Assembly (NCBI GenBank): GCA_963677895.2
Contig: CAXXGJ010000025.1
Span: 64,001-128,000 of the forward strand
Direction of reading: 5' to 3'
Length of the DNA: 64,000 nt
Source of the DNA: Treponemataceae bacterium
Lineage (GTDB): Bacteria > Spirochaetota > Spirochaetia > Treponematales > Rectinemataceae
Shown here: positions 1-64,000 of the stretch, in pieces
How positions within the stretch are numbered: the first letter of the stretch is position 1
Layout of the letters: the number at the start of each line of letters is the position of its first letter
Notes under the pieces: model-generated
What the model was told of the DNA's origin: nothing
What the model saw: the letters and a program-made list of their open reading frames with translations, nothing else
The model's database searches: none
Made by a program: the position numbers and the translations under genes

Positions 1-2
1 CC

Positions 3-527
3 GCCCAGAACATCGCCATTCCCCAGGGATATGAACGCTTCGGACAGAAAAAATCAGCGCCGGCCTTCGTAAAATCCTGCGGCGCCTTTTCGGCGCTGAA
101 GGAAAAAACGGCTTCCGCCCCGGAATCCATCCCGTCGAAGCCTTCCGGCGTTTCGGCGCTAAAGAATTGGCCGATCCAGCTCCATCTGGTGAATCCCAGG
201 GCTCCCCATTTCGCCGATGCTGACATCGTCATCGCCGCCGACTGCACGGCATTCGCGCTGGGTTCCTTCCATGCCGACATCATCGGGGGAAAATCCCTCG
301 TCATCGCCTGCCCGAAGCTGGATTCGGGGAAAGACATCTACCTTTCCAAGCTGGCCGATATACTGCGGCAGGCCCGAAGTACTTCGGTCGTCATCATGGA
401 AGTGCCCTGCTGTTCCGGTCTCCTGAAGCTGGTTCAGGAAGCACGGTCCATGGCCGGAGCGACGTTGCCGATCGACGTTCTCATCGTCGGAATAGACGGC
501 GGCTTCGTCGCCAGGAAAACAGTTTGA
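3..527 (+). CDS. Iron-sulfur cluster-binding protein, C-terminal part (5' truncated by window edge)
   Basis: Frame is open from position 3. Contains NWPIQLHLV, AADC, ACPKLD and MEVPCC motifs typical of the C-terminal domain of 4Fe-4S ferredoxin-fused proteins of anaerobes. Confidence 0.75.
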   Translation, partial: AQNIAIPQGYERFGQKKSAPAFVKSCGAFSALKEKTASAPESIPSKPSGVSALKNWPIQLHLVNPRAPHFADADIVIAADCTAFALGSFHADIIGGKSLVIACPKLDSGKDIYLSKLADILRQARSTSVVIMEVPCCSGLLKLVQEARSMAGATLPIDVLIVGIDGGFVARKTV

Positions 528-586
528 TTCATGTAAGGTGCGGGATGTATAATCAAGCACTATCATTTACGTCTATGGAGGGGATT

Positions 587-817
587 ATGGCGGACAAATC
601 ATCAAAAAATCCCGGCAACGTCGCGGGAAAGTGGTATGTGGATTCGACATGCATAGGCTGCGCCCTGTGCAACGGCACGGCGCCCGACGTTTTCGCGATG
701 ACCGACGACGGATCGCTGGCCTTCGTCGCCAAGCAGCCGGGACCCGGCGGCGAGACGGAGCTGGCGGTACAGGCGCTCAGCGACTGCCCCGTGGGAGCCA
801 TAGGCAACGACGCGTAA
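587..817 (+). CDS. Single-cluster ferredoxin (76 aa)
   Basis: CIGCALC...DCPVGAI cluster motif; GGAGGG RBS just before ATG 587. Confidence 0.9.
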   Translation: MADKSSKNPGNVAGKWYVDSTCIGCALCNGTAPDVFAMTDDGSLAFVAKQPGPGGETELAVQALSDCPVGAIGNDA

Positions 818-874
818 GCCTGGCGGCAATGACGAGGCTGACCTCCACTGAAGGGGCGGCCGCCGCGGCTCCTT

Positions 875-906
875 GGGGCGGGCAGGATCGCGATCCTGCC
901 CGCCCC
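875..906. repeat. Perfect 32-bp palindrome between convergent genes
   Basis: ggggcgggcaggatcgcgatcctgcccgcccc is its own reverse complement. Confidence 0.9.
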
Positions 907-910
907 CGCT

Positions 911-2026
911 TCACATCAAATTCTCGGGATTGAGCCTCTCGAGTTCCGGCAGCACAAACCGGCCGTCCTTCCTCGCGAGCTTGCCGTCCAGCCAGATTTC
1001 CCCGCCTCCCGACGCCTCGTCCTGTTTGAGCACGAGGTCCCAGTGCAGGCTCGACCGGTTGCCGTTGAAACAGTCGTCGTAAGAATTCCCCGGCGTTATG
1101 TGCACCGAGCCGGCGATCTTCTCGTCGAACAAGGTATCCAGCAAGGGCTGAGTGATATAGGGATTGACGCCGAAGGCGAACTCGCCCAGATACCGCGCTC
1201 CCTCATCTATGTCGAGCATCGCGTTGACGCGCTTCGTGTCGTTCGCCCGCGCGTCCACGATCTTTCCGTTCTTGAACTCGAACCTCACCTGCTCGAACTT
1301 GAATCCATCCTTCTCGCTCGGCGTATTGTAGCTTAAGACCCCATTCACCGAATCCCTCACGGGAGCCGTATACACTTCCCCGTCGGGGATGTTCATCGTC
1401 CCGTCGCACTTGATGGCGGGGAGGCCCTTGATCGAAAAAGCGAGATCGGTGCCCGGTCCCAGCACCCGAACCTTGTCCGTGCTTTCGAGAAGCTTCACCA
1501 GGGGATCCATGGCCTTCGACATTTTGGCGTAATCCATGGTGCAGACATCGAAGAAATAATCCTCGAAAGCCGCTTCGCTCATGGCCGCGTTTTGGGCCAT
1601 CGCGGGCGACGGATAGCGGAGCACCACCCATCTCGTGTGCGGGACTCTCTGCTCGATATGCACTTTTTTCCAGATATGCTTATTATACAGATCCATTTTT
1701 TCCGCCGGCAGGTCCTTCCAGGCGAATGCGTTGCGCAGGCTCGTGAATCCTATGAACGCGTCCATTTTCTTCATCCGCTCTAGTTCGAATTGGGCCTGCA
1801 GGACAAACTGCTCCTCGGGGCCGTTCAGGTACAGTTCCCTCTCCACCGCCTTGTCGCGGAGCGCCACGAAGGCCAGCCCTCCCGCCGCGTGGACGGCGCC
1901 AACGAGCGCCTTTACGAATTCCGGTTCCGCGTTCGTGTCCTGTATGAGCACCTTTTCGCCTTTTTTCACCATGACGGAATAATTGACCAGGATGTCGGCC
2001 AACCTTCGTATCCTCGGATCCACCAT
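911..2026 (-). CDS. Aminopeptidase, peptidase M29 (AmpS/AmpT) family
   Basis: NIPDGEVYTAP, GEFAFG, LFDEKIAGSVHITPG and SSLHWDLV motifs; AGGAG RBS. Confidence 0.9.
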   Translation of the reverse strand: MVDPRIRRLADILVNYSVMVKKGEKVLIQDTNAEPEFVKALVGAVHAAGGLAFVALRDKAVERELYLNGPEEQFVLQAQFELERMKKMDAFIGFTSLRNAFAWKDLPAEKMDLYNKHIWKKVHIEQRVPHTRWVVLRYPSPAMAQNAAMSEAAFEDYFFDVCTMDYAKMSKAMDPLVKLLESTDKVRVLGPGTDLAFSIKGLPAIKCDGTMNIPDGEVYTAPVRDSVNGVLSYNTPSEKDGFKFEQVRFEFKNGKIVDARANDTKRVNAMLDIDEGARYLGEFAFGVNPYITQPLLDTLFDEKIAGSVHITPGNSYDDCFNGNRSSLHWDLVLKQDEASGGGEIWLDGKLARKDGRFVLPELERLNPENLM

Positions 2027-2159
2027 TTATCATCTCCTCTTAAAAGCATCTATCGATCCACAGGCGCCTGCCGGTTCCACCCGCCGGTCCGGGCGTCCTC
2101 GACGGCACCCGAGCCCCGGCGCCTCGACAAAATCATGCTTTTTCTTCATACTCATTATC

Positions 2160-2453
2160 ATGAGCGAAGAACTTCCTTCCTGTTCCGGTCCTTTCGGCGG
2201 GGTCCAGATAGAATACCCCGTCCACTTCGATCTGCGCGTCATCTACAGCAAGGCCGAAGCCCAGGATATCGCCGCGGTCCTTGAAGCGACCCTCAAGCGA
2301 ATCGCCGTTCCCTGTTCCATCATTCAGGGAGTGGCCAAGCCCGACGGAAAGTACGGACGCATGGGCGCCAGGGTAACCGTCGACTCCAAGCAGACGATGG
2401 ACAGACTCTACGCCGAAGTGTCCAAGCTTCCGGGCATCAAGGCCGTCATTTAG
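2160..2453 (+). CDS. DUF493/YbeD-like ACT-fold protein
   Basis: IEYPVHFDLRVI...GKYGRMGARVTV...LYAEVSKLPGIKAVI pattern and length of about 97 aa; start reassigned to ATG 2160. Confidence 0.7.
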   Translation: MSEELPSCSGPFGGVQIEYPVHFDLRVIYSKAEAQDIAAVLEATLKRIAVPCSIIQGVAKPDGKYGRMGARVTVDSKQTMDRLYAEVSKLPGIKAVI

Positions 2454-2487
2454 GCGCCCTCGTCGAAGACTCGGCTGGTGCCGCGGC

Positions 2488-5400
2488 CTAAGGCCTGACC
2501 GGCCGCTCCACAGCAGCCTCGACAGGCCACTCCACAGCAGCCTCGACAGGCCGCTCCACAGCGGCTTCGGCCGCCCATGCATCCCTCACGATATAATAGC
2601 TTTTCTTCAGCTTTTCACGATAGGGAGGAGCCTCTTCCCAAACCTTCCAGAAATAGGGATACGAGGGATTCAACTCTATTCCGCCCGTCGTTTTCCCCTG
2701 CTTTTTATCCCATGCGACCGCGTCGACGAGAAAGCCGTCGGTTGCTATTGTCTTCAGCGCGTCCCTTTCTGGATTGAAATAGCCCGTCCTCGAATCCTGG
2801 AGGACCTGGCGCGAAGAAGGATCGGTCACGTTGATGTAAGTCCAGGGCAGGCGCAAAGAGATGGTCGATCCCTGGATGTTCCAGAGGTTGCCCGCTTCAT
2901 CGAAGGGACCGCGGCGCAGGGCTGAAGCGTCGAAACGCTTCTCGGCGATGCTCCTGCCGTCTTTCGTCCGCGCCGCTCCATTGACGAGCATGCTGATCCG
3001 CTCGAATTGGCCGTCGGAGAGGCGAACCGTGGCGAAGCGGGACATGGCCGCATTGTAGGTCGGGATGACGAGGAGATCAGCTTTGTCGGCCGCGTACAGG
3101 CGGAGGACAAATTCCAGTCCGGAGTTCGTCTTCATTTTGCCGATGGGCCAAAGCATCTGCCCCAGGTCTCGGCCGAGCGTATCGAGTCCGACCAGGATTT
3201 CCTCCGCGGCGAAATCGGGGGCTCGCTTAAGCTTTATCGTAATATTCAGGTACGACGCGTCGGCCGACAGTTCCATTGAATCGACGATGCCATTGCCTTT
3301 ATATGCTACATCGGGCCGTTCCGGAGTCAGGACTTCGTTCGCCATAAGGCCGTAGTTTTGCCCAGGGTCGACGGCGTTGTGCCAGAGGACATGCCGGTCG
3401 TAGGGAATCATAAGCGTCTCGGTGGTCCAGGTTTTCTTCACCCACTCGTCCATCCACTCGAAGATGACGCCGCCGGCATAGCCCTCTTTCCGGATCGCGT
3501 CCATCATCCTGAGGATGCCTTCCCCGGCCGCTGTTTCGCCTAAGCCGCCATGATGCAGTCCATCGGGGGCAAAATGCGCGATGCCCGAACCGTTGGCCAG
3601 GCCGAACTCGGCCACGAGGGCGGGATAGCGTCCATGACTCTCCATGAACTCCCTGAGATATCCGCCATAGCGGAGCAGGCCTTCTTCATCCTTGTAGGAG
3701 CCATAGGCGGTCTCATTGTTCATGAAATCGGGATAGTTCGGGTAGATGTGGTAGGCGCCGAAGAGCCCAGCTGTCATGGCGGGCGTGATTTCAAAGTGAT
3801 CTATGGTCACGCTCGCCCTGTCGTTTCCCTTATTCTTCTTGCCGGTCGCGGGGTCCCACTCCGAGTCGTGTTCCTTGGGATCCAGGGTCGGCCAGCTCAC
3901 GATGGAGACGGGATGGAGCCGGCCGTATCGAGCCGCTTCGATCGACGCCACTTCGTCCAGCGATTCGGCCAGCCATACTTCCGTCGGCGTCGCCTCTGGC
4001 CCGGCCGAGACATACTTCCCCGTATATGCGACATTCCTGTTGTGCGCATCCGTTTCCATGACTTCTTCGCTCTCAAGCTCCCGGCCCACGAGCCATCCCA
4101 GAAGCCATTTCGATACATCGGCCGTATAGATGCCCCAGGCTCTCCCCTTGCGATCCGGCACATTGGCCCGGCCGTAAACGGCATCGATGCCGTAATCGAT
4201 TTCCTTGAGGAAGCTTTCCCTATATTCGGGCGCGAGATAGTCGCCATTGGCGGGATTTTCCTCTGGCCAGATTTCCTGGAGCAGATAGAGCGTTCTGTCG
4301 GGATGCTCGGTATTGTGGATGAACAGCGCCTTATAGAACTCGGGCGGCGGAAGCGTGTAGATCCTTACGGTATTGGCATTCATGTCGGCGATGCCTTCGA
4401 GCCAACGCGCGTAGGTCCCGACGTCTTCCGGGAAATTGGTGAAGTACATACCCGGTTCCGCGAAGCCCATGTTGACGCCGCGCACGAAAAAATCTTTCCA
4501 GCTCCCGTCCTTGTCGCGTAGCTGAAAGCTTTTTCCGAAGGCCCTGACGTCGACTTTGGGTTCGCCTTGTTCGTTGGGTATCAAAGTTCTCGCGGCCTTG
4601 GCCTTTTCCGCGTCGCGTAGTATCGAGCGTATGAGCGGCACATAGGCCTTCCAGAAGAAATAGGCGTTGCTGTCCACCGAATCGTCGATAAGCAGTTTTT
4701 TCAGCCAGGAGATACCCTTCATTCCGTAGGGAGTGGATATAGCCTGGAGGTCGGCGAAATCCCCCGCGAAATACCAGCCCGAATACTGCGGGTTTTTATA
4801 GAGAAGAATGGCCGGAAAGGCTGAAGGCAGCCCGAGGCTATCCAGTTTGGCCTTTCCGCTCGCGGTAAGGTCGAGATTATAATCGGCGACGATTTCCGAT
4901 CCGCTGTCGGGGACGGTCCACTCGAACCAGGAACGGTAGGAAATAGGTTTTTTCGATTTCAGGGTTTCGGCCCAGGGATCTCTGAAGGAAAACTTCAGCC
5001 CGTCCTTGCCCAGATCGTCCTTTTCCGTCAGCACCTCGACATGGTCTTCATCCGAGATGAGAATGTATCCGCGGCCAAAAAAGCTCCATTGCTTGCCGGT
5101 TTGAGCCGCGTAATTGGATATCACCCAGGCAGGGACTTCTTTCCCCGCCGTGAGATCCTCGAAATACTTGCCGATCCATCCTTTCCACTGGATGCCCAGC
5201 AACCTTCCCAGCGTAAGCCTGTCTTTCAGGTTCGTCGGCGAGGCCGCCGAATTGAACTCGGCCATGAAGGTATTCCCGGCCCCCAGGTTCTTCCTTATCG
5301 TCTGGATATCCTCCGAGGTCAAGGCGCCGTATAGCTTGGAGGAAATTTCGCCCGCCAGCTTCTTCTGCATATAGTCGTCTTTGTAGACGCCATAGGTATC

Positions 5401-5754
5401 GGTGATATAGACGATATCGGGCCGCCGTCCATCGGCCGGCAGGGAAAGGCTTCTCCATTCGTTTTCGCCATAAGGATAGAAGCCGAAGTAATCGGATTTT
5501 TCATTATAGAGCCGTCTGGAGCCCAGCTTCGCGATTTTCTCGTTTTTCAGCACCCAGAAAAATCCGGCGTGTTCACGGTAATCTGGATATGGAACGGTCT
5601 TGTCCACAGCCCATATGTTGAGTTCGCGCGATGGGGCGACCTGCCACAAGATGAAAGGAGACAGAACGAGGAGGACCATTCCGGCCGTGATCGCGACGAG
5701 GAGGATGCCCAGGATCATCATCGTGGAACGTTGACCGATTCCAGAACTCTTCAT
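2488..5754 (-). CDS. Membrane-anchored two-domain protein: uncharacterised N-terminal domain fused to a GH-A-clan (GH2-like TIM barrel) glycoside hydrolase
   Basis: N-terminal TM helix. C-terminal half has RGVNMG, NTVRIY, VGRELE (candidate acid/base Glu), YHIYPNYPDF, VAEFG (candidate nucleophile Glu) and FEWMDEW. ATGA overlap with the upstream GT2 gene. Confidence 0.7.
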   Translation of the reverse strand: MKSSGIGQRSTMMILGILLVAITAGMVLLVLSPFILWQVAPSRELNIWAVDKTVPYPDYREHAGFFWVLKNEKIAKLGSRRLYNEKSDYFGFYPYGENEWRSLSLPADGRRPDIVYITDTYGVYKDDYMQKKLAGEISSKLYGALTSEDIQTIRKNLGAGNTFMAEFNSAASPTNLKDRLTLGRLLGIQWKGWIGKYFEDLTAGKEVPAWVISNYAAQTGKQWSFFGRGYILISDEDHVEVLTEKDDLGKDGLKFSFRDPWAETLKSKKPISYRSWFEWTVPDSGSEIVADYNLDLTASGKAKLDSLGLPSAFPAILLYKNPQYSGWYFAGDFADLQAISTPYGMKGISWLKKLLIDDSVDSNAYFFWKAYVPLIRSILRDAEKAKAARTLIPNEQGEPKVDVRAFGKSFQLRDKDGSWKDFFVRGVNMGFAEPGMYFTNFPEDVGTYARWLEGIADMNANTVRIYTLPPPEFYKALFIHNTEHPDRTLYLLQEIWPEENPANGDYLAPEYRESFLKEIDYGIDAVYGRANVPDRKGRAWGIYTADVSKWLLGWLVGRELESEEVMETDAHNRNVAYTGKYVSAGPEATPTEVWLAESLDEVASIEAARYGRLHPVSIVSWPTLDPKEHDSEWDPATGKKNKGNDRASVTIDHFEITPAMTAGLFGAYHIYPNYPDFMNNETAYGSYKDEEGLLRYGGYLREFMESHGRYPALVAEFGLANGSGIAHFAPDGLHHGGLGETAAGEGILRMMDAIRKEGYAGGVIFEWMDEWVKKTWTTETLMIPYDRHVLWHNAVDPGQNYGLMANEVLTPERPDVAYKGNGIVDSMELSADASYLNITIKLKRAPDFAAEEILVGLDTLGRDLGQMLWPIGKMKTNSGLEFVLRLYAADKADLLVIPTYNAAMSRFATVRLSDGQFERISMLVNGAARTKDGRSIAEKRFDASALRRGPFDEAGNLWNIQGSTISLRLPWTYINVTDPSSRQVLQDSRTGYFNPERDALKTIATDGFLVDAVAWDKKQGKTTGGIELNPSYPYFWKVWEEAPPYREKLKKSYYIVRDAWAAEAAVERPVEAAVEWPVEAAVERPVRP
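2497..2568. repeat. 24-bp tandem repeat x3 encoding (EAAVE[R/W]PV)3
   Basis: gaccggccgctccacagcagcctc / gacaggccactccacagcagcctc / gacaggccgctccacagcggcttc at the extreme 3' end of the 1088-aa gene. Confidence 0.95.
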
Positions 5755-8700
5755 TTCTTGTCCTTGTCAGGCTGATTCCCGGTAGGCCCCTGGGCCGTGC
5801 CGGATGAGGAAAAGCCCTTTCTTTCCATCTTGCCCCAACCTTTCGGCTTTTTCATGGCGCTCAGGAAACCGAACACGCGCCACATCGAAAACAGCTGCCT
5901 GGGACCGAAATTCTCGATGAGGGCGATGGCGAGCATCTTCAGAGTATCCTTATACGAGAAATAATAGATCTGCCGCTCAGCGATCAGCACTGAAGCCATG
6001 GAAATGAGGATCCCCATGAAGACGGTCGAGAGGAAAAGAAGAATGGCGAGCTTGGCGCTTATCAAACCGAGAAGAGCCGCCAAGAAGACCATGAAATAGC
6101 CTTGAATCTCAAATAGCGGGCCGATCATCTCGAAAATAAGAAAATACGACATCCCGATCATGCCCATTTTTCCATAGCCGGGATTGAAAATCAGCTTTCT
6201 GTGGAAATACAGTATATCGATGAGCCCTCTATGCCATCTGTCCCTCTGCCGCTTCAGGACATCTATGCTTTCCGGAACCTCCGTCCAGCAGTTGGCGTTA
6301 TAGGCGTAGCTTATCCTGTATTTCTGCTTTTTTTCCCGCATATGCCTGGCCAGCCTCACGACGAGCTCCATGTCTTCTCCCACGGTATCCTTCCCGTACC
6401 TTTCGTTGCTGGTAAGATAGCCGCCTACGCTGACCACCCGCTCCTTCCGGAAAAGACCGAAGGCGCCGGAGATAATGAGAAGCGTATTGATCTGCGCCCA
6501 GCCGAGCCTGCCGCACATGAATGCCCTCAGATATTCGATGGTCTGCAGTTTGGCCAGGTTGTTGGCCGGAAGCGCTATGTGCGTGAGCTTTCCGCGGTCC
6601 ACGCCGCATCCGTTTATGGGGAACACGTTGCCGCCCATCGCGGGCGTCTCCACCCCGTAATCGAGGGTCATGGCGGCGACCTTCAGCAATGAATCGGGCT
6701 CGAGAAGCGAATCGGCGTCTATGCCGCAAAAATATTCCTTGGAAGCGATGTTGATGCCGGCGTTGAGCGAATCGGCTTTCCCGCCGTTGTCCTTGTCCAC
6801 GACGACGAGACGCGGGTAAAGAGGATTCAAATAGATTCCCCTCACCGAAGCCGTCTTCAGCCGCTGTGTGTAATAATAATCCGTCCGCTTGAGACCGTAA
6901 TGGGAAATGAGGCTGTTCAGCGTGCCGTCGCGAGATCCGTCGTTGACGACGACGAGCTCGTAGTCCGGATACTTGAGATTGAGCAGGGAACTCGTGCTCT
7001 CTATGATCGTCTTCTCTTCGTTGAAAGCCGGGGCGATGATGGAGACCGAAGGAAGTATGCGGGGCTTGAAAAGGAAGGACATCGTCTTGAGATTCCAGAG
7101 CCGGGTGGAAGATTTCACCTTCACGGTCGAGAGCAGGAGGAGAACGATATAGATCGCGTTGATCGTCATCGAATACCAGGCAAAGTTATAGTTTACGTCC
7201 ACGACGTAGGTTTTCAGCTGCACGAGCGGCGGGATGGAACCTATCTGGCTGCCATGGCTTAAAAAGTAAATAGCGGGAAAAAACAGAAGCGATCCGATCA
7301 ATATCATATAGAGCCGACGCACCATTTTCCAGTCCCGTTTTTCTTCGCGCTTTTTGACGGGAACCGTGATTCTCCGGAAACCGCATTTCTCGATGAGGCG
7401 ATCGGGAAGATAGAGTCCGCATTCCGTCCTCAGCCTTTCGCTTCCATCGGCTTCTTCGCGTATGATGGCGATTACGGCAGCCTCCAGAGCCTCATCCTTG
7501 TTCAGTTTCAAAAACTCGATGATCTCCGAAACCTTCCCGAGCCGGATGACCTCGCTTATGAGCCGGGCCGACTTTTCCTTCTCCTTCCCCGAGAGTTTGG
7601 TTATGAAATATTCGATCTTTCCAGCCAGGATTTCCGCCAGGCTCTGGACGATGTTCTCGTCGGTCGTTTCCTCGAAAGCTTCGACGACCGATGGAATGAG
7701 CCGCGGATGCTCCATGAGAATCCGCGAGAGGCCAATTTTCGCCGGTATCGCCGTCTGCTCATCTCCGAGATAGCGCAGCAATGTATCGATATTATCCTGG
7801 CTGTTTCCGTCGCCGAGGGAGCGCACCGCGATGGCGCGGATATCCTTGTCTTCATGTTCGAGGAACTCCGTGGAATTCAATACATCGCCATAGAATTTTT
7901 CGATGCACTCGGCCGCTTTCAGCATGAGCCTGTGATGGTTCTCCACGGGGTGTTGGCTCGTGACAAGGAGCTTGAAATGCCTGCAGTAAAAATCCGGCGA
8001 GACGCTGCCCTTGTATTTGCATTGTCTTCGCTGATCGTCGGCGATCGTCTGTCCATGCCTGCAGAAGGCGCAGCATTTTTCGGGACAGCCATGCACCAAA
8101 GCCGAAAGCCGGGCCATCTCGGCCTGCCCCCCGGAGAGCATCGCGACAAGATACTCCTTAAGGTCTTCAGAAATATAGGTGATGGATATATCCAGAAAGA
8201 GCTCGAGTATCTCGCTGTCTTCGCGCCAGAAATATCCGCGCAGATAATCTGAAGCCTCCGGACCGAAGGAAGCGATGAGGAGATTCACTTTATCGCGATA
8301 CCAGCGATGCGCGCCGATCAGGCTCTCTACGAGTACATTCAGGGACCGGGGATCCCCGATTTCGGCTAACGCGTTCGCTATGAACAGCTTGACGGGAAAT
8401 TCCTTTTCGACAAGAAGCGCTTTTTCGAGTGTCGCGCGGGCATCGTCGCTCCTGATCAAGGAAAGTCCCAGAGAGGCTTCCATCCGCTCGTAGCGGCTTT
8501 GATACCTGATTCTTCTCTTGAGGATGGACTCCAGCTTTTCCGACCTGGCCAGGCTGAGAATCCTGAGATGCTCCTTTTCGGGAAGCTGTATGGACTGCTT
8601 CAGCCGCAGGTAATTATCGAAAAGCCTGCTCACTCTTTTCTTGTCCCACTTGGTGCCTGTCTCGAAAAGATGGTTGAGTTGGGCGATTTCCCTTTGTCGC

Positions 8701-8816
8701 CGCTCGTCAGAAAGCGCAAGCCTGGACTTGTTGATCAGCGTCGTCAAAATGATGAAAATATCGAACCAAAGGAAAAAGATAACGGCGAGCAGTATGAATT
8801 CTATCTCGAGATTCAT
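5751..8816 (-). CDS. HEAT-repeat + processive family 2 glycosyltransferase (PgaC/IcaA/cellulose-synthase-like) fusion
   Basis: N-terminal TM and HEAT-like helices (ANALAEIGDPRSL; RAIAVRSLG). GT2 motifs PAFNEE, NDGSRD, GGKADSLNAG, DADS, GEDME and QRDRW (QxxRW), flanked by TM helices. Confidence 0.88.
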   Translation of the reverse strand: MNLEIEFILLAVIFFLWFDIFIILTTLINKSRLALSDERRQREIAQLNHLFETGTKWDKKRVSRLFDNYLRLKQSIQLPEKEHLRILSLARSEKLESILKRRIRYQSRYERMEASLGLSLIRSDDARATLEKALLVEKEFPVKLFIANALAEIGDPRSLNVLVESLIGAHRWYRDKVNLLIASFGPEASDYLRGYFWREDSEILELFLDISITYISEDLKEYLVAMLSGGQAEMARLSALVHGCPEKCCAFCRHGQTIADDQRRQCKYKGSVSPDFYCRHFKLLVTSQHPVENHHRLMLKAAECIEKFYGDVLNSTEFLEHEDKDIRAIAVRSLGDGNSQDNIDTLLRYLGDEQTAIPAKIGLSRILMEHPRLIPSVVEAFEETTDENIVQSLAEILAGKIEYFITKLSGKEKEKSARLISEVIRLGKVSEIIEFLKLNKDEALEAAVIAIIREEADGSERLRTECGLYLPDRLIEKCGFRRITVPVKKREEKRDWKMVRRLYMILIGSLLFFPAIYFLSHGSQIGSIPPLVQLKTYVVDVNYNFAWYSMTINAIYIVLLLLSTVKVKSSTRLWNLKTMSFLFKPRILPSVSIIAPAFNEEKTIIESTSSLLNLKYPDYELVVVNDGSRDGTLNSLISHYGLKRTDYYYTQRLKTASVRGIYLNPLYPRLVVVDKDNGGKADSLNAGINIASKEYFCGIDADSLLEPDSLLKVAAMTLDYGVETPAMGGNVFPINGCGVDRGKLTHIALPANNLAKLQTIEYLRAFMCGRLGWAQINTLLIISGAFGLFRKERVVSVGGYLTSNERYGKDTVGEDMELVVRLARHMREKKQKYRISYAYNANCWTEVPESIDVLKRQRDRWHRGLIDILYFHRKLIFNPGYGKMGMIGMSYFLIFEMIGPLFEIQGYFMVFLAALLGLISAKLAILLFLSTVFMGILISMASVLIAERQIYYFSYKDTLKMLAIALIENFGPRQLFSMWRVFGFLSAMKKPKGWGKMERKGFSSSGTAQGPTGNQPDKDKK

Positions 8817-10846
8817 CTCCCCGCCCCTGCCGATGTCATATTACGGACAATCCCCAGAAGTTCGGGGAGAAGATAAGGTTTTTTCAGATAATGGTCGATT
8901 CCCAATTTATACGCTCTGGAAACGGATTTTTCATCCTTTCGATGGGACATCAGTATGAAAGGAATATCCTTGGTTCCCGATTTCCTCGAAAGGGCTTCCT
9001 TGAGCATGAGGCCGTCGATCTTGGGAACCATGAGTTCCGAGATGATGAGATCGTAGCCTTCCTCGCTTATTTTTTTCAGGGCTTCGGCGCCGTCTTCGGC
9101 TACGGCGACGGAATAATCGGCATTCTCGAGAAATGTCCTGATGACGCCCGCGTTTACGGCATCGTCGTCGATGATCAAAATTTTCGCCTTGGATTCGACC
9201 TCCGTCCCGACCTCGGACGACGAACATATGGTATCGCCGCCGCGCCGCCGCGCCCAACGCAAACGCCTCAAGCCGATCTCGTAGAGCGAAGCCCCGGCCT
9301 CGGCGGAATCCATGATCGACGACCTGATTTCGGCTATCGCGACGAGGCCGATGGATATGGTGACCGGCTCTATGAAGGACCTGGAGATCTCGACATTCTT
9401 CCTAATTTGCTCGCAGAGATCATTCGCTTCATGGAAGACGATGCGCGGCATCCAGATCGCGAAGGTCGCCCCATGCAGGCGGAAAACAGGCTGGCTCGCT
9501 GTCTTGTGTTCGAGCATGATCCTGGTAACGCCCTTGAGGACAGCCTCCACTTCGCGCGGGCCGTATTGATATTCGATTGTGGAAATAGTGTCATCGATGC
9601 CGATAACGGCCAGGACATCGTCTTCCATCCCTTCCGCGTTCAGCGAAAGCGAGGCTTGCTCGTCGATGAAATTTCGGAAGAAAGCTTCGTTGTATAGTCC
9701 GGTGGTGGTGTCCCGCAGCTGGGATTCGTTCGCTTGGCCGTAAGCCTGCATGAGCTGTTCGTTCAGCTGCCTGAGTCTGGCGACTTCCTGCCCAAGCTCT
9801 TCGAAATTCCGCTCCGATTCCTTCAGGATGGATGCGTATATCCCGGGACGCTTTATGCCGAATTCCTCGCAGAGTTTGGCCACGAAAGGTTCCAGCAGGG
9901 TCAGAGCGGAATGGCCCTGCACCAGATAAATAGTGTCGGCGAGCCTGTTCCACAGGTCCAAGCCCATCGGCGCTGCGTTGACGATGGCGCCGGTCTCAGG
10001 GTCCAATTCAAGCCCAAGCTTGAGGGCAACCGTATCGGCAAACTTCCGGCCATAAACGGCGGAAAAACGCGCCAAAAGCTGCTTGGACGGCTCAAGGGAC
10101 TCACTGGAATCGCCCAGGTTTTTTTTGGGGAAACCCAGCAAAGTGCCGCATTCCAGGGTTCTCAGCGCGTCGATATACGTCTTGATGTCGCGATTGATGA
10201 TCGATCCATGCTGGGGAAGAATGGCGGCGAGTTCGAGACAGGAGAAGATTTCCATTACCGGTCCCAATATTTCGTGGGAGGGCATGTAATGTTCATGGAA
10301 GGTTTTCATCCCATCCAAATAGTCTTTCCCCGCATAGAGCGACCACTCGGGCGTAAAAGCGCCGAAAAGGTCGCTGGAAAGAAGTAATTTAGCCTGTCTA
10401 TCGTAGGTCGCGATCGCGCCGGGAAAATGAAGATAAGCCGTCGGTATGAAGCGCAGCGCTCTCCCCGAGGCAAGGGTGAGAAGATACCCATGCTCATCCA
10501 CCAAGTAGACGGGCGATTGGATCCCATAGAAACGAACAAGCGTCCAGGTTCTCCAGTGCGTTACGATGGTGAAGCGCATTCCGAGCGCCTCTAGGTGAGG
10601 CACCGCCGAAGCGAGATCGGGATCCTGATGGGACAGCACTACATATTTGACTTTTTCGAGCGGTATTATGGAGGCGATATTGGCCGCCACCTCCCCGACA
10701 TCGAGGACCGATCCAGGGTCGAACAGGACGGCTTCTTCTCCCTCGACGAGCAAATAGGGATTGCACTGAAGACTATCGGTTGCGGCCCGGGCGCCGACCC
10801 AGTAATAGCCTGACCCAAGGGATTCGCCCCCGCTTCCTGACGCCAT
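8813..10846 (-). CDS. ODP-like metallo-beta-lactamase di-iron sensor + degenerate GGDEF + pseudo-receiver protein
   Basis: SHQDPDL, LHFPG, SSDLFG, FHEHYMPS and PQHG ligand motifs. DTTTGLYN opens the GGDEF-like domain, whose signature is replaced by HGATF. REC domain has IIDDD and KKP, but Glu at the phospho-acceptor position (IISELMVP). CAGGAG RBS before ATG 10846. Confidence 0.82.
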   Translation of the reverse strand: MASGSGGESLGSGYYWVGARAATDSLQCNPYLLVEGEEAVLFDPGSVLDVGEVAANIASIIPLEKVKYVVLSHQDPDLASAVPHLEALGMRFTIVTHWRTWTLVRFYGIQSPVYLVDEHGYLLTLASGRALRFIPTAYLHFPGAIATYDRQAKLLLSSDLFGAFTPEWSLYAGKDYLDGMKTFHEHYMPSHEILGPVMEIFSCLELAAILPQHGSIINRDIKTYIDALRTLECGTLLGFPKKNLGDSSESLEPSKQLLARFSAVYGRKFADTVALKLGLELDPETGAIVNAAPMGLDLWNRLADTIYLVQGHSALTLLEPFVAKLCEEFGIKRPGIYASILKESERNFEELGQEVARLRQLNEQLMQAYGQANESQLRDTTTGLYNEAFFRNFIDEQASLSLNAEGMEDDVLAVIGIDDTISTIEYQYGPREVEAVLKGVTRIMLEHKTASQPVFRLHGATFAIWMPRIVFHEANDLCEQIRKNVEISRSFIEPVTISIGLVAIAEIRSSIMDSAEAGASLYEIGLRRLRWARRRGGDTICSSSEVGTEVESKAKILIIDDDAVNAGVIRTFLENADYSVAVAEDGAEALKKISEEGYDLIISELMVPKIDGLMLKEALSRKSGTKDIPFILMSHRKDEKSVSRAYKLGIDHYLKKPYLLPELLGIVRNMTSAGAGR

Positions 10847-10994
10847 CGCGTACTCCTGCCCTACTGATGTTATAGTTTGGCTCAATTCACGGCATAACAC
10901 CGCTATCCCGTGATAATACAGCGTTCAACTTCAATAATAATGCATAATGATACGCTTAGTAAGGCTTTTTACTGTTTGTCCCTGCATATTTCAT

Positions 10995-11023
10995 TTGACA
11001 GCAAAAAAGGGCAAGGGTATGCT
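10995..11023 (+). promoter_or_regulatory. Sigma70-type promoter of cstA
   Basis: TTGACA (10995-11000), 17-bp spacer, TATGCT (11018-11023); AGGAGG RBS at 11041-11046. Confidence 0.75.
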
Positions 11024-11051
11024 ACTTTATCCGTTTTTGCAGGAGGACTGC

Positions 11052-12752
11052 ATGAGTACTATCATTGCCTTGGCCGCGATCGCAATCTATGTCGTTTTCT
11101 ACTTCACCTACGGCAAAAAGATCCGCGACAACGTGCTCAAGAGCGAAAAAGCCCCCGAGGCCCCATCGAAGAGGCTATCGGATGGCGTCGACTACGTTCC
11201 GACGTCCAAGTACGTCCTGTTCGGCCATCACTTCGCCTCGATAGCCGGAGCGGGACCGATCACCGGCCCGGCTATGGCCGTGGCTTGGGGCTGGCTCCCC
11301 GGCTTGCTGTGGATCTGGTTCGGCAACATCTTCCTTGGCGCCATCCACGACTACCTCTCGCTCGTGGCCTCCGTCCGTTATGACGGTCGCTCGATGCAGT
11401 TCGTAGCCCAGGATGTGATCGGGAAGAAAGCCGGCAAGACCTTCAGCTGGTTCATTCTCTTCCTCACCATCCTCGTCGTGGCGGCTTTCGGCGACATCGT
11501 CGCGGGACAGTTCGCCGCTGACGGACGCGTATTCTTCTCCTTCGTCTTCTTCTGCGTAGCGGCCTTCGTCGCCGGCTTCGCCATGTACAGATCCAAGCTG
11601 GGCTTGGGAAAGGGCACACTGATCGGCCTCGCCCTCATCATCGTGGCCTTTTTCTGCGGAAACCTGCTCCCCGTAAAGTGGGCTAAGGATGTCTACTTTC
11701 TCATCATCTTCGTCTACATCGTCCTCGCGTCGACCTTGCCGGTCAACCTGCTTCTGCAGCCGCGCGACTACCTCTCCTCTTTCTTCCTCTATTTCGGCCT
11801 CATCGTCGGCGGTTACGCCGCTATCTCGAGCGGCAAAGCCCTGGACGCCATCCCGGCCTTCACGACCTTCAGCGCCAAGCTGATCGGCCCCGCCGGCAAC
11901 CTCCAGCCCTCGCCCTTCTGGCCCTGCGTGCCGCTCATCATAGCCTGCGGCGCCCTTTCTGGATTCCATTCTCTCGTGGCGGCCGGAACCTCTTCCAAGC
12001 AGCTTAGAGAGGAAAAAGACGCTCTCTTTGTCGGTTATGGCGCCATGCTCGTAGAAGGCTTCCTCGCCACCCTCGTCCTGATTTCTATCGCCGGATGGGG
12101 CGTCCTCGCGATGGGCGACAAGGTGATGGCCACGCCTGCCCTTGGCCGCTTCGTCAATTCCTTCGCCAAGATGGTCAGCATGCAGATTCCCTTCATGGGC
12201 GAAAGCTTCATGAGACTTTTCGCCGCGGTCTGGGTATCCACCTTCGCACTCACGACTCTCGACACGACGAACCGCCTCGGCCGCTACATCATGCAGGAAA
12301 TGGCCGAACCCTTGAAGGACAAGAGCCCAGTAATCTACGGCATCTTCCACAACAAGTGGGTAGCCTCCATACTCATCGCCTTCATCGGCCTCTTCCTCGC
12401 GCGCTCCGGCGGCTACACGGTCATATGGCCGGCATTCTCCGGCGCCAACCAGCTTCTGGCCTCGGTCGCCATGCTCACTGTCGCCATCTGGGTCAACAAG
12501 AAGCTCAACGCGAAGTTCGTCCTCGCGACGGTGCTTCCCGCCCTGCTGCTCTGGGTGACCGTCGTCTGCGCCCTTGTCTGGTATGAAATCGTGATCATCC
12601 CCGTATTCTTCATCGATATGGCCAAAACCATGAACGTCATCACCGGCACTGTGGTCGGCGTCATGAACCTTTTGATGATCATCCTCTCCTTCGTGATGCT
12701 GTTCGCGTTCAGGAAACAGTGGAACGCGAAAAACGCGATGGAAAAAGCCTGA
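11052..12752 (+). CDS. cstA: Carbon starvation protein A family transporter (peptide/pyruvate)
   Basis: DGVDYVPTSKYVLFGHHFASIAGAGPI, LLQPRDY, IACGALSGFHSLV, TTLDT and WPAFSGANQLLA motifs; many TM segments. Confidence 0.95.
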   Translation: MSTIIALAAIAIYVVFYFTYGKKIRDNVLKSEKAPEAPSKRLSDGVDYVPTSKYVLFGHHFASIAGAGPITGPAMAVAWGWLPGLLWIWFGNIFLGAIHDYLSLVASVRYDGRSMQFVAQDVIGKKAGKTFSWFILFLTILVVAAFGDIVAGQFAADGRVFFSFVFFCVAAFVAGFAMYRSKLGLGKGTLIGLALIIVAFFCGNLLPVKWAKDVYFLIIFVYIVLASTLPVNLLLQPRDYLSSFFLYFGLIVGGYAAISSGKALDAIPAFTTFSAKLIGPAGNLQPSPFWPCVPLIIACGALSGFHSLVAAGTSSKQLREEKDALFVGYGAMLVEGFLATLVLISIAGWGVLAMGDKVMATPALGRFVNSFAKMVSMQIPFMGESFMRLFAAVWVSTFALTTLDTTNRLGRYIMQEMAEPLKDKSPVIYGIFHNKWVASILIAFIGLFLARSGGYTVIWPAFSGANQLLASVAMLTVAIWVNKKLNAKFVLATVLPALLLWVTVVCALVWYEIVIIPVFFIDMAKTMNVITGTVVGVMNLLMIILSFVMLFAFRKQWNAKNAMEKA

Positions 12753-12830
12753 CCGATTAATTCGGGTCTGGCGGCGCGTTCATGACGCCTCGCGTCGAAG
12801 ACGCGCCGCCGGATAAGTCAGCCAAAGTCC

Positions 12831-12862
12831 AGCCGGACGGCATCGAGCCGTCCGGCTTTTTT
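12831..12862 (+). terminator. Intrinsic terminator after cstA
   Basis: agccggacggc-atcga-gccgtccggct stem-loop followed by a T run. Confidence 0.8.
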
Positions 12863-12886
12863 ACGGATACGGAGATTTGCGCAAGC

Positions 12887-12915
12887 TTGCTGATAAAAGT
12901 CCGCGGTAGTATAGT
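12887..12915 (+). promoter_or_regulatory. Candidate promoter for the ArsA/Get3 module
   Basis: TTGCTG, 17-bp spacer, TATAGT immediately after the cstA terminator. Confidence 0.5.
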
Positions 12916-12972
12916 CATGGGTGTTCCCGAAGGAACGGGCGGTCAAAGATACTAATTTTCAAGGGAGTCGAG

Positions 12973-13254
12973 ATGCCTCAAAGTATCGGACATATCATCA
13001 AATCGGCAATCCATATCGCCACCCAGATAAACCGAGAAAGGGCAACCGGCCTTATCGAATTCGAAGAAAAGGAACTCGAGAATATTTTCGCGCTCCTTAT
13101 CCTAGGCGGTTTCGCGGGGCTTCCCTCCCCCCCCTCCCCGATAGCCATCGAACTGCTTCCCTATATGGAAAAAGAGCTCATAATGCTGCTATCGCGAACC
13201 GATCTGGCACAGGATCCCATCGGGGTTCTCGCCGGCATGTTCGAGATGGGCTAA
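12973..13254 (+). CDS. Small CstA/ArsA-associated protein (cory-CC-star-like)
   Basis: 93 aa with ELENIFALLILGGFAGLPSP...IELLPY, resembling (from memory) small proteins encoded between cstA and arsA-like genes; AGGGAG RBS. Confidence 0.65.
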   Translation: MPQSIGHIIKSAIHIATQINRERATGLIEFEEKELENIFALLILGGFAGLPSPPSPIAIELLPYMEKELIMLLSRTDLAQDPIGVLAGMFEMG

Positions 13255-13267
13255 GGTAGGAGCCATC

Positions 13268-14215
13268 ATGAACAGCACGGCTTTTTTCCTGGGCAAGGGC
13301 GGAGTAGGCAAGACCACCCTTTCGAGCGCCTTTGCCCTCACGCTCGCCAGACGAGGCGCTAAAGTGCTCATCGCCTCGCTCGACCCGGCGCACAATCTGG
13401 GCGACGCCCTCGACATAAGCCTGAACGGCAACGTCAAGACGGTCGAGCCTAACTTGGACGCCCTCGAGGTCGATCTCGCCTATTGGGTGGACAAATACCT
13501 CGACGACAGCCGCAAACAGCTGAAAGCCAATTATTCCTACAATGTCACGCTGAACCTGGACTCTTTCTTCAACATCCTGAAGTATTCGCCCGGCACTGAG
13601 GAATACGCCGTGCTTTGGGCGATTGAGGATATCCACTGCAGGCTTGGCCCTCTCTACGACATCGTCGTCTTCGATACGCCGCCCACGGCCCTCTCCCTGC
13701 GCTTTCTCTCCCTGCCCACGATTTCGGGGCTCTGGGTCAAGGAACTGAGCAAGCTGAGAGAAAAAATCCTCGCGAAACGGCAGACGATCACCCGCCTCAA
13801 TCCCGAATCCCCCGTCGCCGCGAGCTGCGTCGACAAGGATGACGACAAGGTATACGGACAGCTCAACACTATCGGGGCAAGACTCCGAAAACTGGAGCAC
13901 CTCTTCGCCAAGGAAAGTTTCCTCAGCGTCATCGTTAACCCGGACCAGCTCTCGGTCGATGAAGCCTTGCGGATCCAGGATGAACTGACCAAGTTGGGTA
14001 TTCCGCTATCGGCGGTCTGCGTCAACAAGCAGGGCGTGTCCGATATGATATGGGAGCAGAATCCCTCCCTTGCCCGATATCCGCAGTTCATCTACGATTT
14101 TTCGCGCGGAGGCATTTCGACGAGGGAGAACCTCCTCACTATCGGCGCCGGACCTATCGCGGATCACTTCCTGAAAACCGTTCAAAATCCAACAACCGAG
14201 AGGAAGAAAAAGTAA
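13268..14215 (+). CDS. Single-domain ArsA/Get3 (TRC40) family ATPase
   Basis: Deviant Walker A GKGGVGKTT, switch I DPAHNL, switch II DTPPT; 315 aa equals one ATPase domain. Confidence 0.92.
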   Translation: MNSTAFFLGKGGVGKTTLSSAFALTLARRGAKVLIASLDPAHNLGDALDISLNGNVKTVEPNLDALEVDLAYWVDKYLDDSRKQLKANYSYNVTLNLDSFFNILKYSPGTEEYAVLWAIEDIHCRLGPLYDIVVFDTPPTALSLRFLSLPTISGLWVKELSKLREKILAKRQTITRLNPESPVAASCVDKDDDKVYGQLNTIGARLRKLEHLFAKESFLSVIVNPDQLSVDEALRIQDELTKLGIPLSAVCVNKQGVSDMIWEQNPSLARYPQFIYDFSRGGISTRENLLTIGAGPIADHFLKTVQNPTTERKKK

Positions 14216-14841
14216 TGGAAACGACATATTTGATTCCGCTTCTGCTTCTGGGCATCGCCGGCAGCACACAGTATTTCCTGGGTTCCAAGAAAAACAGATG
14301 GCTCGGGAAGCAAATGTCCATCCAGGCCGAAAACGTCTTCAAACCCAGGGATACGGAGTACGTCAATATCGGGGGCGTGATAGGCCACAACTTCATATAC
14401 AAGCTCCGCGATCCCTGGAAAGAAGCCAAGGGATCGTTCATCTTCATCCCCAGACATTCTCTCCTCTACGTTCCCTTTTCTTACCTCATCGGCAGCCGCG
14501 ACCGTTTCCTCTTCAACCTTTTCACGGACAAGAAACTGGCGGGAGAAGGCCATATCGTGGAGAAGAGCCATCTCAGGCGCACGAAGATCGACGGCATAGC
14601 GCAGATGGAACGCGAGGAAATTGAATGCGGAGGCAAGACCTTCGTTCTCCTCTGGCGAGATGCCGCCATGCTTGCCGCCTTGAAAAGGACCCTTGAGGCC
14701 ATGCCCGATCCCGCGACGCTCGCGCATTTCTGCTGTTACGACGACAATAAAACTTTTTTCCTGTATCTGAAGCCCCGCAAGGGAGCGATCGAGGCGAATC
14801 TTAAAAAATTCCTGGAACTCTGCCCCGAGTATTTCCGATAA
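14215..14841 (+). CDS. Membrane-anchored hypothetical protein (possible CCDC47/DUF1682-like)
   Basis: TAATG overlap with the ATPase stop; N-terminal TM followed by YFLGSKKNRWL and FIPRHSLLY motifs. The family resemblance is judged by eye only. Confidence 0.7.
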   Translation: METTYLIPLLLLGIAGSTQYFLGSKKNRWLGKQMSIQAENVFKPRDTEYVNIGGVIGHNFIYKLRDPWKEAKGSFIFIPRHSLLYVPFSYLIGSRDRFLFNLFTDKKLAGEGHIVEKSHLRRTKIDGIAQMEREEIECGGKTFVLLWRDAAMLAALKRTLEAMPDPATLAHFCCYDDNKTFFLYLKPRKGAIEANLKKFLELCPEYFR

Positions 14842-14853
14842 AAGGAGGCCGCG

Positions 14854-15126
14854 ATGGATCCCGAGATCAGAAAGAGAGTGGACGCGGTTCTCGCGAGGGT
14901 AAAAGAGCCGCAGTCCGACCTGCCCATCGTCGATTTAGGGCTGGTGTACAATGTCCGCTACAGTGAAAAGGAAAAAAGCATAGAACTGACACTCGCCATT
15001 GGGTATGCGGCGGGACACTGTCCAGCTTGCGTGGCTATTAATGGGGTCGTGGGCGCGGGGATAGCGCGCCGAGCCCTAGAGGAATTCCAGAAAGAATTCC
15101 CGGGATTTTCCATCGTAGTCGACTAA
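14854..15126 (+). CDS. DUF59 / FeS-assembly-P (metal-sulfur cluster biosynthesis) domain protein
   Basis: LARVKEPQSDLPIVDLGLVYNV motif followed by CPAC; AGGAGG RBS. Confidence 0.8.
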   Translation: MDPEIRKRVDAVLARVKEPQSDLPIVDLGLVYNVRYSEKEKSIELTLAIGYAAGHCPACVAINGVVGAGIARRALEEFQKEFPGFSIVVD

Positions 15127-15150
15127 AAACCCAAGCCTGCACGCGAAAAT

Positions 15151-15188
15151 GCCGCCTTTAAGTTTTTATAATGCGGCGGCTTTTTTTC
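15151..15188 (+). terminator. Probable intrinsic terminator of the ArsA/Get3 module
   Basis: gccgcc...ggcggc stem followed by T8; the loop is long. Confidence 0.55.
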
Positions 15189-15267
15189 TGCAACCAAGCG
15201 GAACCCCCGGGAGTATCCCTCTGAGTCAAGACAAGTCAATTTTGTCAGCCTCGCTTCGGAGGGAACC

Positions 15268-15441
15268 GTGTCCTGGGCTATCATGTATATTCTCGCGGCC
15301 ATCCTCGTCATTTCCCTCACCATCGCATGGACAAGGCTGTGGAAAAGCGCGAGGAATGCTCGTTTCGATCAGAGGATTCGCGTAGGCCATCAATGGAAAA
15401 CCTTCGAGGAGTTCCGGAAGCAGCATGAGGCGGAAAAATAG
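15268..15441 (+). CDS. Small single-TM protein (57 aa), not in the ORF track
   Basis: GGAGGG RBS, GTG start; MSWAIMYILAAILVISLTIAWTRLWKSARNARFDQRIRVGHQWKTFEEFRKQHEAEK*. Confidence 0.6.
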   Translation: MSWAIMYILAAILVISLTIAWTRLWKSARNARFDQRIRVGHQWKTFEEFRKQHEAEK

Positions 15442-15488
15442 TCAGCATTCTTCATTAAATATACTATAGTATTAATAAGGAGTATCAC

Positions 15489-15653
15489 ATGAAACTTCGT
15501 ACCAGAATCTTCGGAATCGTGGCGCTTGTATTCTTCGCCACCTCCGTCGCTTCCTGCGCCTTTCTCGAGAAGAAAAAGATTCTGCCACCCGGACAGGCCA
15601 AAAAGCTGACCGGACAGCAGAGCGCCGCCCCCCTCGCTCCTGGGAAAAAATAA
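15489..15653 (+). CDS. Small lipoprotein with PPGQAKK motif (54 aa), not in the ORF track
   Basis: AAGGAG RBS; MKLRTRIFGIVALVFFATSVASC signal and lipobox, then AFLEKKKILPPGQAKKLTGQQSAAPLAPGKK*; followed by a terminator. Confidence 0.8.
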   Translation: MKLRTRIFGIVALVFFATSVASCAFLEKKKILPPGQAKKLTGQQSAAPLAPGKK

Positions 15654-15675
15654 GCTTTCCAGATCAATTTTGCTG

Positions 15676-15720
15676 AAAAAGCCATTCTATCGGCATCAGG
15701 CCGGGGGAATGGCTTTTTTT
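15676..15720 (+). terminator. Intrinsic terminator (possibly bidirectional)
   Basis: aaaaagccattc...gaatggcttttttt inverted repeat. Confidence 0.7.
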
Positions 15721-15751
15721 ACGGCCCAGTTCAAATAATTCCGATTCTTCA

Positions 15752-15826
15752 TTGACAGCCAGTTAAGACTGTGGGAATATATGCTCATTATTTTGTATTT
15801 ATGGTAAATTTCTACCATATATTTCC
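15752..15826 (+). promoter_or_regulatory. opp promoter region with palindromic operator candidate
   Basis: TTGACA at 15752-15757; inverted repeat tatggta-aatttc-taccata at 15800-15819. Confidence 0.5.
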
Positions 15827-15868
15827 AGTTTAGTCATCTTCACTGCGGCGGTTCAGGAGGAAACGGCA

Positions 15869-16807
15869 TTGCTGAAATATGTAATTTATCGTATCGGCAG
15901 CATGTTCGCGACACTCTTCATCATCATCACCATCACATTCTTCCTGATGCACGCCGTTCCCGGCGGCCCTTACGATTTCGAAGGCCAAGATCTCCAGGAG
16001 GAGGTCGTCGTCATCCTCCAGGAAAAATACCATCTCAACGACCCGATCCTGAAACAGTACTTGGATTACCTGAAAGGCGTGGTGACTTTCGATCTGGGAC
16101 CTTCTTTCTATTACTCCGGACGATCCGTCACCGAAGTGATAGCGCAAGGGTTCCCCGTCACGGCCAAACTCTCGCTGCTCTCTCTCCTGATAGTCTTCGT
16201 GATGAGCGTACCGATGGGCGTCACCGCGGCTATGCACAGGAACAAGGCGGCCGACCGCATCATCATGTTCGTGGCCACCCTTGGCCGCACTATCCCCGCC
16301 TTCGTGCTCGGGACTTTATTCATCTATTTCCTTTCCTATAAGCTCAGATTGTTTCCTATTTACGGGATAGGATCCTTCAGTCATTACATTCTTCCCGCCA
16401 TCGCGCTCTCGCTCTCTTCCATATCCCATCTCACCCGTCTCAACCGGGCATCGATGCTGGATGTCATCCACCAGGACTATATCCGCACGGCTTGGGCCAA
16501 GGGACTTCCCGAATACAAGATTGTGTATAAGCACGCGCTCAAGAACGCGTCGATCCCGATGGCCACCGTCCTGGGCGCCAGAATCGCCGCGCTGCTCACG
16601 GGCTCATTCGTGATCGAACAGATGTTCGCGATGCCCGGCATCGGTCGATATTTCGTCCAGGCAATAAACAACCGCGATTACCCGATGATCATGGGCGTGA
16701 CGATTTACTTCTCGCTGATTCTGCTTGTGTGCATGCTTTTAGTCGATATCGTCTATGGATGGCTCGATCCGAGGGCCGTCGTCTATGGCAAGCGAGGGGG
16801 GAAATAA
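15869..16807 (+). CDS. oppB: Oligopeptide ABC transporter permease
   Basis: TTG start after AGGAGG; PGGPY, DLGPSF, DYIRTAWAKGL (EAA loop), KHALKNA and NRDYP motifs. Confidence 0.92.
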   Translation: MLKYVIYRIGSMFATLFIIITITFFLMHAVPGGPYDFEGQDLQEEVVVILQEKYHLNDPILKQYLDYLKGVVTFDLGPSFYYSGRSVTEVIAQGFPVTAKLSLLSLLIVFVMSVPMGVTAAMHRNKAADRIIMFVATLGRTIPAFVLGTLFIYFLSYKLRLFPIYGIGSFSHYILPAIALSLSSISHLTRLNRASMLDVIHQDYIRTAWAKGLPEYKIVYKHALKNASIPMATVLGARIAALLTGSFVIEQMFAMPGIGRYFVQAINNRDYPMIMGVTIYFSLILLVCMLLVDIVYGWLDPRAVVYGKRGGK

Positions 16808-16808
16808 A

Positions 16809-17981
16809 ATGGCTGCATTGGATTTTGCCCCCGGCGACTGGCTGCCGGATGAAACACCCGCCGCCGACCGCGAAGGTCTGGACGTCAAGAAATCGCTCTC
16901 CTATTGGGAAGATGTATGGAGGCGTTTCAGGCAGAACAAAATGTCCCTTGTGGGACTAGTTCTCCTCGTCATCCTCATCCTGACCGCCGTCTTTGGCCCA
17001 TCGCTCACGAGGCTGTCGGATTCTGACCAGAACCTTGACTACATTCACATTCCGCCCGTCATGAACCTCTATTCCTTCGAAGAACGCTATTTTATCTATC
17101 TGTCGCCCGCCATGCAGCTCTATGAAGTCTCGGTCGACGGGAAAATGCTGGGACCAATCCAGCAGACCGAAGACGACATATTCTCGAAGCGCAGGATGTA
17201 CGATCTCCATGGCGAGACGATCCTTGTTGATTACCGGAAAAAACCGGTGACGCTCTCCGGCGAATCAGGCGCGAGACTGACCATCGGCAGGAAAAATGTA
17301 TGGAACAAGAAGTACTGGTTCGGAACTGACGCTGTCGGCAGAGACCTTTTTGTGCGCATCGTCTATGGAGCCCGAATTTCGATGATCATCGGCTTTGTCG
17401 CCTCCCTTATGAACCTGACGCTCGGCGTGCTCTACGGCGGGATTTCAGGATATATGGGCGGCATGATCGACAATACGATGATGCGCATCGTCGATATTCT
17501 CAAATCGATCCCCAGACTGCTCTACGTCATACTGCTTATGGTGGTTTTTGGCTCCGGCCTGCTGACCGTCGTGATAGTCATCGGTCTCGTGGATTGGCTT
17601 GGCATGGCGAGAATCGTGCGCGGCCAGGTGCTTTCCATCAAGCATCAGGAATATGTGCTGGCCGCCCGAGCCCTAGGCGCGAATTCGAAACGAATTCTTC
17701 TCAGGCATCTTATACCCAACGCCATGGGACCCATCATCGTTCAGACGACGATGAACATCCCGGCGGCCATTTTTACCGAGGCTTTCCTGAGTTTTGTGGG
17801 CCTCGGCGTCTCGGCTCCCCAGGCTTCCTGGGGAACGCTCGCGAACAACGCGCTCTCCGGCTTCATGAGCTATCCATATGAGATGTTTTTCCCTGCCATG
17901 GCCATTTGCCTCACTGTCCTGGCCTTTAATTTCGTAGGCGACGGCCTGCGCGACGCCATCGACCCGAGACTCAGAAACTGA
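16809..17981 (+). CDS. oppC: Oligopeptide ABC transporter permease
   Basis: WRRFRQNK, FGTDAVGRD, EYVLAARALGA and GDGLRDAIDPR motifs. Confidence 0.92.
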   Translation: MAALDFAPGDWLPDETPAADREGLDVKKSLSYWEDVWRRFRQNKMSLVGLVLLVILILTAVFGPSLTRLSDSDQNLDYIHIPPVMNLYSFEERYFIYLSPAMQLYEVSVDGKMLGPIQQTEDDIFSKRRMYDLHGETILVDYRKKPVTLSGESGARLTIGRKNVWNKKYWFGTDAVGRDLFVRIVYGARISMIIGFVASLMNLTLGVLYGGISGYMGGMIDNTMMRIVDILKSIPRLLYVILLMVVFGSGLLTVVIVIGLVDWLGMARIVRGQVLSIKHQEYVLAARALGANSKRILLRHLIPNAMGPIIVQTTMNIPAAIFTEAFLSFVGLGVSAPQASWGTLANNALSGFMSYPYEMFFPAMAICLTVLAFNFVGDGLRDAIDPRLRN

Positions 17982-17997
17982 TCGAAGGAAGGATGCG

Positions 17998-19056
17998 ATG
18001 AGCGATATTATTCTGGAAGTCAGTCATCTCAGGACCTCGTTTTTCACCCACTTGGGAGAAGTGCAGGCGGTAAGGGACGTGAGCTTCGACGTGAAACGCG
18101 GCGAGGCTTTGGGAATAGTTGGCGAATCGGGCTGCGGCAAGAGCGTGACTATGCTGTCGGTCATGAAGCTCGTGCAGGAGCCGGGGAAAATACTGGGCGG
18201 TGCCATTTCTTTCAAAGGCAAAGACCTCCTCGCCAAAAGCAAAGCGGAAATGCGTTCCATTCGCGGTAATGAAATTTCCATGATTTTCCAAGACCCCCTG
18301 ACTTCCCTCAATCCCGTCTTCAGCATAGGGAACCAACTCATGGAATCGATCCTCTCACACAATAGGATGCCAAGAAACGAAGCCAGGAAAAAAGCCGTGG
18401 ATCTCCTTAAGCTCGTCGAGATACCATCCCCCGAAGAAAGACTGCGCCAATATCCCTACGAGATGAGCGGAGGAATGCGGCAGCGCGTGATGATCGCCAT
18501 GGCTCTTGCGGGAGAACCCGACCTTCTTATCGCCGACGAGCCTACGACGGCCTTGGACGTCACGATCCAGGCACAGATACTCGGGCTTATGAAGGGGCTC
18601 ATGAGCCGCCTAAACACGGCCATCGTCATCATTACCCACGATCTGGGCGTCGTGGCCGACTTCTGCGAAAGGATTATCGTCATGTACGGCGGGCAAATCG
18701 TGGAATCGGGGAACAAACGCCAAATTTTCTACAATCCCCTGCATCCCTACACCGTCGGCCTTCTTGGCGCCGTGCCTGGTCCCGATATGCGCAAGGAAGA
18801 AGTACGGCTCGCCACGATACCGGGTTCCCCCCCCGACCTTGTCGAACCGCCTAAAGGCTGCCCTTTCTACAGCCGATGCCTGGTGGCCATGAAGGTCTGC
18901 GGCAAGCGCTGCCCTTCGATCGAAAGCGTCGGGGATGGGCAGGAAGTGCGCTGCTGGCACTACAGCAAGGATAATCCTGGGCAAATCCCGGCTGTCCTCC
19001 AGAACTCCGCTGTCCGGTTGCGGTCTGGCGGCCAAACTCAAGGTGGCGGCAGATGA
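17998..19056 (+). CDS. oppD: Oligopeptide ABC transporter ATP-binding protein
   Basis: [26 protein letters not shown] motifs; C-terminal GCPF..RC. Confidence 0.93.
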
Positions 19057-20030
19057 ACGATACTCCACTCCTCGAAGTGCGGCATCTGAAGAAGTATTTC
19101 GAACAGCGATCATCCCTGTTCTCAAAACCGCGCTATCTCCATGCCGTGGACGATGTCAGTTTTTCGATCATGGAAGGGGAAACCCTCGGTATCGTGGGCG
19201 AATCGGGCTGCGGAAAATCCACGACCGGCTACACGATAGCGCGGCTTCACGATCCCACTGCCGGAGAGATTATCTTCAACGGAAAAGACATCGCCAGGCT
19301 GGACGAAAAAGCCCTGCATCCTGTGCGACGTGAGCTTCAGGTCATTTTCCAGGATCCCTTTTCCTCCCTCAACCCGCGCATGACCGTGTCGGAAATCGTG
19401 GCCGAACCCCTCGCCATCCATGCCGTCTGCGCCAAAGCCGAAGCAAGGGAAAAAGTCTACGATCTCCTGGATCTTGTCGGCCTGAAACATGAGCACGCGA
19501 GCAGGTATCCCCATGAATTCTCGGGCGGCCAACGTCAGCGCATCGGCATCGCCCGCGCCCTCGCGCTTCGCCCGAAGCTGATGATCTGCGACGAACCGAT
19601 CTCCGCGCTGGATGTATCCATCCAGGCGCAGATCGTCAATCTCCTCCAGGATCTGCAAAGCCGGTTCAGACTTACCTACATCTTCATCGCGCACAACCTG
19701 TCCATGGTCAAATATATTTCGGACAGGATCTGCGTCATGTATCTCGGGAAAATCGTAGAAATGGCGGGAAGCGCCGACCTTTACTCGAATGCCCTGCATC
19801 CATATACGCAGGCTCTACTGTCAGCCATCCCGATAGCCGATCCGGACCGTTCTGCGGCAAGACGGCGCATCATATTGGAAGGGGGCGTACCCAGCCCGAT
19901 CGATCCGCCTCCCGGATGCCGGTTCAGGGAACGCTGCCGCTACGCGATGCCGCGCTGCGAAAAGGAAGATCCAAATCTTGCAGAAATCGGCGACGGACAC
20001 TTTGTATCCTGCCATCTTCATTCAAGGTGA
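19053..20030 (+). CDS. oppF: Oligopeptide ABC transporter ATP-binding protein
   Basis: [26 protein letters not shown] and PPPGCRF motifs. Confidence 0.93.
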   Translation: MNDTPLLEVRHLKKYFEQRSSLFSKPRYLHAVDDVSFSIMEGETLGIVGESGCGKSTTGYTIARLHDPTAGEIIFNGKDIARLDEKALHPVRRELQVIFQDPFSSLNPRMTVSEIVAEPLAIHAVCAKAEAREKVYDLLDLVGLKHEHASRYPHEFSGGQRQRIGIARALALRPKLMICDEPISALDVSIQAQIVNLLQDLQSRFRLTYIFIAHNLSMVKYISDRICVMYLGKIVEMAGSADLYSNALHPYTQALLSAIPIADPDRSAARRRIILEGGVPSPIDPPPGCRFRERCRYAMPRCEKEDPNLAEIGDGHFVSCHLHSR

Positions 20031-20085
20031 ACCAGCGACCCGGCCTCGATGCCGGAGTCGGAACATTATAGCAAGGGGGCTATCG

Positions 20086-21714
20086 ATGAAACACTTCGCC
20101 AGTCACATCGCAAAGCTGATGATCGCTTTCACGATCATGGCGGCCTTTTCAATGCCACAGGAGGCGTTTGCCGCGCCCGCTTCAGGCAAGAAAATCTTCA
20201 CCTACTCGATTCACTACGATCCTCCAACCATCGATCCGCAGAAGAATTTCGCCCAACGCGCCGAGCTGATCGCACTCAATCTCCACGAAGGCCTCGTCAC
20301 CACCGACGAGACCATGACCCCCGTACCGGGGGTGGCCGAACGTTGGGAGATTTCCAAGGATGGCCTTGTCTATACCTTCTACCTGAGGAAAAACGCCAAA
20401 TGGCAGGACGGAAAAAGCGTCGTGGCCGACGATTTCTATTATGCGTGGCAGAGGGCGATTCAGCCCAAGACGGACAGCAAACACGTGAATCTGGTGTTCT
20501 TCATCAAGAACGCCGAGGAAATTTTCAAGGGCAAGAAACAACCATCCGAGCTTGGCGTAAAAGTAATCAACGACAATACGATCCAGGTGACCCTCTCCTC
20601 CCCGATCCCCTACATGCTCCAGACCTTCGCGCACGGCGTCTTCTTCCCCATGCGCAAAGACGTCGTCGAAGCCAATCCCGATTCCTGGGCGCAGAAGCCC
20701 TCCACAAGCATGGGAAACGGACCCTTCTATCTTAAAGAATACTCGATGAACCAGCGCATAATTCTCGCGAAGAACGAATATTACTGGAATAAAAACAAGG
20801 TAAAGGTCGATGAAATCCATTTCGTGACCATCCCCGACAACAGTACTACACTGGCGGCCTTCAACGCCGGGGAAATCGATGGCTTCGACAACATTCCGGC
20901 ATCGGAAATCCCCCGCCTCATGATGGAAACGGACGAGATCAAGGTCGAGCCCCAGGTACGCACCCTATATTACGCCTATAACGTAAAGGCCGAACCGTTC
21001 ACCGACAGAAGAGTCCGCCAAGCCCTGAGCCTCGCCATCAACAAGAAGGAACTGGCGGAGAATGTGATGAAAGTAGGCAGAAAGGGCGCCACAGGTTATG
21101 TGCCGACCGGACTCTATGCCGAAGGAGAGGATTTCCGCAAAGCGGGCGGAGACTTGGGTATCACCGTCACGGGCGATGTCCCAAAAGCCCGAAAACTCCT
21201 CGCCGAAGCAGGTTATCCTGAAGGTAAAGGATGGCCGGCCGACGTCAAGATTACCATGTCCTCGGGATATCGATCGGCGATGGAGGCCATCCAGGAAATG
21301 TGGAAGAAAAACCTCGGCATCAGCGTGAAGATCGAGACGGTCGAGAGCAAGGTACTAGCCGATCGCCGCACTACGGGAAAATTCCAGATCAGCGTAGGCG
21401 GATGGAGCGCCCAGATATTCCACCCAATTTACTTCCTCGAGCAGATCACCTCTGACGGCGGATCCAACTATCCACAATACAACAATCCCGAATACGATAA
21501 GCTCATCGAACAAAGCAAGATGGAGCCCGATCCCAAGAAAGTGCTCGAGATTCTCCATAAAGCCGAACAACTGGGCTTCGGCACGGATTTCGCACTCGTC
21601 CCGCTCTATTATGAAACCAACTATGTCATGATCAAAAACGGGGTAACCGGCTGGTACACCGATCCGATCGGCCGTGTCCATATCAAGTATGTCGACGTTT
21701 CGGGAAAAAAATGA
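20086..21714 (+). CDS. oppA: Oligopeptide ABC transporter substrate-binding protein
   Basis: Signal peptide ending in AFA; PGVAERWEISKDGLVYTFYLRKNAKW, GNGPF and VRQALSLAI motifs. Confidence 0.92.
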   Translation: MKHFASHIAKLMIAFTIMAAFSMPQEAFAAPASGKKIFTYSIHYDPPTIDPQKNFAQRAELIALNLHEGLVTTDETMTPVPGVAERWEISKDGLVYTFYLRKNAKWQDGKSVVADDFYYAWQRAIQPKTDSKHVNLVFFIKNAEEIFKGKKQPSELGVKVINDNTIQVTLSSPIPYMLQTFAHGVFFPMRKDVVEANPDSWAQKPSTSMGNGPFYLKEYSMNQRIILAKNEYYWNKNKVKVDEIHFVTIPDNSTTLAAFNAGEIDGFDNIPASEIPRLMMETDEIKVEPQVRTLYYAYNVKAEPFTDRRVRQALSLAINKKELAENVMKVGRKGATGYVPTGLYAEGEDFRKAGGDLGITVTGDVPKARKLLAEAGYPEGKGWPADVKITMSSGYRSAMEAIQEMWKKNLGISVKIETVESKVLADRRTTGKFQISVGGWSAQIFHPIYFLEQITSDGGSNYPQYNNPEYDKLIEQSKMEPDPKKVLEILHKAEQLGFGTDFALVPLYYETNYVMIKNGVTGWYTDPIGRVHIKYVDVSGKK

Positions 21715-21721
21715 GTGAATA

Positions 21722-21747
21722 CCGGGTCCCGCGGAAACGGGACCCGG
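21722..21747 (+). terminator. Stem-loop after oppA (stabiliser or weak terminator)
   Basis: ccgggtcccg-cggaaa-cgggacccgg; only a short U tract follows. Confidence 0.55.
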
Positions 21748-21784
21748 CTTCCGCTGAAAAACCGAAGGGAAAGGGGTAGGCAAG

Positions 21785-22729
21785 ATGGGCGACGAAACGC
21801 TGCTTCAGAGAATTCGCGGCCTCGACACGTTGACGAAGAGTGAATCCAAGATCGCATCACTTCTCGAGCGGGAGTATCGCTACCTCGCCTTCGAAACCAT
21901 CCAAACGCTGAGCGCGAAGGCGGGCGTCGGCATGGCTACGGTTGGCCGCTTCATAAACAGACTGGGCTACGATAGTTTTTCGACATTCATGGACGGCGTC
22001 AAGAAGGAGCTTTTTGCCCGTCTGGACACGCCCATCGAACAGTACGCTGTACGGAAAAAAGCCGGCGGCGAGATCGATGTCGATCCGCTGACTCGTCAGA
22101 TCGAATACAGCATCCGGAATCTGAAGGAAATGCAAGCCCGCATTTCGCGCGACGACATCGACAGGGCGGCGCGACTCATCGCTGAATCGAAGGGAACGCT
22201 TTACATCATGGGCGCCGCGACATCTCAAGGTCTGGCATACTTTTTTCACATGCTCGCCATGTACATAAAGGGAAGCGTGGTGCTTCTCGACGCCAATCCC
22301 TCATTGCTCGCGCACAGGCTCATCGATGTTTCGGAAAATGATCTACTGGTGGCCATAACCCACCATCGCTTTTCGGCCCAAACGATGGATGCCGCCCGAT
22401 GGTTCAACGGAAGGGGCGGAAATATCATCCTCGTCTCGGACCGCGAATTCACTCCTATTTCGGATATCGCCACGATACAGCTTGTAGCCTGTTCGGAGAG
22501 CCCCGCGATGTTCAACAGCCGATGCGGCACCCTTGTCATTCTGGAGACTCTCATCGCGGCGACAATTCCTCTCATGGAAAAACAGGTATACGAACGATTC
22601 GCCTCGTTCGAGGAGCTGAGGGCGCAGTTCGGAGCCTTCGCCTCGCCCGGAGTGGCGAAACCGAAGCCTGCGTCGAAGCACGAGGGCGCTGAAGATGTAT
22701 CCCGAACGGGAAGTCAGGAGAAATCATGA
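21785..22729 (+). CDS. MurR/RpiR family transcriptional regulator
   Basis: LTKSESKIA...AGVGMATVGRFINRLGYDSF HTH plus a SIS domain. Confidence 0.9.
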   Translation: MGDETLLQRIRGLDTLTKSESKIASLLEREYRYLAFETIQTLSAKAGVGMATVGRFINRLGYDSFSTFMDGVKKELFARLDTPIEQYAVRKKAGGEIDVDPLTRQIEYSIRNLKEMQARISRDDIDRAARLIAESKGTLYIMGAATSQGLAYFFHMLAMYIKGSVVLLDANPSLLAHRLIDVSENDLLVAITHHRFSAQTMDAARWFNGRGGNIILVSDREFTPISDIATIQLVACSESPAMFNSRCGTLVILETLIAATIPLMEKQVYERFASFEELRAQFGAFASPGVAKPKPASKHEGAEDVSRTGSQEKS

Positions 22730-23574
22730 GCCAACATCGTGAAAGCGGCGCCCATCCTCGTCCGGAAAGGACGGCGGCCGAGTTTCCCGAACTCAGAACG
22801 ATTGTTCTTAGCCATGGCCGGCTGAGTTATCGCGAATACGGCTCCGGCGAGCCGATAGTCTTTCTCCACGGCATGAATGGCGATTCGCGAAGCTGGGCTT
22901 ACCAATTCATGGAACTCTCCGGCAAATACAGGACCATAGCCTGGGACGCTCCCGGGTTCGGAGGTTCCGATGTCTGCGCTCCCACCTGCGCAGGCTATAC
23001 AGCGGCAGCCATGGAATTCATGGAAAAAATCGAAGCCTCCGGCGCGATCCTCGTCGGCCATTCCATGGGAGGCATAGTCGCCGCGCGCGTCGCCGCAGCC
23101 GAAGGCAATACGGTCAGAAAACTTGTCCTGAGCTGTACTCATCTGGGGTATGGACACGCTTCCGGGAGGGACCTTCTGCCGAGATACGCATCCAGGCTGG
23201 AAGAGATGAAAAATATGCCCAAAAATGAGTATGGCTGGATAAGGGCTTCCAAAATGGTTCCACCCGATACCCATCCCGATGTGCTGGGGCTTCTCGCGGA
23301 AATCAGCATGGAAGCGAGAGCCGAGGGACTCGCGGCAGCCGGGCGGATGATACAGGAAACCGATAATAGAGGCGTCGCCGCCTCGATATCGATTCCCGTG
23401 CTCATCCTCTATGCCGAACGCGACCCAGTCATCAACAGGGATACTACCATGAAACTGACAAGCGCTTTTCCCAAAGCCCAGGTGGCAATGATGCCCAGCG
23501 TAGGCCATGCCCCTTACGCGGAGGATCCCGTCGGCTACAATCGCATGCTCGACGAGTTCGCGAGCGCGCCATGA
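22726..23574 (+). CDS. Alpha/beta hydrolase
   Basis: FLHG, DAPGFGGS, GHSMGG nucleophile elbow, D and GHAP; ATGA overlap. Confidence 0.9.
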   Translation: MSQHRESGAHPRPERTAAEFPELRTIVLSHGRLSYREYGSGEPIVFLHGMNGDSRSWAYQFMELSGKYRTIAWDAPGFGGSDVCAPTCAGYTAAAMEFMEKIEASGAILVGHSMGGIVAARVAAAEGNTVRKLVLSCTHLGYGHASGRDLLPRYASRLEEMKNMPKNEYGWIRASKMVPPDTHPDVLGLLAEISMEARAEGLAAAGRMIQETDNRGVAASISIPVLILYAERDPVINRDTTMKLTSAFPKAQVAMMPSVGHAPYAEDPVGYNRMLDEFASAP

Positions 23575-24533
23575 GGAGGCTTTGGCTCATTATGTCCATA
23601 ATCAACATGGCGGTGTCCATACATGCGGCTCCGCAGTCCGGGCTCGAGACAGGAAGCGGCGAATACGACTATGCCGACCCTCCGACAGGCAAGACCGTAA
23701 GGATCTATTATTACAAACCTTCGGGATATACTCCCGACAGCCATGTTCTCATCGCCTTGCACGGCGATAATCGCACGGCTTTCGCCTATCGAATCGAATG
23801 GAAAGCCTATGCGGAGAAGCTTGGATGCATGCTTCTCGTTCCACATTTCAGCCCGGAGGAATTCCCCGGCGCCAACGGCTTTCAGTTCGGGAATGTCGTG
23901 CGGGATGGGACCGACGGGAACGCCGAAAGGCCCGCGACAAATCCAGAGGAACTCTGGGTGTTTTCGCTCATCGACAGATTGTTCGACGATTTCTCGATTC
24001 GGGAAATGACGAACCGGACGCGTTATACGATTTATGGGCACAGCGCCGGGGCGCAGTTTGTCCATCGCATGCTGCTTTTCCAGGGGAACTCACGGATCGA
24101 GTTGGCGATAGCGGCTAACGCTGGCTGGTATCTTTCGCCCGACGCGGCGATAGACTGGCCTTTCGGCTTGCGGGGACTCGACGCCATCGTGAAAAGCGAG
24201 AACATCGACAGATATCTTTCTTTCCCTCTCGTCTTGGCGTTGGGCGACGCAGATCTGCTGGACGATCACAAGCTCAATACAAGCGAAATGGCCATGCGCC
24301 AAGGACGAAACCGCTTCGAACGAGGCAATAATTATTTCGAAACCTGCCAGGAAATGGCCAGGAATCGCGAGATTCTGTTCGGCTGGAAGAGAATCATCGC
24401 GCCTGGCGTGGCGCACAGCAACGGGGGAATGGCCGGAGCGCTAGCCGATTATTACCCCGCGTTGTGGACGGCTATCGACGTGGTGAAGCCCGCTTTTCCG
24501 CCAACGGTAGGAAGATCTCTCACCGAACCCTGA
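23571..24533 (+). CDS. Exported alpha/beta hydrolase (possibly poly(aspartate) hydrolase-1-like)
   Basis: Signal peptide; ALHG, GHSAGAQFVHR, ANAGWY, QGRNRFERG and PGVAH motifs; ATGA overlap. Confidence 0.75.
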   Translation: MRRLWLIMSIINMAVSIHAAPQSGLETGSGEYDYADPPTGKTVRIYYYKPSGYTPDSHVLIALHGDNRTAFAYRIEWKAYAEKLGCMLLVPHFSPEEFPGANGFQFGNVVRDGTDGNAERPATNPEELWVFSLIDRLFDDFSIREMTNRTRYTIYGHSAGAQFVHRMLLFQGNSRIELAIAANAGWYLSPDAAIDWPFGLRGLDAIVKSENIDRYLSFPLVLALGDADLLDDHKLNTSEMAMRQGRNRFERGNNYFETCQEMARNREILFGWKRIIAPGVAHSNGGMAGALADYYPALWTAIDVVKPAFPPTVGRSLTEP

Positions 24534-25531
24534 AACCAATAGCAGGGTATCGCGACATCGGCGGCGCTGGCGTAATATCCGGACACATAGGTCGAACCAT
24601 CGTAGACGACGATTCCCGAAGCTCCCGACATATGCCCATCGACGCCAGGAAGGAATTCATGGGTGGAACCGATCCATACCGAGGCGGTGGGGATGGTTCC
24701 ATTCTTGAGATAGCCGGCCGCGTAGATGTTGCCGTCGGCTTTGTGAACGGAACTTGCCGAGCTGTCGGTCCCCGCGGACAGGTCGGTCCGAACCCCGTCG
24801 GTCCATACGCAGGCGGTCTTAACGGTTCCGTTTGTATGATACCCCGCCACATAGACATGCCCATCGGTCGTGCGGACAGAATAGGCTTTGGATTTTGTGG
24901 CGGTGACGGGGACGCTGAGGGCGGCTATCGAACCGTTGGTCCAAAGGCAGGCTTTCTCGTCGGTGGCGGCATAGAATCCGGCGACGCGGAGGGTGACGCC
25001 ATCGAAATCGATGGCAGCCGCCTTAGCGAACTCCGTTCCGGGAACGGCAAGCGTCGTGACCGCGCCGTTTTTCCAGTAGGCGGCCTTGAAACGGAGCGCC
25101 GTGTTGTCGTAATAATAGCCCGCGTGGTAGGTGTCGGAGCCGTAGATGAAAACCGCGGTGGCCCGTACGTCATCCGAGGCTACGGGAGCCGCGAGATCCG
25201 TCTTTACGCCATCCTTCCATCCGCAGGCGTAATAGATATTGGACCCGTCTTTATAGCTGCCCGCCACGTATACTGAATCCCCCGCAAAGTATATCGAGGC
25301 AGCTTCCGCGGCCAGGCCACCCGAGGGCAGATCATGCCGGGTCGCGCCTTCCCAATAGCAGGCCACGCTATCGGAAGTCCCGGTCCCGTAGTATCCGGAA
25401 ACGTAGACTTTCGTACCGCTCCCGAAAAGCCAATCGCAGCTTGTCATGGACAAGGCTCCCAGGATGACGATCACAAATCCTATACTGACGCTGACCGCGC
25501 GAAGACCCCGGAATGAAGAATGACGCTTCAT
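24452..25531 (-). CDS. Lipoprotein with seven VYVAGY...YWKNG-type repeats (probable beta-propeller)
   Basis: Lipobox LSMTSC; seven repeats of about 45 aa: VYVSGY/VYVAGS/TYHAGY/LRVAGF/VYVAGY/IYAAGY/TYVSGY, each followed by a W-x-x-G-type motif. Confidence 0.78.
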   Translation of the reverse strand: MKRHSSFRGLRAVSVSIGFVIVILGALSMTSCDWLFGSGTKVYVSGYYGTGTSDSVACYWEGATRHDLPSGGLAAEAASIYFAGDSVYVAGSYKDGSNIYYACGWKDGVKTDLAAPVASDDVRATAVFIYGSDTYHAGYYYDNTALRFKAAYWKNGAVTTLAVPGTEFAKAAAIDFDGVTLRVAGFYAATDEKACLWTNGSIAALSVPVTATKSKAYSVRTTDGHVYVAGYHTNGTVKTACVWTDGVRTDLSAGTDSSASSVHKADGNIYAAGYLKNGTIPTASVWIGSTHEFLPGVDGHMSGASGIVVYDGSTYVSGYYASAADVAIPCYWFQGSVRDLPTVGGKAGFTTSIAVHNAG

Positions 25532-25655
25532 CGGACGCTCCTTTCCGGACGACAAAGACCACCGGAATGCGAAAGGAATGGCATAGCCTCTATAGACATA
25601 CCTTCCAGGAGACGAGCCGGTTGCGGATTATTCGTATTACGCTGTTTTTTGGCGT

Positions 25656-26450
25656 TTATCGCAGGTTCTGGACAATGAAAGGATAAATCAGTTTGGCCAT
25701 CTCGAAATGTCCCTTGGTGTTGGGATGAATTCCGTCGCCGTCAGGGTAGCCATGATAGGCGACGAAATATTCCTTGTTGATCGCCTGCGTCCAGGGGTTG
25801 AACTTTTCCATGGGATATAAATCGAGGAGAGGCAGGGAGAAGCGGTCGGCAACCTTCGTAACCGCGTCTATGAATCCGACGTATTCTCCATCCTCGCCAT
25901 GACAGTACGAGCGCGGGGTGGACGTTATCACCCCTATGGGAACTCCGGGATATTTCTCCAGGAGTTTATTGTAAAAAGTATGCAAGGCTCCGTAAAACGT
26001 CGAGACTCCGGTATCGTCCGAATCGCCCAACGTGTTAGAGGCATCGTTGAGCGCTCCCATCACCGTAATGAAACTTACGCTCTCCGCGGCCGGATATGAA
26101 TTCAAGCTGTCGAGCCAGCTCTTGTCGGCGGCGGTGGGCTGCATATATCCCGTCCCGCCCGCCGCCCTGTTGTCTACCACGCAGCCAAGCCATCCGCTGA
26201 CATACTGCTCGTAGTTCGTCTCTATCAGGCCTTCCACCGATATGCTGTCGCCGATGACGAGCCAGGTCTTCCCCGCCAGTTCCTCGGCGCCAGGCAGCTG
26301 CCCCCCGAAAGTGTCATCGAATGCCGTGTTGTCGATGAAGACGCCTTCGGGGATACCATCATCTCTAGCCCAAAGAGAACAGGAGAAAACGGATGCCGTG
26401 AAGATAAAGACAGCGAACAAGAACAACTTACTTCGAATCTTTATTCCCAT
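25656..26450 (-). CDS. SGNH/GDSL hydrolase family lipoprotein
   Basis: VFSC lipobox; blocks GDSIS, GGTG, GALND and DGIHPN. Confidence 0.88.
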   Translation of the reverse strand: MGIKIRSKLFLFAVFIFTASVFSCSLWARDDGIPEGVFIDNTAFDDTFGGQLPGAEELAGKTWLVIGDSISVEGLIETNYEQYVSGWLGCVVDNRAAGGTGYMQPTAADKSWLDSLNSYPAAESVSFITVMGALNDASNTLGDSDDTGVSTFYGALHTFYNKLLEKYPGVPIGVITSTPRSYCHGEDGEYVGFIDAVTKVADRFSLPLLDLYPMEKFNPWTQAINKEYFVAYHGYPDGDGIHPNTKGHFEMAKLIYPFIVQNLR

Positions 26451-28377
26451 CCCCGCCCTTGAAATACTTTTCCACCAATTGCTTGAACCTGTCCTCCACG
26501 AACTTGCGCTTTACTTTCAGCGTCTGGGTGAGTTCCTTTCCGACGGAGAAATCGTTCAGCACGGGGAATATCTTCGTTATTCGCTCGAAGGGCTTGAAGC
26601 CGCCTTCCTTCGTTATGCGGGAATTCACTTCCTGCAGGAGGAAATTATAGATTTTGTCGTTCTCGATCGAGGCCGAACCCTCGGTAAAAATTTCATTGCG
26701 GGAAAGCTTCAGCTCGGCGGCGAGCTTCATCAGTTCGTCTTCGTTGACCGCCACGATGGCTGACAACTGCTTCTGGTCCTGCCCGACCACGACGGCGTGG
26801 TCGATATAGGCGCTCTCCTTCAGCTTATCCTCGATCGGCTCCGGTTCGATGTTCTCGCCGCCCATGAGGACGATGGTATCCTTCGCTCGGCCGACGATGA
26901 TGTATTCCCCGTTTTCCGAACGCACCGTGAGGTCGCCGGTGTTAAGCCAACCGTCAGGGGAGAGGACGGCCATCGTGGCCGTCGGGTTCTTGTAATATCC
27001 GGACATGACCTGGGGTCCGCGCACATACAAAATTCCCTTCTCGCCGGTGCCGGCCAACTTCCCCTCTTCCGTGCGGATTTCCACTTCCGTGTTGTCGAAA
27101 GGCAGGCCAGTCGAACCGAAAGTATTCCTTCCCGTCTGTCTCGACAGAATTCCGGGCGCGCATTCGGTCATGCCGTACGCGTTTATGAGAGTGATGCCTA
27201 TCGCGTTGAAAAGCTCATCGAGATACTTAGGAAGCGAGCCAGCCCCGCAGGTGGCGAGACGCATTCGCCCGCCCACTTTTTCCCTGAAAGGCTTGAACAG
27301 GACTCCCGCCAGCTTGTGGATCGGCCAGTAGATGACGAAGCGCAGCGAATGCCATACAGCCGCCAGTATTTTCTCGAGCGCCGAGCGGTCATGCAGGGCT
27401 ATATAGCATCCCTTCAAATAGAGCGAAGAAGTCAGCCATATCTGATTGCCTTTGATGAAAGCCAGGACGAGGTTGCGTTTGCCCTTGTGCATTTCGCTGA
27501 AAGCCTTGATGAGCTTCTGATAGACTGATTCCCATACGCGGGGAACGGAGATGAGAACCTGTGGTTTTTCGCTGAGAAGATCGGCGCCGAAGCGTCCCGC
27601 CGAGGAGTAGACGAAGGTCAGACCGCTCGCGATTCCGCAATACTCGAAAGCCCTTTCGTAGACATGCCAGGAAGGCAGCATGAGGACGGTCGTCTCCGCC
27701 TTTTCGATATCGATTTCGAGTCGCGGCGTATTGGCCACGAGGTTCTGGATAAAATTTCTGTGAGAAAGCATGACGCCTTTCGGATTGCCTGTCGTGCCCG
27801 AAGTATAGACGATCGTGAGAAGATCGTCCAACTTGATGTTCTTGTCCAGTTTTTCCAGAAGATCCGGTTCGCTCGCGTAAGCCGCTTCGCCATCGGCAAG
27901 CAGTTCGCCGTAAAAACGGACCTTCTCGGCGAGTCGGGCCGGAACCGAAGCCTTGTCGCCGTCTTCCACGATGAAGACAGCCGCGCATCGTTCCCAGTCC
28001 GTTTCGGTGAAGGCCTCATCGAGGGCGACGAGCTGCTGCACGGTTTCCACGATTAGGTGACGGGAATCGGAATGATGGAATATGAATTCCACTTCCTTCG
28101 GGAGGGAGTCCGAGCCGCGCGGGACGCTTATGGCCCCAAGAGCCATGAGAGCGAAATCCGTGCATATCCATTCGAAGCGGTTGTTCACGAAAAAACCGAC
28201 ATGATCGCTTCTGGTGACTCCGGCGTTTTTCAGGCCGGCGGCCAGTATCCTGATCGTGTGCGCGAATTCGCCGTAGGTATGGGTTCCCGTCTTTTCCTTA
28301 GTTTTCCATTTGTGGGAAATACGTTCGGGATAGCGCCGGGCTGTTTCGAAGGGAACCGCAAGGAGGGGACTGTTCAT
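26428..28377 (-). CDS. fadD: Long-chain fatty acid--CoA ligase
   Basis: YTSGTTGNPKG AMP-binding motif, YGMTE, GWLNTGD, GRAKDTIVLMGGENIEP and LTQTLKVKR. Confidence 0.9.
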   Translation of the reverse strand: MNSPLLAVPFETARRYPERISHKWKTKEKTGTHTYGEFAHTIRILAAGLKNAGVTRSDHVGFFVNNRFEWICTDFALMALGAISVPRGSDSLPKEVEFIFHHSDSRHLIVETVQQLVALDEAFTETDWERCAAVFIVEDGDKASVPARLAEKVRFYGELLADGEAAYASEPDLLEKLDKNIKLDDLLTIVYTSGTTGNPKGVMLSHRNFIQNLVANTPRLEIDIEKAETTVLMLPSWHVYERAFEYCGIASGLTFVYSSAGRFGADLLSEKPQVLISVPRVWESVYQKLIKAFSEMHKGKRNLVLAFIKGNQIWLTSSLYLKGCYIALHDRSALEKILAAVWHSLRFVIYWPIHKLAGVLFKPFREKVGGRMRLATCGAGSLPKYLDELFNAIGITLINAYGMTECAPGILSRQTGRNTFGSTGLPFDNTEVEIRTEEGKLAGTGEKGILYVRGPQVMSGYYKNPTATMAVLSPDGWLNTGDLTVRSENGEYIIVGRAKDTIVLMGGENIEPEPIEDKLKESAYIDHAVVVGQDQKQLSAIVAVNEDELMKLAAELKLSRNEIFTEGSASIENDKIYNFLLQEVNSRITKEGGFKPFERITKIFPVLNDFSVGKELTQTLKVKRKFVEDRFKQLVEKYFKGGDGNKDSK

Positions 28378-28640
28378 AACAACTCCTCAAGGGATCTTTA
28401 TTTTACCGGCGTTCGAGCCTTGCCGTGACATGATCCTCTCAATCAGTATAATATTCATTTTGACGAGAATCAAAGATTTGTCAATGGATGGCAGAGATAG
28501 CGGAATGGAACGATACAGAACGAAGCTGATCTGGACCTATACCGCGGCGGATTGGATGTTTATACTCTCGACACAGGAGAACAGCATTTGGAACACGCAG
28601 CGATACTATCCCGGCTAAAGCCTTCCGGAGGCGGCGCGCT

Positions 28641-29960
28641 ATGATAGCCGACATTCCGGCAATCCTCCAGTTGCTCATTATTTTTTCTATGGTAGTCATC
28701 GCGACAGGTCTCAAGGTTCATCTGGGGCTGGCCGCGGCATTGGGCGGCATCGCCCTGGCCTTATGGCATGGCCTGCGATTTACGGCTATTTCCGGCATCG
28801 TGATCGGCGAGACGCTGAATCCGGATACGCTCCTCCTTCTCGCCCTTATGGTCTGCATCATGTCCTTTTCGGCAGCCATGAAAAAATCGGGCGCGATGGA
28901 AACCCTGGCCAAAGCGATCGGAGCGGTGGCTTCTTCGCCGCGCATCGCGATGGCGATCACGCCCCTGCTCATAGGTACTTTGCCGATGCCGGGCGGGGCC
29001 ATTCTCTCCGCGCCGCTCGTGGAAGCGATAGATATCGACCACAAGGAGAAGGCGGGCACTCTCTCGGCGACCAACTATTGGTTCCGGCATTCGCTGGAAC
29101 TTATCTGGCCTCTCTATCCCTCGTTCATCCTGACGACATCCCTGAGCGGCATACCGGTCCTGCGCCTCATGCTGCTCAATTCTTATAGCCTGCCGATAAT
29201 TTTTGCGCTGGGCTGCGTCTTCATCCTCCCCCCTTCGCCCAAACGCTCCCCCGACGCGCCTTTCTCCGCCATCGATCGCGTATCGCCGCTTTCGCGGGCT
29301 GCGAGATTCATAAAAGGCATCGCTCCCCTTGCCATCGTCATTTTCAGCTATATTCTCTTCGATGTGTTATGGCGCGTCATTTCGCCGGGCTTAAGCCTGG
29401 AGGATTCCCACAAGGCGCTCGTCGGAAGGTATTTGCCGATTCTTCTCGGCCTCGCGCTCGGCAGCCTCAGCATCGGTTACCGCGCCAAGGGATTCGGTTC
29501 CTTCAGCGGCAGCGTGAGCATGGCGACCATGAGGCTCATCGCCATGATCCTCGGCATAAGGATATTCTCGGCGCTGATCGGCGAGATCGGGCTGGCCGGG
29601 GCGGCGGCGGCTGAGCTGACGGAGGCCGGAATCCCCCCCATTGTCGCCGTGGCGGTGATACCCTTCATCGCCGGCCTGGTCACGGGAATAGGCTTTGGCT
29701 ATGTCGGGCTCGCCATTCCCATCATCCTCGGCCTGGTGCCGGAGGGATCGGCCTTCCCGAAGGAAGCGGCCGTCGTGCTCGCTGGAGCTTTTGGATTCGC
29801 GGGCATGATGATGTCGCCCCTTCATGTCTGCATGGTTGTCAGCGCTGAGCATTTCAAGGCAGGATTGCCAGCGACCATTCGCCGATTCGCCCTTCCTCTC
29901 GGCATATTCCTGGTGATAGCGGTGCTGTACGCATTAATGTTGGCCGGCATTCTCGGCTGA
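28641..29960 (+). CDS. DUF401 family membrane protein (putative transporter)
   Basis: LPMPGGAILSAP, NYWFRH..WPLYP and SPLHVC motifs; many TMs. Confidence 0.8.
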   Translation: MIADIPAILQLLIIFSMVVIATGLKVHLGLAAALGGIALALWHGLRFTAISGIVIGETLNPDTLLLLALMVCIMSFSAAMKKSGAMETLAKAIGAVASSPRIAMAITPLLIGTLPMPGGAILSAPLVEAIDIDHKEKAGTLSATNYWFRHSLELIWPLYPSFILTTSLSGIPVLRLMLLNSYSLPIIFALGCVFILPPSPKRSPDAPFSAIDRVSPLSRAARFIKGIAPLAIVIFSYILFDVLWRVISPGLSLEDSHKALVGRYLPILLGLALGSLSIGYRAKGFGSFSGSVSMATMRLIAMILGIRIFSALIGEIGLAGAAAAELTEAGIPPIVAVAVIPFIAGLVTGIGFGYVGLAIPIILGLVPEGSAFPKEAAVVLAGAFGFAGMMMSPLHVCMVVSAEHFKAGLPATIRRFALPLGIFLVIAVLYALMLAGILG

Positions 29961-29976
29961 AGGAATCGGAACATTC

Positions 29977-30984
29977 ATGAAAGCATGTATCGTTGGAGCG
30001 GGCGCCATCGGAGGCAGCATTGGATTCGGCTTGGCCGGGGCGGGCTGTGAAGTCTCTTGCGTCGCGCGAGGCAGGACGCTTGCCGCCCTGCGCGAAAAAG
30101 GGCTTCGGTTCACCGACGGCGGCCCCGTCGAGGCGGCATCCATCCATGCGGTAGAGTCCGCCGGAGAACTGGGCGTCCAGGATCTCGTCCTGCTCGCCGT
30201 AAAGGCTCCCGCGCTGACCGAGGTGGCGCCGCTCATCGCCCCTCTCCTGGGAGCCGACACCATAGTGCTGCCGGCCATGAACGGCGTGCCATGGTGGTTC
30301 TTCCAAGGCTTCGGAGGCAGGCTCGCGGGAACCTCGCTCGAACCGATCGATCCGCGGGAAATCATAGCCTCCAATATCCCCCCGGCCGCCATTATAGGCT
30401 GCGTCGTCCATTTCGGCGCTTCCTGTCCCGAGCCCGGGCTCGTCAAAGCCCTGCCCAAACGAACGCTCATCATCGGCGAACCCTCGGGCAAAATTACGGA
30501 ACGCCTGAAGGTCTTAGGCGAAATATTGCAGAAATCCGGCTACACCGTCCAGCTCACGGATTCCATACAGAGGGAAGTCTGGTACAAGCTCTGGGGGAAC
30601 ATGACGATGAATCCCCTCTCCGCCCTTACCGGCGCCACGATGGACAAGATCCTGGACGATCCTTTCGTCAATCAACTCTGCAGGGAAGTCATGGCCGAGG
30701 CTAAGAGCGTAGGCGCGAAAATAGGCTGTCCCATCGAACAGAGCGTCGACGACAGGATCGCGATCAGCCGGACCCTGGGAGCCTTCAAAACCTCGATGCT
30801 GCAGGATCTGGAGGCGGGACGCCCTCTTGAGCTGGACGCCATCCTCACTTCGGTGGTCGAAATCGGGAAACTCGTGGGCGAAAAAACGCCCTATATCAAT
30901 ACCGTTCTCGGACTGACGAGGCTCAAGGCACGAACGCTGGGACTCTATCCTCAGGCAAGTCCTCGGGAACGGGAAATAAGATAG
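29977..30984 (+). CDS. panE: 2-dehydropantoate 2-reductase (ketopantoate reductase family)
   Basis: GAGAIG, AVKA, WYKLWGN and TSMLQDLEAGRPLE motifs. Confidence 0.88.
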   Translation: MKACIVGAGAIGGSIGFGLAGAGCEVSCVARGRTLAALREKGLRFTDGGPVEAASIHAVESAGELGVQDLVLLAVKAPALTEVAPLIAPLLGADTIVLPAMNGVPWWFFQGFGGRLAGTSLEPIDPREIIASNIPPAAIIGCVVHFGASCPEPGLVKALPKRTLIIGEPSGKITERLKVLGEILQKSGYTVQLTDSIQREVWYKLWGNMTMNPLSALTGATMDKILDDPFVNQLCREVMAEAKSVGAKIGCPIEQSVDDRIAISRTLGAFKTSMLQDLEAGRPLELDAILTSVVEIGKLVGEKTPYINTVLGLTRLKARTLGLYPQASPREREIR

Positions 30985-31020
30985 ACGCCGCGCCGAGAGG
31001 CGGGCAAGCAGGAAGGCAGT

Positions 31021-32211
31021 ATGGCGATAGCGCGGAAAATGAAGAATTTCGTGGATAACGGGGCGATGATCAAAAAAATGTTCGAGGAAGGCGCCAGGCT
31101 CAAAGCCATCCATGGAGCCAACAAAGTCTTCGATTTCAGCATCGGCAACCCGAACGCGCCGCCGCCCGAGATATTCAAGGCGACGCTCCGCTCGGTCGCC
31201 GAGGCTGATGCCTTCGGGCTGCACGCCTATATGCCCAACGCGGGACTGCCCGCCGCGAGAAAAGCGATCGCGAAGCGAATCGCGGCGGAACAGGGCGTTC
31301 CCGTCGAGGCGTCGCACATCATCGTCACCTGCGGCGCGGCGGGCGGCCTCAACATCGTCGCGAAAGCCCTCCTGGAACCGGGCGACGAAGTCCTCGTAAG
31401 CTCTCCGTATTTTGTCGAGTACGGATTCATCGCCGACAACCACGGCGGAGTACTCAAGACCGTGCCTACCCTGCCGGACTTCGGCCTGGATGTGGACGCG
31501 CTCGAGGCAGCCATGGGGCCGCGTACCAAGATCGTCCTCGTGAACACGCCGAACAACCCCACCGGCAGAATCTATTCCACCGAATCGCTGGCCCGGCTGG
31601 GAAAGGCCATGGAACGCTGCGGCGCGGCTCTCGGCCACGCGATCTATCTCGTTTCGGACGAACCCTACCGCGCGCTGACCTTCGACGAAGCGACGGTTCC
31701 AAGCCCCCTGGCGAGCTATCCCCACTCCATCCTCGTCACCTCGTACTCCAAGGAACTCTCGCTCCCGGGCGAGCGCATCGGCTACGTGGCGGTCAACCCG
31801 CGCGCCGACGACCTCGCGAACCTCATGGAAGCGCTGAGCCTCGCGAACCGCATCCTGGGCTTCGTCAACGCGCCCAGCCTCATGCAGCATGTCATAGCGG
31901 CCCTTCCGGGACCGGCCCTCGTCGACATTTCCCGATACCAGAAGGCGCGCGACCTCCTCGCCGCGGGGCTGAAAGCCGCCGGCTACGAGTTCAATCTTCC
32001 CGAAGGCGCCTTCTACCTCTTCCCCAAGATCCCCGGCAAAGGCGGCGACGCGGTCTTCCTGGACCTGCTCAGAGAAGAAAACATCCTCGTCGTCCCGGGC
32101 TCGGCCTTCGGAACCCCAGGTTACTTCCGCATAGCCTTCTGCGTCGATCCGGCCGTCATCGACGGGGCTCTGCCGGGATTCGAGAGGGCGATGCGCAAGG
32201 TAAAGGGATAG
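31021..32211 (+). CDS. PLP-dependent class I/II (aspartate-type) aminotransferase
   Basis: FSIGNP, NTPNNPTG, SDEPY, SYSKELSLPGERIG (PLP lysine) and PGSAFG motifs. Confidence 0.92.
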   Translation: MAIARKMKNFVDNGAMIKKMFEEGARLKAIHGANKVFDFSIGNPNAPPPEIFKATLRSVAEADAFGLHAYMPNAGLPAARKAIAKRIAAEQGVPVEASHIIVTCGAAGGLNIVAKALLEPGDEVLVSSPYFVEYGFIADNHGGVLKTVPTLPDFGLDVDALEAAMGPRTKIVLVNTPNNPTGRIYSTESLARLGKAMERCGAALGHAIYLVSDEPYRALTFDEATVPSPLASYPHSILVTSYSKELSLPGERIGYVAVNPRADDLANLMEALSLANRILGFVNAPSLMQHVIAALPGPALVDISRYQKARDLLAAGLKAAGYEFNLPEGAFYLFPKIPGKGGDAVFLDLLREENILVVPGSAFGTPGYFRIAFCVDPAVIDGALPGFERAMRKVKG

Positions 32212-32285
32212 AGGCAGCTGCACCTCAAATTTGCGCACAAAACGGGAAAATAGTGTTATTGTGAACGCTCAAGGAGATATCCGCA

Positions 32286-33035
32286 ATGCATATCGGTATT
32301 TTTGAAAACCTCGACAGTCTCGGAAAACACGCGGCCGATATCGGCGCTCAGGGCATCCGCGACGCCATCGCCGCCAAAGGCGAAGCCAACATCATCCTCG
32401 CCACCGGCGCCAGCCAATTTTCCATGCTCGAGCACCTGATCCAGGAACCGGGAATAGACTGGTCTCTCGTGACGATTTTCCACCTGGACGAATATGTCGG
32501 AATGAGCATTTCCCATCCGGCCAGCTTCCGTAAATACATGAAGGAAAGAGTCGTCGAGAAACTGCCCACGCTCAAAAAATTCAACTATATCGGGGCCGAC
32601 GCCGTCCCGCTCAGGGCTGAACTCGCCAGGCTCGCCGCGCTCATAAAGGAAAAACCCATCGACGTGGCCTTCATCGGCATCGGGGAAAACGGACACCTCG
32701 CCTTCAACGACCCGCCCGCCGATTTCGAGACCGAGGAACCCTACATCGTGGTGGACCTGGACGAGAAATGCCGCATGCAGCAGGTGGGCGAAGGCTGGTT
32801 CAAAGGCCTCTCCGACGTCCCAGCGCAGGCCGTCTCGATGAGCATCCGCCAGATCATGAAGTCGAAGACCATCGTCTGCACAGTGCCCGATTCCCGCAAG
32901 AAGGAAGCGGTCGCCATGGCGCTGAACGCCCCCATCTCTCCCGAGGCGCCCTGCTCGATAATGCGCCGGCACCCCTCCTGCTATCTGATGCTCGATTACC
33001 CGGCCGCCGAGCTCATTCTCTCCGGCGACAAATAA
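32286..33035 (+). CDS. nagB: Glucosamine-6-phosphate deaminase family protein
   Basis: [18 protein letters not shown] and [13 protein letters not shown] motifs. Confidence 0.88.
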
Positions 33036-33050
33036 TCAATCCGGCATGCC

Positions 33051-34670
33051 CTATTCATAGCGGGCATGCCCTTCGGCCACGTAGCGGTCGGTAATGCCCT
33101 TGATGGCTTCGACCGCTTCGTGGCAGAGCCTTCCCTCGCTGGAGACGACTTCCCAGCGGACCATACCCTCTTCGCTGCGGGAAATGCGCTGGGCGACCTG
33201 ATACCACGCTCCGGAAACATCGGTATCGGCGCCGATGATTTCCGGCAGGCCTGACCTCATCAGCGTGGCATCCAGGCTCGTGCCGTCTTCCATAGTCTTC
33301 AGAACCGAAAGCCCCCGCCCCGCGAATTCGGTCTCGACATCTTCCATCACGCGTTCCATCAGGGCCTCGTCGATGAAATGGCAGGGCCATTCCCTCGCTC
33401 GGGCGATCTGCTTCTGACGCTCCATGGCCTTCTCGAAGCGTTCGGGATGATTCGCCCACAGCCTGGCCGTCAACAGGGTGAAATACAGCGTATTCTCCGT
33501 GGCCGCGAAGCCCTTGGAGAAATCGTCGAGATCGTAGGGAAAATTCATGTAGTAATGGGCCGATTCCTCGGAAGCGACCAGATACTGCCGGCCGCAATGG
33601 GTCCGCAGCGCCTCTTTTATGAACGAATGCCCATTGCGGATGATATGGACATCGATTCCCCGGGATGCCTGGTCGACCATCGCCAGAGGATTCGCCTTTA
33701 CATCAGAGTACATATGCGGACGCCATGGCGCTGACGCGCCTCCGTCGAAAAAGCCGGAAGCGTGGACACCCCGGAAAAACTTCATTATCTCCGGAACAAG
33801 GACGCCGAGATTGAAGGATGGGGCCAGCTGCTCGCCTCGGGCGTTCATCACATCCATCCGGTCCCCGTCACCGTCGTAGCAAAAGCCGAAATCGTAGCCT
33901 CCACCCTTCATCAGATCCCAGGTGGGTTGTATGCTTTTCAGAATGCCGGGATTGGGATCCCCCCTGGGAAAGAATCCGTCAGGCACGAGATTCCTCGTCC
34001 GGACCTTGGCGCCGGCCAGCCCCAAAGCCTCGCTTACCTCGGTTCCCGCGGCGCCGCAGAGGAAATCCGCCAGGACAGGCAGCCCCGAGAGGGAATCGCG
34101 CTCCACGCCCGCGAGTCTCATGGAATAGTCGATGAACTGGTCGAGATAGCGCCGCACGGTCACCTTCGCCCTTCCGGATGGGGATCGGACGAGGTCGCCG
34201 TCTTCCAGATAAAGGGCAAGTATGCCGGTGATGCCGCCGGCCGGTCCCGAATCCATGGCAAGCGTCATCATGCCCCGGGACATTAGCTTCAACCCGATAT
34301 ACTCGCCTGGATTGTGGCTAGCGGTGAACATGACCGCCGCGCTGTCCGGATTCCGCATGCAGCTATAGTAAAATTGGCAGGTGGAACTCTGCAGGGGATT
34401 GAGGATTACCTCGATGCCCATCTCGGGCAGCAGTTCCACGGCCAGCTCCATAAGGGCGGGCGCGGCCAGCCTGGCGTCGCGCCCCAGCACCACGGAATCG
34501 GCGCCCAGCGCTTCCTTGACGTAGCGGCCTACGGCGATGATCAGCCGCGAACTGAGGGCCGGAGTCAGCCTGCTTTCCTTCGTCCTTATGTCGTAGGCCT
34601 TGAACATGCCAAGGTTGAGTTTTTGCCTCTGCGATTCCGATACCGTGGCCATGAGCGATTGATAATCCAT
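33051..34670 (-). CDS. Phosphomannomutase/phosphoglucomutase family protein
   Basis: FKAYDIR, TASHNP (phosphoserine), DGDGDR (metal loop) and EESAH; start reassigned to ATG 34670. Confidence 0.88.
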   Translation of the reverse strand: MDYQSLMATVSESQRQKLNLGMFKAYDIRTKESRLTPALSSRLIIAVGRYVKEALGADSVVLGRDARLAAPALMELAVELLPEMGIEVILNPLQSSTCQFYYSCMRNPDSAAVMFTASHNPGEYIGLKLMSRGMMTLAMDSGPAGGITGILALYLEDGDLVRSPSGRAKVTVRRYLDQFIDYSMRLAGVERDSLSGLPVLADFLCGAAGTEVSEALGLAGAKVRTRNLVPDGFFPRGDPNPGILKSIQPTWDLMKGGGYDFGFCYDGDGDRMDVMNARGEQLAPSFNLGVLVPEIMKFFRGVHASGFFDGGASAPWRPHMYSDVKANPLAMVDQASRGIDVHIIRNGHSFIKEALRTHCGRQYLVASEESAHYYMNFPYDLDDFSKGFAATENTLYFTLLTARLWANHPERFEKAMERQKQIARAREWPCHFIDEALMERVMEDVETEFAGRGLSVLKTMEDGTSLDATLMRSGLPEIIGADTDVSGAWYQVAQRISRSEEGMVRWEVVSSEGRLCHEAVEAIKGITDRYVAEGHARYE

Positions 34671-34912
34671 GGAATTCCTCGCGGCCGACGGAAGACTCAC
34701 CTTTTGGGCTTCTCTATTCCCGCCTTCACGCCCCCGCCGCCATATTCAGGAAAGTATACAAGTAAAAATCATCCATCACAAGGAAAAAGAAACAAAAAGA
34801 AAGAAAAACAAAGACAAAGCGAGATTCTAGCCACCGCGAATCCCCGCGGCTCTACGCGATGCCAGCCGTTCTTTCTCTTCAATTCCGGGAGCGACTATCG
34901 CATACTAAACGT

Positions 34913-35515
34913 ATGAATATCCAATCGCGTGGCGCCGACCCTCTGCGCATCGACGAACTCGCGATTCCCCGCTTTCCGGGCATCATCGGCATGACCTCCT
35001 GTCCCGGCAGGAAGCGAGTCTTCCAGCGCCGCGAAGTCCGCGATCGCGGCGGCGGTGATGACGGTATTCACGAGGCTGATCGCGACAGCGACCTTGCGGC
35101 CGATCTGGCCTTTATCCAAACCTGGGGAGCGGAAATTCTCCTAAGCCTCATCGAGCCGCAGGAGTATGCGGCATATGGCGTCGAGCGGATGCGCGAACTG
35201 ATTCCCGAAGGCCTTCTCCACCTTCGGCTTCCAATCCCGGATGGCTCGACGCCCGACGCTTCCTGGGAAAAGTCATGGGAATCCGCCGGCCCCAAGATCC
35301 GCGCGATCCTGCGCCGCGGGGGACGAGTCTGCGTTCACTGCATAGGAGGACTCGGGCGGACAGGGCTTGTCGCCGCGCGGCTTCTGGTGGAACTTGGCGT
35401 TCAGCCGCAGGAAGCCATCCGAATGGTCAGGAAGACCCGCCCGGGCGCGATTGAGACCGCCGCGCAGGAGGACTATGTCAGGTCGCTCCCGCCGGCACGC
35501 GAGAGCTTTTCATAG
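34913..35515 (+). CDS. Dual-specificity/CDKN3-like protein phosphatase
   Basis: HCIGGLGRTG (CX5R), LPIPDG and RPGAIET motifs. Confidence 0.88.
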   Translation: MNIQSRGADPLRIDELAIPRFPGIIGMTSCPGRKRVFQRREVRDRGGGDDGIHEADRDSDLAADLAFIQTWGAEILLSLIEPQEYAAYGVERMRELIPEGLLHLRLPIPDGSTPDASWEKSWESAGPKIRAILRRGGRVCVHCIGGLGRTGLVAARLLVELGVQPQEAIRMVRKTRPGAIETAAQEDYVRSLPPARESFS

Positions 35516-36210
35516 GTTTTATATCGTCCATGTTTGCCCGACTCGGCGAGAAGACCGGCACGGCAGAAACAATAGAGAATCTTACGCGCCCTTTGAGGAT
35601 GAATGCCAAGAGCCTCCCCCAAGGCAGCCGAGGTAAAGGGCGACGCGAGACTCTTCGGAATGAGAGCGAGCCATTGGCCGCGGGTCCGGAAAGAACGCGA
35701 CGAAATAACTTCGAGCAGTTCTTTGTCGACCGTCCTGTCGCCCTTGCGCCACCATGATCCCGATCCGTCGCGGACCTTCGTCTCCACGCTCCTGACCATG
35801 AGAATCTCGACCGTGACGTTGCGCGCCGCCATGAACCCGGGCGCACGGATGAGTTCGTCGAAGAGGCTGTACAGATCGCCCCGCTTCGGACTCATGCGGA
35901 CCGAAAGCAGCTCGTTCGTCAACGGATCGAGTCTGCGCAGCTCGCGCCTCGCCGACACCGGGTAAACGACGCGCACGCGGTACCCCTTCCCGGCGAATTC
36001 GAGAACCTTGGGCGCAAGCTGGCCAAGATGCCCGGTTTGCACCTCCAGAAGCTCGCCGTCGGCGCGAACGAGATCCACCACCTTGCCTTCGACCAAGGCT
36101 TCCAGTCGATCTCCCGGCTTGGCGAGATAGTCCTTGAGTTGGGCGTGGAGACTGTATTCCGAATAGAGGTTAATGCCTGACCGCTCGGCGGCGATGGATC
36201 CCATGGCCAT
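35473..36210 (-). CDS. Hypothetical protein, possible PD-(D/E)XK nuclease fold with C-terminal HTH
   Basis: EYSLHAQLK, VVDLVRADGELLEVQT (D...ExQ) and a C-terminal winged-helix-like segment. The ORF track's upstream extension overlaps the divergent gene and was trimmed. Confidence 0.6.
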   Translation of the reverse strand: MAMGSIAAERSGINLYSEYSLHAQLKDYLAKPGDRLEALVEGKVVDLVRADGELLEVQTGHLGQLAPKVLEFAGKGYRVRVVYPVSARRELRRLDPLTNELLSVRMSPKRGDLYSLFDELIRAPGFMAARNVTVEILMVRSVETKVRDGSGSWWRKGDRTVDKELLEVISSRSFRTRGQWLALIPKSLASPFTSAALGEALGIHPQRARKILYCFCRAGLLAESGKHGRYKTYEKLSRAGGSDLT

Positions 36211-36321
36211 AAGTATGCACGAGACGGACGAGAATGCCCAGCGGGGACGTTCAGGGTATTCGGGCATTGACAGATAAGCGAAACCAGACGAACTTGATAA
36301 TGAATACAGCGGAGGTTCAGC

Positions 36322-37191
36322 ATGAAATATTCGGGCATACTTCTCCCGTTTTGCATGGCATTCCTCGTCGCGGGCTGCGCGAGCGCCCCTCCTCCAGCCA
36401 CGCTTCAAGCCCCCGCGCCCAAGGCCGACATCTGGCCGAAGATATACAGCGACGAATCCTACCTCTCGACCTTCGCTTCGACATGGTCCGAGGATGAAGC
36501 GGTTGGCGCGATAAAGAACCTGCAAAACTCCATGGTCGAATTCAACGCCAACCTTCCCCTGTCGGAATTGAGCGTCGACCCTTACGGCATGAGGGCCCGC
36601 TGGTCCTGGATCGAAAACGGCTCATTCCAGAAAAGCGCCGGAATCGTCATACCCTTCGACATGGTCTCATCCATGCTTCTCGAGCATTATCCGGCCCTCG
36701 AAAAAGACTATAAATGGGGACTCCTCGTCTATATAACGGGGGGAAGCCCCGTATCGCTGCGCATGCCCACGAGGGATCTGGCGGAACGTCTCGGCAAGGC
36801 GGTCATCGTGCTGGCCAAAGCCAGGGCGGCGAAGCTGTCCATGCCCAATCCTCGTTTCGGCGCGGCCCTCGGAGCCCTGAGCGAGGCCCAAGCGCAAGCC
36901 GCCGGCATTCTGCCTACGGGAGGCATCATCCTGTCCTGGATATTCAAGGAGAGCCCCGCCGAAAAAGCCGGTTTCTCGCCCCAGGACATCATCACGGGCA
37001 TTGGAGGAAAGCCGGTGCGAAAAACCGACGACCTTTTCTCCGCGCTGGACGCCGCCGCGGCCGCGGGAGCCACCGAGATAAAAATATCCGGCATTAGGCG
37101 CAGCTATAGAACGGAGGGGAAGACCAATGTCGAAATCTTCGTTCCCCTCGCCTTCACCCTGGCGATAGACCAGACGGGAGCGGCCAAATGA
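36322..37191 (+). CDS. PDZ-domain lipoprotein
   Basis: LVAGC lipobox; ESPAEKAGFSPQDIITGIGGKPV PDZ signature; GGAGG RBS. Confidence 0.8.
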   Translation: MKYSGILLPFCMAFLVAGCASAPPPATLQAPAPKADIWPKIYSDESYLSTFASTWSEDEAVGAIKNLQNSMVEFNANLPLSELSVDPYGMRARWSWIENGSFQKSAGIVIPFDMVSSMLLEHYPALEKDYKWGLLVYITGGSPVSLRMPTRDLAERLGKAVIVLAKARAAKLSMPNPRFGAALGALSEAQAQAAGILPTGGIILSWIFKESPAEKAGFSPQDIITGIGGKPVRKTDDLFSALDAAAAAGATEIKISGIRRSYRTEGKTNVEIFVPLAFTLAIDQTGAAK

Positions 37192-37853
37192 AAACCAGAC
37201 AATATCTTCTCTTCGTCGCCATGGGCTTCCTCGTACTTTTCAGGGCATTTTCCCAGGGGGCCGACCCCAAGATGGTAACGCCGGCCTGGATACTGGAAAA
37301 ACAATTCGAACAACAGCAGGAAGAAAAGAAAGTGGCCAGCCCGGCGGGGGCTTTCAACGTCTTCTTCATAGGCTATGACTATCCCTTGACCTCGGGGCCG
37401 CTGTCGCCCCATCTCGATACATGGAAGAGCCCGCTCAATTTCGCCTTCGGCATGGAAACGTCCATGTCAAACGAATCTTCGTTCCTGACCGGCGTCGAGG
37501 GGGAACTCTTCATGACCTTCAATGACCAGGGGTCTTTCTTTCTCATGAACGATATGGTCATGTTCGGGTACTCCATCAATCTGAAGCCGGTAAGGCTCAA
37601 CATGGGCGTCCGCGCCGGCTTCTCCATCCTGGATGTCATGGGCACGACGGAGACGTATACAGGACTTGGGCTGATCATCGGCCCCGAAGCCTCCATTTAC
37701 CTGACCTTCGCTCCAGATTCCTGGCTATGGCTCAGGGGCCGTTATGCCATGGCCGGCTACATGAGCATGGACTCATCCTCGAATCCGATTTCGCAGGGGG
37801 ACGATTCCCTCACCTTGATCAGTCTCGAGGCCGGATTGGCTTTCAAGCTTTAA
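37188..37853 (+). CDS. Exported hypothetical protein, probable small outer-membrane beta-barrel
   Basis: Signal peptide; alternating Gly/aromatic beta-strand pattern; C-terminal LEAGLAFKL; ATGA overlap. Confidence 0.6.
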   Translation: MKTRQYLLFVAMGFLVLFRAFSQGADPKMVTPAWILEKQFEQQQEEKKVASPAGAFNVFFIGYDYPLTSGPLSPHLDTWKSPLNFAFGMETSMSNESSFLTGVEGELFMTFNDQGSFFLMNDMVMFGYSINLKPVRLNMGVRAGFSILDVMGTTETYTGLGLIIGPEASIYLTFAPDSWLWLRGRYAMAGYMSMDSSSNPISQGDDSLTLISLEAGLAFKL

Positions 37854-37862
37854 AATCGTGGA

Positions 37863-38864
37863 TTAAAGCGAAAGAATCTCCCGCCAGACGCGTTCGTCCA
37901 CGGGGATGCCTTCTGCCGCGTTGCGCTCTCTTACAGCCCTCATCCGCTGCCCGGCATAGACGATGGGCCTGGACGAGCCGTCGGGTTTCGACGAGAGCAG
38001 ATCCTCCACGGCCTCCCGCACGATCTCTTCCACGCGCTCAGGCGGCGCGATGGCGGAAATATTGATCGCGACGAAGGTCTGCGAAATCGCGTACTCGCCG
38101 CCGAGCCTGCCGATGGCCGATGTCGTATTGCCGAGCGAAAGTCCTCCCGAGAAAATATCCAGGGCGAAGGAAAGCGCCGCTCCCTTCCAGTACCCGGCCG
38201 GCATCATCCTTTTTGTCTCCAACACAGCCTCGGGATCGCAGGTCAGATTGCCCGCGGCATCGAATCCGGCCGCATAGGGCATCTGTTCGCCTTTGAGCGC
38301 GGCGAGTTCCAGCGCGCCGTACGAATACTGCGACATCGCCATGTCGACGACGATATGATCTTCCTTCCATGGGAAAGCAATCACGAGCGGATTGTTGCCC
38401 AGCCGCGGATCGACGGCTCCCCATGTCGGCATATTGGGCAAGGTATTGGTAAAGCAGATACCCGCCATGCCCTGTTCGCAGGCCTGATAGCCATAGGTCG
38501 CGGCCCGGAGCCAGTGGTTCGTATTGCGCAGGGCCACACAGCCGATGCCATGCTCCTTCGCGAGGTCGATCGCCCGTCCCATGCAGGCCCAGGCGTTGAC
38601 GATCCCGAAGCCCAGCCCGCCGTCATAGTTCTCCAGCCCGCCAAAAGCGTTGATCAACACCGGTTCCGCCTTCATGTCCAGCGTCCCGTCGTCGATGCCT
38701 CTCACCAGCCGCGCGAAACGATTGATCCCGTGGGTGTAGGTGCCCTCGAGTGAATTGCGCGCCACTTCGAAGGCCACCTTCCGCGCATGTTCCGGTGGAC
38801 AGTCTCGTCCGAGCAGTATTTTTTCAAACGCGGTCCGAACTTCCCCGACCGGAATCTTCAGCAT
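37863..38864 (-). CDS. yiaK: 3-dehydro-L-gulonate 2-dehydrogenase (2,3-diketo-L-gulonate reductase), Ldh_2 family
   Basis: THGINRF, LRNTNHW, GNNPL, VDMAMSQYSYG and GYWKG motifs; GGGAGG RBS before ATG 38864. Confidence 0.88.
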   Translation of the reverse strand: MLKIPVGEVRTAFEKILLGRDCPPEHARKVAFEVARNSLEGTYTHGINRFARLVRGIDDGTLDMKAEPVLINAFGGLENYDGGLGFGIVNAWACMGRAIDLAKEHGIGCVALRNTNHWLRAATYGYQACEQGMAGICFTNTLPNMPTWGAVDPRLGNNPLVIAFPWKEDHIVVDMAMSQYSYGALELAALKGEQMPYAAGFDAAGNLTCDPEAVLETKRMMPAGYWKGAALSFALDIFSGGLSLGNTTSAIGRLGGEYAISQTFVAINISAIAPPERVEEIVREAVEDLLSSKPDGSSRPIVYAGQRMRAVRERNAAEGIPVDERVWREILSL

Positions 38865-38924
38865 CGCGGAGCCTCCCTTTTCGAATCGATCCATGCCACG
38901 ACGATACCATGCGCACAATCCAAT

Positions 38925-38949
38925 AAAAAAGGCTTCCTTTCGGAAGCCT
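38925..38949 (-). terminator. Intrinsic terminator of tRNA-Leu
   Basis: Minus strand reads aggcttcc-gaaa-ggaagcc-tttttt. Confidence 0.8.
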
Positions 38950-38955
38950 AAAAAT

Positions 38956-39035
38956 TGCCCGGAGGGGGACTTGAACCCCCATGCTTTCGCACTAGAACCT
39001 GAATCTAGCGTGTCTGCCAATTCCACCATCCGGGC
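38956..39035 (-). tRNA. tRNA-Leu (anticodon CAG), CCA not encoded
   Basis: gcccgga acceptor stem, D-loop ggaattggcagac, anticodon arm ctaga-ttCAGgt-tctag, variable arm tgc-gaaa-gca, T-arm ggggg-ttcaagt-ccccc, discriminator A. Confidence 0.95.
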
Positions 39036-39272
39036 GAACGGAGTCTGTTATGCGGAGTGTATTTTTACCGGTACAGGCACGCTCTGTCAAGCACTCGGAT
39101 GCGTTTCGCGTCAACAGAAGGCTATTTCAACGTTTGATACCATGGTTTCAAATTCGGCTTTTCTCAACTTGCTAGATTTGACATCCCGGGGTAGTATGAT
39201 CTCGATGCGTAAAGTGGAGCGGAATTGCCTGCGCTTATCCCTTCCGACAGGCAAAAAAACCATGGAGACACT

Positions 39273-40625
39273 ATGAAACTTTCAGCCTGGAATCGCGATA
39301 TGAGCGGTTTTGATTACCTGTCCCTGCTTGTCATCGACATTGACGGCAGGCTTCGCGCGGTGAGTCTTCCCGCGAATTATGCGAGCGAAAAAGTACTGAA
39401 AAAAGGCATCGGCTTCGACGCTTCCAACTTCGGTTACGCGAAGGTTCATTCTTCCGACATGGTGGCAGTGCCCGACCTGGATACGGCTTTCATCGAGGAG
39501 AAAGAAGGTTTCAGGATACTTCATGCCTTCTGTAGCGTAAAAACGACGGATGGACTGCCTTTTGCCCATTATCCGAGGGAGGTGGTGGCAGCCGCGCTGG
39601 AAAAGGTAAGGCAAAGCGGCATCGGCGAGGATGTCATGCTGCTCGTCGAGCTGGAATTCTATGTGTTCGACAGCGTGAAATACTCGACGACGGTCGATCA
39701 TTCCTATTATTTCGTCGAGAATTCCGAGGGTATCGGACAAGAATCCGAGGATGCGCCGAGGGTGGGGCTTTCGAGGGCGTATCATCTTTCTTCGCCTGAC
39801 GATCGCTATCAGCTTCTGCGTAATAGAGCGGTGCAATCGATGATCGACGCGGGAATTCCCGTTAAATATCACCACCATGAGGTGGGTTCCTCCCAGCTCG
39901 AGATCGAGCTGGATTTCATCTCGCTGCAAAAGGCGGGCGACCTGGTGACCCTCGCGCAGTGGATTCTCCGCAACGAGGCGGCCGAACTCGGGCTTTATGT
40001 CACCTTCATGCCTAAACCGATGTATAAGATCGCGGGCAGCGGCATGCATGTGCATCAGTTCATCGTAAAGGACGGCGCGTCGGTGTTCCCGGGCGAAGGG
40101 CTTTACGGGCTCTCGAAGACGGGGCTGGCTTACACCGCGGGCATTCTTTCCCACGCGCTTTCGGGCTCCCTTCTAGCCTTCTCGAATCCTTCGACGAACT
40201 CCTACCGTCGCCTGGTGCCAGGTTATGAGGCGCCGGTGAGCGCGACCTTCGCCCAGGGGTCGAGGGCCGCCGCGGTCCGCATTCCCGGGTATTTGGGCAA
40301 AGGCGAGGCGCGCATAGAGTTCAGGACCGGCGACGCCACGGCTAATGTTTACTATTTCATCGCGGCCATGGTCCTGGCAGGTCTGGACGGGATCCAGCGG
40401 GGGCTAGATCCTGTGGCGATGGGTTTCGCTTCCGACAAGGTGACGCCGAAAAACACCTTCCCGACGGGGCTATACCATGTCCTGTCGGGGCTCCGCAAGG
40501 ATAAAAAGTACCTGGAAGGCATCTTCCCCGAAGAGCTCATCGCGGTGTGGACCGAACGCAAGTCCAAGGACGCCGAATATGTCTACAACGCTCCCGTTCC
40601 GCAGGAATACGAGCTTTACTTCTGA
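39273..40625 (+). CDS. glnA: Glutamine synthetase type I family protein
   Basis: FDASNFG, ELEF, HHEVG, FMPKP, GSGMHVH, NSYRRLVPGYEAP and RIEFR motifs. Confidence 0.88.
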   Translation: MKLSAWNRDMSGFDYLSLLVIDIDGRLRAVSLPANYASEKVLKKGIGFDASNFGYAKVHSSDMVAVPDLDTAFIEEKEGFRILHAFCSVKTTDGLPFAHYPREVVAAALEKVRQSGIGEDVMLLVELEFYVFDSVKYSTTVDHSYYFVENSEGIGQESEDAPRVGLSRAYHLSSPDDRYQLLRNRAVQSMIDAGIPVKYHHHEVGSSQLEIELDFISLQKAGDLVTLAQWILRNEAAELGLYVTFMPKPMYKIAGSGMHVHQFIVKDGASVFPGEGLYGLSKTGLAYTAGILSHALSGSLLAFSNPSTNSYRRLVPGYEAPVSATFAQGSRAAAVRIPGYLGKGEARIEFRTGDATANVYYFIAAMVLAGLDGIQRGLDPVAMGFASDKVTPKNTFPTGLYHVLSGLRKDKKYLEGIFPEELIAVWTERKSKDAEYVYNAPVPQEYELYF

Positions 40626-40676
40626 TGGGAAAGCTTTTTCGGAAATGGCGTTTTACTGCCTAAGAGGAGAATAGCA

Positions 40677-42302
40677 ATGCCTGAGTTCGTTTTTTCGGGC
40701 GACGAAGCGATAGGACGCGGAGCCCTGGATGCCGGGGTTTCGGGTGCTTTTGCCTATCCGGGCACTCCATCCACCGAGATCATGGAGTTCATCCAGGACA
40801 ATCTGGATGCTTACCTGGCCCAGTTTTCGGAGGCCGAACGAAAATCGGTCGTCGCCCAGTGGTGCGCCAACGAGAAATCCGCCTACGAGGCCGCCCTGGG
40901 AGCTTCCTTCGCCGGCAAGCGGGCGATGGTTTCCATGAAACATGTAGGTCTCAATGTAGCCATGGATCCTTTCGTCAATTCGGCGCTCGTGCGCATACGA
41001 GGCGGGCTCGTGCTGGTGGTAGCCGACGATCCCGGCATGCATTCGAGCCAGGATGAACAGGATTCGAGGATTTTGGCCGATTTCGCGCGGGTTCCCTGTT
41101 TCGAGCCTTCGGACCAGCAGGAGGCCTACGAGATGACGCGCGCCGCCTTCGATTACTCCGAGGCGCACGAGGTGCCCGTGATGCTCCGCGTCACGACGAG
41201 GCTGGCCCATGCGCGGTCGCTGGTGCGGACGAAGGCGGCGCGTTTGCCCAACGCCCTCGCGAAACGCGCCGACTCCAAGTCGTGGATACTCATGCCCGAC
41301 AACGCGCAGAAAAACTGGAAGACGTTGCTGGAGAAGAATATTCTTTTCCGGCGGGACGCTGAGGGTGCCGCGACCTTGAAGTTGCGCGACAAAAGCCTGG
41401 GTATAATCACCTGCGGATTGGCCCTGCGCTATTATCTGGAAAACGAGGACGATTGGGCCGCCGCGCATGACGGCGCCCGCCCTTCGCACCTCCACATAGG
41501 GCGTTATCCGATCGAGGGCAATAAGATAAGGGAACTGGCCGCTCACGTGAATAAGATCCTCGTCGTCGAGGAAGGCCAAGTTTTCATGGAAAGGTTCATC
41601 GTCGGCGTATTTCCGGCACCCCTGCCTGTCATGGGAAAACTGTCGGGAGCGATCCCCGAGGACGGGGAATTGTCCGCGGATTCCGTACGCAAGGCTTTGG
41701 GGCTTGCCCCGAAAAGCGCCCTGCCCTCTCCGGGGATTCGAATACCGCAGCGGCCGCCCCAGTTTTGCCAGGGTTGTCCTCATGGGGATTCCTTTTCCGC
41801 GCTGAAGGAGGCGCTCAAGGACGAAGCCGACTTCCTGACCGCTTCCGACATCGGCTGCTATACGTTGGCGGCTCTTCCTCCCTACAATGCCGTGGACACC
41901 TGCGTCGATATGGGCGCGTCGATAGGCATGGCTCGCGGGGCTTCCTCCGTCGGCCAGAAAAAAGCGGTGGCTATCATTGGCGATTCCACCTTCTATCATT
42001 CGGGCATGACGAACCTTCTCGACGCCGTGGCGCATAAGACAACAATCACCGTGCTTATCCTCGACAACAGCACGACGGGCATGACGGGCGCCCAACCTAC
42101 CATTTCGCCGGGATTCAGACTGCGGGCTATTATTGAGGGTTTGGGCGTCGAAGCGGAACATGTCCGCGAGTTGGAGGCTCACCGCAGGGATCACGAGGCG
42201 AATGTCGCCGTCCTTCGCGAAGAGCTGGCTTATGAGGGCGTATCCGTGATCATCATGAAAAGGGAATGCCTTGAGTATCTCAAGAAAACGAGGCGGTCAT
42301 GA
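40677..42302 (+). CDS. iorA: Indolepyruvate:ferredoxin oxidoreductase alpha subunit (short form)
   Basis: YPGTPSTE, KHVGLNVA, DDPGMHSSQ, FCQGCPH, DIGCY and TPP motif GDSTF...DN; no C-terminal ferredoxin domain. Confidence 0.92.
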   Translation: MPEFVFSGDEAIGRGALDAGVSGAFAYPGTPSTEIMEFIQDNLDAYLAQFSEAERKSVVAQWCANEKSAYEAALGASFAGKRAMVSMKHVGLNVAMDPFVNSALVRIRGGLVLVVADDPGMHSSQDEQDSRILADFARVPCFEPSDQQEAYEMTRAAFDYSEAHEVPVMLRVTTRLAHARSLVRTKAARLPNALAKRADSKSWILMPDNAQKNWKTLLEKNILFRRDAEGAATLKLRDKSLGIITCGLALRYYLENEDDWAAAHDGARPSHLHIGRYPIEGNKIRELAAHVNKILVVEEGQVFMERFIVGVFPAPLPVMGKLSGAIPEDGELSADSVRKALGLAPKSALPSPGIRIPQRPPQFCQGCPHGDSFSALKEALKDEADFLTASDIGCYTLAALPPYNAVDTCVDMGASIGMARGASSVGQKKAVAIIGDSTFYHSGMTNLLDAVAHKTTITVLILDNSTTGMTGAQPTISPGFRLRAIIEGLGVEAEHVRELEAHRRDHEANVAVLREELAYEGVSVIIMKRECLEYLKKTRRS

Positions 42303-42877
42303 ACTATAATATCATCCTCGCGGGAGTCGGCGGACAGGGTAGCCTCTCCATTTCCGTGGTGATAGCGCGAGCGGCCATGGCCGCCGGTTTTCTCGTCAAG
42401 CAATCGGAAGTCCACGGCATGTCCCAGCGCGGCGGCCAAGTCCTCGCCCATCTGCGCATCGCCGATTCGGAGATTCACAGTCCGACGATTCCGATGGGTT
42501 CCGCGGATCTCGTTCTCGCGTTCGAACCGCTCGAAGCCCTGCGCTATGTTTCCTGGCTCTCCGCCGATAGCGGCTTTGTCGTTTCCGCAAGGACTCCAAT
42601 AAGAAACATTCCCAATTATCCGGAGATCGAAGCCATCATCGCTGAAATAGAAAAGCTGCCAAGACATCGCATCCTCGATGCCGAGGCGATAGCCAAGGCC
42701 GCTGGCAGCGCGAAATCAGCCAACGTCGTCCTCGTGGGAGCGGCCGCGGATTTGACGCCGATTCCCGCCGATCTCATCGAGAAGGAAATCTCGGCGCTTT
42801 TCGCTCGGAAGGGCGAGGCTATCGTTCAAGCCAATATGAGGGCATTCAAAGATGGTCAAGCACAATTTGTCCGCTAA
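42299..42877 (+). CDS. iorB: Indolepyruvate:ferredoxin oxidoreductase beta subunit
   Basis: GVGGQG, EVHGMSQRGG and FEPLEALR motifs; ATGA overlap. Confidence 0.92.
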   Translation: MNYNIILAGVGGQGSLSISVVIARAAMAAGFLVKQSEVHGMSQRGGQVLAHLRIADSEIHSPTIPMGSADLVLAFEPLEALRYVSWLSADSGFVVSARTPIRNIPNYPEIEAIIAEIEKLPRHRILDAEAIAKAAGSAKSANVVLVGAAADLTPIPADLIEKEISALFARKGEAIVQANMRAFKDGQAQFVR

Positions 42878-45308
42878 AAACACCATGAGTCCAGGCCAGG
42901 TCGAACTCGCGAAGCGATTTTCGGCCATTCTGGCCCCGGCTAAGGCCCAGGGCAGGGATTCGCTCACCGAAGTGGAAGGCCTGGCGATGCTGGAGGCTAT
43001 GGGCGTGTCGGCCCCGCGTCATCATTTCGTGGCATCGGCGGAGGATTACGAGGCGCTTGCGGGACGGACCGCCGCCGAGAACGGCGTCGTATCGGGCAAC
43101 GCGGCATCGGGCGACGGCAGCCATCTTTTTTCGGGTACTCGCGCCGTGGTAAAAGTGATCAGCCCGCAGATTCTGCACAAGACGGAAATGGGCGGCGTCG
43201 CCATCGTCGCCAACGAGACCAATGCCATACTCGCCGCCATTAGGCAGATGGAAGCCCGCTTCGTCATGTTCCATGTCGATGGATTTACCGTCAACGAATT
43301 CGTGCAGTTCGAACCGAGGCTAGGACACGAGATTATCTTCGGCTATCGTTTCGCGGCCGACTTCGGCCCTGTCGTCAGCTTTGGACCCGGCGGCATTTAT
43401 GCCGAGTTCCTGGCCGAAAAGTTCAAGCCTGGATCGGCCAACGTATGTTTCTCTCCGAGGACCGCGACGCGCGAACTAGTCAGAGAAATGCTGGCGCACA
43501 ACGTTGTCTACGGTCTCGTGAGCGCTGGTCTGCGCAACACCGAAGCATCCATTCCCGGAGAGGCGCTTATCGACGCGCTCATGAACTTCATCACCGCCTC
43601 CGAGGCTCTCGCGGCAAGCGGCGTTTCCGAGTTCGAAGTGAATCCCATGGTCATCCGCAAGGTCCCAAGCGCAAGCTCGACCGCCGGGGTTTCGGCGGCC
43701 ATGCCCACCTCGCCCACCTCGCCTACCTCACCTCCCTCGCTACTCGTCGCCCTCGACTGTCTCGTCAAGTTAAAGGATTTTTCGTCCATCGGCCTCTTCC
43801 CCGCTGCCGACGGCAGGCCACGCAACGCCGCCCAGGACACTCGTCCCGTCGAGAACATCGGCCGCATCCTCGAGCCGGAAAGCGCCGCGATAATCGGCGT
43901 CTCGGAAAAAGGAATGAACAACGGCCGCATAATCCTGCGGAATCTTCTCGAAAACGGTTTCGATCCAAAACGCATCTACATCGTAAAGCCCGGAGCCGAA
44001 AGCATAGACGGCTGCCGCTGCGTTCCCGATGTCGCCCATCTTCCCGAAAAGGTCGATTTATTCGTCCTCGTCATCCCGGCCGCAGGCACGCCCGAGACTC
44101 TCGCGCAGATCGCGTTGAGCGACAAAGCCTGGTCAGTCATCGTGATTCCCGGCGGTCTCGAGGAAAAGTCGGGATCGGACGCTATAGTGAAAGAAATGCG
44201 GAAGACCTTCGACGAGGCGCGGGCTCGCGGCGCCGGTCCTCTCATCAATGGCGGCAACTGTCTCGGCATAAGGTCGGTATCGGGCAGGTACAACACGCTT
44301 TTCATACCCGAACACAAGCTTCCGATGCCCAAGGGCGCGGTCGCCCCGCTCGCCGTCATCTCGCAGTCCGGCGCTTTCTCCATCACGAGGATTTCAAAGC
44401 ACCCCGACATCAATCCCAAGTACGTGATCACGCTCGGCAACCAGATGGACCTCACCATAGGCGACTATCTCGAATATATGCGCGACGACCCCGACATAAG
44501 AGTCTTCGCCGTCTACGTCGAGGGATTCAAGGCGCTCGACGGCCTCAAGACCCTGAATGCCGCGAAAGCCATCATCGAATCGGGCCGGACGGTGATCTTC
44601 TATAGGGCGGGAAGGACGAGCGCCGGGGCCGGCGCGGCCGCCAGCCACACGGCAAGCATCGCGGGTGATTATCCCGTTACGCGAGAGCTCTTTGCCCAGT
44701 CGGGCGCCATTGTCTGCGGAAGTCTAGACGAATTCGACGACGCGATCACCGTTTTTACCCTCCTCGAGGGCAGGAAAGCGAAGGGGAACAGGCTGGGAGC
44801 CGTGTCCAACGCCGGTTTCGAATGCGTGGCGATAGCGGACAATCTTGGCGGGATGAAGCTGGCGAAATTCTCGAACGCGACGAACGCGGTATTAGCGAAG
44901 GTCCTGGATGACGCGGGCATCACGGAAATCGTGGATGTGCATAATCCTCTCGATATAACGCCCATGGGAAGCGATGACGCTTACGATCGCTCTTTCAGGG
45001 CCGTGCTGGCCGATGAGAACACCGACCTCGGCATCGTCGGCATCGTGCCTTTTACCGTGCGCATGAATTCTCTCGCCGCCGAGCCTTCCGTCCACGACGA
45101 AGACGTGAGAATGGCCGATTCCATCGCCAATCGCTACGGCTCGCTGATGTCGGAGACTAAAAAACCCTTCGTAACGGTCGTCGACACGGGACCGCTCTAC
45201 GATCCGCTTTGCAGGCTGCTCGAGAAATATGGCGTCGTTGTCTTCAGGACGGCGGACAGGGCTCTTAAAATGCTTGAACTATGGAGAACTTCCCCCGCGG
45301 CGAGGTGA
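42852..45308 (+). CDS. ADP-forming acetate/acyl--CoA ligase, beta-alpha fusion (start may be 42885)
   Basis: N-terminal ATP-grasp (ILHKTEMGGV, EVNP), then CoA-binding/ligase domains (IIGVS, NCLG, ISQSG, ASHTASIAG phospho-His, HNPLD). Confidence 0.88.
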   Translation: MVKHNLSAKNTMSPGQVELAKRFSAILAPAKAQGRDSLTEVEGLAMLEAMGVSAPRHHFVASAEDYEALAGRTAAENGVVSGNAASGDGSHLFSGTRAVVKVISPQILHKTEMGGVAIVANETNAILAAIRQMEARFVMFHVDGFTVNEFVQFEPRLGHEIIFGYRFAADFGPVVSFGPGGIYAEFLAEKFKPGSANVCFSPRTATRELVREMLAHNVVYGLVSAGLRNTEASIPGEALIDALMNFITASEALAASGVSEFEVNPMVIRKVPSASSTAGVSAAMPTSPTSPTSPPSLLVALDCLVKLKDFSSIGLFPAADGRPRNAAQDTRPVENIGRILEPESAAIIGVSEKGMNNGRIILRNLLENGFDPKRIYIVKPGAESIDGCRCVPDVAHLPEKVDLFVLVIPAAGTPETLAQIALSDKAWSVIVIPGGLEEKSGSDAIVKEMRKTFDEARARGAGPLINGGNCLGIRSVSGRYNTLFIPEHKLPMPKGAVAPLAVISQSGAFSITRISKHPDINPKYVITLGNQMDLTIGDYLEYMRDDPDIRVFAVYVEGFKALDGLKTLNAAKAIIESGRTVIFYRAGRTSAGAGAAASHTASIAGDYPVTRELFAQSGAIVCGSLDEFDDAITVFTLLEGRKAKGNRLGAVSNAGFECVAIADNLGGMKLAKFSNATNAVLAKVLDDAGITEIVDVHNPLDITPMGSDDAYDRSFRAVLADENTDLGIVGIVPFTVRMNSLAAEPSVHDEDVRMADSIANRYGSLMSETKKPFVTVVDTGPLYDPLCRLLEKYGVVVFRTADRALKMLELWRTSPAAR
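43704..43739. repeat. 9-bp tandem repeat x4 encoding PTSPTSPTSPPS
   Basis: cccacctcg cccacctcg cctacctca cctccctcg inside the acyl-CoA ligase gene. Confidence 0.85.
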
Positions 45309-45330
45309 GCTCCAACCGCGGCGAGGTGAG
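45289..45330. repeat. 21-bp tandem duplication spanning the stop codon and the whole convergent intergenic gap
   Basis: cttcccccgcggcgaggtgag / ctccaaccgcggcgaggtgag (18 of 21 positions identical). Confidence 0.85.
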
Positions 45331-47193
45331 TCAGTTCCGGGGGACGACCGCGACGCCGATGGCGCCGAGCCAGGCGATCGACGAGAGCAACGGCCCCATG
45401 TCCGACACGAAAATCTCGGCTTTGGCGCTTGCCTGAGATCTGCAGAGGCCGGCCAGTTTTTCGGCCTCCTCCTTCGCCGCCACGTGAACGATATGGATGG
45501 TCCAGGCCGCGTCTGACGAAATCAGTCGGCGAATTCTGGCGAACAGCGCCGAAACGGCGTTCTTCTCGCCTACATAGAGCCCTTTCGTCACCGCTTTTCC
45601 CTTTTTGTCCGTTCCCAGCAGGGGTTTCAGGCCGAATTTCCTCAAGACGAGGCTTTTGATTCCATGCAGCCGTCCCGAACGGATGAGGCTCGCGAGGTCC
45701 CGTACGGCCACGAAGAGAGCGACATCCTCCCGTTTCTTTTCGAATTCGGCCCGGATTTCTTCGGCCGAAGCCCCCGATTCCGCGCGCGCTACCGCCAAGG
45801 CGGTCAGAGCTCCGGCTCCGGCGGTGATCGTCTTCGAATCGACGCAGCGAACTCTGCCTCCAAAGCCTAAGGCGGCTTTTTCTCCCGCCTGGAAGGTGCC
45901 GGACAGGGCCGAGGTAAGGCCGAGATAAAGCGCTTCGTCAGCCTGGGAAAGCGCGAGGGTAAAAGCCCGGACAAAGGCGGATTCCACCGGCTGGCTCGTC
46001 GACATCGAGAAGCCGGGATCACTGGTCATCCTCGAATGGATGCTTTCCAATTCCATGGCCGCGCCATCGGGTCTTGTGATACCGCCTATCGTGATCAGGG
46101 CGGGCACCTTTATAATGCCGTGCTCGAGCATGTAGTCGGCCGGCAGATCGCAGCCCGTGTCCACGACGATGGCGCATGGCCTTTTGGCCGCGCTCGCGGA
46201 GCGGACGACAAGCCTGCGCTGGAGTTCCATATCGTCCACTTTATGCTGTTCCACCCTGCCTGCCGACTCGAGCAGGTCGAATACGGCCGAGGGTCTGTCG
46301 CTATGCACGTGAACCCTGGCTATTTCCTCGTCGCCGGCGACGACGATGCTGTTTCCGAGGTCGGAAAGCCTCTCCCGGACCGAATCCAGGGGGACGGAAA
46401 CATTGTACAGCAGGGCTTCCGTGCAGTATCGAGGTCCTTCGGGATCGCCCGGATCATCGATGCCGCCCGCGTTCACGGAAAACGCTGCTTCGGCGGGGAT
46501 TTCAGCCTGAAGGCCGGCCTGCGTCCCGCTTACGCGGCCCGGTCTGCCCAGAATGGTTCGCGATCGCGGCCTCATGCCGGGTTTCAGCAATTCGGCTACG
46601 CCGTCGAGAAGGTGGATGAAGCCCTTGGCTCCGGCGTCCACGACGCCGGCCCTGCGCATTTCCGGAAGGAAATCGCGCGTCCGCTCGAGGGAAGCTTTCG
46701 CCGCGTCGAGGCCGGAGTGGAAAACCTGGAAAATATCGTCGCAATGGGTCGCCGAATCGTGGAGGGCCAGTGCCCAATCGTGGAGCACGGTGAGGATCGT
46801 TCCTTCGCGGGGGCTGGTGAGGGCGGCTCTGGTTTTTTCGGCCGCGATGACGGCGCCTTGGGCCAATCGCTTGGCTCCGATCCTCGCTTCTGAACCCAGT
46901 TCGTGGGCAAGGCTCTGAAGAAACTGCGCCAGGATGGCGCCAGAATTTCCCCTGGCTCCCTCGAGGGCCGAACGCGCGGCCTGCCTGAGTACGCTGCCCG
47001 CGTCCCGATGAAGCGCCGATCTCAGGGAAGCGGCGATCGAACGCATGGTGCTGGCCATGTTGGTGCCCGTGTCCCCGTCGGGCACGGGGAATACATTGAT
47101 CGCGTTAAGATTTTCGGCGTTGGATATTATGGACTGCGACCCCGCCAGGAAGGCCGTGCGCAGCCTTGCTCCGTCAATATAAGCTATTTTCAT
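45331..47193 (-). CDS. DAK2 (FakA-like) + DegV (FakB-like) fatty acid kinase fusion
   Basis: NVFPVPDGDTGTN, ARGNSG, EGTILTV, VVDAGA, YCTE and HVHS; DegV part with VDTGCD, STSQP, SALSGT and SGRL. Confidence 0.9.
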   Translation of the reverse strand: MKIAYIDGARLRTAFLAGSQSIISNAENLNAINVFPVPDGDTGTNMASTMRSIAASLRSALHRDAGSVLRQAARSALEGARGNSGAILAQFLQSLAHELGSEARIGAKRLAQGAVIAAEKTRAALTSPREGTILTVLHDWALALHDSATHCDDIFQVFHSGLDAAKASLERTRDFLPEMRRAGVVDAGAKGFIHLLDGVAELLKPGMRPRSRTILGRPGRVSGTQAGLQAEIPAEAAFSVNAGGIDDPGDPEGPRYCTEALLYNVSVPLDSVRERLSDLGNSIVVAGDEEIARVHVHSDRPSAVFDLLESAGRVEQHKVDDMELQRRLVVRSASAAKRPCAIVVDTGCDLPADYMLEHGIIKVPALITIGGITRPDGAAMELESIHSRMTSDPGFSMSTSQPVESAFVRAFTLALSQADEALYLGLTSALSGTFQAGEKAALGFGGRVRCVDSKTITAGAGALTALAVARAESGASAEEIRAEFEKKREDVALFVAVRDLASLIRSGRLHGIKSLVLRKFGLKPLLGTDKKGKAVTKGLYVGEKNAVSALFARIRRLISSDAAWTIHIVHVAAKEEAEKLAGLCRSQASAKAEIFVSDMGPLLSSIAWLGAIGVAVVPRN

Positions 47194-47250
47194 CTCACTT
47201 ATACATTATTGCAATTTTTGTCAAAGAGCAAGACGGGGCGGAAACCGGGT

Positions 47251-47904
47251 TCAGCGCCTGCGGCGCAGGAACCTCATCCTGTCGAAGGATTTTTCCTTTC
47301 CTTTCAGAATGCGCCCGATGTTCGCCCTGTGGGTAAAAACGACAAAGGCGGCCAAAATGACCGAAAAACCCAGTAACCATGGCGAGGGAGGCGATCCCGC
47401 CGCGCCCAAGGCCACAGCCGCGGGCAGGATGAGGGCGGCGACGATGGAACTAGCGGAAACGATGCCGGTCGCGCCCAGGACGAGGAGAAAGCCGGCCGCC
47501 GAATACAGCGCGGCGCCCGGGGCGATGGCGAGGATGGCGCCCGCCCCCGTCGCCACACCCTTGCCGCCCCTGAATCCCGCGAATATCGGATATACGTGCC
47601 CCAGGACGGCGAGGAGGGCGCCGGCAATTTTCAACGCTATCGAAGGAAGAACTGCGTCGCTTGAAGCCGAGCCCAGAGCCGAGCAGACGGCGACGGCCAG
47701 GGCGCCCTTGGCCACGTCCACGGTGCTGACCCCTATGCCCGCCAGCGCTCCGAACTGTCTGAAAATATTGGTGGCTCCGGTGGCGCCGCTTCCGCCTTCC
47801 CTCGGATCTTTATGGAAGAATAACTTTCCGACGATGACGCCCGTCGGGAAGGATCCGAGGAGATAGGCGGACAGTAGTCCCAGGGCGAGCTTCACGATAC
47901 TCAT
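47251..47904 (-). CDS. plsY: Glycerol-3-phosphate 1-O-acyltransferase
   Basis: YLLGSFP, GSGATGATN, DVAKG, GHVYP..FRGGKGVAT and HRANI motifs. Confidence 0.95.
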   Translation of the reverse strand: MSIVKLALGLLSAYLLGSFPTGVIVGKLFFHKDPREGGSGATGATNIFRQFGALAGIGVSTVDVAKGALAVAVCSALGSASSDAVLPSIALKIAGALLAVLGHVYPIFAGFRGGKGVATGAGAILAIAPGAALYSAAGFLLVLGATGIVSASSIVAALILPAAVALGAAGSPPSPWLLGFSVILAAFVVFTHRANIGRILKGKEKSFDRMRFLRRRR

Positions 47905-47954
47905 AGTGGTACGATAAGAGTTTTCAGGCGGGAAAACAAGATTGAGCGGGCGAC

Positions 47955-47991
47955 AAAAAAAGGGGAGGCCCTTCGCGCGGCCGCCCCTTTT
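47955..47991 (-). terminator. Intrinsic terminator after the 5'-nucleotidase gene
   Basis: Minus strand ggggcggcc...ggcctcccc (one mismatch) followed by T7. Confidence 0.65.
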
Positions 47992-48042
47992 CCGTGAACC
48001 GGAATCCTGTCGTTTTCGACCGATTCCGGTTCTCCCTGAAAT

Positions 48043-49560
48043 TTATTTTTTATAGATGAGATTGTCCGCCGTAATGGTGCCGAGATGCTGGGCATATTTC
48101 TGGAAAACCTCTGCGTCAGAGGGGAAATCGTTCTGCGCCTTGCCGATCAGCATGCGGTAATCGTCGCCGCCGTTGAACTCGAAATTCAGCGTCGTAAAGA
48201 GATAGTCCTTATTCGGGTCTACGGGCTGGCCGCCGACGAGGATATTGGAGACTCTCTCTCCCGCGGGTTTGGTCACGTCAAGCGTGTAACTCCAGCCTGC
48301 CAGGTGAGGGAAACGTCCGTCGGGAGCCGGCAGCTTGCCGACGCCGTTTTCCAGGACGGCTTTGAGCTCGGAACCCTTGAGTTTTCCGGTCTGGATATAG
48401 TTGCCGAAGGGCATGACGGTGTAGATCTGTTTCAGAGTGATGTCGCCGGCGGGGATGGAATCGCGGATGCCGCCGCCGTTCATGAGGGCGATATCGGCGC
48501 CCGTCACATAGAGCATTCCGTTGGCGATGAGGGTGCCGAGGTTGGACTGCTGGGTGCGGACGATCTCGCGTTTACCTTCGAGTGCCACGGTGGTCTTTCC
48601 GACGACCTGCAGAAGCACTGAATCCTGAGCCTTGGCCAGGGAAGTGACCATGGCCCCGATCTTCGCGTCGCCCTTCAGCTCGGGCGAATTCGCGACGGTG
48701 ATGGTCCGGGCGGTCTTGGACTGCACCGCGCCGTCGACGATAACAAGCTCCACGACGCCGAGGCCGGCGCCGTAGGAACCGGTGCTGGCGATGAGGGTTT
48801 CGGTCGTGTTTTCTTTCTGCAGCGTCTCGAGGGTGGTATGGCTATGGCCGTCGATGATGACATCGATGGCGGGGATGGCCTCAGCGATCTGCAGAGAAGT
48901 CGGATCCGAGGATTTATCGGTGCCGATATGGGAGACGAGGACGAGGACATCGTACTGTCCGGCGAGCTCGATGGCCACATTCGACGCTTCCACGATGGGA
49001 TCGGTGAAGGTCACGCCTTCCGTGTTCTTGGGGTCGGCCTTATAGACGGTCTCGGGAGTGGCGAGGCCGAAAAAGGCGATCCTGACACCCTGGACATTCT
49101 CGATGATATAGGGAGTGAAAGCCCTTTTACCGTCCTTCCAGACGTTGGCCGCGAGAATATCGAATGCCGCCTTCTTCTCGAGCAGCAGCAGTCGGTCGAA
49201 ACCATAATTATAATCGTGGTTTCCGGTCGTCATGCAGAAATAGCCGACGGCGTTCATGAGTTTCACGATGCTTTCGCCCTGGTCGATATTGGCGATGGGC
49301 AACCCGTGGAAGGTGTCGCCGGCATCGATGAGGAAGGTGTTCGGGTTCTTGGCTTTAGCCGCCTGGTAAGCTGCCGCGATCCTGGAATAGCCCAGTTCGG
49401 TCTTGCTCTCGACGATGCGGGCATGCATGTCGTTGGTGTGCAGAAGCGTGATTTTCACTTCCTGCGGAACTTGATCGGAGACGACAGGAGCGGTTGCTAT
49501 AAATGCCATCGTGAACATGATAGCAAACGAAAGCGCGATGCCGGCGATTTTTTTCATCAT
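48043..49560 (-). CDS. Exported bifunctional UDP-sugar hydrolase/5'-nucleotidase
   Basis: HTNDMH, DAGD, GNHD, SHIG, DGHSH, NGGGIR and PFGN motifs; signal peptide; AGGAGG RBS. Confidence 0.92.
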   Translation of the reverse strand: MMKKIAGIALSFAIMFTMAFIATAPVVSDQVPQEVKITLLHTNDMHARIVESKTELGYSRIAAAYQAAKAKNPNTFLIDAGDTFHGLPIANIDQGESIVKLMNAVGYFCMTTGNHDYNYGFDRLLLLEKKAAFDILAANVWKDGKRAFTPYIIENVQGVRIAFFGLATPETVYKADPKNTEGVTFTDPIVEASNVAIELAGQYDVLVLVSHIGTDKSSDPTSLQIAEAIPAIDVIIDGHSHTTLETLQKENTTETLIASTGSYGAGLGVVELVIVDGAVQSKTARTITVANSPELKGDAKIGAMVTSLAKAQDSVLLQVVGKTTVALEGKREIVRTQQSNLGTLIANGMLYVTGADIALMNGGGIRDSIPAGDITLKQIYTVMPFGNYIQTGKLKGSELKAVLENGVGKLPAPDGRFPHLAGWSYTLDVTKPAGERVSNILVGGQPVDPNKDYLFTTLNFEFNGGDDYRMLIGKAQNDFPSDAEVFQKYAQHLGTITADNLIYKK

Positions 49561-49702
49561 CAAACCTCCTTGATAATGGGCTCGAATAATCGAGCACAGG
49601 GCAAATTATATTCTCGTTTCATCCATCTAACAAGAAGAATCGCATGTCAATGGAAAGCTTGCTCTCTTTTCCAATGGGCACGATGCGTATTATGATTCAC
49701 TC

Positions 49703-51877
49703 ATGCATTCATCAGCTCGCCCGGGTCGCGGCCAGGGGCTTTCTCGCGCGATTTCCGGACTCAAGGGGCTTTTTCCCCTCCTGCTTCTCCTCGCCCTGAC
49801 AGCCCCCCCGGCTCTGGCCCAGGCGGGACAGGATTCGGCCCAGGATTTTCTTGTCGGCGGGCAGGCAGGGCTGTACCGCGCGACACTCAATCAGAATAAG
49901 GCGGAAACCCGGATCGTATGGGACGAGGGCTCGGTGAGCTCCATCGTGCCCTTCGAGGGCGGCTGGTATTTCCTCGGTTCGAAGGGAATCACCTACAGCG
50001 CCGACCTGCGCGCCTTCGAAAACCGCTCGGCCGGTTTACCGATGAAGGTTCTGAAGATTTTTGAAGGCAATGCCTTCAGATTGTCTCGGGAAACCGTCGA
50101 AATAAAGTCTCTGGCTGTCGACCCGGCTCAACCCAACCGTCTCGCCCTCTGCACGGGCACGGAAATCTGGTACAGCGAAACCTACGGGAAATCCTGGATT
50201 TCCCTGGGCGGTCCCTCGCTGATACAGGGCCTTAAAGCCGTATCCTTCGGCCCCTGGCAGGGGACAGCGCAGCATGTCGTCTGGGTTTCCCATACCATAA
50301 AGGGTTTGTTCGCGAGGGACGTGAACGGGAAAAATGGGTGGGTCGGCGTCTCTTCTGGCTTGCCGAAGGTTTTCGGCAGCAATATCGAGGAAGTATCGAG
50401 TTTTGCCCTCGTTCAGACGGGAAAGCCATCGGGAGCCTATTCCAATGGTTCCTCGAATGGTTCCGCCTGGAACCTCATCGCCGGCTTGAGCTTCCTGGGA
50501 AAAATCTTCCAATGGGACCAGGCTCAGAAGACCTTCTCCGAACGCTATTCCGACATCAAGGATTTCGGCGGGGTGGAATCCCTCGTTCCGGCGGGACAGG
50601 ATTCGGGTTTCGCCATTTCGAACGGCCAAATCGGCAGATTCCTGCTCACGCCGGGAACGGGCAGGATGACGCTGAAGCCCGACGAATGGCTCACCCTGGC
50701 CTCGAAATCGATCTCGGAAGCCATTCGTTCGCGGTACGACGATTCGGCGCTCTGCCTGGCCTGGCTGCCCGACATCGACAAGGCCAATTCCTCTAAAAAG
50801 CCCCTTCCCATAGCGATCGGTGAGCTCTGGCAGCTGTCCAGGGACGATCCTGAGCTCTCCGAGGCCGCGCTGCGGCGCAGGCAGCTGGCCGACGGCAAGG
50901 ACGGGATCTACCTACAGACCGGTTTCGTCATCAACCCCGAGACCCGGGCCAAATATTTCAGCCTCATCAAATCGCTGGGACTCAACAGCCTCGTCGTCGA
51001 CATGAAGGATGATTACGGCCGCTTCCGCTTCGCTCCCCGCCAGCCCCTCCTCCAGGGAATGGACAGGACGGGCGAAATCCTGGATATCGAATCCTTTGCC
51101 GCCGAAGCGAAGGCGCAAGGCATTTATCTTATAGCGAGAATCGTGGTGTTCAAGGACGAAGCGCTCTATAAATGGAAGGGCGGCGCGCTCGCCTTGCGCG
51201 ATTCGGTTTCGGGCGGCTCATGGCAGGGCATTAAGGCGGACGGCCAGCCGATCCAGGAATACTGGGTCGATCCCTATTCGACCGATGTATGGCAGTACAA
51301 TGTCGAAATAGCCAAGGAAGTGACGGCGCGCGGTTTCGACGAAGTCCAGTTCGACTACATACGTTTCCCCACCGATGGCGAGAATCTGGATAAGGCCAGA
51401 TTTCCCAGACAGGAAACGGGCATGACGCAGGACTCGGCGCTGGAATCTTTCCTGCGCTTCGCGCGGGAATCGCTCGACGTACCGATCGGCGTCGATATCT
51501 ATGGGGCCAATGGCTGGTACCGCTCGGGCACGAGGACCGGCCAGGATGTCGAAATGCTCTCCAATTATGTGGATGTCATCAGTCCGATGCTCTATCCCTC
51601 GCATTTCGAGCAGGCTTTTCTGGCTCAGGCCCCCGCCGAATTGAGACCGTACAGGATCTACAGACTAGGCACGCTGCGCAATCTGGCCATAGCGCGCGAC
51701 AGGGCCATCGTGCGTCCCTACGTCCAGGCCTTCTACCTCAATGTCAGCTACGACAAGACATATTACGGCCCGAGTTATGTCGTGGAAGAAGTGGAAGGCG
51801 TATTGGATGGGGCGAACCAGGGCATGACCTTCTGGAACAATTCGGGACGATACGCGGATCTGCCTGTCCCGCGCTGA
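49703..51877 (+). CDS. Exported putative glycoside hydrolase (DUF4015-like C-terminal domain, N-terminal beta-propeller-like region)
   Basis: VVDMKDDYG, IARIVVFKD, WVDPY, GFDEVQFDYIRFP, SPMLYPSHF and RPYVQAF motifs; signal peptide. Confidence 0.8.
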   Translation: MHSSARPGRGQGLSRAISGLKGLFPLLLLLALTAPPALAQAGQDSAQDFLVGGQAGLYRATLNQNKAETRIVWDEGSVSSIVPFEGGWYFLGSKGITYSADLRAFENRSAGLPMKVLKIFEGNAFRLSRETVEIKSLAVDPAQPNRLALCTGTEIWYSETYGKSWISLGGPSLIQGLKAVSFGPWQGTAQHVVWVSHTIKGLFARDVNGKNGWVGVSSGLPKVFGSNIEEVSSFALVQTGKPSGAYSNGSSNGSAWNLIAGLSFLGKIFQWDQAQKTFSERYSDIKDFGGVESLVPAGQDSGFAISNGQIGRFLLTPGTGRMTLKPDEWLTLASKSISEAIRSRYDDSALCLAWLPDIDKANSSKKPLPIAIGELWQLSRDDPELSEAALRRRQLADGKDGIYLQTGFVINPETRAKYFSLIKSLGLNSLVVDMKDDYGRFRFAPRQPLLQGMDRTGEILDIESFAAEAKAQGIYLIARIVVFKDEALYKWKGGALALRDSVSGGSWQGIKADGQPIQEYWVDPYSTDVWQYNVEIAKEVTARGFDEVQFDYIRFPTDGENLDKARFPRQETGMTQDSALESFLRFARESLDVPIGVDIYGANGWYRSGTRTGQDVEMLSNYVDVISPMLYPSHFEQAFLAQAPAELRPYRIYRLGTLRNLAIARDRAIVRPYVQAFYLNVSYDKTYYGPSYVVEEVEGVLDGANQGMTFWNNSGRYADLPVPR

Positions 51878-51952
51878 AATGGCGGCATAATGCCCGAACC
51901 GGCGTACACATTGTCACTTTTCTTTTTGGGTGAAGTAGCATACTCTTGGTAT

Positions 51953-53275
51953 ATGTCACATATGTGGAAAGAAGGCCATCTCTCGCCCGCGCAGAAACGC
52001 GCGCTCGTCTGGGCGACCGCCGCCTTGGCGGCATGCCTGGCCATGAATGCCTATCATTATTCCCTTGAAGGCGCGAAAGGCCTCTATGTCTGGAACAGGA
52101 CGGGCATGTTCCGCGCGCTCATTCTCATGGGCTTTATTCCCGCCACGGTCGCCTTCCTTTCGTTTCCCCTCGAAAAGCTCAGGAACAAGGGCGCTTCCAG
52201 GCTATTCCGCGGTCTCTCCATCGCCCTGTCGCTCATAGTAATCGTAGCGTCGGTCGGCATCGGCGCGATGCTCATAGCGGGCCCGAGGCTCGGCACCCTG
52301 GAGCCGGCGCGCCTCAACCTCATCAACCCCATCGACGGCATAACGCCCCGGCAGGCGGTAAAAACGGCTTTCCAGTCGGGCAGCGCGCCGGCGGCTCCGT
52401 CAGGTTTCCCCTTAGTCGCCCCTTTCTCCGCTTTCCTCGCGGCTCCGTCAGACCCGACGCAGCCTCTCCTTCGCCTCAGTTTTTCCTCCGACCCTCACTG
52501 GGGAGTCGATACGTCCAACGGCAGGGCCAGGACGGACATTCTCGCGAACATAGCCGAGAACAAGCCCGACGCCTTCTTCATGCTGGGCGATACGGTGGAA
52601 ACCGGCTCCAAATCGATGATGTGGAACTTCGCCCTCTCCGACCTCGAAGCCATAATGCCCAAAATCCCCCTCCGCCCCCTCCTGGGCAATCACGACGCCT
52701 TGCTGGGCGGACAGTATCTCTTCAGGAAAGCTTTCTTCCCGGACGGCTTCAAGAGCGATTCGGGTTCTCCCTATTATTATTCCATAGACGCCAAGGCCGC
52801 CCGGATCATCGTCCTCGACCTCCCCTGGGGCACTGAAAACTTCAACAAAAAGCAGAAGACCTGGCTAGAGAGCGTCCTCAAGAAAACCGACAGGACGAAG
52901 CCGGTCATCGTGCTCAGCCACAGCTATTTTTACGCATCGGGCTACGACGACCCCTCATACGACAAACCTTGGTACGATCACTACCAGAATATCCCGGCCG
53001 TGACGCCCCTGTTCGAACAGTATGGCGTGGATCTCGTGATTTCCGGGCATAATCATTACCAGGAATATCTCGAACACGCCGGCGTACGCTACGCGATCAT
53101 CGGAAGCATGGGCGGCATAAGCGATCCCCCGCCGAAGTATATTTCGCCCGCTACAAAATGGATGGCCGTGGCGACCTTCGGCTGGCTCGACGTGGATATT
53201 CTCCCCGCCGAAGTCGTCCTTTCATTCAGGAACGAACGAGGCGAGCTACTTCACGAAGAGCGCTTCGGGTATTGA
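51953..53275 (+). CDS. Membrane-anchored metallophosphoesterase (purple-acid-phosphatase-like)
   Basis: Three N-terminal TMs; SDPH, LGD, GNHD, SH and SGHNH motifs. Confidence 0.85.
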   Translation: MSHMWKEGHLSPAQKRALVWATAALAACLAMNAYHYSLEGAKGLYVWNRTGMFRALILMGFIPATVAFLSFPLEKLRNKGASRLFRGLSIALSLIVIVASVGIGAMLIAGPRLGTLEPARLNLINPIDGITPRQAVKTAFQSGSAPAAPSGFPLVAPFSAFLAAPSDPTQPLLRLSFSSDPHWGVDTSNGRARTDILANIAENKPDAFFMLGDTVETGSKSMMWNFALSDLEAIMPKIPLRPLLGNHDALLGGQYLFRKAFFPDGFKSDSGSPYYYSIDAKAARIIVLDLPWGTENFNKKQKTWLESVLKKTDRTKPVIVLSHSYFYASGYDDPSYDKPWYDHYQNIPAVTPLFEQYGVDLVISGHNHYQEYLEHAGVRYAIIGSMGGISDPPPKYISPATKWMAVATFGWLDVDILPAEVVLSFRNERGELLHEERFGY

Positions 53276-53343
53276 CCCACAGGACACTCATTCTCCCCCA
53301 AATGCCGCGGCGCCCGCCTATGGAAAACTCAAAAAATAAAAAC

Positions 53344-53398
53344 TTGACAGTTACTACATGTAGTGTAATAATACTACCTAGGTTGTTATTTTACTACA
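53344..53398 (+). promoter_or_regulatory. Promoter of the TRAP operon with repeated ACTAC(A) operator boxes
   Basis: TTGACA 53344-53349, 17-bp spacer, TGnAATAAT; palindrome actacatgtagt 53353-53364; boxes tgtaataatactacc and tgttattttactaca. Confidence 0.7.
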
Positions 53399-53414
53399 TT
53401 TTCAGGAGGAGATC

Positions 53415-54404
53415 ATGCTCAGAAAGCTCTCATTGGTCACTATGATGGTCCTTTTGGCGCTGTCGTTCGCGAACGCCGCGCCCAACAAGATCATCATCAA
53501 GGTAGGATACGGAACAGCCGGCGGGCCGATCCACGAAGGCGCCCTCGAGTTCGAGAAACGCGTGGAAAAGGCCAATCCCAATATCGATGTGCAAGTCTTC
53601 CCGGGCGGGCAGCTTGGTTCAGAAGGCGAGATTGTCGGCCAGCTTCAGGCCGGAATCACCGACCTGCTTCCCACGACGACAGGCCCGCTTGGGCAGATCG
53701 ACTCGGCATTCTATGTTCTCGAGACCCCTTTCGTGTTCCTGGATGAAGAGCAGGCTGACAAGGTTCTGGATGGTCCCATCGGCGAGAAGATTCTCAAAGT
53801 CCTCGAGCCTAAAGGCCTCGTCGGTCTCGCGTTCTGGGAAAACGGATTCCGCGAGATAACGAACAACGTCAGGCCCATCAGAGCCCCGGCTGATCTCAAG
53901 GGTCTGAAGATGAGAACCCAGCAGAACAGGCTCCACATCAAGTATTTCACCGATCTCGGAGCGAGCCCCACGCCTCTGGCCTTCACCGAAATTTACAACG
54001 CCCTCGCGACGAAAGTCGTCGACGGACAGGAAAATCCCTACTCCCTCATCGCCACCAACAAATTCTACGAGCAGCAGAAATACGTGTCCCAGACCGACCA
54101 TGTCTACTCCGCCGTCCCCGTGTACTACTCGAAGGCGAAATGGGACAAGCTTCCGGCCGATGTCCAGAAGCTCGTCAAGGACACGATCTACGACCTCAGG
54201 CTCTGGCAGCGCCAGCGCGGTCGCGAGATGCAGAAAGACTACGTGGCCGAGATCGGCAAAAAATCCCAGGTAGCCATTCTCAGCATCGCCGAGAAAGCGG
54301 CGTTCCAGAAAGCGGCTGCTCCCGCCTACGCTTGGGCGAAGAAAGAATTCGGCAAATCCTACGAAAACCTGCTCGATGACGTTTTGGAAGCGGCCGCCAA
54401 GTAA
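53415..54404 (+). CDS. dctP: TRAP transporter substrate-binding protein
   Basis: FPGGQLG, ENGFR, DLKGLKMR and VDGQENP motifs; signal peptide. Confidence 0.93.
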   Translation: MLRKLSLVTMMVLLALSFANAAPNKIIIKVGYGTAGGPIHEGALEFEKRVEKANPNIDVQVFPGGQLGSEGEIVGQLQAGITDLLPTTTGPLGQIDSAFYVLETPFVFLDEEQADKVLDGPIGEKILKVLEPKGLVGLAFWENGFREITNNVRPIRAPADLKGLKMRTQQNRLHIKYFTDLGASPTPLAFTEIYNALATKVVDGQENPYSLIATNKFYEQQKYVSQTDHVYSAVPVYYSKAKWDKLPADVQKLVKDTIYDLRLWQRQRGREMQKDYVAEIGKKSQVAILSIAEKAAFQKAAAPAYAWAKKEFGKSYENLLDDVLEAAAK

Positions 54405-54425
54405 TCATTTTCCAGCATTTATCGC

Positions 54426-54452
54426 AAGCGCCGGTACTCCGTGCCGGCGCTT
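54426..54452 (+). terminator. Intercistronic hairpin dctP-dctQ
   Basis: aagcgccggtac-tcc-gtgccggcgctt followed by tgttt. Confidence 0.55.
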
Positions 54453-54469
54453 TGTTTCAGGAGTAGCGT

Positions 54470-54961
54470 ATGTCCGACACACAGAAAAAAGAGTTGCCCA
54501 TATTGATAAAAATCGAGCGGGGAGTTCTCACCATACTGGGAACCGTCGCCACGCTCATCATGTTCTTCAACGCGGCATCGCGGTATCTTTTCAAGACGAC
54601 CTTCGTATGGGCCGAAGAATCGATCAGGATTCTTTTTGTCTGGACGATGTTCATCGCGGTCACCACCGCGTTTTTAAGGAATGAGCACATAGGCTTCGAC
54701 GGCATAGCCAAGAAAAAGGGCACGCCTAATCTCATATACAGAATCACGTACGCGCTTTCGCTCATCGTAGTCGGAGCGATCCTCTGCCTCTATGGCTTTA
54801 AATACAACACGTTTACCGGTGGGGTACCCCTTACCGGCACCGGTCTTCCCACGGCCGTACTGATGTGGCCCGGCATCCTCGCCGGAGCCGCGTGGACGGT
54901 TATTGGCATCCAGAAATTGGCAAAGATCTTTGCGGGAGCCAAGGGAGAAAACACCAAATGA
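54470..54961 (+). CDS. dctQ: TRAP transporter small permease
   Basis: RY...WAEESIR...HIGFD pattern; four TMs. Confidence 0.88.
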   Translation: MSDTQKKELPILIKIERGVLTILGTVATLIMFFNAASRYLFKTTFVWAEESIRILFVWTMFIAVTTAFLRNEHIGFDGIAKKKGTPNLIYRITYALSLIVVGAILCLYGFKYNTFTGGVPLTGTGLPTAVLMWPGILAGAAWTVIGIQKLAKIFAGAKGENTK

Positions 54962-56241
54962 GCACATTGATACTCTATCTCGTCATATTCGGAATTCTGT
55001 TCGCGGTGGGGGTTCCCGTCGTGCTTTCGCTCGCCGCCGCCGCGGTCGTGATGCTCTTGACCAATGGTTTGGATCTTCTCATATTCGCGCAGAAGTTCGT
55101 CGTCTCCATGGACAACTACGGCCTTACGGCCATGCTGTTCTTCATCCTGGCCGGGGAACTGATGAACGGCGGAGGAATGACGCGAAGAATCGTCGCCGCC
55201 GTGTCCAAGCTCGTAAAAGGCATCCCCGGCGGCCTGGCGATCGTGACGCTCGTCTCCTGCGCCATCTTCGCCGCCATCAACGGTTCCGCGATAGCGACGG
55301 CCATTGCCATCGGCGCCATCATGTATCCCGCCATGGTCAAGCAGGGCTATCCGCCCGCCTTTTCCGCGGCGACCATCGCCGCGGGCGGCATCATCGGCCC
55401 GATAATTCCCCCATCCATTCCCATGATCGTTTACGGCTCCACGACGGGCGACTCCGTGGCCGCTCTTTTCGCGGGAGGCTTCCTCCTCGGCATCCTGATG
55501 ACAGCCGGCGAAGTAGTCGTCGCCTACCTTTACTGCAAGAAGCACGGTTACGGCGTCAACGTCCCCAACATCGATTTCGGCAACACGAAAGGAATTGGCT
55601 GGGCCTTGATATTCCCGATACTCATCATGGGATTCATCGTCACCGGCATCATGACGCCGACCGAGACTTCGGCCATGGCCGTCGTGTACGCGTGGATCGT
55701 GGGTACCTTCATCTACAAGGAATTCAAGTTCAGGGAATTCCCCGAGATGATGGTGCGATCCATGAAAAGCTCGGGCGCCGTAATGGCGATCGTCGGGGCC
55801 GCCACCGCCGTGGCATGGGTCCTCACCTACGTGCGCGTGCCACAACAGGTGACCGAACTCATGGTATCGACGATACATTCACCCTCCCTCTTCATGATCG
55901 TCACCTTCGGCATTCTGTTCATCGTCGGCATGATAATGGACCTCACCCCCGCGATCCTGATCCTGACGCCCATTTTCGTCGGCCCCGTCGCCGCCTTCCA
56001 TATCGACCCGATCTTCTTCGGCGTATTCTTCTGTTCCACGCTCACCGCGGGTTTGATAACGCCGCCTGTGGGAACCCTCATCTACATCGGCTGCTCCATG
56101 TCGGACAGATCGCTCACCGATGTCGTCAAGGAACTGCTTCCCTATATCGTCGTCGTCTACGCGGTGCTGTTCGTGGCCGCCATATTCCCTGATCTCATCA
56201 CCTTCATACCGAAGAATGTCCTGCATCTCTACGGCGGATGA
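54958..56241 (+). CDS. dctM: TRAP transporter large permease
   Basis: FILAGELM, GSAIA, IIPPSIP, TPTE and LITPPVG motifs; ATGA overlap. Confidence 0.93.
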   Translation: MSTLILYLVIFGILFAVGVPVVLSLAAAAVVMLLTNGLDLLIFAQKFVVSMDNYGLTAMLFFILAGELMNGGGMTRRIVAAVSKLVKGIPGGLAIVTLVSCAIFAAINGSAIATAIAIGAIMYPAMVKQGYPPAFSAATIAAGGIIGPIIPPSIPMIVYGSTTGDSVAALFAGGFLLGILMTAGEVVVAYLYCKKHGYGVNVPNIDFGNTKGIGWALIFPILIMGFIVTGIMTPTETSAMAVVYAWIVGTFIYKEFKFREFPEMMVRSMKSSGAVMAIVGAATAVAWVLTYVRVPQQVTELMVSTIHSPSLFMIVTFGILFIVGMIMDLTPAILILTPIFVGPVAAFHIDPIFFGVFFCSTLTAGLITPPVGTLIYIGCSMSDRSLTDVVKELLPYIVVVYAVLFVAAIFPDLITFIPKNVLHLYGG

Positions 56242-56264
56242 GAGAAAGGGCAAAGGATTGCGCA

Positions 56265-57764
56265 ATGAATAATGAAGCGCTGGTTCTGGCGGTCGACATA
56301 GGCACTTCCTCGGTGCGGGCGATGGCTTTCGACGCCGGGGGCGGGATACAAGCCCGCGCCCAGATCGCCTATCCTGTCATCAGGCCTCGCCCATATTTCG
56401 AGGAGCAGGATCCCCTTCTCGTCCACTCATCGACCTATAGGGCGATAGCCCAACTTCTATCTTCGGGTTCGATCGATCCAAAACGCATAGCCTGCCTTTC
56501 TTTCTCTTCGCAGATGTACAGCGTCCTGGCCCTGGACGCGGCGGGAAATCCGCTGACCAACAGCCTGCCCTGGTCCGACGGCCGGGCGGAGGCCCAGGCC
56601 GAGGACATGAAGAAAGCGCGCGGAGCCATGTGGCTCTATCCCCATACGGGATGCCCCATGAATTCGATCTATCCGATCGCCAAAATTGGATGGCTTCGCG
56701 AAGAATCGCCGGAAGTCTTCGGAAAGGCTGCCCGCTTCGTCTGCATAAAGGAATTCGTGACGAAGCCCCTCATTGGGGAATGGGCGGTGGATTACTCCAT
56801 GGCCTCGGCATCGGGAATGTTCGATGTCGCAAGCCATGCCTGGCACGCCGAGGCTCTCGATGCCGTGGGAATAAGAGAGTCGCAGCTGTCGAAGCCCGTA
56901 TCGGGCACTCTAGGCTTCAGGCTCCTCGCGGATTCCCCGCTCGCCGGGCTCGGACTGCCCGCGGATACGCTCGTATTCCTGGGCGCGGGCGATGGACCCC
57001 TTGCCAACATAGGGTCGGGGGCTTCGGAAATCGGGGCCATCAACATCGATCTGGGCACTTCGGGCGCCGCGCGCTGCACGACCGACGCCCCCGTCACCGA
57101 CAATACCGCCAGTCTCTGGTGTTTCTGCCTCGACGATGCCCACTGGGCATATGGCGGCATCGTCACCAATGTGGGCAACTCCTACCAGTGGCTCGCCTCC
57201 AATGTCGCCGAAGCATCCGGCTCAAACCTCGAGGCCGCTTTCGAGCTTCTCAACAAACGGGCCGCCGCCGTCGCGCCGGGATCGGAAGGACTTCTCTTTA
57301 TGCCCTACCTGCGGAAAGCTCGCTCGCCCTATTGGGACGGGAAGCTCCGGGGCACTATGTACGGCCTCACCGCCGACCACGGATTCGGCCACATGTCGCG
57401 CGCCCTCCTGGAGGCGGTCGCCTACGATCTAAAAACCATCATAGGGCTCATGGACCGGAGAATAGCCACCATTCCGCATATCCTGCTCACGGGAGGGCTT
57501 TCGCGCTCGCCCGTCATCCCCCAGCTCCTGGCCGACGTCCTCGGCAGAGAGATAAGGATTCCCGAGCAGAACGAGGGATCCATCGCGGGAGCTGCGATTC
57601 TGGGCTTTAAAGGCTTGGGCCACCTGGATGGGCTCGAGTTTCCGCGAGCCTCGTCGCGCTATGCGTCGATGCTCCCCGATCCGGAGAGAGAAGAGCTGTA
57701 TCGTGAATTTTACGGGAAGTACACGCGTCTCGTCGAAACATTCCGCAACGCGGATCTGCCCTGA
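56265..57764 (+). CDS. gntK: FGGY-family sugar-acid kinase (gluconokinase-like)
   Basis: DIGTSS, WSDGRA, DYSMASASG, GDGPLANIG, GTSGA and TGG motifs. Confidence 0.8.
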   Translation: MNNEALVLAVDIGTSSVRAMAFDAGGGIQARAQIAYPVIRPRPYFEEQDPLLVHSSTYRAIAQLLSSGSIDPKRIACLSFSSQMYSVLALDAAGNPLTNSLPWSDGRAEAQAEDMKKARGAMWLYPHTGCPMNSIYPIAKIGWLREESPEVFGKAARFVCIKEFVTKPLIGEWAVDYSMASASGMFDVASHAWHAEALDAVGIRESQLSKPVSGTLGFRLLADSPLAGLGLPADTLVFLGAGDGPLANIGSGASEIGAINIDLGTSGAARCTTDAPVTDNTASLWCFCLDDAHWAYGGIVTNVGNSYQWLASNVAEASGSNLEAAFELLNKRAAAVAPGSEGLLFMPYLRKARSPYWDGKLRGTMYGLTADHGFGHMSRALLEAVAYDLKTIIGLMDRRIATIPHILLTGGLSRSPVIPQLLADVLGREIRIPEQNEGSIAGAAILGFKGLGHLDGLEFPRASSRYASMLPDPEREELYREFYGKYTRLVETFRNADLP

Positions 57765-57774
57765 GGAGCTTTCG

Positions 57775-58749
57775 ATGAAAATATTGATTACATCCAAATC
57801 CTTCGGCCGGTACGCGCCCGATGCCGTCCAATTCCTTGCGGAAAATGGTTTTGAACTGACGCGAGGCTCGAAACCCACGATGACCGCCGACGAAATAGCG
57901 AAAGAAGTTCCCGGATTCGACGCGCTCATCGTGGGAAACGACACAATAGACAAAAAAGTGATCGACGCGGCCGCGGATCTCAAGCTCATCTACATGAACG
58001 GAACGGGCCTCGACGGCATAGACGTGGATTACGCCACGAAAAAAGGAATCCTCGTCGCCAACGCGCCGGGGGCGAACCGCAACGCCGTGGCCGAACTGGC
58101 CGTGGGGCTGATGCTCGTCTCGGCCAGAGCCATCGACGCGCACATAGATCTGCTGAAACAAGGCAGATGGGAGAGAAGCGCGGGGGTGGAGATCTCGGGC
58201 AAGACCATCGGGTTCCTGGGTCTCGGCAACATAGGCAAACGCATCGTCGAACTGCTCGCCGGATTCGGCGTACAGGCCATCGCCTACGATCCTCAACCCG
58301 ACGAAGCCTGGGCATCGAGCCGCGCCGTGAGGTTTACCGACTGTATGGAAGACGTATTCGCCCAGGCCGATTTCCTCATCCTCGCCCTTCCCTGCAACGA
58401 CCAGACGAGGAACATCGTCAACAAGGAGAGGCTCGGCCTCATGAAGCCGACCTCCCGCATCATCAACACGGCGAGGGGCGGCCTCATAGACGAAGCGGCA
58501 TTGTGCGAGGCCATCGGGGCGGGCAGGATAGCCGGAGCCGCGCTGGATGCCTTCGAGCGGGAACCCCTGCCCGAGGATTCCCCGCTTCGCATGCCGGGAA
58601 TCACGCTTACGCCCCACATGGCCGCCACGTCCATCGAGACGGCCGCCAACATGTCCTGGATAGTCGCAAGGAACATTGTCGATATCCTGAAAAATGGCCG
58701 AACGCAGAGCGCCGTCAACAAGGATCGGGTCGCCGCGGCGGCTCGATGA
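57775..58749 (+). CDS. D-2-hydroxyacid dehydrogenase (phosphoglycerate dehydrogenase-like, no ACT domain)
   Basis: NAVAE, GLGNIG, INTARGG, ALDAFEREP and TPHMA motifs; AGGAG RBS. Confidence 0.88.
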   Translation: MKILITSKSFGRYAPDAVQFLAENGFELTRGSKPTMTADEIAKEVPGFDALIVGNDTIDKKVIDAAADLKLIYMNGTGLDGIDVDYATKKGILVANAPGANRNAVAELAVGLMLVSARAIDAHIDLLKQGRWERSAGVEISGKTIGFLGLGNIGKRIVELLAGFGVQAIAYDPQPDEAWASSRAVRFTDCMEDVFAQADFLILALPCNDQTRNIVNKERLGLMKPTSRIINTARGGLIDEAALCEAIGAGRIAGAALDAFEREPLPEDSPLRMPGITLTPHMAATSIETAANMSWIVARNIVDILKNGRTQSAVNKDRVAAAAR

Positions 58750-58784
58750 TCATAGGTCGGTAGATATACCAAGAGGAGCAGAAA

Positions 58785-59732
58785 ATGGCAATCAAAGGAA
58801 ATCTCGTCCCGAATATCACGATGTTCGATCGCGAGGGAAATATCGACGAGGCGAAGACCTCGTGGCACATGAACTGGATGTTTTCCCATGGCGTCGACGG
58901 ACTTTTTCTGACCGGATCCTATGGAGCCGGCCCCCTCATGACCAATGAGGAGAGGATCAGAATCTTCCGGCTCGCGAAAAAGGCCGCGGGCGGATTCAAG
59001 GGGAAAATCCTTTTGCCCCACGTCGGCTGCATCGACACGAAAAGTACCGTGGAGCTGGCGAAAGCCGCCCAGGAGATCGGCGTGGACGCGATTGGCGCCG
59101 TGCCGCCCTTTTACTACAAGCACAGCGACGAGGCGATCATCGAGTATTACAAGGCCATTCTGGAAGCGGTGAAGATCCCTGTATTCGCCTATAACAATCC
59201 GGAGACCTCCAGGTACACCTTCAACCTGAAAACCATCTTGAAGCTGAAGGAACTGGGGCTGTCAGGCATGAAGGACAGTCCGCTCAACATCGGATTCATC
59301 TCCCAGGTCGCCTATCTCGCCCAGGAAGCCGAAGCCAGGGGAGAAAAGCCCTTCCAGCTGATCGTCGGCACTTCCACGGGATGGCTGCCCATCTATTACA
59401 TGGGCGTGAAGGCGACGATAGCCGGCATGAACAACTGGGCTCCGGAAATCACGGCCGAGATGGTGCGGGCAACCTTCGCTGGCGAGATGGACAGGGCGAG
59501 GCAGGCCTACCTCGTGATGATGGACCTCTCGGCCAAGCTCCATTTCACCGATTCGACCATCGCGAGCCACATGGCGCTGTACGCGCGCGGCTACGATGCC
59601 GGATTCCCCAGAAAGCCTATGCTTCTCCCCCCCTTCTCCGATCCCAAGTACAGGGAAATCAGGACGAATATGGAGCAGGCCTTCGCCAAACTCAGCCTGA
59701 CTTTTGAAACGGGGAGCTTCAAGATCGATTGA
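58785..59732 (+). CDS. DapA/N-acetylneuraminate lyase/KDG aldolase family protein
   Basis: VPPFYY, YNNP and GMKDS (Schiff-base lysine); atypical GSYGAG in place of GxxGE. Confidence 0.88.
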   Translation: MAIKGNLVPNITMFDREGNIDEAKTSWHMNWMFSHGVDGLFLTGSYGAGPLMTNEERIRIFRLAKKAAGGFKGKILLPHVGCIDTKSTVELAKAAQEIGVDAIGAVPPFYYKHSDEAIIEYYKAILEAVKIPVFAYNNPETSRYTFNLKTILKLKELGLSGMKDSPLNIGFISQVAYLAQEAEARGEKPFQLIVGTSTGWLPIYYMGVKATIAGMNNWAPEITAEMVRATFAGEMDRARQAYLVMMDLSAKLHFTDSTIASHMALYARGYDAGFPRKPMLLPPFSDPKYREIRTNMEQAFAKLSLTFETGSFKID

Positions 59733-59789
59733 CCTGACTGCGGTTCTGGCCCCCTTCCAAGGTTGTGACGGGGGCCATGTCACGATATA

Positions 59790-60638
59790 ATGGAGGCAAT
59801 GAGCTCGATGCAGCAGATAATGGAAAAGTACAACAGCCTCCGCAAGTCGGAAACGAAGGTTGCCGATATCATTTTGGAACATCCCGAAGCCGCTATCCAT
59901 TTTTCGGTCAGCGAGCTGGCCGAACAGGCGGGCGTAAGCGATCCGACCGTCATACGGTTTTGCCGGAGCCTGGGTTTCAAGGGATTTCAGGATTTCAAGA
60001 TCTATCTCGCGCAGAGCATCATTCCGGGCATCAGGAACATCCACGAGACGGTGAACCAGGGCGAAAATGTTCCCGACCTCGTGCGCAAGGTGTTCGACGC
60101 GAATACGGCCGCGATCCAGAGCACGCTCGGCACGCTCGACTTCGCTTCGATCGACGAGGCCATCAAGGAACTTTCGAACGCCAGAAGAATCATGTTCTTC
60201 GGCCTGGGCAACTCGGCCGTCGTCGCCAAGGATGCCTACCACAAATTCTTCCGGATCGGGATTCCCTGCGAATGGTTCGAGGACAGCCACATGGCGATGA
60301 TGGCCGCCTCGATCATGAAGCCGGGGGACGTGCTCGTCGTGATTTCCCACTCGGGATCGACCACCGACATCGTCGACGTGCTCGACGTGGCTTCCAAGGC
60401 CGGCGCGCGCAGCATCGCCATCGTCAGCCACCATAAGTCGCCGGTTTCGGGCAAGGCCGACCACACGCTCTGCGTCGCCTCGACCGAAACCGAATACAGG
60501 TTCGAACCCATGGCCTCCCGGATCGCGCAGCTCAGCGTCATCGACGTGCTGTCGGTGGGCGTTTCGCTTCTGCACAGCGATGTCTACATAGCCAATCTGG
60601 AGAAATCAAGGAAGGCTTTGGTCCGCAAACGCTACTGA
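59790..60638 (+). CDS. MurR/RpiR (HexR-like) transcriptional regulator
   Basis: LRKSETKVA, GVSDPTVIRFCRSLGFKGFQDFK, GLGNS, SHSG and SRIAQL motifs. Confidence 0.92.
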   Translation: MEAMSSMQQIMEKYNSLRKSETKVADIILEHPEAAIHFSVSELAEQAGVSDPTVIRFCRSLGFKGFQDFKIYLAQSIIPGIRNIHETVNQGENVPDLVRKVFDANTAAIQSTLGTLDFASIDEAIKELSNARRIMFFGLGNSAVVAKDAYHKFFRIGIPCEWFEDSHMAMMAASIMKPGDVLVVISHSGSTTDIVDVLDVASKAGARSIAIVSHHKSPVSGKADHTLCVASTETEYRFEPMASRIAQLSVIDVLSVGVSLLHSDVYIANLEKSRKALVRKRY

Positions 60639-60639
60639 T

Positions 60640-61284
60640 TCAATAGCCCAGGCTTTCTCCCACGATGATCACCGTAAAATCGGTCAGGGCCGGCTTTCTC
60701 TTGAGGATCTGGTAGATCCGGCAGCTGCGCATGGGGCCGTCGCAATCCATGCAGTATCCCGATTTGGTGCAGGGATTGGGCCTTCCCAGGCGCTTGTTGT
60801 TCATGGGTCCCGCCACTTCCTCGAGTCTCGTGAAGGCGTCTTCAAGGTCAGCCACGATCTTGTTCGCGCCGGCCACCGCCACGACCTTGGACGGTCCGAA
60901 GCACAGAGCGCCCACGCGATTGCCGTTCGCGTCGACATTCACGATAAAGCCGTCGCGCGTGACGGCGTTGACGCTCGATACGAATACGTCGCAGGTAAGC
61001 TGGCTGCGAAGGGTCGAGAGTCTTTCCTCGGGCGTGATCCCCGGCCTGTTGTGGTCGAGAAGCACGGCGCCGGCGGCGAGCGCCTTGTCCTGTATTCCCA
61101 TCGATTTCACGGTCATCGAACCGCCGAAACCCACCTTCATGCCGGGCTTGACGAACTTCATGACGAGTTCGGCCGCTTCTTCCTTCGTTTTCGCGTACAC
61201 GGCGTCGAAACCGTTCTTGACGAGCGCCTGACAGACGCGCTCGCCCCTCGCTTCATTGGACCACATCTCGACTTCGGTCATCAT
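60640..61284 (-). CDS. LUD-domain (lactate utilisation, LutC/YkgG-like) protein
   Basis: GGSMT, NVDANGNRV, GP, GANKIV and C-terminal PCTKSGYCMDC...C motifs. Confidence 0.8.
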   Translation of the reverse strand: MMTEVEMWSNEARGERVCQALVKNGFDAVYAKTKEEAAELVMKFVKPGMKVGFGGSMTVKSMGIQDKALAAGAVLLDHNRPGITPEERLSTLRSQLTCDVFVSSVNAVTRDGFIVNVDANGNRVGALCFGPSKVVAVAGANKIVADLEDAFTRLEEVAGPMNNKRLGRPNPCTKSGYCMDCDGPMRSCRIYQILKRKPALTDFTVIIVGESLGY

Positions 61285-61339
61285 CTTCCTCCATGCGAAT
61301 ACTTCAATGTTTCAGCATTGTGCAGCGCTTTCCGGCGCA

Positions 61340-61465
61340 AATCAACAACCTCGCAGCAAGCTGCGAGGTTGTTGGTTCTACAAGGCATTGGATTAAATGC
61401 GGGTTTCATACCATTTTACTTTTTTTATAAAAAGAACGCGGCAAGCCGCGGGGTATGAATCCCGC
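61340..61465. repeat. Structured intergenic element with two related cgc(a/g)gc-aa-gc(t/c)gcg hairpins
   Basis: 15-bp perfect inverted repeat at 61343-61374; second hairpin at 61437-61450; long-range stem 61399-61412 / 61452-61465. Confidence 0.75.
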
Positions 61466-61501
61466 GAGCGAATCAAGAATAGTCATCCATGGCTTCCACG
61501 T

Positions 61502-62275
61502 TCAGGAGGCTCTTTCAATCCAGCCCATGCTCCGCGAGATATCATGAGCGGCTTTCACGACATGGACGGCTACTTTTTCGGCGTCCAGCTCGGGGCGGAT
61601 TTCGATGGACCAGGAAGTGCTTATCGCGGAAATGATCTTGCCACGATAGTCCCTGATCGGCGCGGCGACGCAGTTCGTGCCCGGCTCGGCTTCCTGGTCG
61701 TCGCGGGACCAGCCGCGCTCCCGGCACCGGCTCATGTCGCCGATGAGCGCCGCGAGATCGCCATGGGTATGGGGGCCGAAGGGTTTGAACTCCTCGCCCG
61801 CGAGGAGGAGCCTGATCTCATCGTCGTCCATGTCCAGCATCAGGGCCTTGCCGAGGGCGGTGCAGTAGAGCGGTTTCTGCTGTCCGATGATCGCGTACTT
61901 CCGCATGCTCGCGAATTGGTCATGACGGTCGATGTAGACCATCTTGCTGCCCTGCCTGCAGGCGAGAAAGACGATGGTTCCGAAGGCCGCGGCCAGCTCC
62001 TTCATCGCGGGAGCGGATTCGGTCTTCAGCTCGAGGCTATTGAGATACATGCTGCTCAGTTCGATAAAGCCCGGACCCAGCCGGTATTTGCCCGTGTCTT
62101 CCGCTTTCCTGGCGAACTCTCTCTGCTGGAGAACGGCGAGAAGGCGAAAGGTCGTGCTGCGGGGAAGCCCCGCTGAGTCGGCGATTTCGGAAAGGCCAAG
62201 CCCGCCGGCGGCCCGGGCGAGAATGTTGAGTATGTCGAATGCCCGATCGAGAGATTGGACCTTCATTTCGGCCAT
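61502..62275 (-). CDS. IclR family transcriptional regulator (KdgR-like by context)
   Basis: VQSLDRAFDIL, LPRSTTFRLL, CTALGKAL and CVAAPI motifs; divergent from kduI. Confidence 0.92.
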   Translation of the reverse strand: MAEMKVQSLDRAFDILNILARAAGGLGLSEIADSAGLPRSTTFRLLAVLQQREFARKAEDTGKYRLGPGFIELSSMYLNSLELKTESAPAMKELAAAFGTIVFLACRQGSKMVYIDRHDQFASMRKYAIIGQQKPLYCTALGKALMLDMDDDEIRLLLAGEEFKPFGPHTHGDLAALIGDMSRCRERGWSRDDQEAEPGTNCVAAPIRDYRGKIISAISTSWSIEIRPELDAEKVAVHVVKAAHDISRSMGWIERAS

Positions 62276-62318
62276 GATCGGATTCCTCCAAATTTCGTTC
62301 CGCCGCCTATGACGCGCC

Positions 62319-62388
62319 TTGACAGGAACGACAAAAAGATTATCATTAGGCAGGTCTATGTTCTGGAATTATATTCCATAGTGTGGAA
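62319..62388 (+). promoter_or_regulatory. kduI promoter with overlapping palindromic operators
   Basis: TTGACA 62319-62324, TATCAT 62341-62346; tggaat-tat-attcca 62364-62378 and ttcca-tagtg-tggaa 62374-62388. Confidence 0.65.
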
Positions 62389-62452
62389 CAAGTACAGGGC
62401 CGCCGGGCAATTTTTTGCCCCGGATGCCCGGATTCAACACAGAGAGGTATGT

Positions 62453-63283
62453 ATGGAAATCAGGGAATATGTAAACTCCGAGTACGCGAAGGGTCTGGAT
62501 ACCGAAGGACTCCGTTCGAATTTTCTCATCCGGAACGTTTTCGTCCCCGGCGAGATAACGATGACGTACAGCCATGTGGACAGGATGATAGCAGGCGGGG
62601 CGACGCCGGCCGGCGAAACGCTCAGCCTCGCCGCGACGAAGGAACTGGGCACCAGCTACTTCCTCGAGCGCAGGGAGATGGGCATCATCAACATCGGCGG
62701 CGCGGGGAGCGTCACCGTGGACGGAACGCGGTACGCCGTGGGTGCGCGCGACGGATTCTACGTCTCCATGGGATCGAAGGTGGTGGCCTTCGCGAGCGAC
62801 GACGCGAAGAATCCCGCCAAGTTCTACTTCAACAGCGCGCCGGCCCACAGAGCCTGTCCCACCAGGCTCGTCACTCTTGAACAGGCCAAGCACGTGGAGA
62901 TGGGAAGCGCGGCCGAATGCAACAAGCGCGTCATCAACCAGTTCATCCACCCGGCCGTCCTGGAAACCTGCCAGCTCGTCATGGGCATGACCATGTTCTC
63001 GGAAGGAAGCGTCTGGAACACGATGCCGGTCCACACGCACGAACGCAGGATGGAAGTCTACCTCTACTTCGACATGCCGAAGGACAGGCTCGTCTTCCAC
63101 CTCATGGGCAAACCGGGCGAGACGAGGCACATCGTGGTGCGCAACGAGGAAGCGGTGATCAGCCCCAGCTGGTCCATCCACGCCGGCGTCGGCACGGGCG
63201 CCTATACCTTCATCTGGGGCATGGCGGGAGAAAATCAAACTTTCACCGACATGGACGGAGTATCCATGGACAAATTGAACTAA
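62453..63283 (+). CDS. kduI: 5-dehydro-4-deoxy-D-glucuronate isomerase
   Basis: YSHVDR, FLERREMGIINIGG, WNTMPVHTHERRMEVY, SPSWSIH and WGMAGENQ motifs. Confidence 0.96.
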   Translation: MEIREYVNSEYAKGLDTEGLRSNFLIRNVFVPGEITMTYSHVDRMIAGGATPAGETLSLAATKELGTSYFLERREMGIINIGGAGSVTVDGTRYAVGARDGFYVSMGSKVVAFASDDAKNPAKFYFNSAPAHRACPTRLVTLEQAKHVEMGSAAECNKRVINQFIHPAVLETCQLVMGMTMFSEGSVWNTMPVHTHERRMEVYLYFDMPKDRLVFHLMGKPGETRHIVVRNEEAVISPSWSIHAGVGTGAYTFIWGMAGENQTFTDMDGVSMDKLN

Positions 63284-63305
63284 ACTTAGGGAAGGAAGTG
63301 AAACA

Positions 63306-64000
63306 ATGATACTGGATAAATTCAAGCTGGACGGAAAAGTCGCGATTGTCACGGGAAGCTCGACGGGACTGGGCCAGGGCGTATGCCTGGCGTACGCCGA
63401 GGCCGGCGCCGACGTCGTCGGCGTCGATTATGTCGAATCGACCGAGACGAAAAAACTCGTGGAAGGGCTGGGCAGGAAGTTCCTCGAAATCAAGGCCAAT
63501 CTCATGTCGATCGAGCCGATTCCCGGCATCATCGCCCAGACTCTGGCCGCTTTCGGACGCCTCGACATACTCGTGAACAACGCCGGCATCATCCGCCGCG
63601 AGGATGCCATCGATTTCTCGGAGAAGAATTGGGATGACGTGATGAACATCAACGCCAAGACGCTTTTCTTCTTCAGCCAGGCGGCCGCGAAGCAGTTCAT
63701 CGCCCAGGGTTCGGGCGGCAAGATCATCAATATCGCCTCGATGCTCTCCTTCCAGGGCGGCATCAGGGTTCCGTCCTACACCGCGTCGAAGAGCGCCGTC
63801 ATGGGCTTGACGAGGCTGATGGCCAACGAATGGGCCAAGTTCGGCATCAACGCCAACGCGATGGCTCCCGGATACATGGCGACGAACAATACTCAGGCGC
63901 TCAGGGCCGACGCGGAACGGAGCGAGGCGATTCTCGGACGCATTCCCGCCGGACGATGGGGCACTCCCGCCGACGTGCAGGGTCTCGCGGTTTTCCTCGC
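63306..64000 (+). CDS. kduD: 2-dehydro-3-deoxy-D-gluconate 5-dehydrogenase (3' truncated by window edge)
   Basis: Read directly: MILDKFKLDGKVAIVTGSSTGLGQG...NNAGIIRR...IASMLSFQGGIRVPSYTASK...APGYMATNNT...RIPAGRWG. Confidence 0.95.
   Translation, partial: MILDKFKLDGKVAIVTGSSTGLGQGVCLAYAEAGADVVGVDYVESTETKKLVEGLGRKFLEIKANLMSIEPIPGIIAQTLAAFGRLDILVNNAGIIRREDAIDFSEKNWDDVMNINAKTLFFFSQAAAKQFIAQGSGGKIINIASMLSFQGGIRVPSYTASKSAVMGLTRLMANEWAKFGINANAMAPGYMATNNTQALRADAERSEAILGRIPAGRWGTPADVQGLAVFL

Follow-up and report, generated by a model that had tools for sequence, protein, structure and literature searches.

A conserved three-gene operon of spirochaetes and clostridia-type bacteria that likely switches surface glycan production by oxygen or iron

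Here we describe a three-gene locus within a stretch of 64,000 nucleotides of DNA from a Treponemataceae bacterium (GCA_963677895.2, CAXXGJ010000025.1:64001-128000; hereafter, the window) that appears to encode a glycan-making machine in which a processive synthase is likely switched by O2 or Fe(II) through an adjacent regulator, not by c-di-GMP or phosphorylation; we put the probability of this reading at about one in two. The three overlapping genes stay together in many spirochaetes and clostridia-type bacteria, and the window system belongs to a wider cassette that combines a receiver, HEAT repeats and a GT2 glycosyltransferase, of which it is the branch with a fused synthase and an ODP head. 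The features of the locus, in window positions, are the following.

8813..10846, minus strand: gene 1, cytoplasmic regulator of 677 aa (ODP, helical linker, coiled coil, degenerate GGDEF, Glu-substituted receiver)
10205..10771, minus strand: ODP di-iron domain, aa 26-214 (Pfam PF19583 and alignments to PDB 6qrq and 6qnm)
9212..9715, minus strand: degenerate GGDEF-fold domain, aa 378-545 (RLHGATF at the A-site, no RxxD I-site)
8846..9181, minus strand: receiver domain, aa 556-667 (Glu604 replaces the phosphorylated Asp)
5751..8816, minus strand: gene 2, synthase of 1021 aa (N-terminal TM helix, HEAT solenoid, two TM helices, processive GT2, C-terminal membrane helices)
7377..8642, minus strand: HEAT/alpha-solenoid arm, aa 59-480, predicted cytoplasmic (Pfam, predicted structure)
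7983..8072, minus strand: Cys4 module C249-x2-C252-x13-C266-x11-C278, inserted in the HEAT arm, predicted metal site (Zn or Fe-S)
6207..7052, minus strand: GT2 catalytic domain, aa 589-870 (DxD, QxxEY, GED and QxxRW motifs)
2488..5754, minus strand: gene 3, predicted hydrolase of 1088 aa (TM anchor, alpha/beta domain of unknown type, GH-A barrel, beta-rich C-terminal domain)
4585..5637, minus strand: N-terminal alpha/beta domain of gene 3, aa 40-390, about 350 aa, absent from homologues of about 700 aa
3325..4557, minus strand: clan GH-A (beta/alpha)8 domain, aa 400-810 (predicted acid/base E559 after strand 4, predicted nucleophile E716 on strand 7)
2493..2569, minus strand: 24-bp tandem repeat, 3.2 copies, in the coding sequence for the C-terminal tail of gene 3, which is modeled with low confidence

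A preliminary description of this DNA had proposed three minus-strand genes joined by ATGA overlaps, and both the ORF calls and the sequence at the two junctions (8813-8816 and 5751-5754) bear this out; a public sequencing run from a second study spans the stretch with 0 differing letters. The start of gene 1 is placed at the ATG at 10846 in preference to the GTG at 10900, which would yield a longer ORF, because AGGAG lies 7 nt upstream of the former and the homologues start at the same ATG. The trio is flanked by a divergent cstA on one side and a convergent small gene on the other. A consensus scan detected neither a minus-strand promoter in front of gene 1 nor a terminator 3' of gene 3, and a scan for Fur, PerR, Rex and FNR-like boxes showed no excess over shuffles upstream of 29 regulators including that of the window.

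The claim that the trio is conserved as a unit was upheld by a survey of gene neighborhoods in which it was complete in 45 of 80 hydrolase-selected loci from two phyla, Spirochaetota and Bacillota (two more have a split synthase frame), although these counts are not independent trials because the loci are related and were selected by similarity. Wherever a fused HEAT-GT2 gene among the 80 loci is preceded by enough DNA, an ODP-type regulator lies directly in front, compared with none of the 11 split-type loci. When the search was seeded with the regulator, HEAT(-GT2) followed directly in 16 of 19 loci, the other three stopping at a contig edge. Sphaerochaetaceae-type loci have the order hydrolase-regulator-synthase, with the adjacency of regulator and synthase preserved. 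The hydrolase is missing downstream in 3 of 11 assessable metagenome loci and from two further loci (L044 and L049). The idea of oxygen or iron control is directly testable because the cultured organisms Acetobacterium wieringae and Desulfosporosinus acidiphilus have regulator homologues, and Sphaerochaeta halotolerans and Desulfitispora alkaliphila have full trios.

The wider receiver, HEAT and GT2 cassette is found also in Proteobacteria, Bacteroidota and haloarchaea. In a quick tree, a branch with an SH-aLRT of 94 divides the fused synthases (58 rows) from the separate ones (21 rows), and a stand-alone, Asp-bearing receiver is present within the cassette in five of six plasmid loci from these three groups. 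When a profile of the ODP-type receivers was run against 56 non-ODP receiver rows, the top four were all cassette receivers (93, 87, 86 and 75 bits), versus 74 bits for the best unrelated receiver; the other four of the eight cassette receivers (68, 55, 46 and 45 bits) do not outscore unrelated receivers. Within this more general cassette, ODP serves as an input that can be exchanged for others.

The regulator had been described as an ODP/GGDEF-like/REC protein, and Pfam finds all three domains: ODP (1e-56, 192 bits against a cut-off of 27.2), Response_reg (2e-23) and GGDEF (3e-10). Among PDB entries, the first of these domains aligns best with the solved ODPs 6qrq (1e-26) and 6qnm (5e-24), compared with 3e-13 for the best flavodiiron protein, and its di-iron motif is intact: H73-Q-D-P-D77, H140, D159 and H213, which we take to be the metal ligands, are identical in both structures. 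ODP is described as an oxygen sensor (PMC7666581), and the Treponema denticola and Thermotoga maritima proteins (PDB 6qnm, 6qrq) are stand-alone and chemoreceptor-coupled. The window ODP belongs to the same Pfam family and shares the metal-site residues but is fused to signaling-type domains and encoded next to a synthase, not next to a sensor-less chemoreceptor as in an ODP chemotaxis module. It is the only strong ODP match in the genome, which is 92.8% complete and in which a search for chemoreceptors (MCPsignal) gave no match; if chemoreceptors are truly lacking, the regulator cannot serve chemotaxis.

The remaining two domains depart from the canonical patterns. With neither GG(D/E)EF nor RxxD, gene 1 does not qualify as a diguanylate cyclase or an I-site receptor, and with Glu604 in place of a phosphorylatable Asp it is not a canonical response regulator. 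Throughout the 52 ODP-type regulators, there is no GGDEF/GGEEF-type A-site and no canonical RxxD I-site (a single displaced RxxD occurs in L074), and 50 of the 52 carry Glu at the receiver phospho-site. Both the Glu and the loss of the A- and I-sites had gone unremarked in the preliminary description. Asp-to-Glu is the most common receiver substitution and can yield phosphate-independent activation but by itself is frequently insufficient for it (PMC4395418). Descent of the dead GGDEF domain from split-type regulators was considered and is unsupported, given that this domain does not particularly resemble the split-type domains that bear an I-site.

The full di-iron motif is intact in 39 of the 52 regulators, which retain it across two phyla at an overall identity of 30-45%, and the HQDPD, SxDLF-type and PQHG motifs are present in all 19 metagenome regulators; unless metal binding is under selection, such retention would be difficult to account for. 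It also speaks against the view that the locus encodes the same glycan machine with gene 1 as a constitutive activator or scaffold, in which ODP would be structural or vestigial and no gating would take place. We consider this view improbable, though to be taken seriously: the iron ligands are lost in 11 of the 52 regulators with the operon still kept, and one more (L049) has no ODP domain but retains the GGDEF-like and receiver parts, so that the metal site is dispensable in some lineages; split-type cassettes work without ODP; and a phospho-site Glu can keep a receiver in its active state (PMC4395418).

In the synthase, Pfam identifies HEAT_2 (2e-14) along with GT2 families. The intact DxD, ED and QxxRW motifs reported earlier correspond to D700-x-D702, G813-E814-D815 and Q857-R-D-R-W861, which are invariant across 51 aligned homologues, and the protein combines the D, DxD, (T/G)ED and QxxRW signatures with flanking membrane helices, as do processive membrane GT2s. 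Its predicted fold is closest to hyaluronan synthases (Z 16.3 and 13.8), with the second-best match (Z 13.9) to PcManGT, which we take to be a lipid-acceptor-type mannosyltransferase. The best NCBIfam match is PgaC/IcaA (TIGR03937, 1e-32), with a score of 113 bits against a cut-off of 422, and CelA scores 23 bits against a cut-off of 699; Pfam finds no PilZ or MshEN.

The HEAT arm further contains a four-cysteine module, absent from the preliminary description, which we predict to be a previously unreported candidate metal-binding module. All four cysteines are invariant in 28 of 28 aligned inserts, the region (aa 241-290) is predicted at pLDDT 80-86, and the module is homologous to stand-alone proteins of about 70 aa. 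HiPIP (PF01355) matches none of the 28 inserts and is absent from the PDB profile matches, which are either none or chance; 2 of the 54 stand-alone relatives give weak HiPIP hits below the cut-off (E 0.01-0.016, second Cys repeat). The Atlas gave no match that would name the module.

Gene 3 has no match in Pfam or NCBIfam. The earlier assignment to a membrane-anchored GH-A-type hydrolase nevertheless stands, on a predicted N-terminal TM helix, an AlphaFold model (pLDDT 90.9) that matches clan GH-A barrels with a Glu after strand 4 and another on strand 7, and the invariance of E559 and E716 in 82 sequences. We accordingly predict, from the model, a clan GH-A fold outside all Pfam families. The best fold match is the endo-beta-1,3-glucanase family GH157 (PDB 9fz9; Z 29.9, rmsd 2.5, 316 aligned residues), and GH2, GH5, GH158 and the GH72 transglycosylases (Z 23) are further neighbors; all share the barrel and the placement of the two glutamates. 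Gene 3 differs from GH157 in its low identity (16%), its extra N- and C-terminal domains and its membrane anchor, and has no sequence-level match among PDB sequences. The large N-terminal domain, absent from the preliminary description, gave nothing usable against Pfam and PDB sequence profiles; in the Atlas it resembles unnamed clusters (0.95-0.96), with MJECL34 (0.83) and DUF2194 (0.82) as weak leads.

Given the full set of catalytic motifs and a channel-type layout like that of hyaluronan synthase, as judged from sequence and predicted fold, the synthase would polymerize a UDP-sugar and move the chain across the inner membrane, and the hydrolase on the outer face might trim, release or re-attach it. 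The substrate is more likely HexNAc (about 55%) than glucose (about 30%), although the clues to the polymer conflict, with an IcaA/PgaC-like synthase on one side and beta-1,3-glucanase-like hydrolase folds and a lichenase-like GH16 neighbor in two split-type loci on the other. Because the operon encodes no outer-membrane exporter and a search of the genome found no YaiO, export past the periplasm is unaccounted for. Together with the PcManGT and GH72 fold matches and the haloarchaeal cassettes, which have neither hydrolase nor porin, this would suit a short periplasmic or lipid-linked product, with the GH-A protein as a transglycosylase or remodeler and O2/Fe control possibly still in place. 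Such a product seems unlikely in view of the intact QxxRW motif, the hyaluronan synthases as best fold matches, and the YaiO-family outer-membrane barrel that adjoins the Mesorhizobium and Emticicia relatives and points to chain export.

As to control of the synthase by O2 or iron, the receiver probably provides the docking surface for the HEAT arm, since more distant versions of the cassette place a receiver next to the HEAT gene; a complex predicted between the arm (aa 30-495) and the receiver (aa 548-677) scored 0.01 against a mark of 0.32 and carries no weight either way. Glu604 would keep the receiver independent of phosphorylation. When the ODP site takes up metal or binds O2, the regulator dimer may change, and the signal would then travel via the coiled coil and the catalytically dead GGDEF scaffold to open or close the synthase; more speculatively, the Cys4 module could be a second metal or redox site. 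Control by c-di-GMP bound non-canonically to the GGDEF-like domain or the HEAT arm, ODP having no more than a tuning role, appears very unlikely: the 14 GGDEF matches in the genome, the active-looking cyclase genes adjoining some operons (L088, L110, L122, L153 and L157) and the RxxD I-site kept in two of three split-type regulators examined (L091 and L133) have to be set against the missing canonical I-site in all 52 ODP-type regulators, the synthase devoid of PilZ and MshEN matches, and the dead GGDEF domain with no particular resemblance to those I-site-bearing ones.

The proposed mismatch with canonical bcs, pga and pel systems is supported, and the three proteins indeed gave no PilZ, deacetylase or export porin match in Pfam and NCBIfam. 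PgaABCD/IcaADBC likewise pair a processive GT2 with an extracytoplasmic glycan-processing enzyme, and supply the best NCBIfam match; however, here a HEAT arm and Cys4 module are fused to the synthase, TIGR03937 stays under its cut-off, PgaD/IcaD, deacetylase and porin are absent from the operon, and the hydrolase is of clan GH-A. Compared with Bcs, the trio lacks PilZ and a BcsB partner, and the CelA score is far too low. In Listeria Pss, Bacillus subtilis Yda and Pel, a degenerate-GGDEF c-di-GMP receptor is encoded with the synthase and hydrolase; the window trio similarly includes a catalytically dead GGDEF protein, but one that is soluble, has lost the I-site, and carries an ODP head and a Glu receiver end. 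Like the trio, xagABCD of Xanthomonas and the stalk clusters sfz/sfb of iron oxidizers are small operons for synthase-dependent polysaccharides that include a GT2 and a hydrolase (PMC3609779, PMC4643136, PMC8250860). The XagB-like Sfz2 carries a T2SS-E-like domain at its N-terminus and is paired with a BcsB-like protein, and the accessible part of its description names no HEAT repeat (PMC8250860); we reject identity with xag/sfz on the HEAT N-terminus of the window GT2, a distinction by description, not by sequence. We found no account of this trio in the open-access literature; the ODP paper of Muok 2019 or its supplement may list such fusions.

A bolder version of gating by oxygen or iron, which we entertain only as a tentative possibility, is that metal centers control the synthase directly: a di-iron sensor would dock via a locked receiver on a HEAT arm bearing an iron-sulfur-type Cys4 switch, with no nucleotide messenger and no phosphorylation. 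Within a receiver-HEAT-GT2 family that spans domains of life and takes exchangeable inputs (phosphorelay, c-di-GMP, phosphatase/kinase or di-iron), the window system would then represent the branch of the anaerobes, and its hydrolase would be the first member of a new family in clan GH-A.

In the best-studied synthase-dependent polysaccharide systems, c-di-GMP acts as the switch; the trio described here likely switches the production of a surface sugar polymer by oxygen or iron instead. If so, an oxygen/iron sensor would be coupled straight to a synthase, allowing anaerobes to coat themselves rapidly upon the appearance of O2 or a change in iron, and ODP signaling would extend beyond chemotaxis. 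It would also provide a function for a widespread, unannotated HEAT-GT2 family, and both a small metal-binding module and a candidate family of glycoside hydrolases would be new.

The operon (window 2488-10846, minus strand) is real and conserved, and the anatomy, motif states and co-occurrence of its three genes are direct observations. ORF listing and a sequence check confirmed the preliminary description of the three reading frames, with their positions and the ATGA overlap at each junction, and the whole stretch also lies in contigs from another study's public run, with 0 differing letters. The unit is tightly bounded, with a divergent cstA gene upstream and, downstream, a small gene in convergent orientation and then an M29 aminopeptidase. 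The following features lie in and around it:

911-2026, minus strand: M29 aminopeptidase, behind the operon in the window and likewise in 10 of the 20 relative regions fetched
2493-2569: 24-bp tandem repeat, 3.2 copies, lengthening the C-terminus of gene 3
10947-14841, plus strand: divergent cluster of cstA, a small gene, an arsA-like ATPase and a membrane protein, adjoining the operon in several family members
15869-21714, plus strand: oligopeptide-type ABC transporter cluster, from ORF translations alone

The location of the aminopeptidase probably reflects local synteny. Each of the three genes is single-copy in the 3.5-Mb assembly of the host, presumably an anaerobe, and the close homologues that carry names are from Rectinemataceae, which makes a spirochaete of this family the most likely host.

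Strong synthase (gene 2) matches were detected in 27 of 61 genomes (the host and 60 relatives). The regulator (gene 1) precedes the synthase in all 20 fetched regions, and the hydrolase (gene 3) follows it in 16, being absent in 2 and cut off in 2. Conservation of the trio as a unit is borne out when a genome collection is scanned with the hydrolase. Of 183 loci, the best 80 were kept: 45 hold the full trio and 2 more hold it with a split synthase frame; in 2 the regulator lies at a contig end, and in 4 a fused synthase is cut off before the regulator; 11 are split-type loci (no ODP, HEAT and GT2 encoded separately; HEAT confirmed by Pfam in 7), 2 are cut within the synthase, and 14 lack GT2, most at contig ends (one, L081, has full flanks). 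Trios are found in two phyla, Spirochaetota and Bacillota, and the two gene orders seen both preserve regulator-synthase adjacency. One genome has an operon of each type, fused ODP-type and split-type, facing each other (L088:2782-17993). The converse search with a Desulfosporosinus regulator yielded 20 loci, several of them near-copies; after one receiver-only match was dropped, HEAT(-GT2) came next in 16 of 19, the other 3 ending at a contig edge, and the hydrolase followed in 8 of the 11 loci with enough DNA. The full-length regulator is rare in an even phylum sample (4 of 251 genomes); of the 7992 scored matches to its profile in the protein collection, 820, not necessarily all full-length, reach E 1e-40 or better.

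As proposed earlier, the regulator combines ODP (Pfam, 1e-56), a weak GGDEF match and a receiver. In sequence alignments, flavodiiron proteins are more distant from its ODP domain than the two solved ODPs are; both of the latter have identical residues at H73-Q-D-P-D77, H140, D159 and H213, which we take to be the iron ligands. Among 52 aligned regulators, 39 retain all seven positions, 11 are degenerate, 1 runs off a contig end and 1 has no ODP domain. None of the 52 has a GGDEF-type active site or a canonical I-site (one displaced RxxD was seen), and 50 carry Glu at the receiver phospho-site. Because these sites and the phospho-Asp are missing, the sequence of gene 1 predicts a protein unable to make c-di-GMP, to bind it in the usual way or to be phosphorylated in the usual way. 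ODP is described as an oxygen sensor in PMC7666581, and Asp-less receivers are treated in PMC4395418. A Desulfosporosinus acidiphilus-type regulator (L141:6904-8928) retains the Asp, and no hydrolase lies directly downstream in its operon. PP2C (SpoIIE) and kinase-like genes stand at the head of operons that have lost the ODP ligands (L046:3919-5196, L048:3026-4630, L047:6047-7723). Gene 1 is the sole strong ODP match in the host genome (92.8% complete), three others being much weaker, and no chemoreceptor match was found there.

In gene 2, HEAT repeats precede GT2, both recognized by Pfam, and the DxD, QxxEY, GED and QxxRW motifs are invariant across 51 homologues, in agreement with the processive synthase originally described. 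The best family is PgaC/IcaA, at a score far under the cut-off. The predicted model has a pLDDT of 77.7 and is poor in places within the catalytic domain; its best match is hyaluronan synthase (Z 16.3, rmsd 3.8, 369 aligned), followed by PcManGT (13.9) and cellulose synthase (10.2). The HEAT arm contains a four-cysteine insert, C-x2-C-x13-C-x11-C, likely a metal site (Zn or Fe-S). Its cysteines are invariant in 28 of 28 aligned inserts, with a near-identical copy and another insert, which has a long loop, set aside; the module is missing in Sphaerochaetaceae-type synthases and in a 979-aa subgroup. Searched against 1.84 billion representatives, its profile gave 182 matches, chiefly stand-alone proteins of ~70 aa (P0194-P0337), a family homologous to the synthase insert, with tandem copies in some; 2 of 54 scanned have a weak, sub-threshold HiPIP match. 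Of 52 loci, 18 combine intact ODP with the module and 21 have intact ODP only; the module occurs with degenerate ODP in 7, 4 have neither intact ODP nor the module, and the remaining 2 are cut or without ODP. We claim no complementarity because these counts reflect only a few independent events.

Gene 3 has no match in Pfam, NCBIfam or PDB sequences. Its predicted model (pLDDT 90.9) comprises a transmembrane anchor, a 350-aa alpha/beta domain, a barrel and a beta-rich tail, consistent with the membrane-anchored GH-A-type hydrolase first suggested. Among clan GH-A folds the barrel is closest to GH157 (Z 29.9), then GH2, GH5, GH164 and GH72; Foldseek retrieved GH157, GH2 and GH158. All 82 sequences compared retain both E559, after strand 4, and E716, on strand 7. 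The N-terminal domain is not present in ~700-aa homologues and received no family name from Pfam or PDB sequence profiles. A second hydrolase paralogue lies just downstream at L066:11652-14294 and L034:9321-12000, the L066 copy with N-terminal TPR repeats.

The gene 2 synthase very probably makes a glycan. In the full scheme, to which we assign a probability of about 0.5, the hydrolase would act on this glycan outside the inner membrane; docked on the HEAT arm via its Glu-locked receiver, the regulator would report the state of the di-iron site to the synthase. Here we infer the regulator-synthase contact, the signal, the direction of control, the polymer type and its final location. The boldest reading, in which metal centres gate the synthase directly, carries a lower probability. 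Against the mechanism count the loss of ODP ligands in 11 of the 52 regulators, the dispensability of the hydrolase (absent in some loci), the failure to find an exporter in the operon or YaiO in the host genome, and conflicting polymer clues, a PgaC/IcaA-like synthase versus a GH157-like hydrolase fold and a lichenase-like GH16. In two Proteocatella loci the hydrolase is preceded by a GH16 gene (L086:6896-7918, L103:7004-8005; the one searched is lichenase-like), a hint of a beta-glucan product.

The Pss, Yda and Pel systems, with which the operon was compared, encode a degenerate-GGDEF receptor with synthase and hydrolase. No description of the operon or of the receiver-HEAT-GT2 cassette was found in the open-access literature searched. 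Comparison extended to the xag polysaccharide genes of Xanthomonas (PMC3826837, PMC3609779, PMC3542200, PMC9040811 and PMC4643136) and the sfz stalk clusters of iron oxidisers (PMC8250860).

In all six plasmid loci opened (Alphaproteobacteria, Bacteroidota and haloarchaea), a GT2 of the same subfamily (31-42% identity) comes immediately after a gene that encodes HEAT or is HEAT-sized; the cassette includes a stand-alone receiver in five and a YaiO barrel in two. These five receivers keep the Asp or an acidic residue near the phospho-position, that of Emticicia being atypical. HEAT and GT2 also adjoin the same hydrolase in Deinococcus, Planococcus and Paenibacillus loci, and in three split-type loci of Bacillota the regulator has a receiver-GGDEF-receiver layout and keeps Asp, an RxxD I-site being present in two of them. 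A quick tree was built from 79 GT2 domains, after four broken rows had been removed; in it the 58 fused forms, with HEAT and GT2 in one protein, make up one side of a branch (SH-aLRT 94), Spirochaetota and Bacillota being interleaved among them. Ranked by likeness to the ODP-type receiver, the top four non-ODP receivers all belong to cassettes; four other cassette receivers score among unrelated ones. Directly behind GT2 in three ODP-less split-type loci is a short gene (L086:13645-14106, L101:13632-14111, L103:13733-14209); both of the two scanned match rubrerythrin, possibly a second tie of the synthase family to di-iron proteins. Taken together, the plasmid, split-type and fused loci, the tree and the receiver likeness indicate that the receiver, HEAT and GT2 core is the constant part of the family and that the input varies. 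The operon is the ODP-headed, fused branch of this family and a new variant among synthase-dependent polysaccharide systems.

What the first reader, a model, noticed from the sequence alone, without database searches (positions are those of the whole stretch)
11052..15126. cstA + small protein + Get3/ArsA ATPase + CCDC47-like protein + DUF59: possible dedicated membrane-protein biogenesis or transport-energising system
Seen: five co-oriented genes, the last four tightly packed (13-bp gap, 1-bp overlap, 12-bp gap). The ATPase has a single domain, and no arsR/B/C/D or acr3 is present, so arsenic resistance is unlikely. Known: ArsA homologues encoded beside cstA have been noted before without a demonstrated function. 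Eukaryotic Get3/TRC40 chaperones TM helices, and the PAT complex (CCDC47 + Asterix) chaperones multipass membrane proteins. Inference: the module either inserts or folds the large multipass CstA (a prokaryotic GET/PAT-like kit) or converts CstA into an ATP-driven importer.
Basis: partly seen in the sequence, partly recalled or inferred. Interest (0 to 1): 0.85.

Follow-up and report, generated by a model that had tools for sequence, protein, structure and literature searches.

The report
CstA transporter with four dedicated helpers
A spirochaete nutrient-transporter gene is followed by four helper genes shared with archaea, one predicted to fold like the eukaryotic membrane-protein factor CCDC47; four of the five were described in 2010, and the helpers likely assemble or switch on the transporter rather than power it.

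Summary
The five genes, gaps and overlap are real. Four form the cstA-cstX-arsA-cstY cluster of Castillo and Saier (2010), untested as far as my searches show; this scan has already reported it from other genomes. Added here: (1) the 208-aa CstY model matches CCDC47's membrane helix and globular domain (Z 18.0, 206 of 208 residues, rmsd 2.9) but stops before the ribosome-binding latch; its next match is TtfA, an accessory subunit of a mycobacterial transporter. (2) DUF59 is a regular fifth gene (67 of 72 loci in the order; 30 of 30 Thermococcales loci, there without CxxC). (3) All 73 genomes with this CstA clade carry the ATPase, whereas other CstAs lack the kit. (4) CstX and the ATPase travel as a pair, while CstY can persist without them. 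(5) A terminator and a conserved promoter-like site separate cstA from the helpers. The ATPase has intact catalytic motifs and a Get3-type insert, but no groove methionines, no CxxC and no arsenic partners. Best reading (0.45): an ATP-using kit that assembles or switches one ion-driven carrier. Direct ATP-powered transport (0.2) and a GET/PAT-like insertion pathway (0.15) remain open.

The parts
10995..11023 (+). sigma-70-like promoter candidate for cstA (TTGACA-17-TATGCT, 10 of 12)
   Evidence: consensus match only
11052..12752 (+). cstA, 566-aa CstA-family multipass carrier of the kit-bearing clade
   Evidence: PF02554 E 9.8e-125; clade with Thermococcus and Thermodesulfobacteriota kit-bearing CstAs, SH-aLRT 100
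12766..12814 (+). strong RNA hairpin just after the cstA stop (role unknown)
   Evidence: -38.4 kcal/mol, z -5.6
12831..12865 (+). intrinsic-terminator-like hairpin plus T run between cstA and cstX
   Evidence: z -6.3; similar hairpins in 24 of 30 family loci versus 0.8 expected
12887..12915 (+). predicted internal promoter for the four helper genes (TTGCTG-17-TATAGT)
   Evidence: matching site in 24 of 30 family loci versus 2.9 expected, mostly about 60 nt before cstX; below the threshold of the scan
12973..13254 (+). cstX, 93-aa helical protein (DUF7990/PF25952): 13-residue hydrophobic stretch, Pro-rich turn, acidic flanks; no Cys
13268..14215 (+). single-domain Get3/ArsA-family ATPase with P-loop, switch I and variant switch II (DTPPT), Get3-type insert, no Met in helices 4-9, no CxxC
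14215..14841 (+). cstY, 208-aa N-anchored protein predicted to have the fold of CCDC47's TM helix plus globular domain (also TtfA-like), without the C-terminal latch
14854..15126 (+). 90-aa DUF59 (FeS_assembly_P) protein with CPAC motif; regular fifth member of the cluster

Best explanation
The locus encodes a CstA-family carrier and four dedicated helpers that likely assemble or switch on that one carrier, which likely still runs on an ion gradient. Shown here: the gene set, its co-inheritance with one CstA clade, the ATPase motifs and the predicted folds. Inferred steps: (1) the ATPase dimer would grip the short hydrophobic hairpin of CstX in its Get3-type groove and use ATP to load CstX onto, or strip it from, CstA; (2) CstX would act as the small activating partner, as YbdD does for E. 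coli CstA; (3) CstY would sit on the cytoplasmic face of CstA as a TtfA-like stabilising subunit, independent of the ribosome; (4) DUF59 would be an adaptor for the ATPase, with a thiol or metal input only in lineages that have CxxC. The substrate is likely a monocarboxylate or peptide, by family precedent only.
For: All 73 genomes with a CstA at 60% identity or more carry the ATPase (73 of 251 searched); 19 of 20 fetched lower-identity CstA loci had no kit gene in the stretch fetched. CstX lies beside the ATPase in 71 of 72 order loci, 79 of 80 CstX-found loci (my count), 30 of 30 Thermococcales and 14 of 14 single-ATPase loci in the phylum of G523. CstY is found where CstX and the ATPase were not: in three 93-96% complete genomes whose CstA falls inside the kit clade, and divergently beside cstA in four others (CstX was searched genome-wide in two of these four). 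CstY's match ends at CCDC47 residue 395 (368 in the fungal chain), before the latch. TtfA, Z 9.8, is an N-anchored protein whose first 205 residues bind and are required for MmpL3 (passages). E. coli CstA needs the small YbdD, and its paralogue BtsT is an H+ symporter (passages). Yeast Get3 takes monotopic hairpin clients (abstract and outline). A separate promoter-like site for the helpers fits non-stoichiometric use. YidC is present elsewhere in the genome.
Against: CstX is unrelated in sequence to YbdD as far as Pfam shows, so its role is an analogy. The losses of CstX and the ATPase rest on a few related, incomplete genomes, and three of those CstAs carry a ~120-aa insert that could replace the lost parts. 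W156 and R164 of the groove helix also occur in an archaeal Get3, and methionines are not required for tail-anchor binding, so a general chaperone role is not excluded. In Thermococcales cstA and cstX are closely spaced, so split transcription is lineage-specific. The CstA tree was the quick version, midpoint-rooted, with a long-branch warning.
Confidence: 0.45

Rival explanations
1. The ATPase powers the transport stroke through CstX, turning CstA into an ATP-driven importer in the manner of ArsA on ArsB (proposal of Castillo and Saier 2010).
For: Strict co-occurrence of this CstA clade with the ATPase (73 of 73); catalytic motifs intact in all single-ATPase groups; co-evolution reported in PMC2963123; closest enzyme precedent ArsAB.
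Against: Kit-clade CstAs exist in genomes where the ATPase was not found. The T-[TS]-L-D-T motif, which I recall as the ion-coupling helix motif of related symporters, is the same with and without the ATPase. A terminator lies between cstA and the helpers in 43 of 67 order loci. In a same-genus genome a kit-less CstA occupies the same chromosomal address.
Confidence: 0.2
2. A prokaryotic GET/PAT-like pathway: the ATPase shields nascent CstA helices, and CstY with CstX acts as a CCDC47-Asterix-like chaperone at the translocon.
For: CstY matches CCDC47 over 206 of 208 residues; 41 of 118 CstY relatives hit Pfam CCDC47 at E up to 0.1, best 2.8e-6 (my count); the ATPase has the Get3 insert and a hydrophobic stripe on helix 7; CstX is of similar size to Asterix (~10 kDa).
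Against: CstY has no latch or coiled coil (median C-terminal extension 2 residues in 126 relatives), the part that reaches the exit tunnel. In PAT the client binder is Asterix; CstX has one 13-residue hydrophobic stretch. CstY and the ATPase occur apart. Other CstA clades lack the kit. The groove has no Met versus 8 and 5 in two archaeal Get3s (hand count), and K170/R171 replace hydrophobic residues.
Confidence: 0.15
3. The ATPase and DUF59 form a split Mrp/HCF101-like unit that delivers a metal or senses thiol state for CstA.
For: DUF59 is fused to P-loop NTPases in HCF101 (passage); CxxC in 77 of 83 aligned DUF59 rows, mostly spirochaete; unrelated Cys-Cys or Cys-Sec small proteins sit beside E. 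coli and Campylobacter-type CstAs (passage); spirochaete ATPases share Cys124, Cys187 and Cys251.
Against: None of 30 Thermococcales DUF59 proteins has CxxC and their ATPases have a median of 0 Cys; DUF59 is missing from 11 of 14 single-ATPase loci in the phylum of G523 within 1.5 kb; no Fe-S enzyme is a conserved neighbour.
Confidence: 0.12
4. Arsenic resistance ATPase that happens to lie next to cstA.
For: Pfam ArsA_ATPase E 5.5e-47.
Against: Single domain; TIGR04291 76 bits versus cut-off 650; no Cys at the helix-6 metal site; no Acr3 or ArsD and no convincing ArsB in the genome; linkage to cstA conserved from spirochaetes to Thermococcales.
Confidence: 0.02

Closest known systems
cstA-cstX-arsA-homologue-cstY clusters, ArsA cluster 14 (Castillo and Saier 2010, PMC2963123; passages and sections 3.2 and 3.12 read)
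   Same: Same four genes and sizes (~90-aa CstX, ~330-aa single-domain ATPase, ~210-aa single-TM CstY), no ars genes; Thermococcus loci fall in the same profile and CstA clade.
   Different: They saw CstY only in five archaea; here it is bacterial and widespread. DUF59, CCDC47 and Get3 do not occur in their main text. No internal terminator or promoter was seen in the passages read. They favoured ATP-energised transport.
CCDC47 of the PAT complex / multipass translocon (7TM3, 7TUT, 6W6L, 9I78)
   Same: TM helix plus globular domain superpose over nearly the whole of CstY (Z 18.0, rmsd 2.9; Foldseek E 1.4e-9); weak profile similarity at the G-x-x-x-N motif after the TM helix and beyond.
   Different: No lumenal N-terminal region, no C-terminal latch or coiled coil, 10-12% identity, no Asterix identified, and encoded beside one transporter rather than serving many clients.
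TtfA-MmpL3 of mycobacteria (PMC6593404, passages read; 6T84)
   Same: N-terminal TM anchor with a ~200-residue cytoplasmic domain of related fold (Z 9.8, 148 aligned, rmsd 3.9) acting as a required accessory of one multipass transporter.
   Different: Different transporter superfamily and substrate; weaker structural match than CCDC47; no ATPase partner in the passages read.
Get3/TRC40 and archaeal homologues (3UG6, 3ZQ6; PMC6593721, first three of five parts read)
   Same: Single SIMIBI domain, P-loop, switch I, Get3-type insert, hydrophobic stripe on helix 7.
   Different: Switch II is DTPPT(A/G)L; no Met in helices 4-9 of this protein; no CxxC; shortened C-terminal part with a degenerate A-loop in spirochaetes.
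E. coli CstA-YbdD and BtsT (PMC5847655, passages read)
   Same: CstA-family carrier that needs a small neighbouring protein.
   Different: YbdD is a DUF466 protein ending in Cys-Cys, not DUF7990; this CstA scores far below the E. coli-type equivalog cut-off (222 vs 1188 bits), so its substrate is not assigned.

Membership tests
cstA-cstX-arsA-cstY cluster (Castillo and Saier 2010) | cstA with ~90-aa CstX and single-domain ~330-aa ArsA homologue, no ars genes | tested here: met
cstA-cstX-arsA-cstY cluster (Castillo and Saier 2010) | ~210-aa single-TM CstY as in archaeal clusters | tested here: met
   208 aa; family N-terminal hydropathy at TM level in 117 of 122 rows, though the window's own peak is 1.39; Thermococcus homologue E 5.5e-71
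cstA-cstX-arsA-cstY cluster (Castillo and Saier 2010) | direct sequence match to the proteins listed in that paper | not tested
   their tables and supplements were not read; identity rests on size, context and Thermococcus homologues
Arsenical pump ATPase ArsA | two tandem ATPase domains (~590 aa) | tested here: not met
   315 aa; TIGR04291 76 vs 650 bits
Arsenical pump ATPase ArsA | metal-binding Cys before helix 6 | tested here: not met
   KYSPGTEEY aligns where ArsA has its Cys; the other two Cys were not mapped
Arsenical pump ATPase ArsA | ArsB, Acr3 or ArsD partner | tested here: not met
   genome 92.8% complete
Arsenical pump ATPase ArsA | arsenite-stimulated ATPase | not testable with these tools
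   needs a bench assay
Get3/TRC40 tail-anchor targeting ATPase | P-loop, switch I and switch II | tested here: met
   GKGGVGKTT, SLDPAHN, variant DTPPT; TIGR00345 above cut-off
Get3/TRC40 tail-anchor targeting ATPase | TRC40 insert | tested here: met
   region 150-212 aligns at full length to 3UG6 and 3ZQ6
Get3/TRC40 tail-anchor targeting ATPase | methionine-rich hydrophobic groove | tested here: not met
   0 Met in residues 70-212, median 2 in 59 spirochaete rows; fungi have at least 4. A hydrophobic stripe remains
Get3/TRC40 tail-anchor targeting ATPase | zinc-binding CxxC dimer motif | tested here: not met
   0 of 59, 0 of 30 and 0 of 15 rows
Get3/TRC40 tail-anchor targeting ATPase | binds TM helices and delivers them to a Get1/Get2 receptor | not testable with these tools
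   needs a bench assay; Get1/Get2 were not searched
CCDC47 / PAT complex | TM helix plus cytosolic globular domain of CCDC47 fold | tested here: met
   Z 18.0 and 15.8, 206 and 204 aligned; Foldseek E 1.4e-9; on a predicted model of pLDDT 94
CCDC47 / PAT complex | Pfam PF07946 gathering score | tested here: not met
   0 of 118 relatives pass; best 27.1 vs 27.7 bits; window protein no hit
CCDC47 / PAT complex | C-terminal latch helices or coiled coil reaching the ribosome exit | tested here: not met
   alignment ends at 395 / 368 and the protein ends there
CCDC47 / PAT complex | Asterix partner | tested here: inconclusive
   CstX model (pTM 0.58) gave only generic single-helix matches
TtfA-type transporter accessory | N-terminal TM anchor with related ~200-aa cytoplasmic fold | tested here: met
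   Z 9.8, rmsd 3.9, 148 aligned; topology
TtfA-type transporter accessory | stable binding to, and requirement for, its transporter | not testable with these tools
   needs pull-down and deletion
DUF59 Fe-S maturation proteins (SufT, PaaD) | PF01883 domain | tested here: met
   26.4 vs 23.5 bits
DUF59 Fe-S maturation proteins (SufT, PaaD) | SUF-associated, SufT or PaaD family score | tested here: not met
   24 vs 143, 18.5 vs 203, 30 vs 180 bits

The most novel reading that the evidence does not exclude
CstY is a true prokaryotic homologue of CCDC47, and the CstX-ATPase-CstY-DUF59 kit is a single-client ancestor of eukaryotic membrane-protein biogenesis: a Get3-like ATPase and a latch-less CCDC47 that mature one transporter, from which eukaryotes built the general PAT complex by adding the ribosome latch and Asterix.
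Probability: 0.2. Interest if true: 0.85.

Novelty: new variant of a known kind. Interest (0 to 1): 0.52.

Why it matters
What bacterial and archaeal Get3-like ATPases do outside arsenic resistance is an open question, and this cluster gives one of them fixed partners to test. I found no paper linking CstY to CCDC47, or CCDC47 to TtfA (open-access library only, subscription papers missing). If the fold match is homology, CCDC47's core predates eukaryotes as a transporter-bound accessory, and the ribosome latch is a later addition. The cluster is present in 74 of 101 genomes sampled around a Thermococcus, so it can be tested in a laboratory archaeon.

Tried and rejected
Complex prediction of CstA + CstX + CstY with CstY scored: no answer (score 0.00, controls not folded); it is no evidence either way, and the ATPase-CstX pair was not folded because only one job was allowed. 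Sequencing runs: no RNA holder listed, so transcription was not checked and no reads were laid. CstX fold searches: no Foldseek match at E 0.001 and only generic helix matches at Z under 6; Asterix was not listed. Sequence searches of solved structures with CstA, the CstY profiles A1 and A3, and P0251 found nothing useful, so the CCDC47 link rests on fold plus weak Pfam hits. CstX versus CstY profile comparison: unrelated (probability 1.5%). Collection scans with the CstY alignments failed for lack of a conserved stretch; the CstX scan kept the best 80 of 244 hits, nearly all spirochaete. Six of 78 ATPase-positive genomes were left out of the 72-locus count (G359, G382, G385, G417, G429, mostly at contig ends; G487, fetched later, has CstX and the ATPase without CstY nearby). 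A hairpin after DUF59 is not better than shuffles (z -1.2). My hydropathy scan found only 10 segments in CstA and none in CstX or CstY at 1.6, so it is too crude for topology. The careful CstA tree did not finish; the quick tree was used. An early idea that DUF59 is a local add-on (2 of 8 operons, counting the window) was rejected. An idea that DUF59's CxxC is essential was rejected by the Thermococcales sequences. The promoter pattern was first seen by eye, so its test threshold was chosen afterwards; shuffles kept base composition only and the loci are kin.

Full report
Observation. cstA is followed by a 220-bp gap; the other four genes are packed with a 13-bp gap, a 1-bp overlap and a 12-bp gap. 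Family scans give CstA (PF02554), a single-domain GET3/ArsA ATPase above the TIGR00345 cut-off, and a DUF59 protein. The 93-aa protein is DUF7990/PF25952. The 208-aa protein has no Pfam hit. Named close relatives are Rectinemataceae and other spirochaetes.

What is already known. Castillo and Saier 2010 (PMC2963123; passages and two sections read) found 26 cstA-arsA-homologue clusters, 24 with a ~90-aa CstX and five archaeal ones with a ~210-aa CstY. They proposed that CstX couples CstA transport to ATP hydrolysis. Their main text does not mention DUF59, CCDC47 or Get3; I did not read their supplements. A search for ArsA with CstA listed 8 papers, only this one on topic; Get3 with CstA listed none on topic. 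Earlier notes of this scan report the same cluster and the CCDC47 likeness in at least 31 other genomes; I consulted them after my own fold result.

Conservation. In 251 genomes of the order, 78 have the ATPase and 73 have a CstA at 60% identity or more. All 73 have the ATPase. Of the other five ATPase genomes, two pair it with a more distant CstA and three have it partial or near a contig end. In 72 fetched loci, CstX was found in 71, CstY in 71 and DUF59 in 67. In 101 genomes sampled around a Thermococcus record, 74 have the ATPase, and all 30 loci examined read cstA-cstX-ATPase-DUF59-cstY. In the phylum of G523, 14 of 251 genomes have the single-ATPase type; all 14 loci show CstA and CstX, 11 CstY and 3 DUF59 within 1.5 kb. 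Kin are not independent, so these counts show linkage, not a statistic.

CstY. The AlphaFold model is confident (pLDDT 94, pTM 0.87). Foldseek's three hits at E under 0.001 are chains of multipass-translocon structures (7tm3_4 E 1.4e-9, TM 0.72). The wide search gives Z 18.0 with 206 of 208 residues aligned at rmsd 2.9, then 9i78_4 at Z 15.8, TtfA at Z 9.8, and the rest at 6.2 or less. I identify these chains as CCDC47 from the residue range, which equals the 76-370 block named in the 9I78 paper, and from Pfam: 41 of 118 relatives hit PF07946 at E up to 0.1, none above cut-off. The match stops where CCDC47's latch helices start, and CstY proteins end there. The latch and coiled coil are what reach the ribosome exit and Sec61; the globular domain also touches the ribosome, so ribosome contact is not excluded. 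In PAT the client binder is Asterix. TtfA is an N-anchored protein whose first 205 residues bind MmpL3 and are needed for transport. Searches for CCDC47 with archaea, TtfA or prokaryotic homologues gave no paper making these links in the listings or in the three papers whose passages I read.

The ATPase. P-loop, switch I and a variant switch II (DTPPT) are conserved in all single-ATPase groups. The Get3-type insert is present at full length. The helical region has no Met in this protein, against 8 and 5 in the aligned part of two archaeal Get3s (hand count). W156, L160, I167 and I174 keep a hydrophobic stripe, and R171 is 96-100% conserved where those Get3s have Met or Ala. There is no CxxC. 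A review cautions that neither the insert nor Met content decides tail-anchor function (PMC6593721). Arsenic resistance is unlikely.

CstX and DUF59. CstX is three helices with a 13-residue hydrophobic stretch, a Pro-rich turn and acidic flanks, which suggests a membrane-dipping hairpin rather than a full TM helix (inference). DUF59 has CxxC in 77 of 83 aligned rows (window counted twice) but in none of 30 Thermococcales proteins, so any thiol function is lineage-specific.

Separable sub-modules. The quick CstA tree (46 rows) has a clade of 19 (support 100) with 16 kit-bearing CstAs from spirochaetes, Thermococcus, Thermoplasmata and Thermodesulfobacteriota, plus three CstAs with a ~120-aa insert. 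Those three genomes (93-96% complete) have CstY elsewhere, but neither CstX nor the ATPase was found. A second clade joins four CstX+ATPase loci with four loci where cstY is divergent from cstA and the ATPase was not found. Nineteen other CstAs had no kit gene nearby. So CstX and the ATPase behave as a pair, and CstY follows CstA more than the ATPase. A same-genus genome has a kit-less CstA at the same chromosomal address.

Transcription signals. A terminator-like hairpin follows cstA. In the window's family, 24 of 30 loci have such a hairpin (0.8 expected) and 24 of 30 a TTG-16/18-TAxxxT site, mostly about 60 nt before cstX (2.9 expected). In the other families, 19 of 37 have the hairpin and 2 of 37 the site (2.1 expected). 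These are predictions; five of the 72 loci lacked one of the two genes and were not scored.

Mechanism. I commit to an ATP-using assembly or switching kit for one ion-driven carrier (0.45): the ATPase handles CstX, CstX activates CstA as YbdD does in E. coli, CstY stabilises CstA like TtfA, and DUF59 adapts or regulates the ATPase, by analogy with DUF59-NTPase fusions such as HCF101. All four steps are inferred. Rivals are direct ATP-powered transport (0.2), a GET/PAT-like co-translational pathway (0.15), metal or thiol handling (0.12) and arsenic resistance (0.02).

Verdict. A real and widely conserved system, known as a gene cluster since 2010 and apparently untested. It works like a transporter-accessory kit; it is not a member of the arsenical ArsA family, and it fails defining tests for Get3 targeting factors and for PAT. 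The CCDC47 fold of CstY, the fifth gene and the split transcription are additions to the 2010 description. Interest 0.52.

Noticed in passing
L303:869-4873 (G371, same genus) versus window 8813-12752: Beside the same ODP-GGDEF and glycosyltransferase genes (76-78% identical), G371 has a kit-less CstA (35% identity) in the opposite orientation, suggesting one CstA type replaced the other at this address.
   Followed up: partly
L274:1315-3396, L275:1321-3396, L276:517-2592: CstAs of ~690 aa in the kit clade carry a ~120-aa insert with no Pfam match; their genomes have an unlinked cstY near a clpC-like gene, and no CstX or ATPase was found.
   Followed up: partly
L290:4312-4755, L104:2072-2533, L245:2698-3144: In a second CstA clade a ~150-aa hydrophobic protein with no convincing Pfam match sits between cstA and cstX, in loci where cstY was not seen; it may replace CstY.
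   Followed up: partly
L026:6983-7294, L027:5872-6222: A ~103-aa conserved gene without Pfam match lies between divergent cstA and cstY in genomes where the ATPase was not found.
   Followed up: no
L234-L244: Eleven loci have twin ATPases with complementary altered motifs (switch II DLVPLGH with SVDPQAS; switch I STNPVHS), beside CstX and often cstA.
   Followed up: partly
L186, L198-L201, L203, L204, L207, L208, L212-L214: 12 of 30 Thermococcales loci have two cstX paralogues with one ATPase.
   Followed up: no
protein P0269 (323 aa): C-terminal part of an ArsA-type ATPase fused to CstY; may be a sequencing artefact.
   Followed up: no
window 5751-10900, - strand: ODP-GGDEF-receiver gene and a HEAT-repeat glycosyltransferase-2 gene, divergent from cstA; the largest cluster of upstream neighbours (14 loci) resembles the ODP gene.
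   Followed up: no
window 14215-14841: After CCDC47 and TtfA, several of the next structural neighbours of CstY are type III secretion chaperones (Z 4-6.4), within the range of chance arrangement.
   Followed up: no

Follow-up and report, generated by a model that had tools for sequence, protein, structure and literature searches.

CstY of the cstA-cstX-arsA-cstY cluster: a small prokaryotic membrane protein predicted to share the transmembrane and globular core of CCDC47

The locus and its genes

The window analyzed here is a 64,000-nucleotide stretch of a contig from a Treponemataceae bacterium, and the five genes of interest lie on its forward strand. The first, cstA (11052..12752), encodes a CstA-family multi-pass transporter of 566 aa when read from the likely ATG, in a frame that is open from 10947. 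A promoter-like sequence, TTGACA-17-TATGCT (10/12), is found just upstream of this likely start at 11052, at positions 10995-11023. Further upstream, on the reverse strand (5751-10900), is a two-gene unit in which the gene for a 695-aa protein overlaps that for a 1021-aa protein. By eye, the former was named as having flavodiiron/metallo-beta-lactamase, GGDEF and receiver parts and the latter as a HEAT-repeat and family-2 glycosyltransferase protein. Two strong RNA hairpins follow cstA on the forward strand (12766..12863), of which the second is a terminator-like stem with a run of T (12831-12857). The fold strength of this region corresponds to a z of -7.7, and none of 200 shuffled sequences folded as well. 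The gap between cstA and cstX is 220 bp here and a few to tens of bases in most other loci. In this genome cstA and the cstX-arsA-cstY-DUF59 genes may be separable transcripts.

The next gene is cstX (12973..13254). Its 93-aa product is helical, with a single segment that is weakly hydrophobic and hinged by Gly/Pro, and shows a weak resemblance to cory-CC-star (NF041419, E 4e-4, under the cut-off). Then comes arsA (13268..14215), whose 315-aa product is an ATPase of the GET3/ArsA family (PF02374). Like the GET3/TRC40/ArsA ATPases, this protein has the P-loop and switch motifs and passes the subfamily cut-off of TIGR00345 (159.1 bits vs 135), and archaeal proteins of the Get3/ArsA type are among its closest relatives in the PDB (3ug6, E 1.6e-29). 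It differs from them in consisting of a single domain, in falling far below the arsenical-pump equivalog cut-offs (76 vs 650 bits) and in having no CxxC, a motif that is absent from 41 of 42 sequences of this ATPase and that eukaryotic Get3 uses as a zinc site. At the end of the cluster a DUF59/MIP18-like protein of 90 aa is encoded (14854..15126; PF01883, 26.4 bits, over the cut-off). The protein has a CxxC; in loci L034-L108 this motif is kept by some homologs, and many others are without any cysteine.

Between arsA and the DUF59 gene lies cstY (14215..14841, forward strand). Its ATG (14215-14217) overlaps the TAA of arsA (14213-14215) by one base and is preceded by an RBS-like purine-rich stretch (14198-14206), so that the whole junction occupies 14198..14217. 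An alternative start at 14050, from which the reading frame is open, was rejected because full-length homologs begin at the ATG at 14215. The product is a 208-aa protein with a single hydrophobic segment, located at its N-terminus (approximately residues 3-22, encoded by 14221..14280) and followed by basic residues; in the structural model presented below the helix runs on to residue 42. Both this architecture and two sequence motifs had been pointed out in the original prediction and are confirmed, the motifs at residues 20-33 and 75-102. They contain the near-invariant residues G23, N27, P79, R80, P87 and D96 of the 139 aligned family sequences. The hydrophobicity of the segment is marginal in this protein (KD19 peak 1.39) and averages 1.8 over 42 family members. 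A net charge of at least +2 follows the segment in 129 of the 139 members, and from this positive-inside pattern an N-out topology with a cytoplasmic C-terminus is predicted. Beyond the conserved P187 there remain a median of 23 and a maximum of 54 residues in these 139 proteins, which had been pre-selected at 185-245 aa, and the claim that a long C-terminal coiled coil is lacking thus holds for this set. The gene is single-copy in its own genome. No Pfam or NCBIfam family was found for the window protein, nor any match at E<=0.001 in viral structures, and there was none in plasmids. Assembled contigs from DNA sequencing runs match the stretch with 0 differing letters, and it is therefore not an assembly artefact. 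No RNA run was listed as containing it, and the one run marked as possible RNA is probably DNA.

Clusters of cstA, cstX, arsA and cstY were described by Castillo and Saier in 2010 (PMC2963123); in the accessible text of that paper CstY is reported from five archaea only, and without a fold, a family or a test. We infer that the window protein is this CstY because its size, topology, operon and taxa match. Both have a single TMS and about 210 aa, both are encoded in the same type of operon, with cstA, a cstX of about 90 aa and a single-domain ArsA homologue, and a Pyrococcus abyssi homolog is 24% identical to the window protein over 203 aa (E 5e-23, pairwise). The name is therefore older than this work; the original prediction had described the protein as a bacterial one resembling CCDC47. 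Our survey extends the 2010 account in two respects. Besides Thermococcales (with Thermococcus and Pyrococcus matches) and Thermoproteota, the named members come from Spirochaetota, TA06/WOR-3, Desulfonauticus and Halocella, and CstY also occurs in Clostridia-labelled records. In addition, the DUF59 gene, which is usually present, is absent from the cluster description in the accessible text of PMC2963123.

Likeness of CstY to CCDC47

An AlphaFold2 model of CstY, built from 139 prokaryotic sequences and no templates, has a pLDDT of 97.4 and a pTM of 0.90. A Foldseek search with this model returned only three matches at E<=0.001, all from multipass- or SND3-translocon entries: 7tm3_4 (E 4.1e-10, TMq 0.70), 9i78_4 (E 4.1e-7) and 6w6l_7 (E 3.4e-5). 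The next was TtfA, at 2e-3. A comparison by VIA-align, which spanned 48,161 representative chains, aligned 207 of the 208 residues with 7tut_4 (Z 17.9, rmsd 3.0, chain range 135-395) and 204 with 9i78_4 (Z 16.1, rmsd 3.2, chain range 76-368). TtfA (6t84) followed with 147 aligned residues (Z 10.6, rmsd 4.1), and the first unrelated fold after it reached Z 6.1. The translocon chains are taken to be CCDC47 on account of the entry titles, the agreement of Pfam and the fit of the 9i78_4 range to the CCDC47 residues 76-370 that were docked as one rigid body in that translocon structure (PMC12572126). The resemblance to CCDC47, first noticed by eye, is thus supported by matches that cover the TM and globular parts together, and no unrelated fold matched better. 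On the strength of the model, CstY is predicted to fold like the TM and globular core of CCDC47, with a match that runs over its whole length.

The sequence evidence is weaker. PF07946, the CCDC47 family, is the only Pfam family that is matched repeatedly by CstY proteins: 51 of the 139 members match it at E<=1 (best 2.8e-6), as compared with 5 for the next family, and it is also matched by 13 of 41 in a second CstY set. When 119 members were scanned singly, leaving out 20 close spirochaete sequences, 14 matched at E<=0.003; nine of these matches reach beyond the TM and one lies wholly within the globular part. The control was a small set of 18 unrelated ORFs whose N-terminus is hydrophobic, some of them probably not genes; none matched PF07946. 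After removal of the TM/GxxxN part (the first 27 positions), two of 41 CstY members still matched (E 0.008 and 0.057). The predicted Pfam similarity is seen in part of the family but not at the strength of the Pfam cut-off nor in the window protein itself: the best member scores 27.1 bits against a gathering score of 27.7 and the window protein gives no match to PF07946 at E<=10. A search of its genome with PF07946 likewise gave no match at E<=1. By sequence, no CCDC47 chain was found in the PDB at E<=10 with CstY, with one further member or with three family profiles, including profile A10, which is enriched in Pfam-matching members. The register of the structural alignment is borne out by collinear Pfam matches, for example those of P0166 (residues 6-107 to model positions 7-125) and P0184 (69-145 to 78-157). 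In the language-model Atlas, which provides leads only, the CCDC47 cluster is the nearest named family to CstY (0.78), TtfA scores 0.76 and a Heimdallarchaeota-dominated cluster 0.93.

Taken as strong structural evidence and weak but concordant sequence evidence, these data make common descent of CstY and CCDC47 very likely. The contrary view, that of convergence on a widespread type of alpha/beta sheet preceded by a TM helix, might appeal to the identity of only 11-13% in the structural alignments, to the weak Pfam matches of the soluble part alone and to the type III secretion chaperones that reach Z 5-7 against part of the fold, but it is very improbable in the face of a Z of 17.9 over 207 of 208 residues, far over background, of Pfam matches collinear with the structural register and of the Atlas lead.

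Several parts of CCDC47 have no counterpart in CstY. In CCDC47 (PF07946; 7TM3, 7TUT, 9I78, 6W6L) a TM is followed by the same globular fold that makes up the whole of CstY, and a cytosolic orientation like that of CCDC47 is predicted for CstY. CstY is without the luminal N-terminal region and without the C-terminal latch, a coiled coil that in CCDC47 passes between the exit tunnel and Sec61 (PMC7505659); it ends where the CCDC47 globular domain ends, and its aligned core is shorter by about 50 residues (208 aa vs the chain range 135-395). Asterix was not found either, PF03669 being above its cut-off in none of five cstY genomes, with one match at E 0.28. CstX as a stand-in for Asterix is not supported, since it has one weakly hydrophobic segment and its low-confidence model (pTM 0.49) gave generic helix matches only (best Z 5.9). 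Finally, CstY is patchy and operon-bound rather than general. With no counterpart of the latch, no Asterix above the cut-off and an uninformative CstX fold, CstY falls outside the present definition of the PAT complex. The proposal of a prokaryotic relative of an ER multipass-translocon factor is thus upheld for the TM and globular fold but not for the latch coiled coil and Asterix.

Distribution of CstY and conservation of the cluster

The closest named relatives of the window protein are from Rectinemataceae spirochaetes (78%). A search without a length limit gave 177 representatives at E<=0.001, of which the best 150 are all <=266 aa. The set used for alignment (A1) was derived from 227 proteins, of which 194 have 185-245 aa; 141 were left after clustering at 68% and 139 were aligned. 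The distribution is patchy even among close kin, with cstY in 16 of 41 relatives, and a search of the phylum around a TA06 genome found it in 2 of 61 genomes. In 201 genomes of the spirochaete phylum, cstY was found in 14 (intact in 13), cstX in 11 and cstA in 109. All 13 genomes with an intact cstY possess cstA, compared with 109 of 201 overall, whereas only 13 of the 109 cstA genomes carry an intact cstY; CstA therefore does not generally need CstY. The remaining copy is split into two fragments (G192:C68:69-262) in a genome without a cstA match and is probably decaying. One spirochaete CstY groups with those of Thermococcales (96/96, in a tree whose 29 rows are restricted to named or labelled members), which hints at lateral transfer.

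The cluster cstA-cstX-arsA-(DUF59)-cstY is conserved in bacteria and archaea. Metagenome loci were found by patterns derived from 12 sequences and are rich in Thermococcales-like members; the following counts refer to the best 80 of 157 confirmed loci. Among these 80, all 50 with at least 3.3 kb upstream contain cstA, cstX and arsA, and 35 of the 50 contain the DUF59 gene as a fifth member, before or after cstY. When CstY is grouped at 50% identity, the 69 four-gene loci make up 17 clusters. Tandem cstX paralogs were seen in L037, L052, L055, L056, L066 and L071, and in L052, L055, L056 and L066 the first copy looks degenerate.

A different arrangement was found in six of the 13 spirochaete genomes with an intact cstY. 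In these there was no match to cstX, and matches to the ArsA profile were no longer than the P-loop. In four of the six, cstA is still a near neighbor of cstY, in divergent orientation; in the other two it is not. These genomes represent two lineages in the 29-row tree and are drafts, 60-96% complete, so that the occurrence of cstY without arsA is suggestive rather than statistical. In loci L023-L026 (genomes G113, G022, G155 and G162) cstA is divergent from cstY and there is no cstX or arsA; in L024-L026 a similar ORF of about 105-117 aa, without a Pfam family, lies between cstY and cstA, upstream of cstA. In another genome, in which no cstY was found, two adjacent ArsA-type genes (G108:C30:1888-3840) are found by cstA and a weak cstX match.

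Possible roles of CstY

Among the roles considered, we favor, with roughly even confidence, that of a dedicated but optional accessory subunit of CstA. CstY would help to assemble, stabilize or regulate the CstA transporter of its own cluster. With its N-terminus out, its globular domain would lie on the cytoplasmic face of the membrane, and it may physically contact CstA as its fold-relative TtfA contacts MmpL3. ArsA and CstX would form the seemingly tighter unit, with CstY in a side role beside this pair. Most simply, the fold of CCDC47, TtfA and CstY might then be regarded as a platform, anchored in the membrane, for docking on multi-pass membrane proteins; CCDC47 would dock at the translocon with the aid of additions that CstY does not have. 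The presence of cstA in all 50 long loci and in all 13 genomes with an intact cstY is in keeping with an accessory role, as is its nearness to cstY in four of the six genomes without cstX and full-length arsA. Several observations count against it: CstY distances follow those of ArsA more than those of CstA, most cstA genomes have no cstY, cstY is far from cstA in the sister genomes G160 and G111, and in the present genome a terminator-like hairpin lies between cstA and the genes that follow it. A complex prediction for CstA, CstX and CstY (partner CstY, 41-row alignments) scored 0.00, which is no answer either way.

TtfA (MSMEG_0736/Rv0383c; 6T84) is also bacterial, with a single N-terminal TM and a cytoplasmic domain of related fold. 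A part of 205 aa at its N-terminus, in which the TM is contained, binds MmpL3 and is required for transport (PMC6593404). It is thus accessory to one multi-pass transporter, as we propose for CstY. On the other hand, its partner is an RND transporter, MmpL3, and TtfA is essential in mycobacteria (PMC6593404). It is structurally further from CstY than is CCDC47 (Z 10.6), no sequence match between the two was seen and no TtfA family is among the Pfam matches of CstY members. If TtfA and CstY do share a fold, as the model suggests, a relationship between TtfA and CCDC47 would be implied.

The main alternative, which we consider doubtful, gives CstY the role of membrane partner to the Get3-like ATPase. 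Together with ArsA and CstX it would then make up a small pathway of the GET type, by which hydrophobic segments, either of CstX or of CstA, are delivered to or inserted into the membrane. In the window arsA adjoins cstY with the one-base overlap described above, and the ATPase is related to Get3 by TIGR00345 and by its archaeal PDB relatives. The translational coupling that had been predicted is thus apparent here but is not the rule: within the best 80 of 157 loci, arsA is in the cluster in 70 but directly upstream of cstY in only 26, the DUF59 gene intervening in 49 and the remaining 5 having a contig edge or no gene. Similarly, the expected Get3-like neighbor lacks a full-length form in the six of 13 genomes discussed above, and four genomes without cstY have full-length ArsA together with a cstX match, which is strong in two of them and weak in two. 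Partial correlations of pairwise distances over 41 loci, which are confounded by adjacency and shared descent, show that CstY tracks ArsA best (r 0.58, vs 0.29 for CstA), but CstX follows ArsA more tightly still (0.69). The cluster also showed no gene for a multi-TM protein of insertase type other than CstA, which argues against an insertion pathway.

It is improbable that CstY regulates CstA by sensing a ligand or a metal and puts its CCDC47-like fold to a use unrelated to membrane-protein handling. The polar residues R80, D96, E111, H113 and H171, each conserved in 80-99% of 139 members, could form a site, and the DUF59 protein often found in the cluster is of the Fe-S-assembly type. However, the conserved residues may be structural, and the cysteines of the DUF59 protein are lost in many loci, just as the CxxC is missing from the ATPase. 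The least probable of these roles is that of a genuine PAT-complex scaffold in prokaryotes, associated with the ribosome or SecY and acting on multi-pass membrane proteins in general. The predicted fold does match CCDC47 over its whole length, and in CCDC47 the globular domain makes ribosome contacts of its own, at eL6 and rRNA H25 (PMC7505659). However, CstY has no counterpart of the coiled coil wedged between Sec61 and the exit tunnel, the occurrence among kin and in the phylum is too patchy for a housekeeping factor and cstY goes with a single transporter operon rather than with genes for translation or sec functions.

Two papers state, in the text accessible to us, that prokaryotes lack PAT components; one of them, a 2026 review, describes the PAT complex as without obvious bacterial homologues (PMC13261788). 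A stand-alone bacterial and archaeal CCDC47 core qualifies this view. The cluster and the name CstY have been known since 2010, but none of the accessible texts assigns this fold to the protein or relates it to CCDC47 and TtfA. More specifically, among the texts and listings covered we found no paper that connects CstY or any prokaryotic protein with CCDC47, and none among the matches listed treats TtfA and CCDC47 together. For CCDC47 with archaea, the titles and abstract beginnings among the matches listed name no prokaryotic homologue, and there were no matches for CCDC47 with Asgard; catalogues of Asgard proteins may already list CCDC47 relatives. For CstY/CstX the 2010 paper is the only relevant one among the matches listed, while searches on DUF1682/PF07946 gave plant studies and those on Get3 with carbon starvation gave unrelated work.

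CstY isolates the CCDC47-type TM and globular domain in a small protein of thermophilic archaea, and thermophilic archaea with CstY are genetically tractable. One fold would also join CstY with the essential mycobacterial TtfA, so that a shared role could be addressed in both together. A bolder idea, which we put forward tentatively and think rather unlikely, is that CstY, TtfA and CCDC47 form one ancient family of single-pass chaperone-scaffolds serving multi-pass membrane proteins, that the cluster is a self-contained prokaryotic biogenesis module and that CCDC47 derives from a tail-less prokaryotic protein. If this were true, the Get3-like ATPase and the mini-CCDC47 of the cstA-cstX-arsA-DUF59-cstY cluster would build one transporter, and CCDC47 would have arisen, plausibly through Asgard archaea in view of the Heimdallarchaeota cluster in the Atlas, by gaining the ribosome latch and Asterix.

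Lastly, in G160 and G111 cstY lies beside genes that by eye resemble mcsA, mcsB and clpC. In L021 (6165-6788) and L022 (5998-6639) it is directly upstream of such mcsA-mcsB-clpC-like genes, with a long-type cstA elsewhere. A link of these cstY copies to protein quality control is possible.
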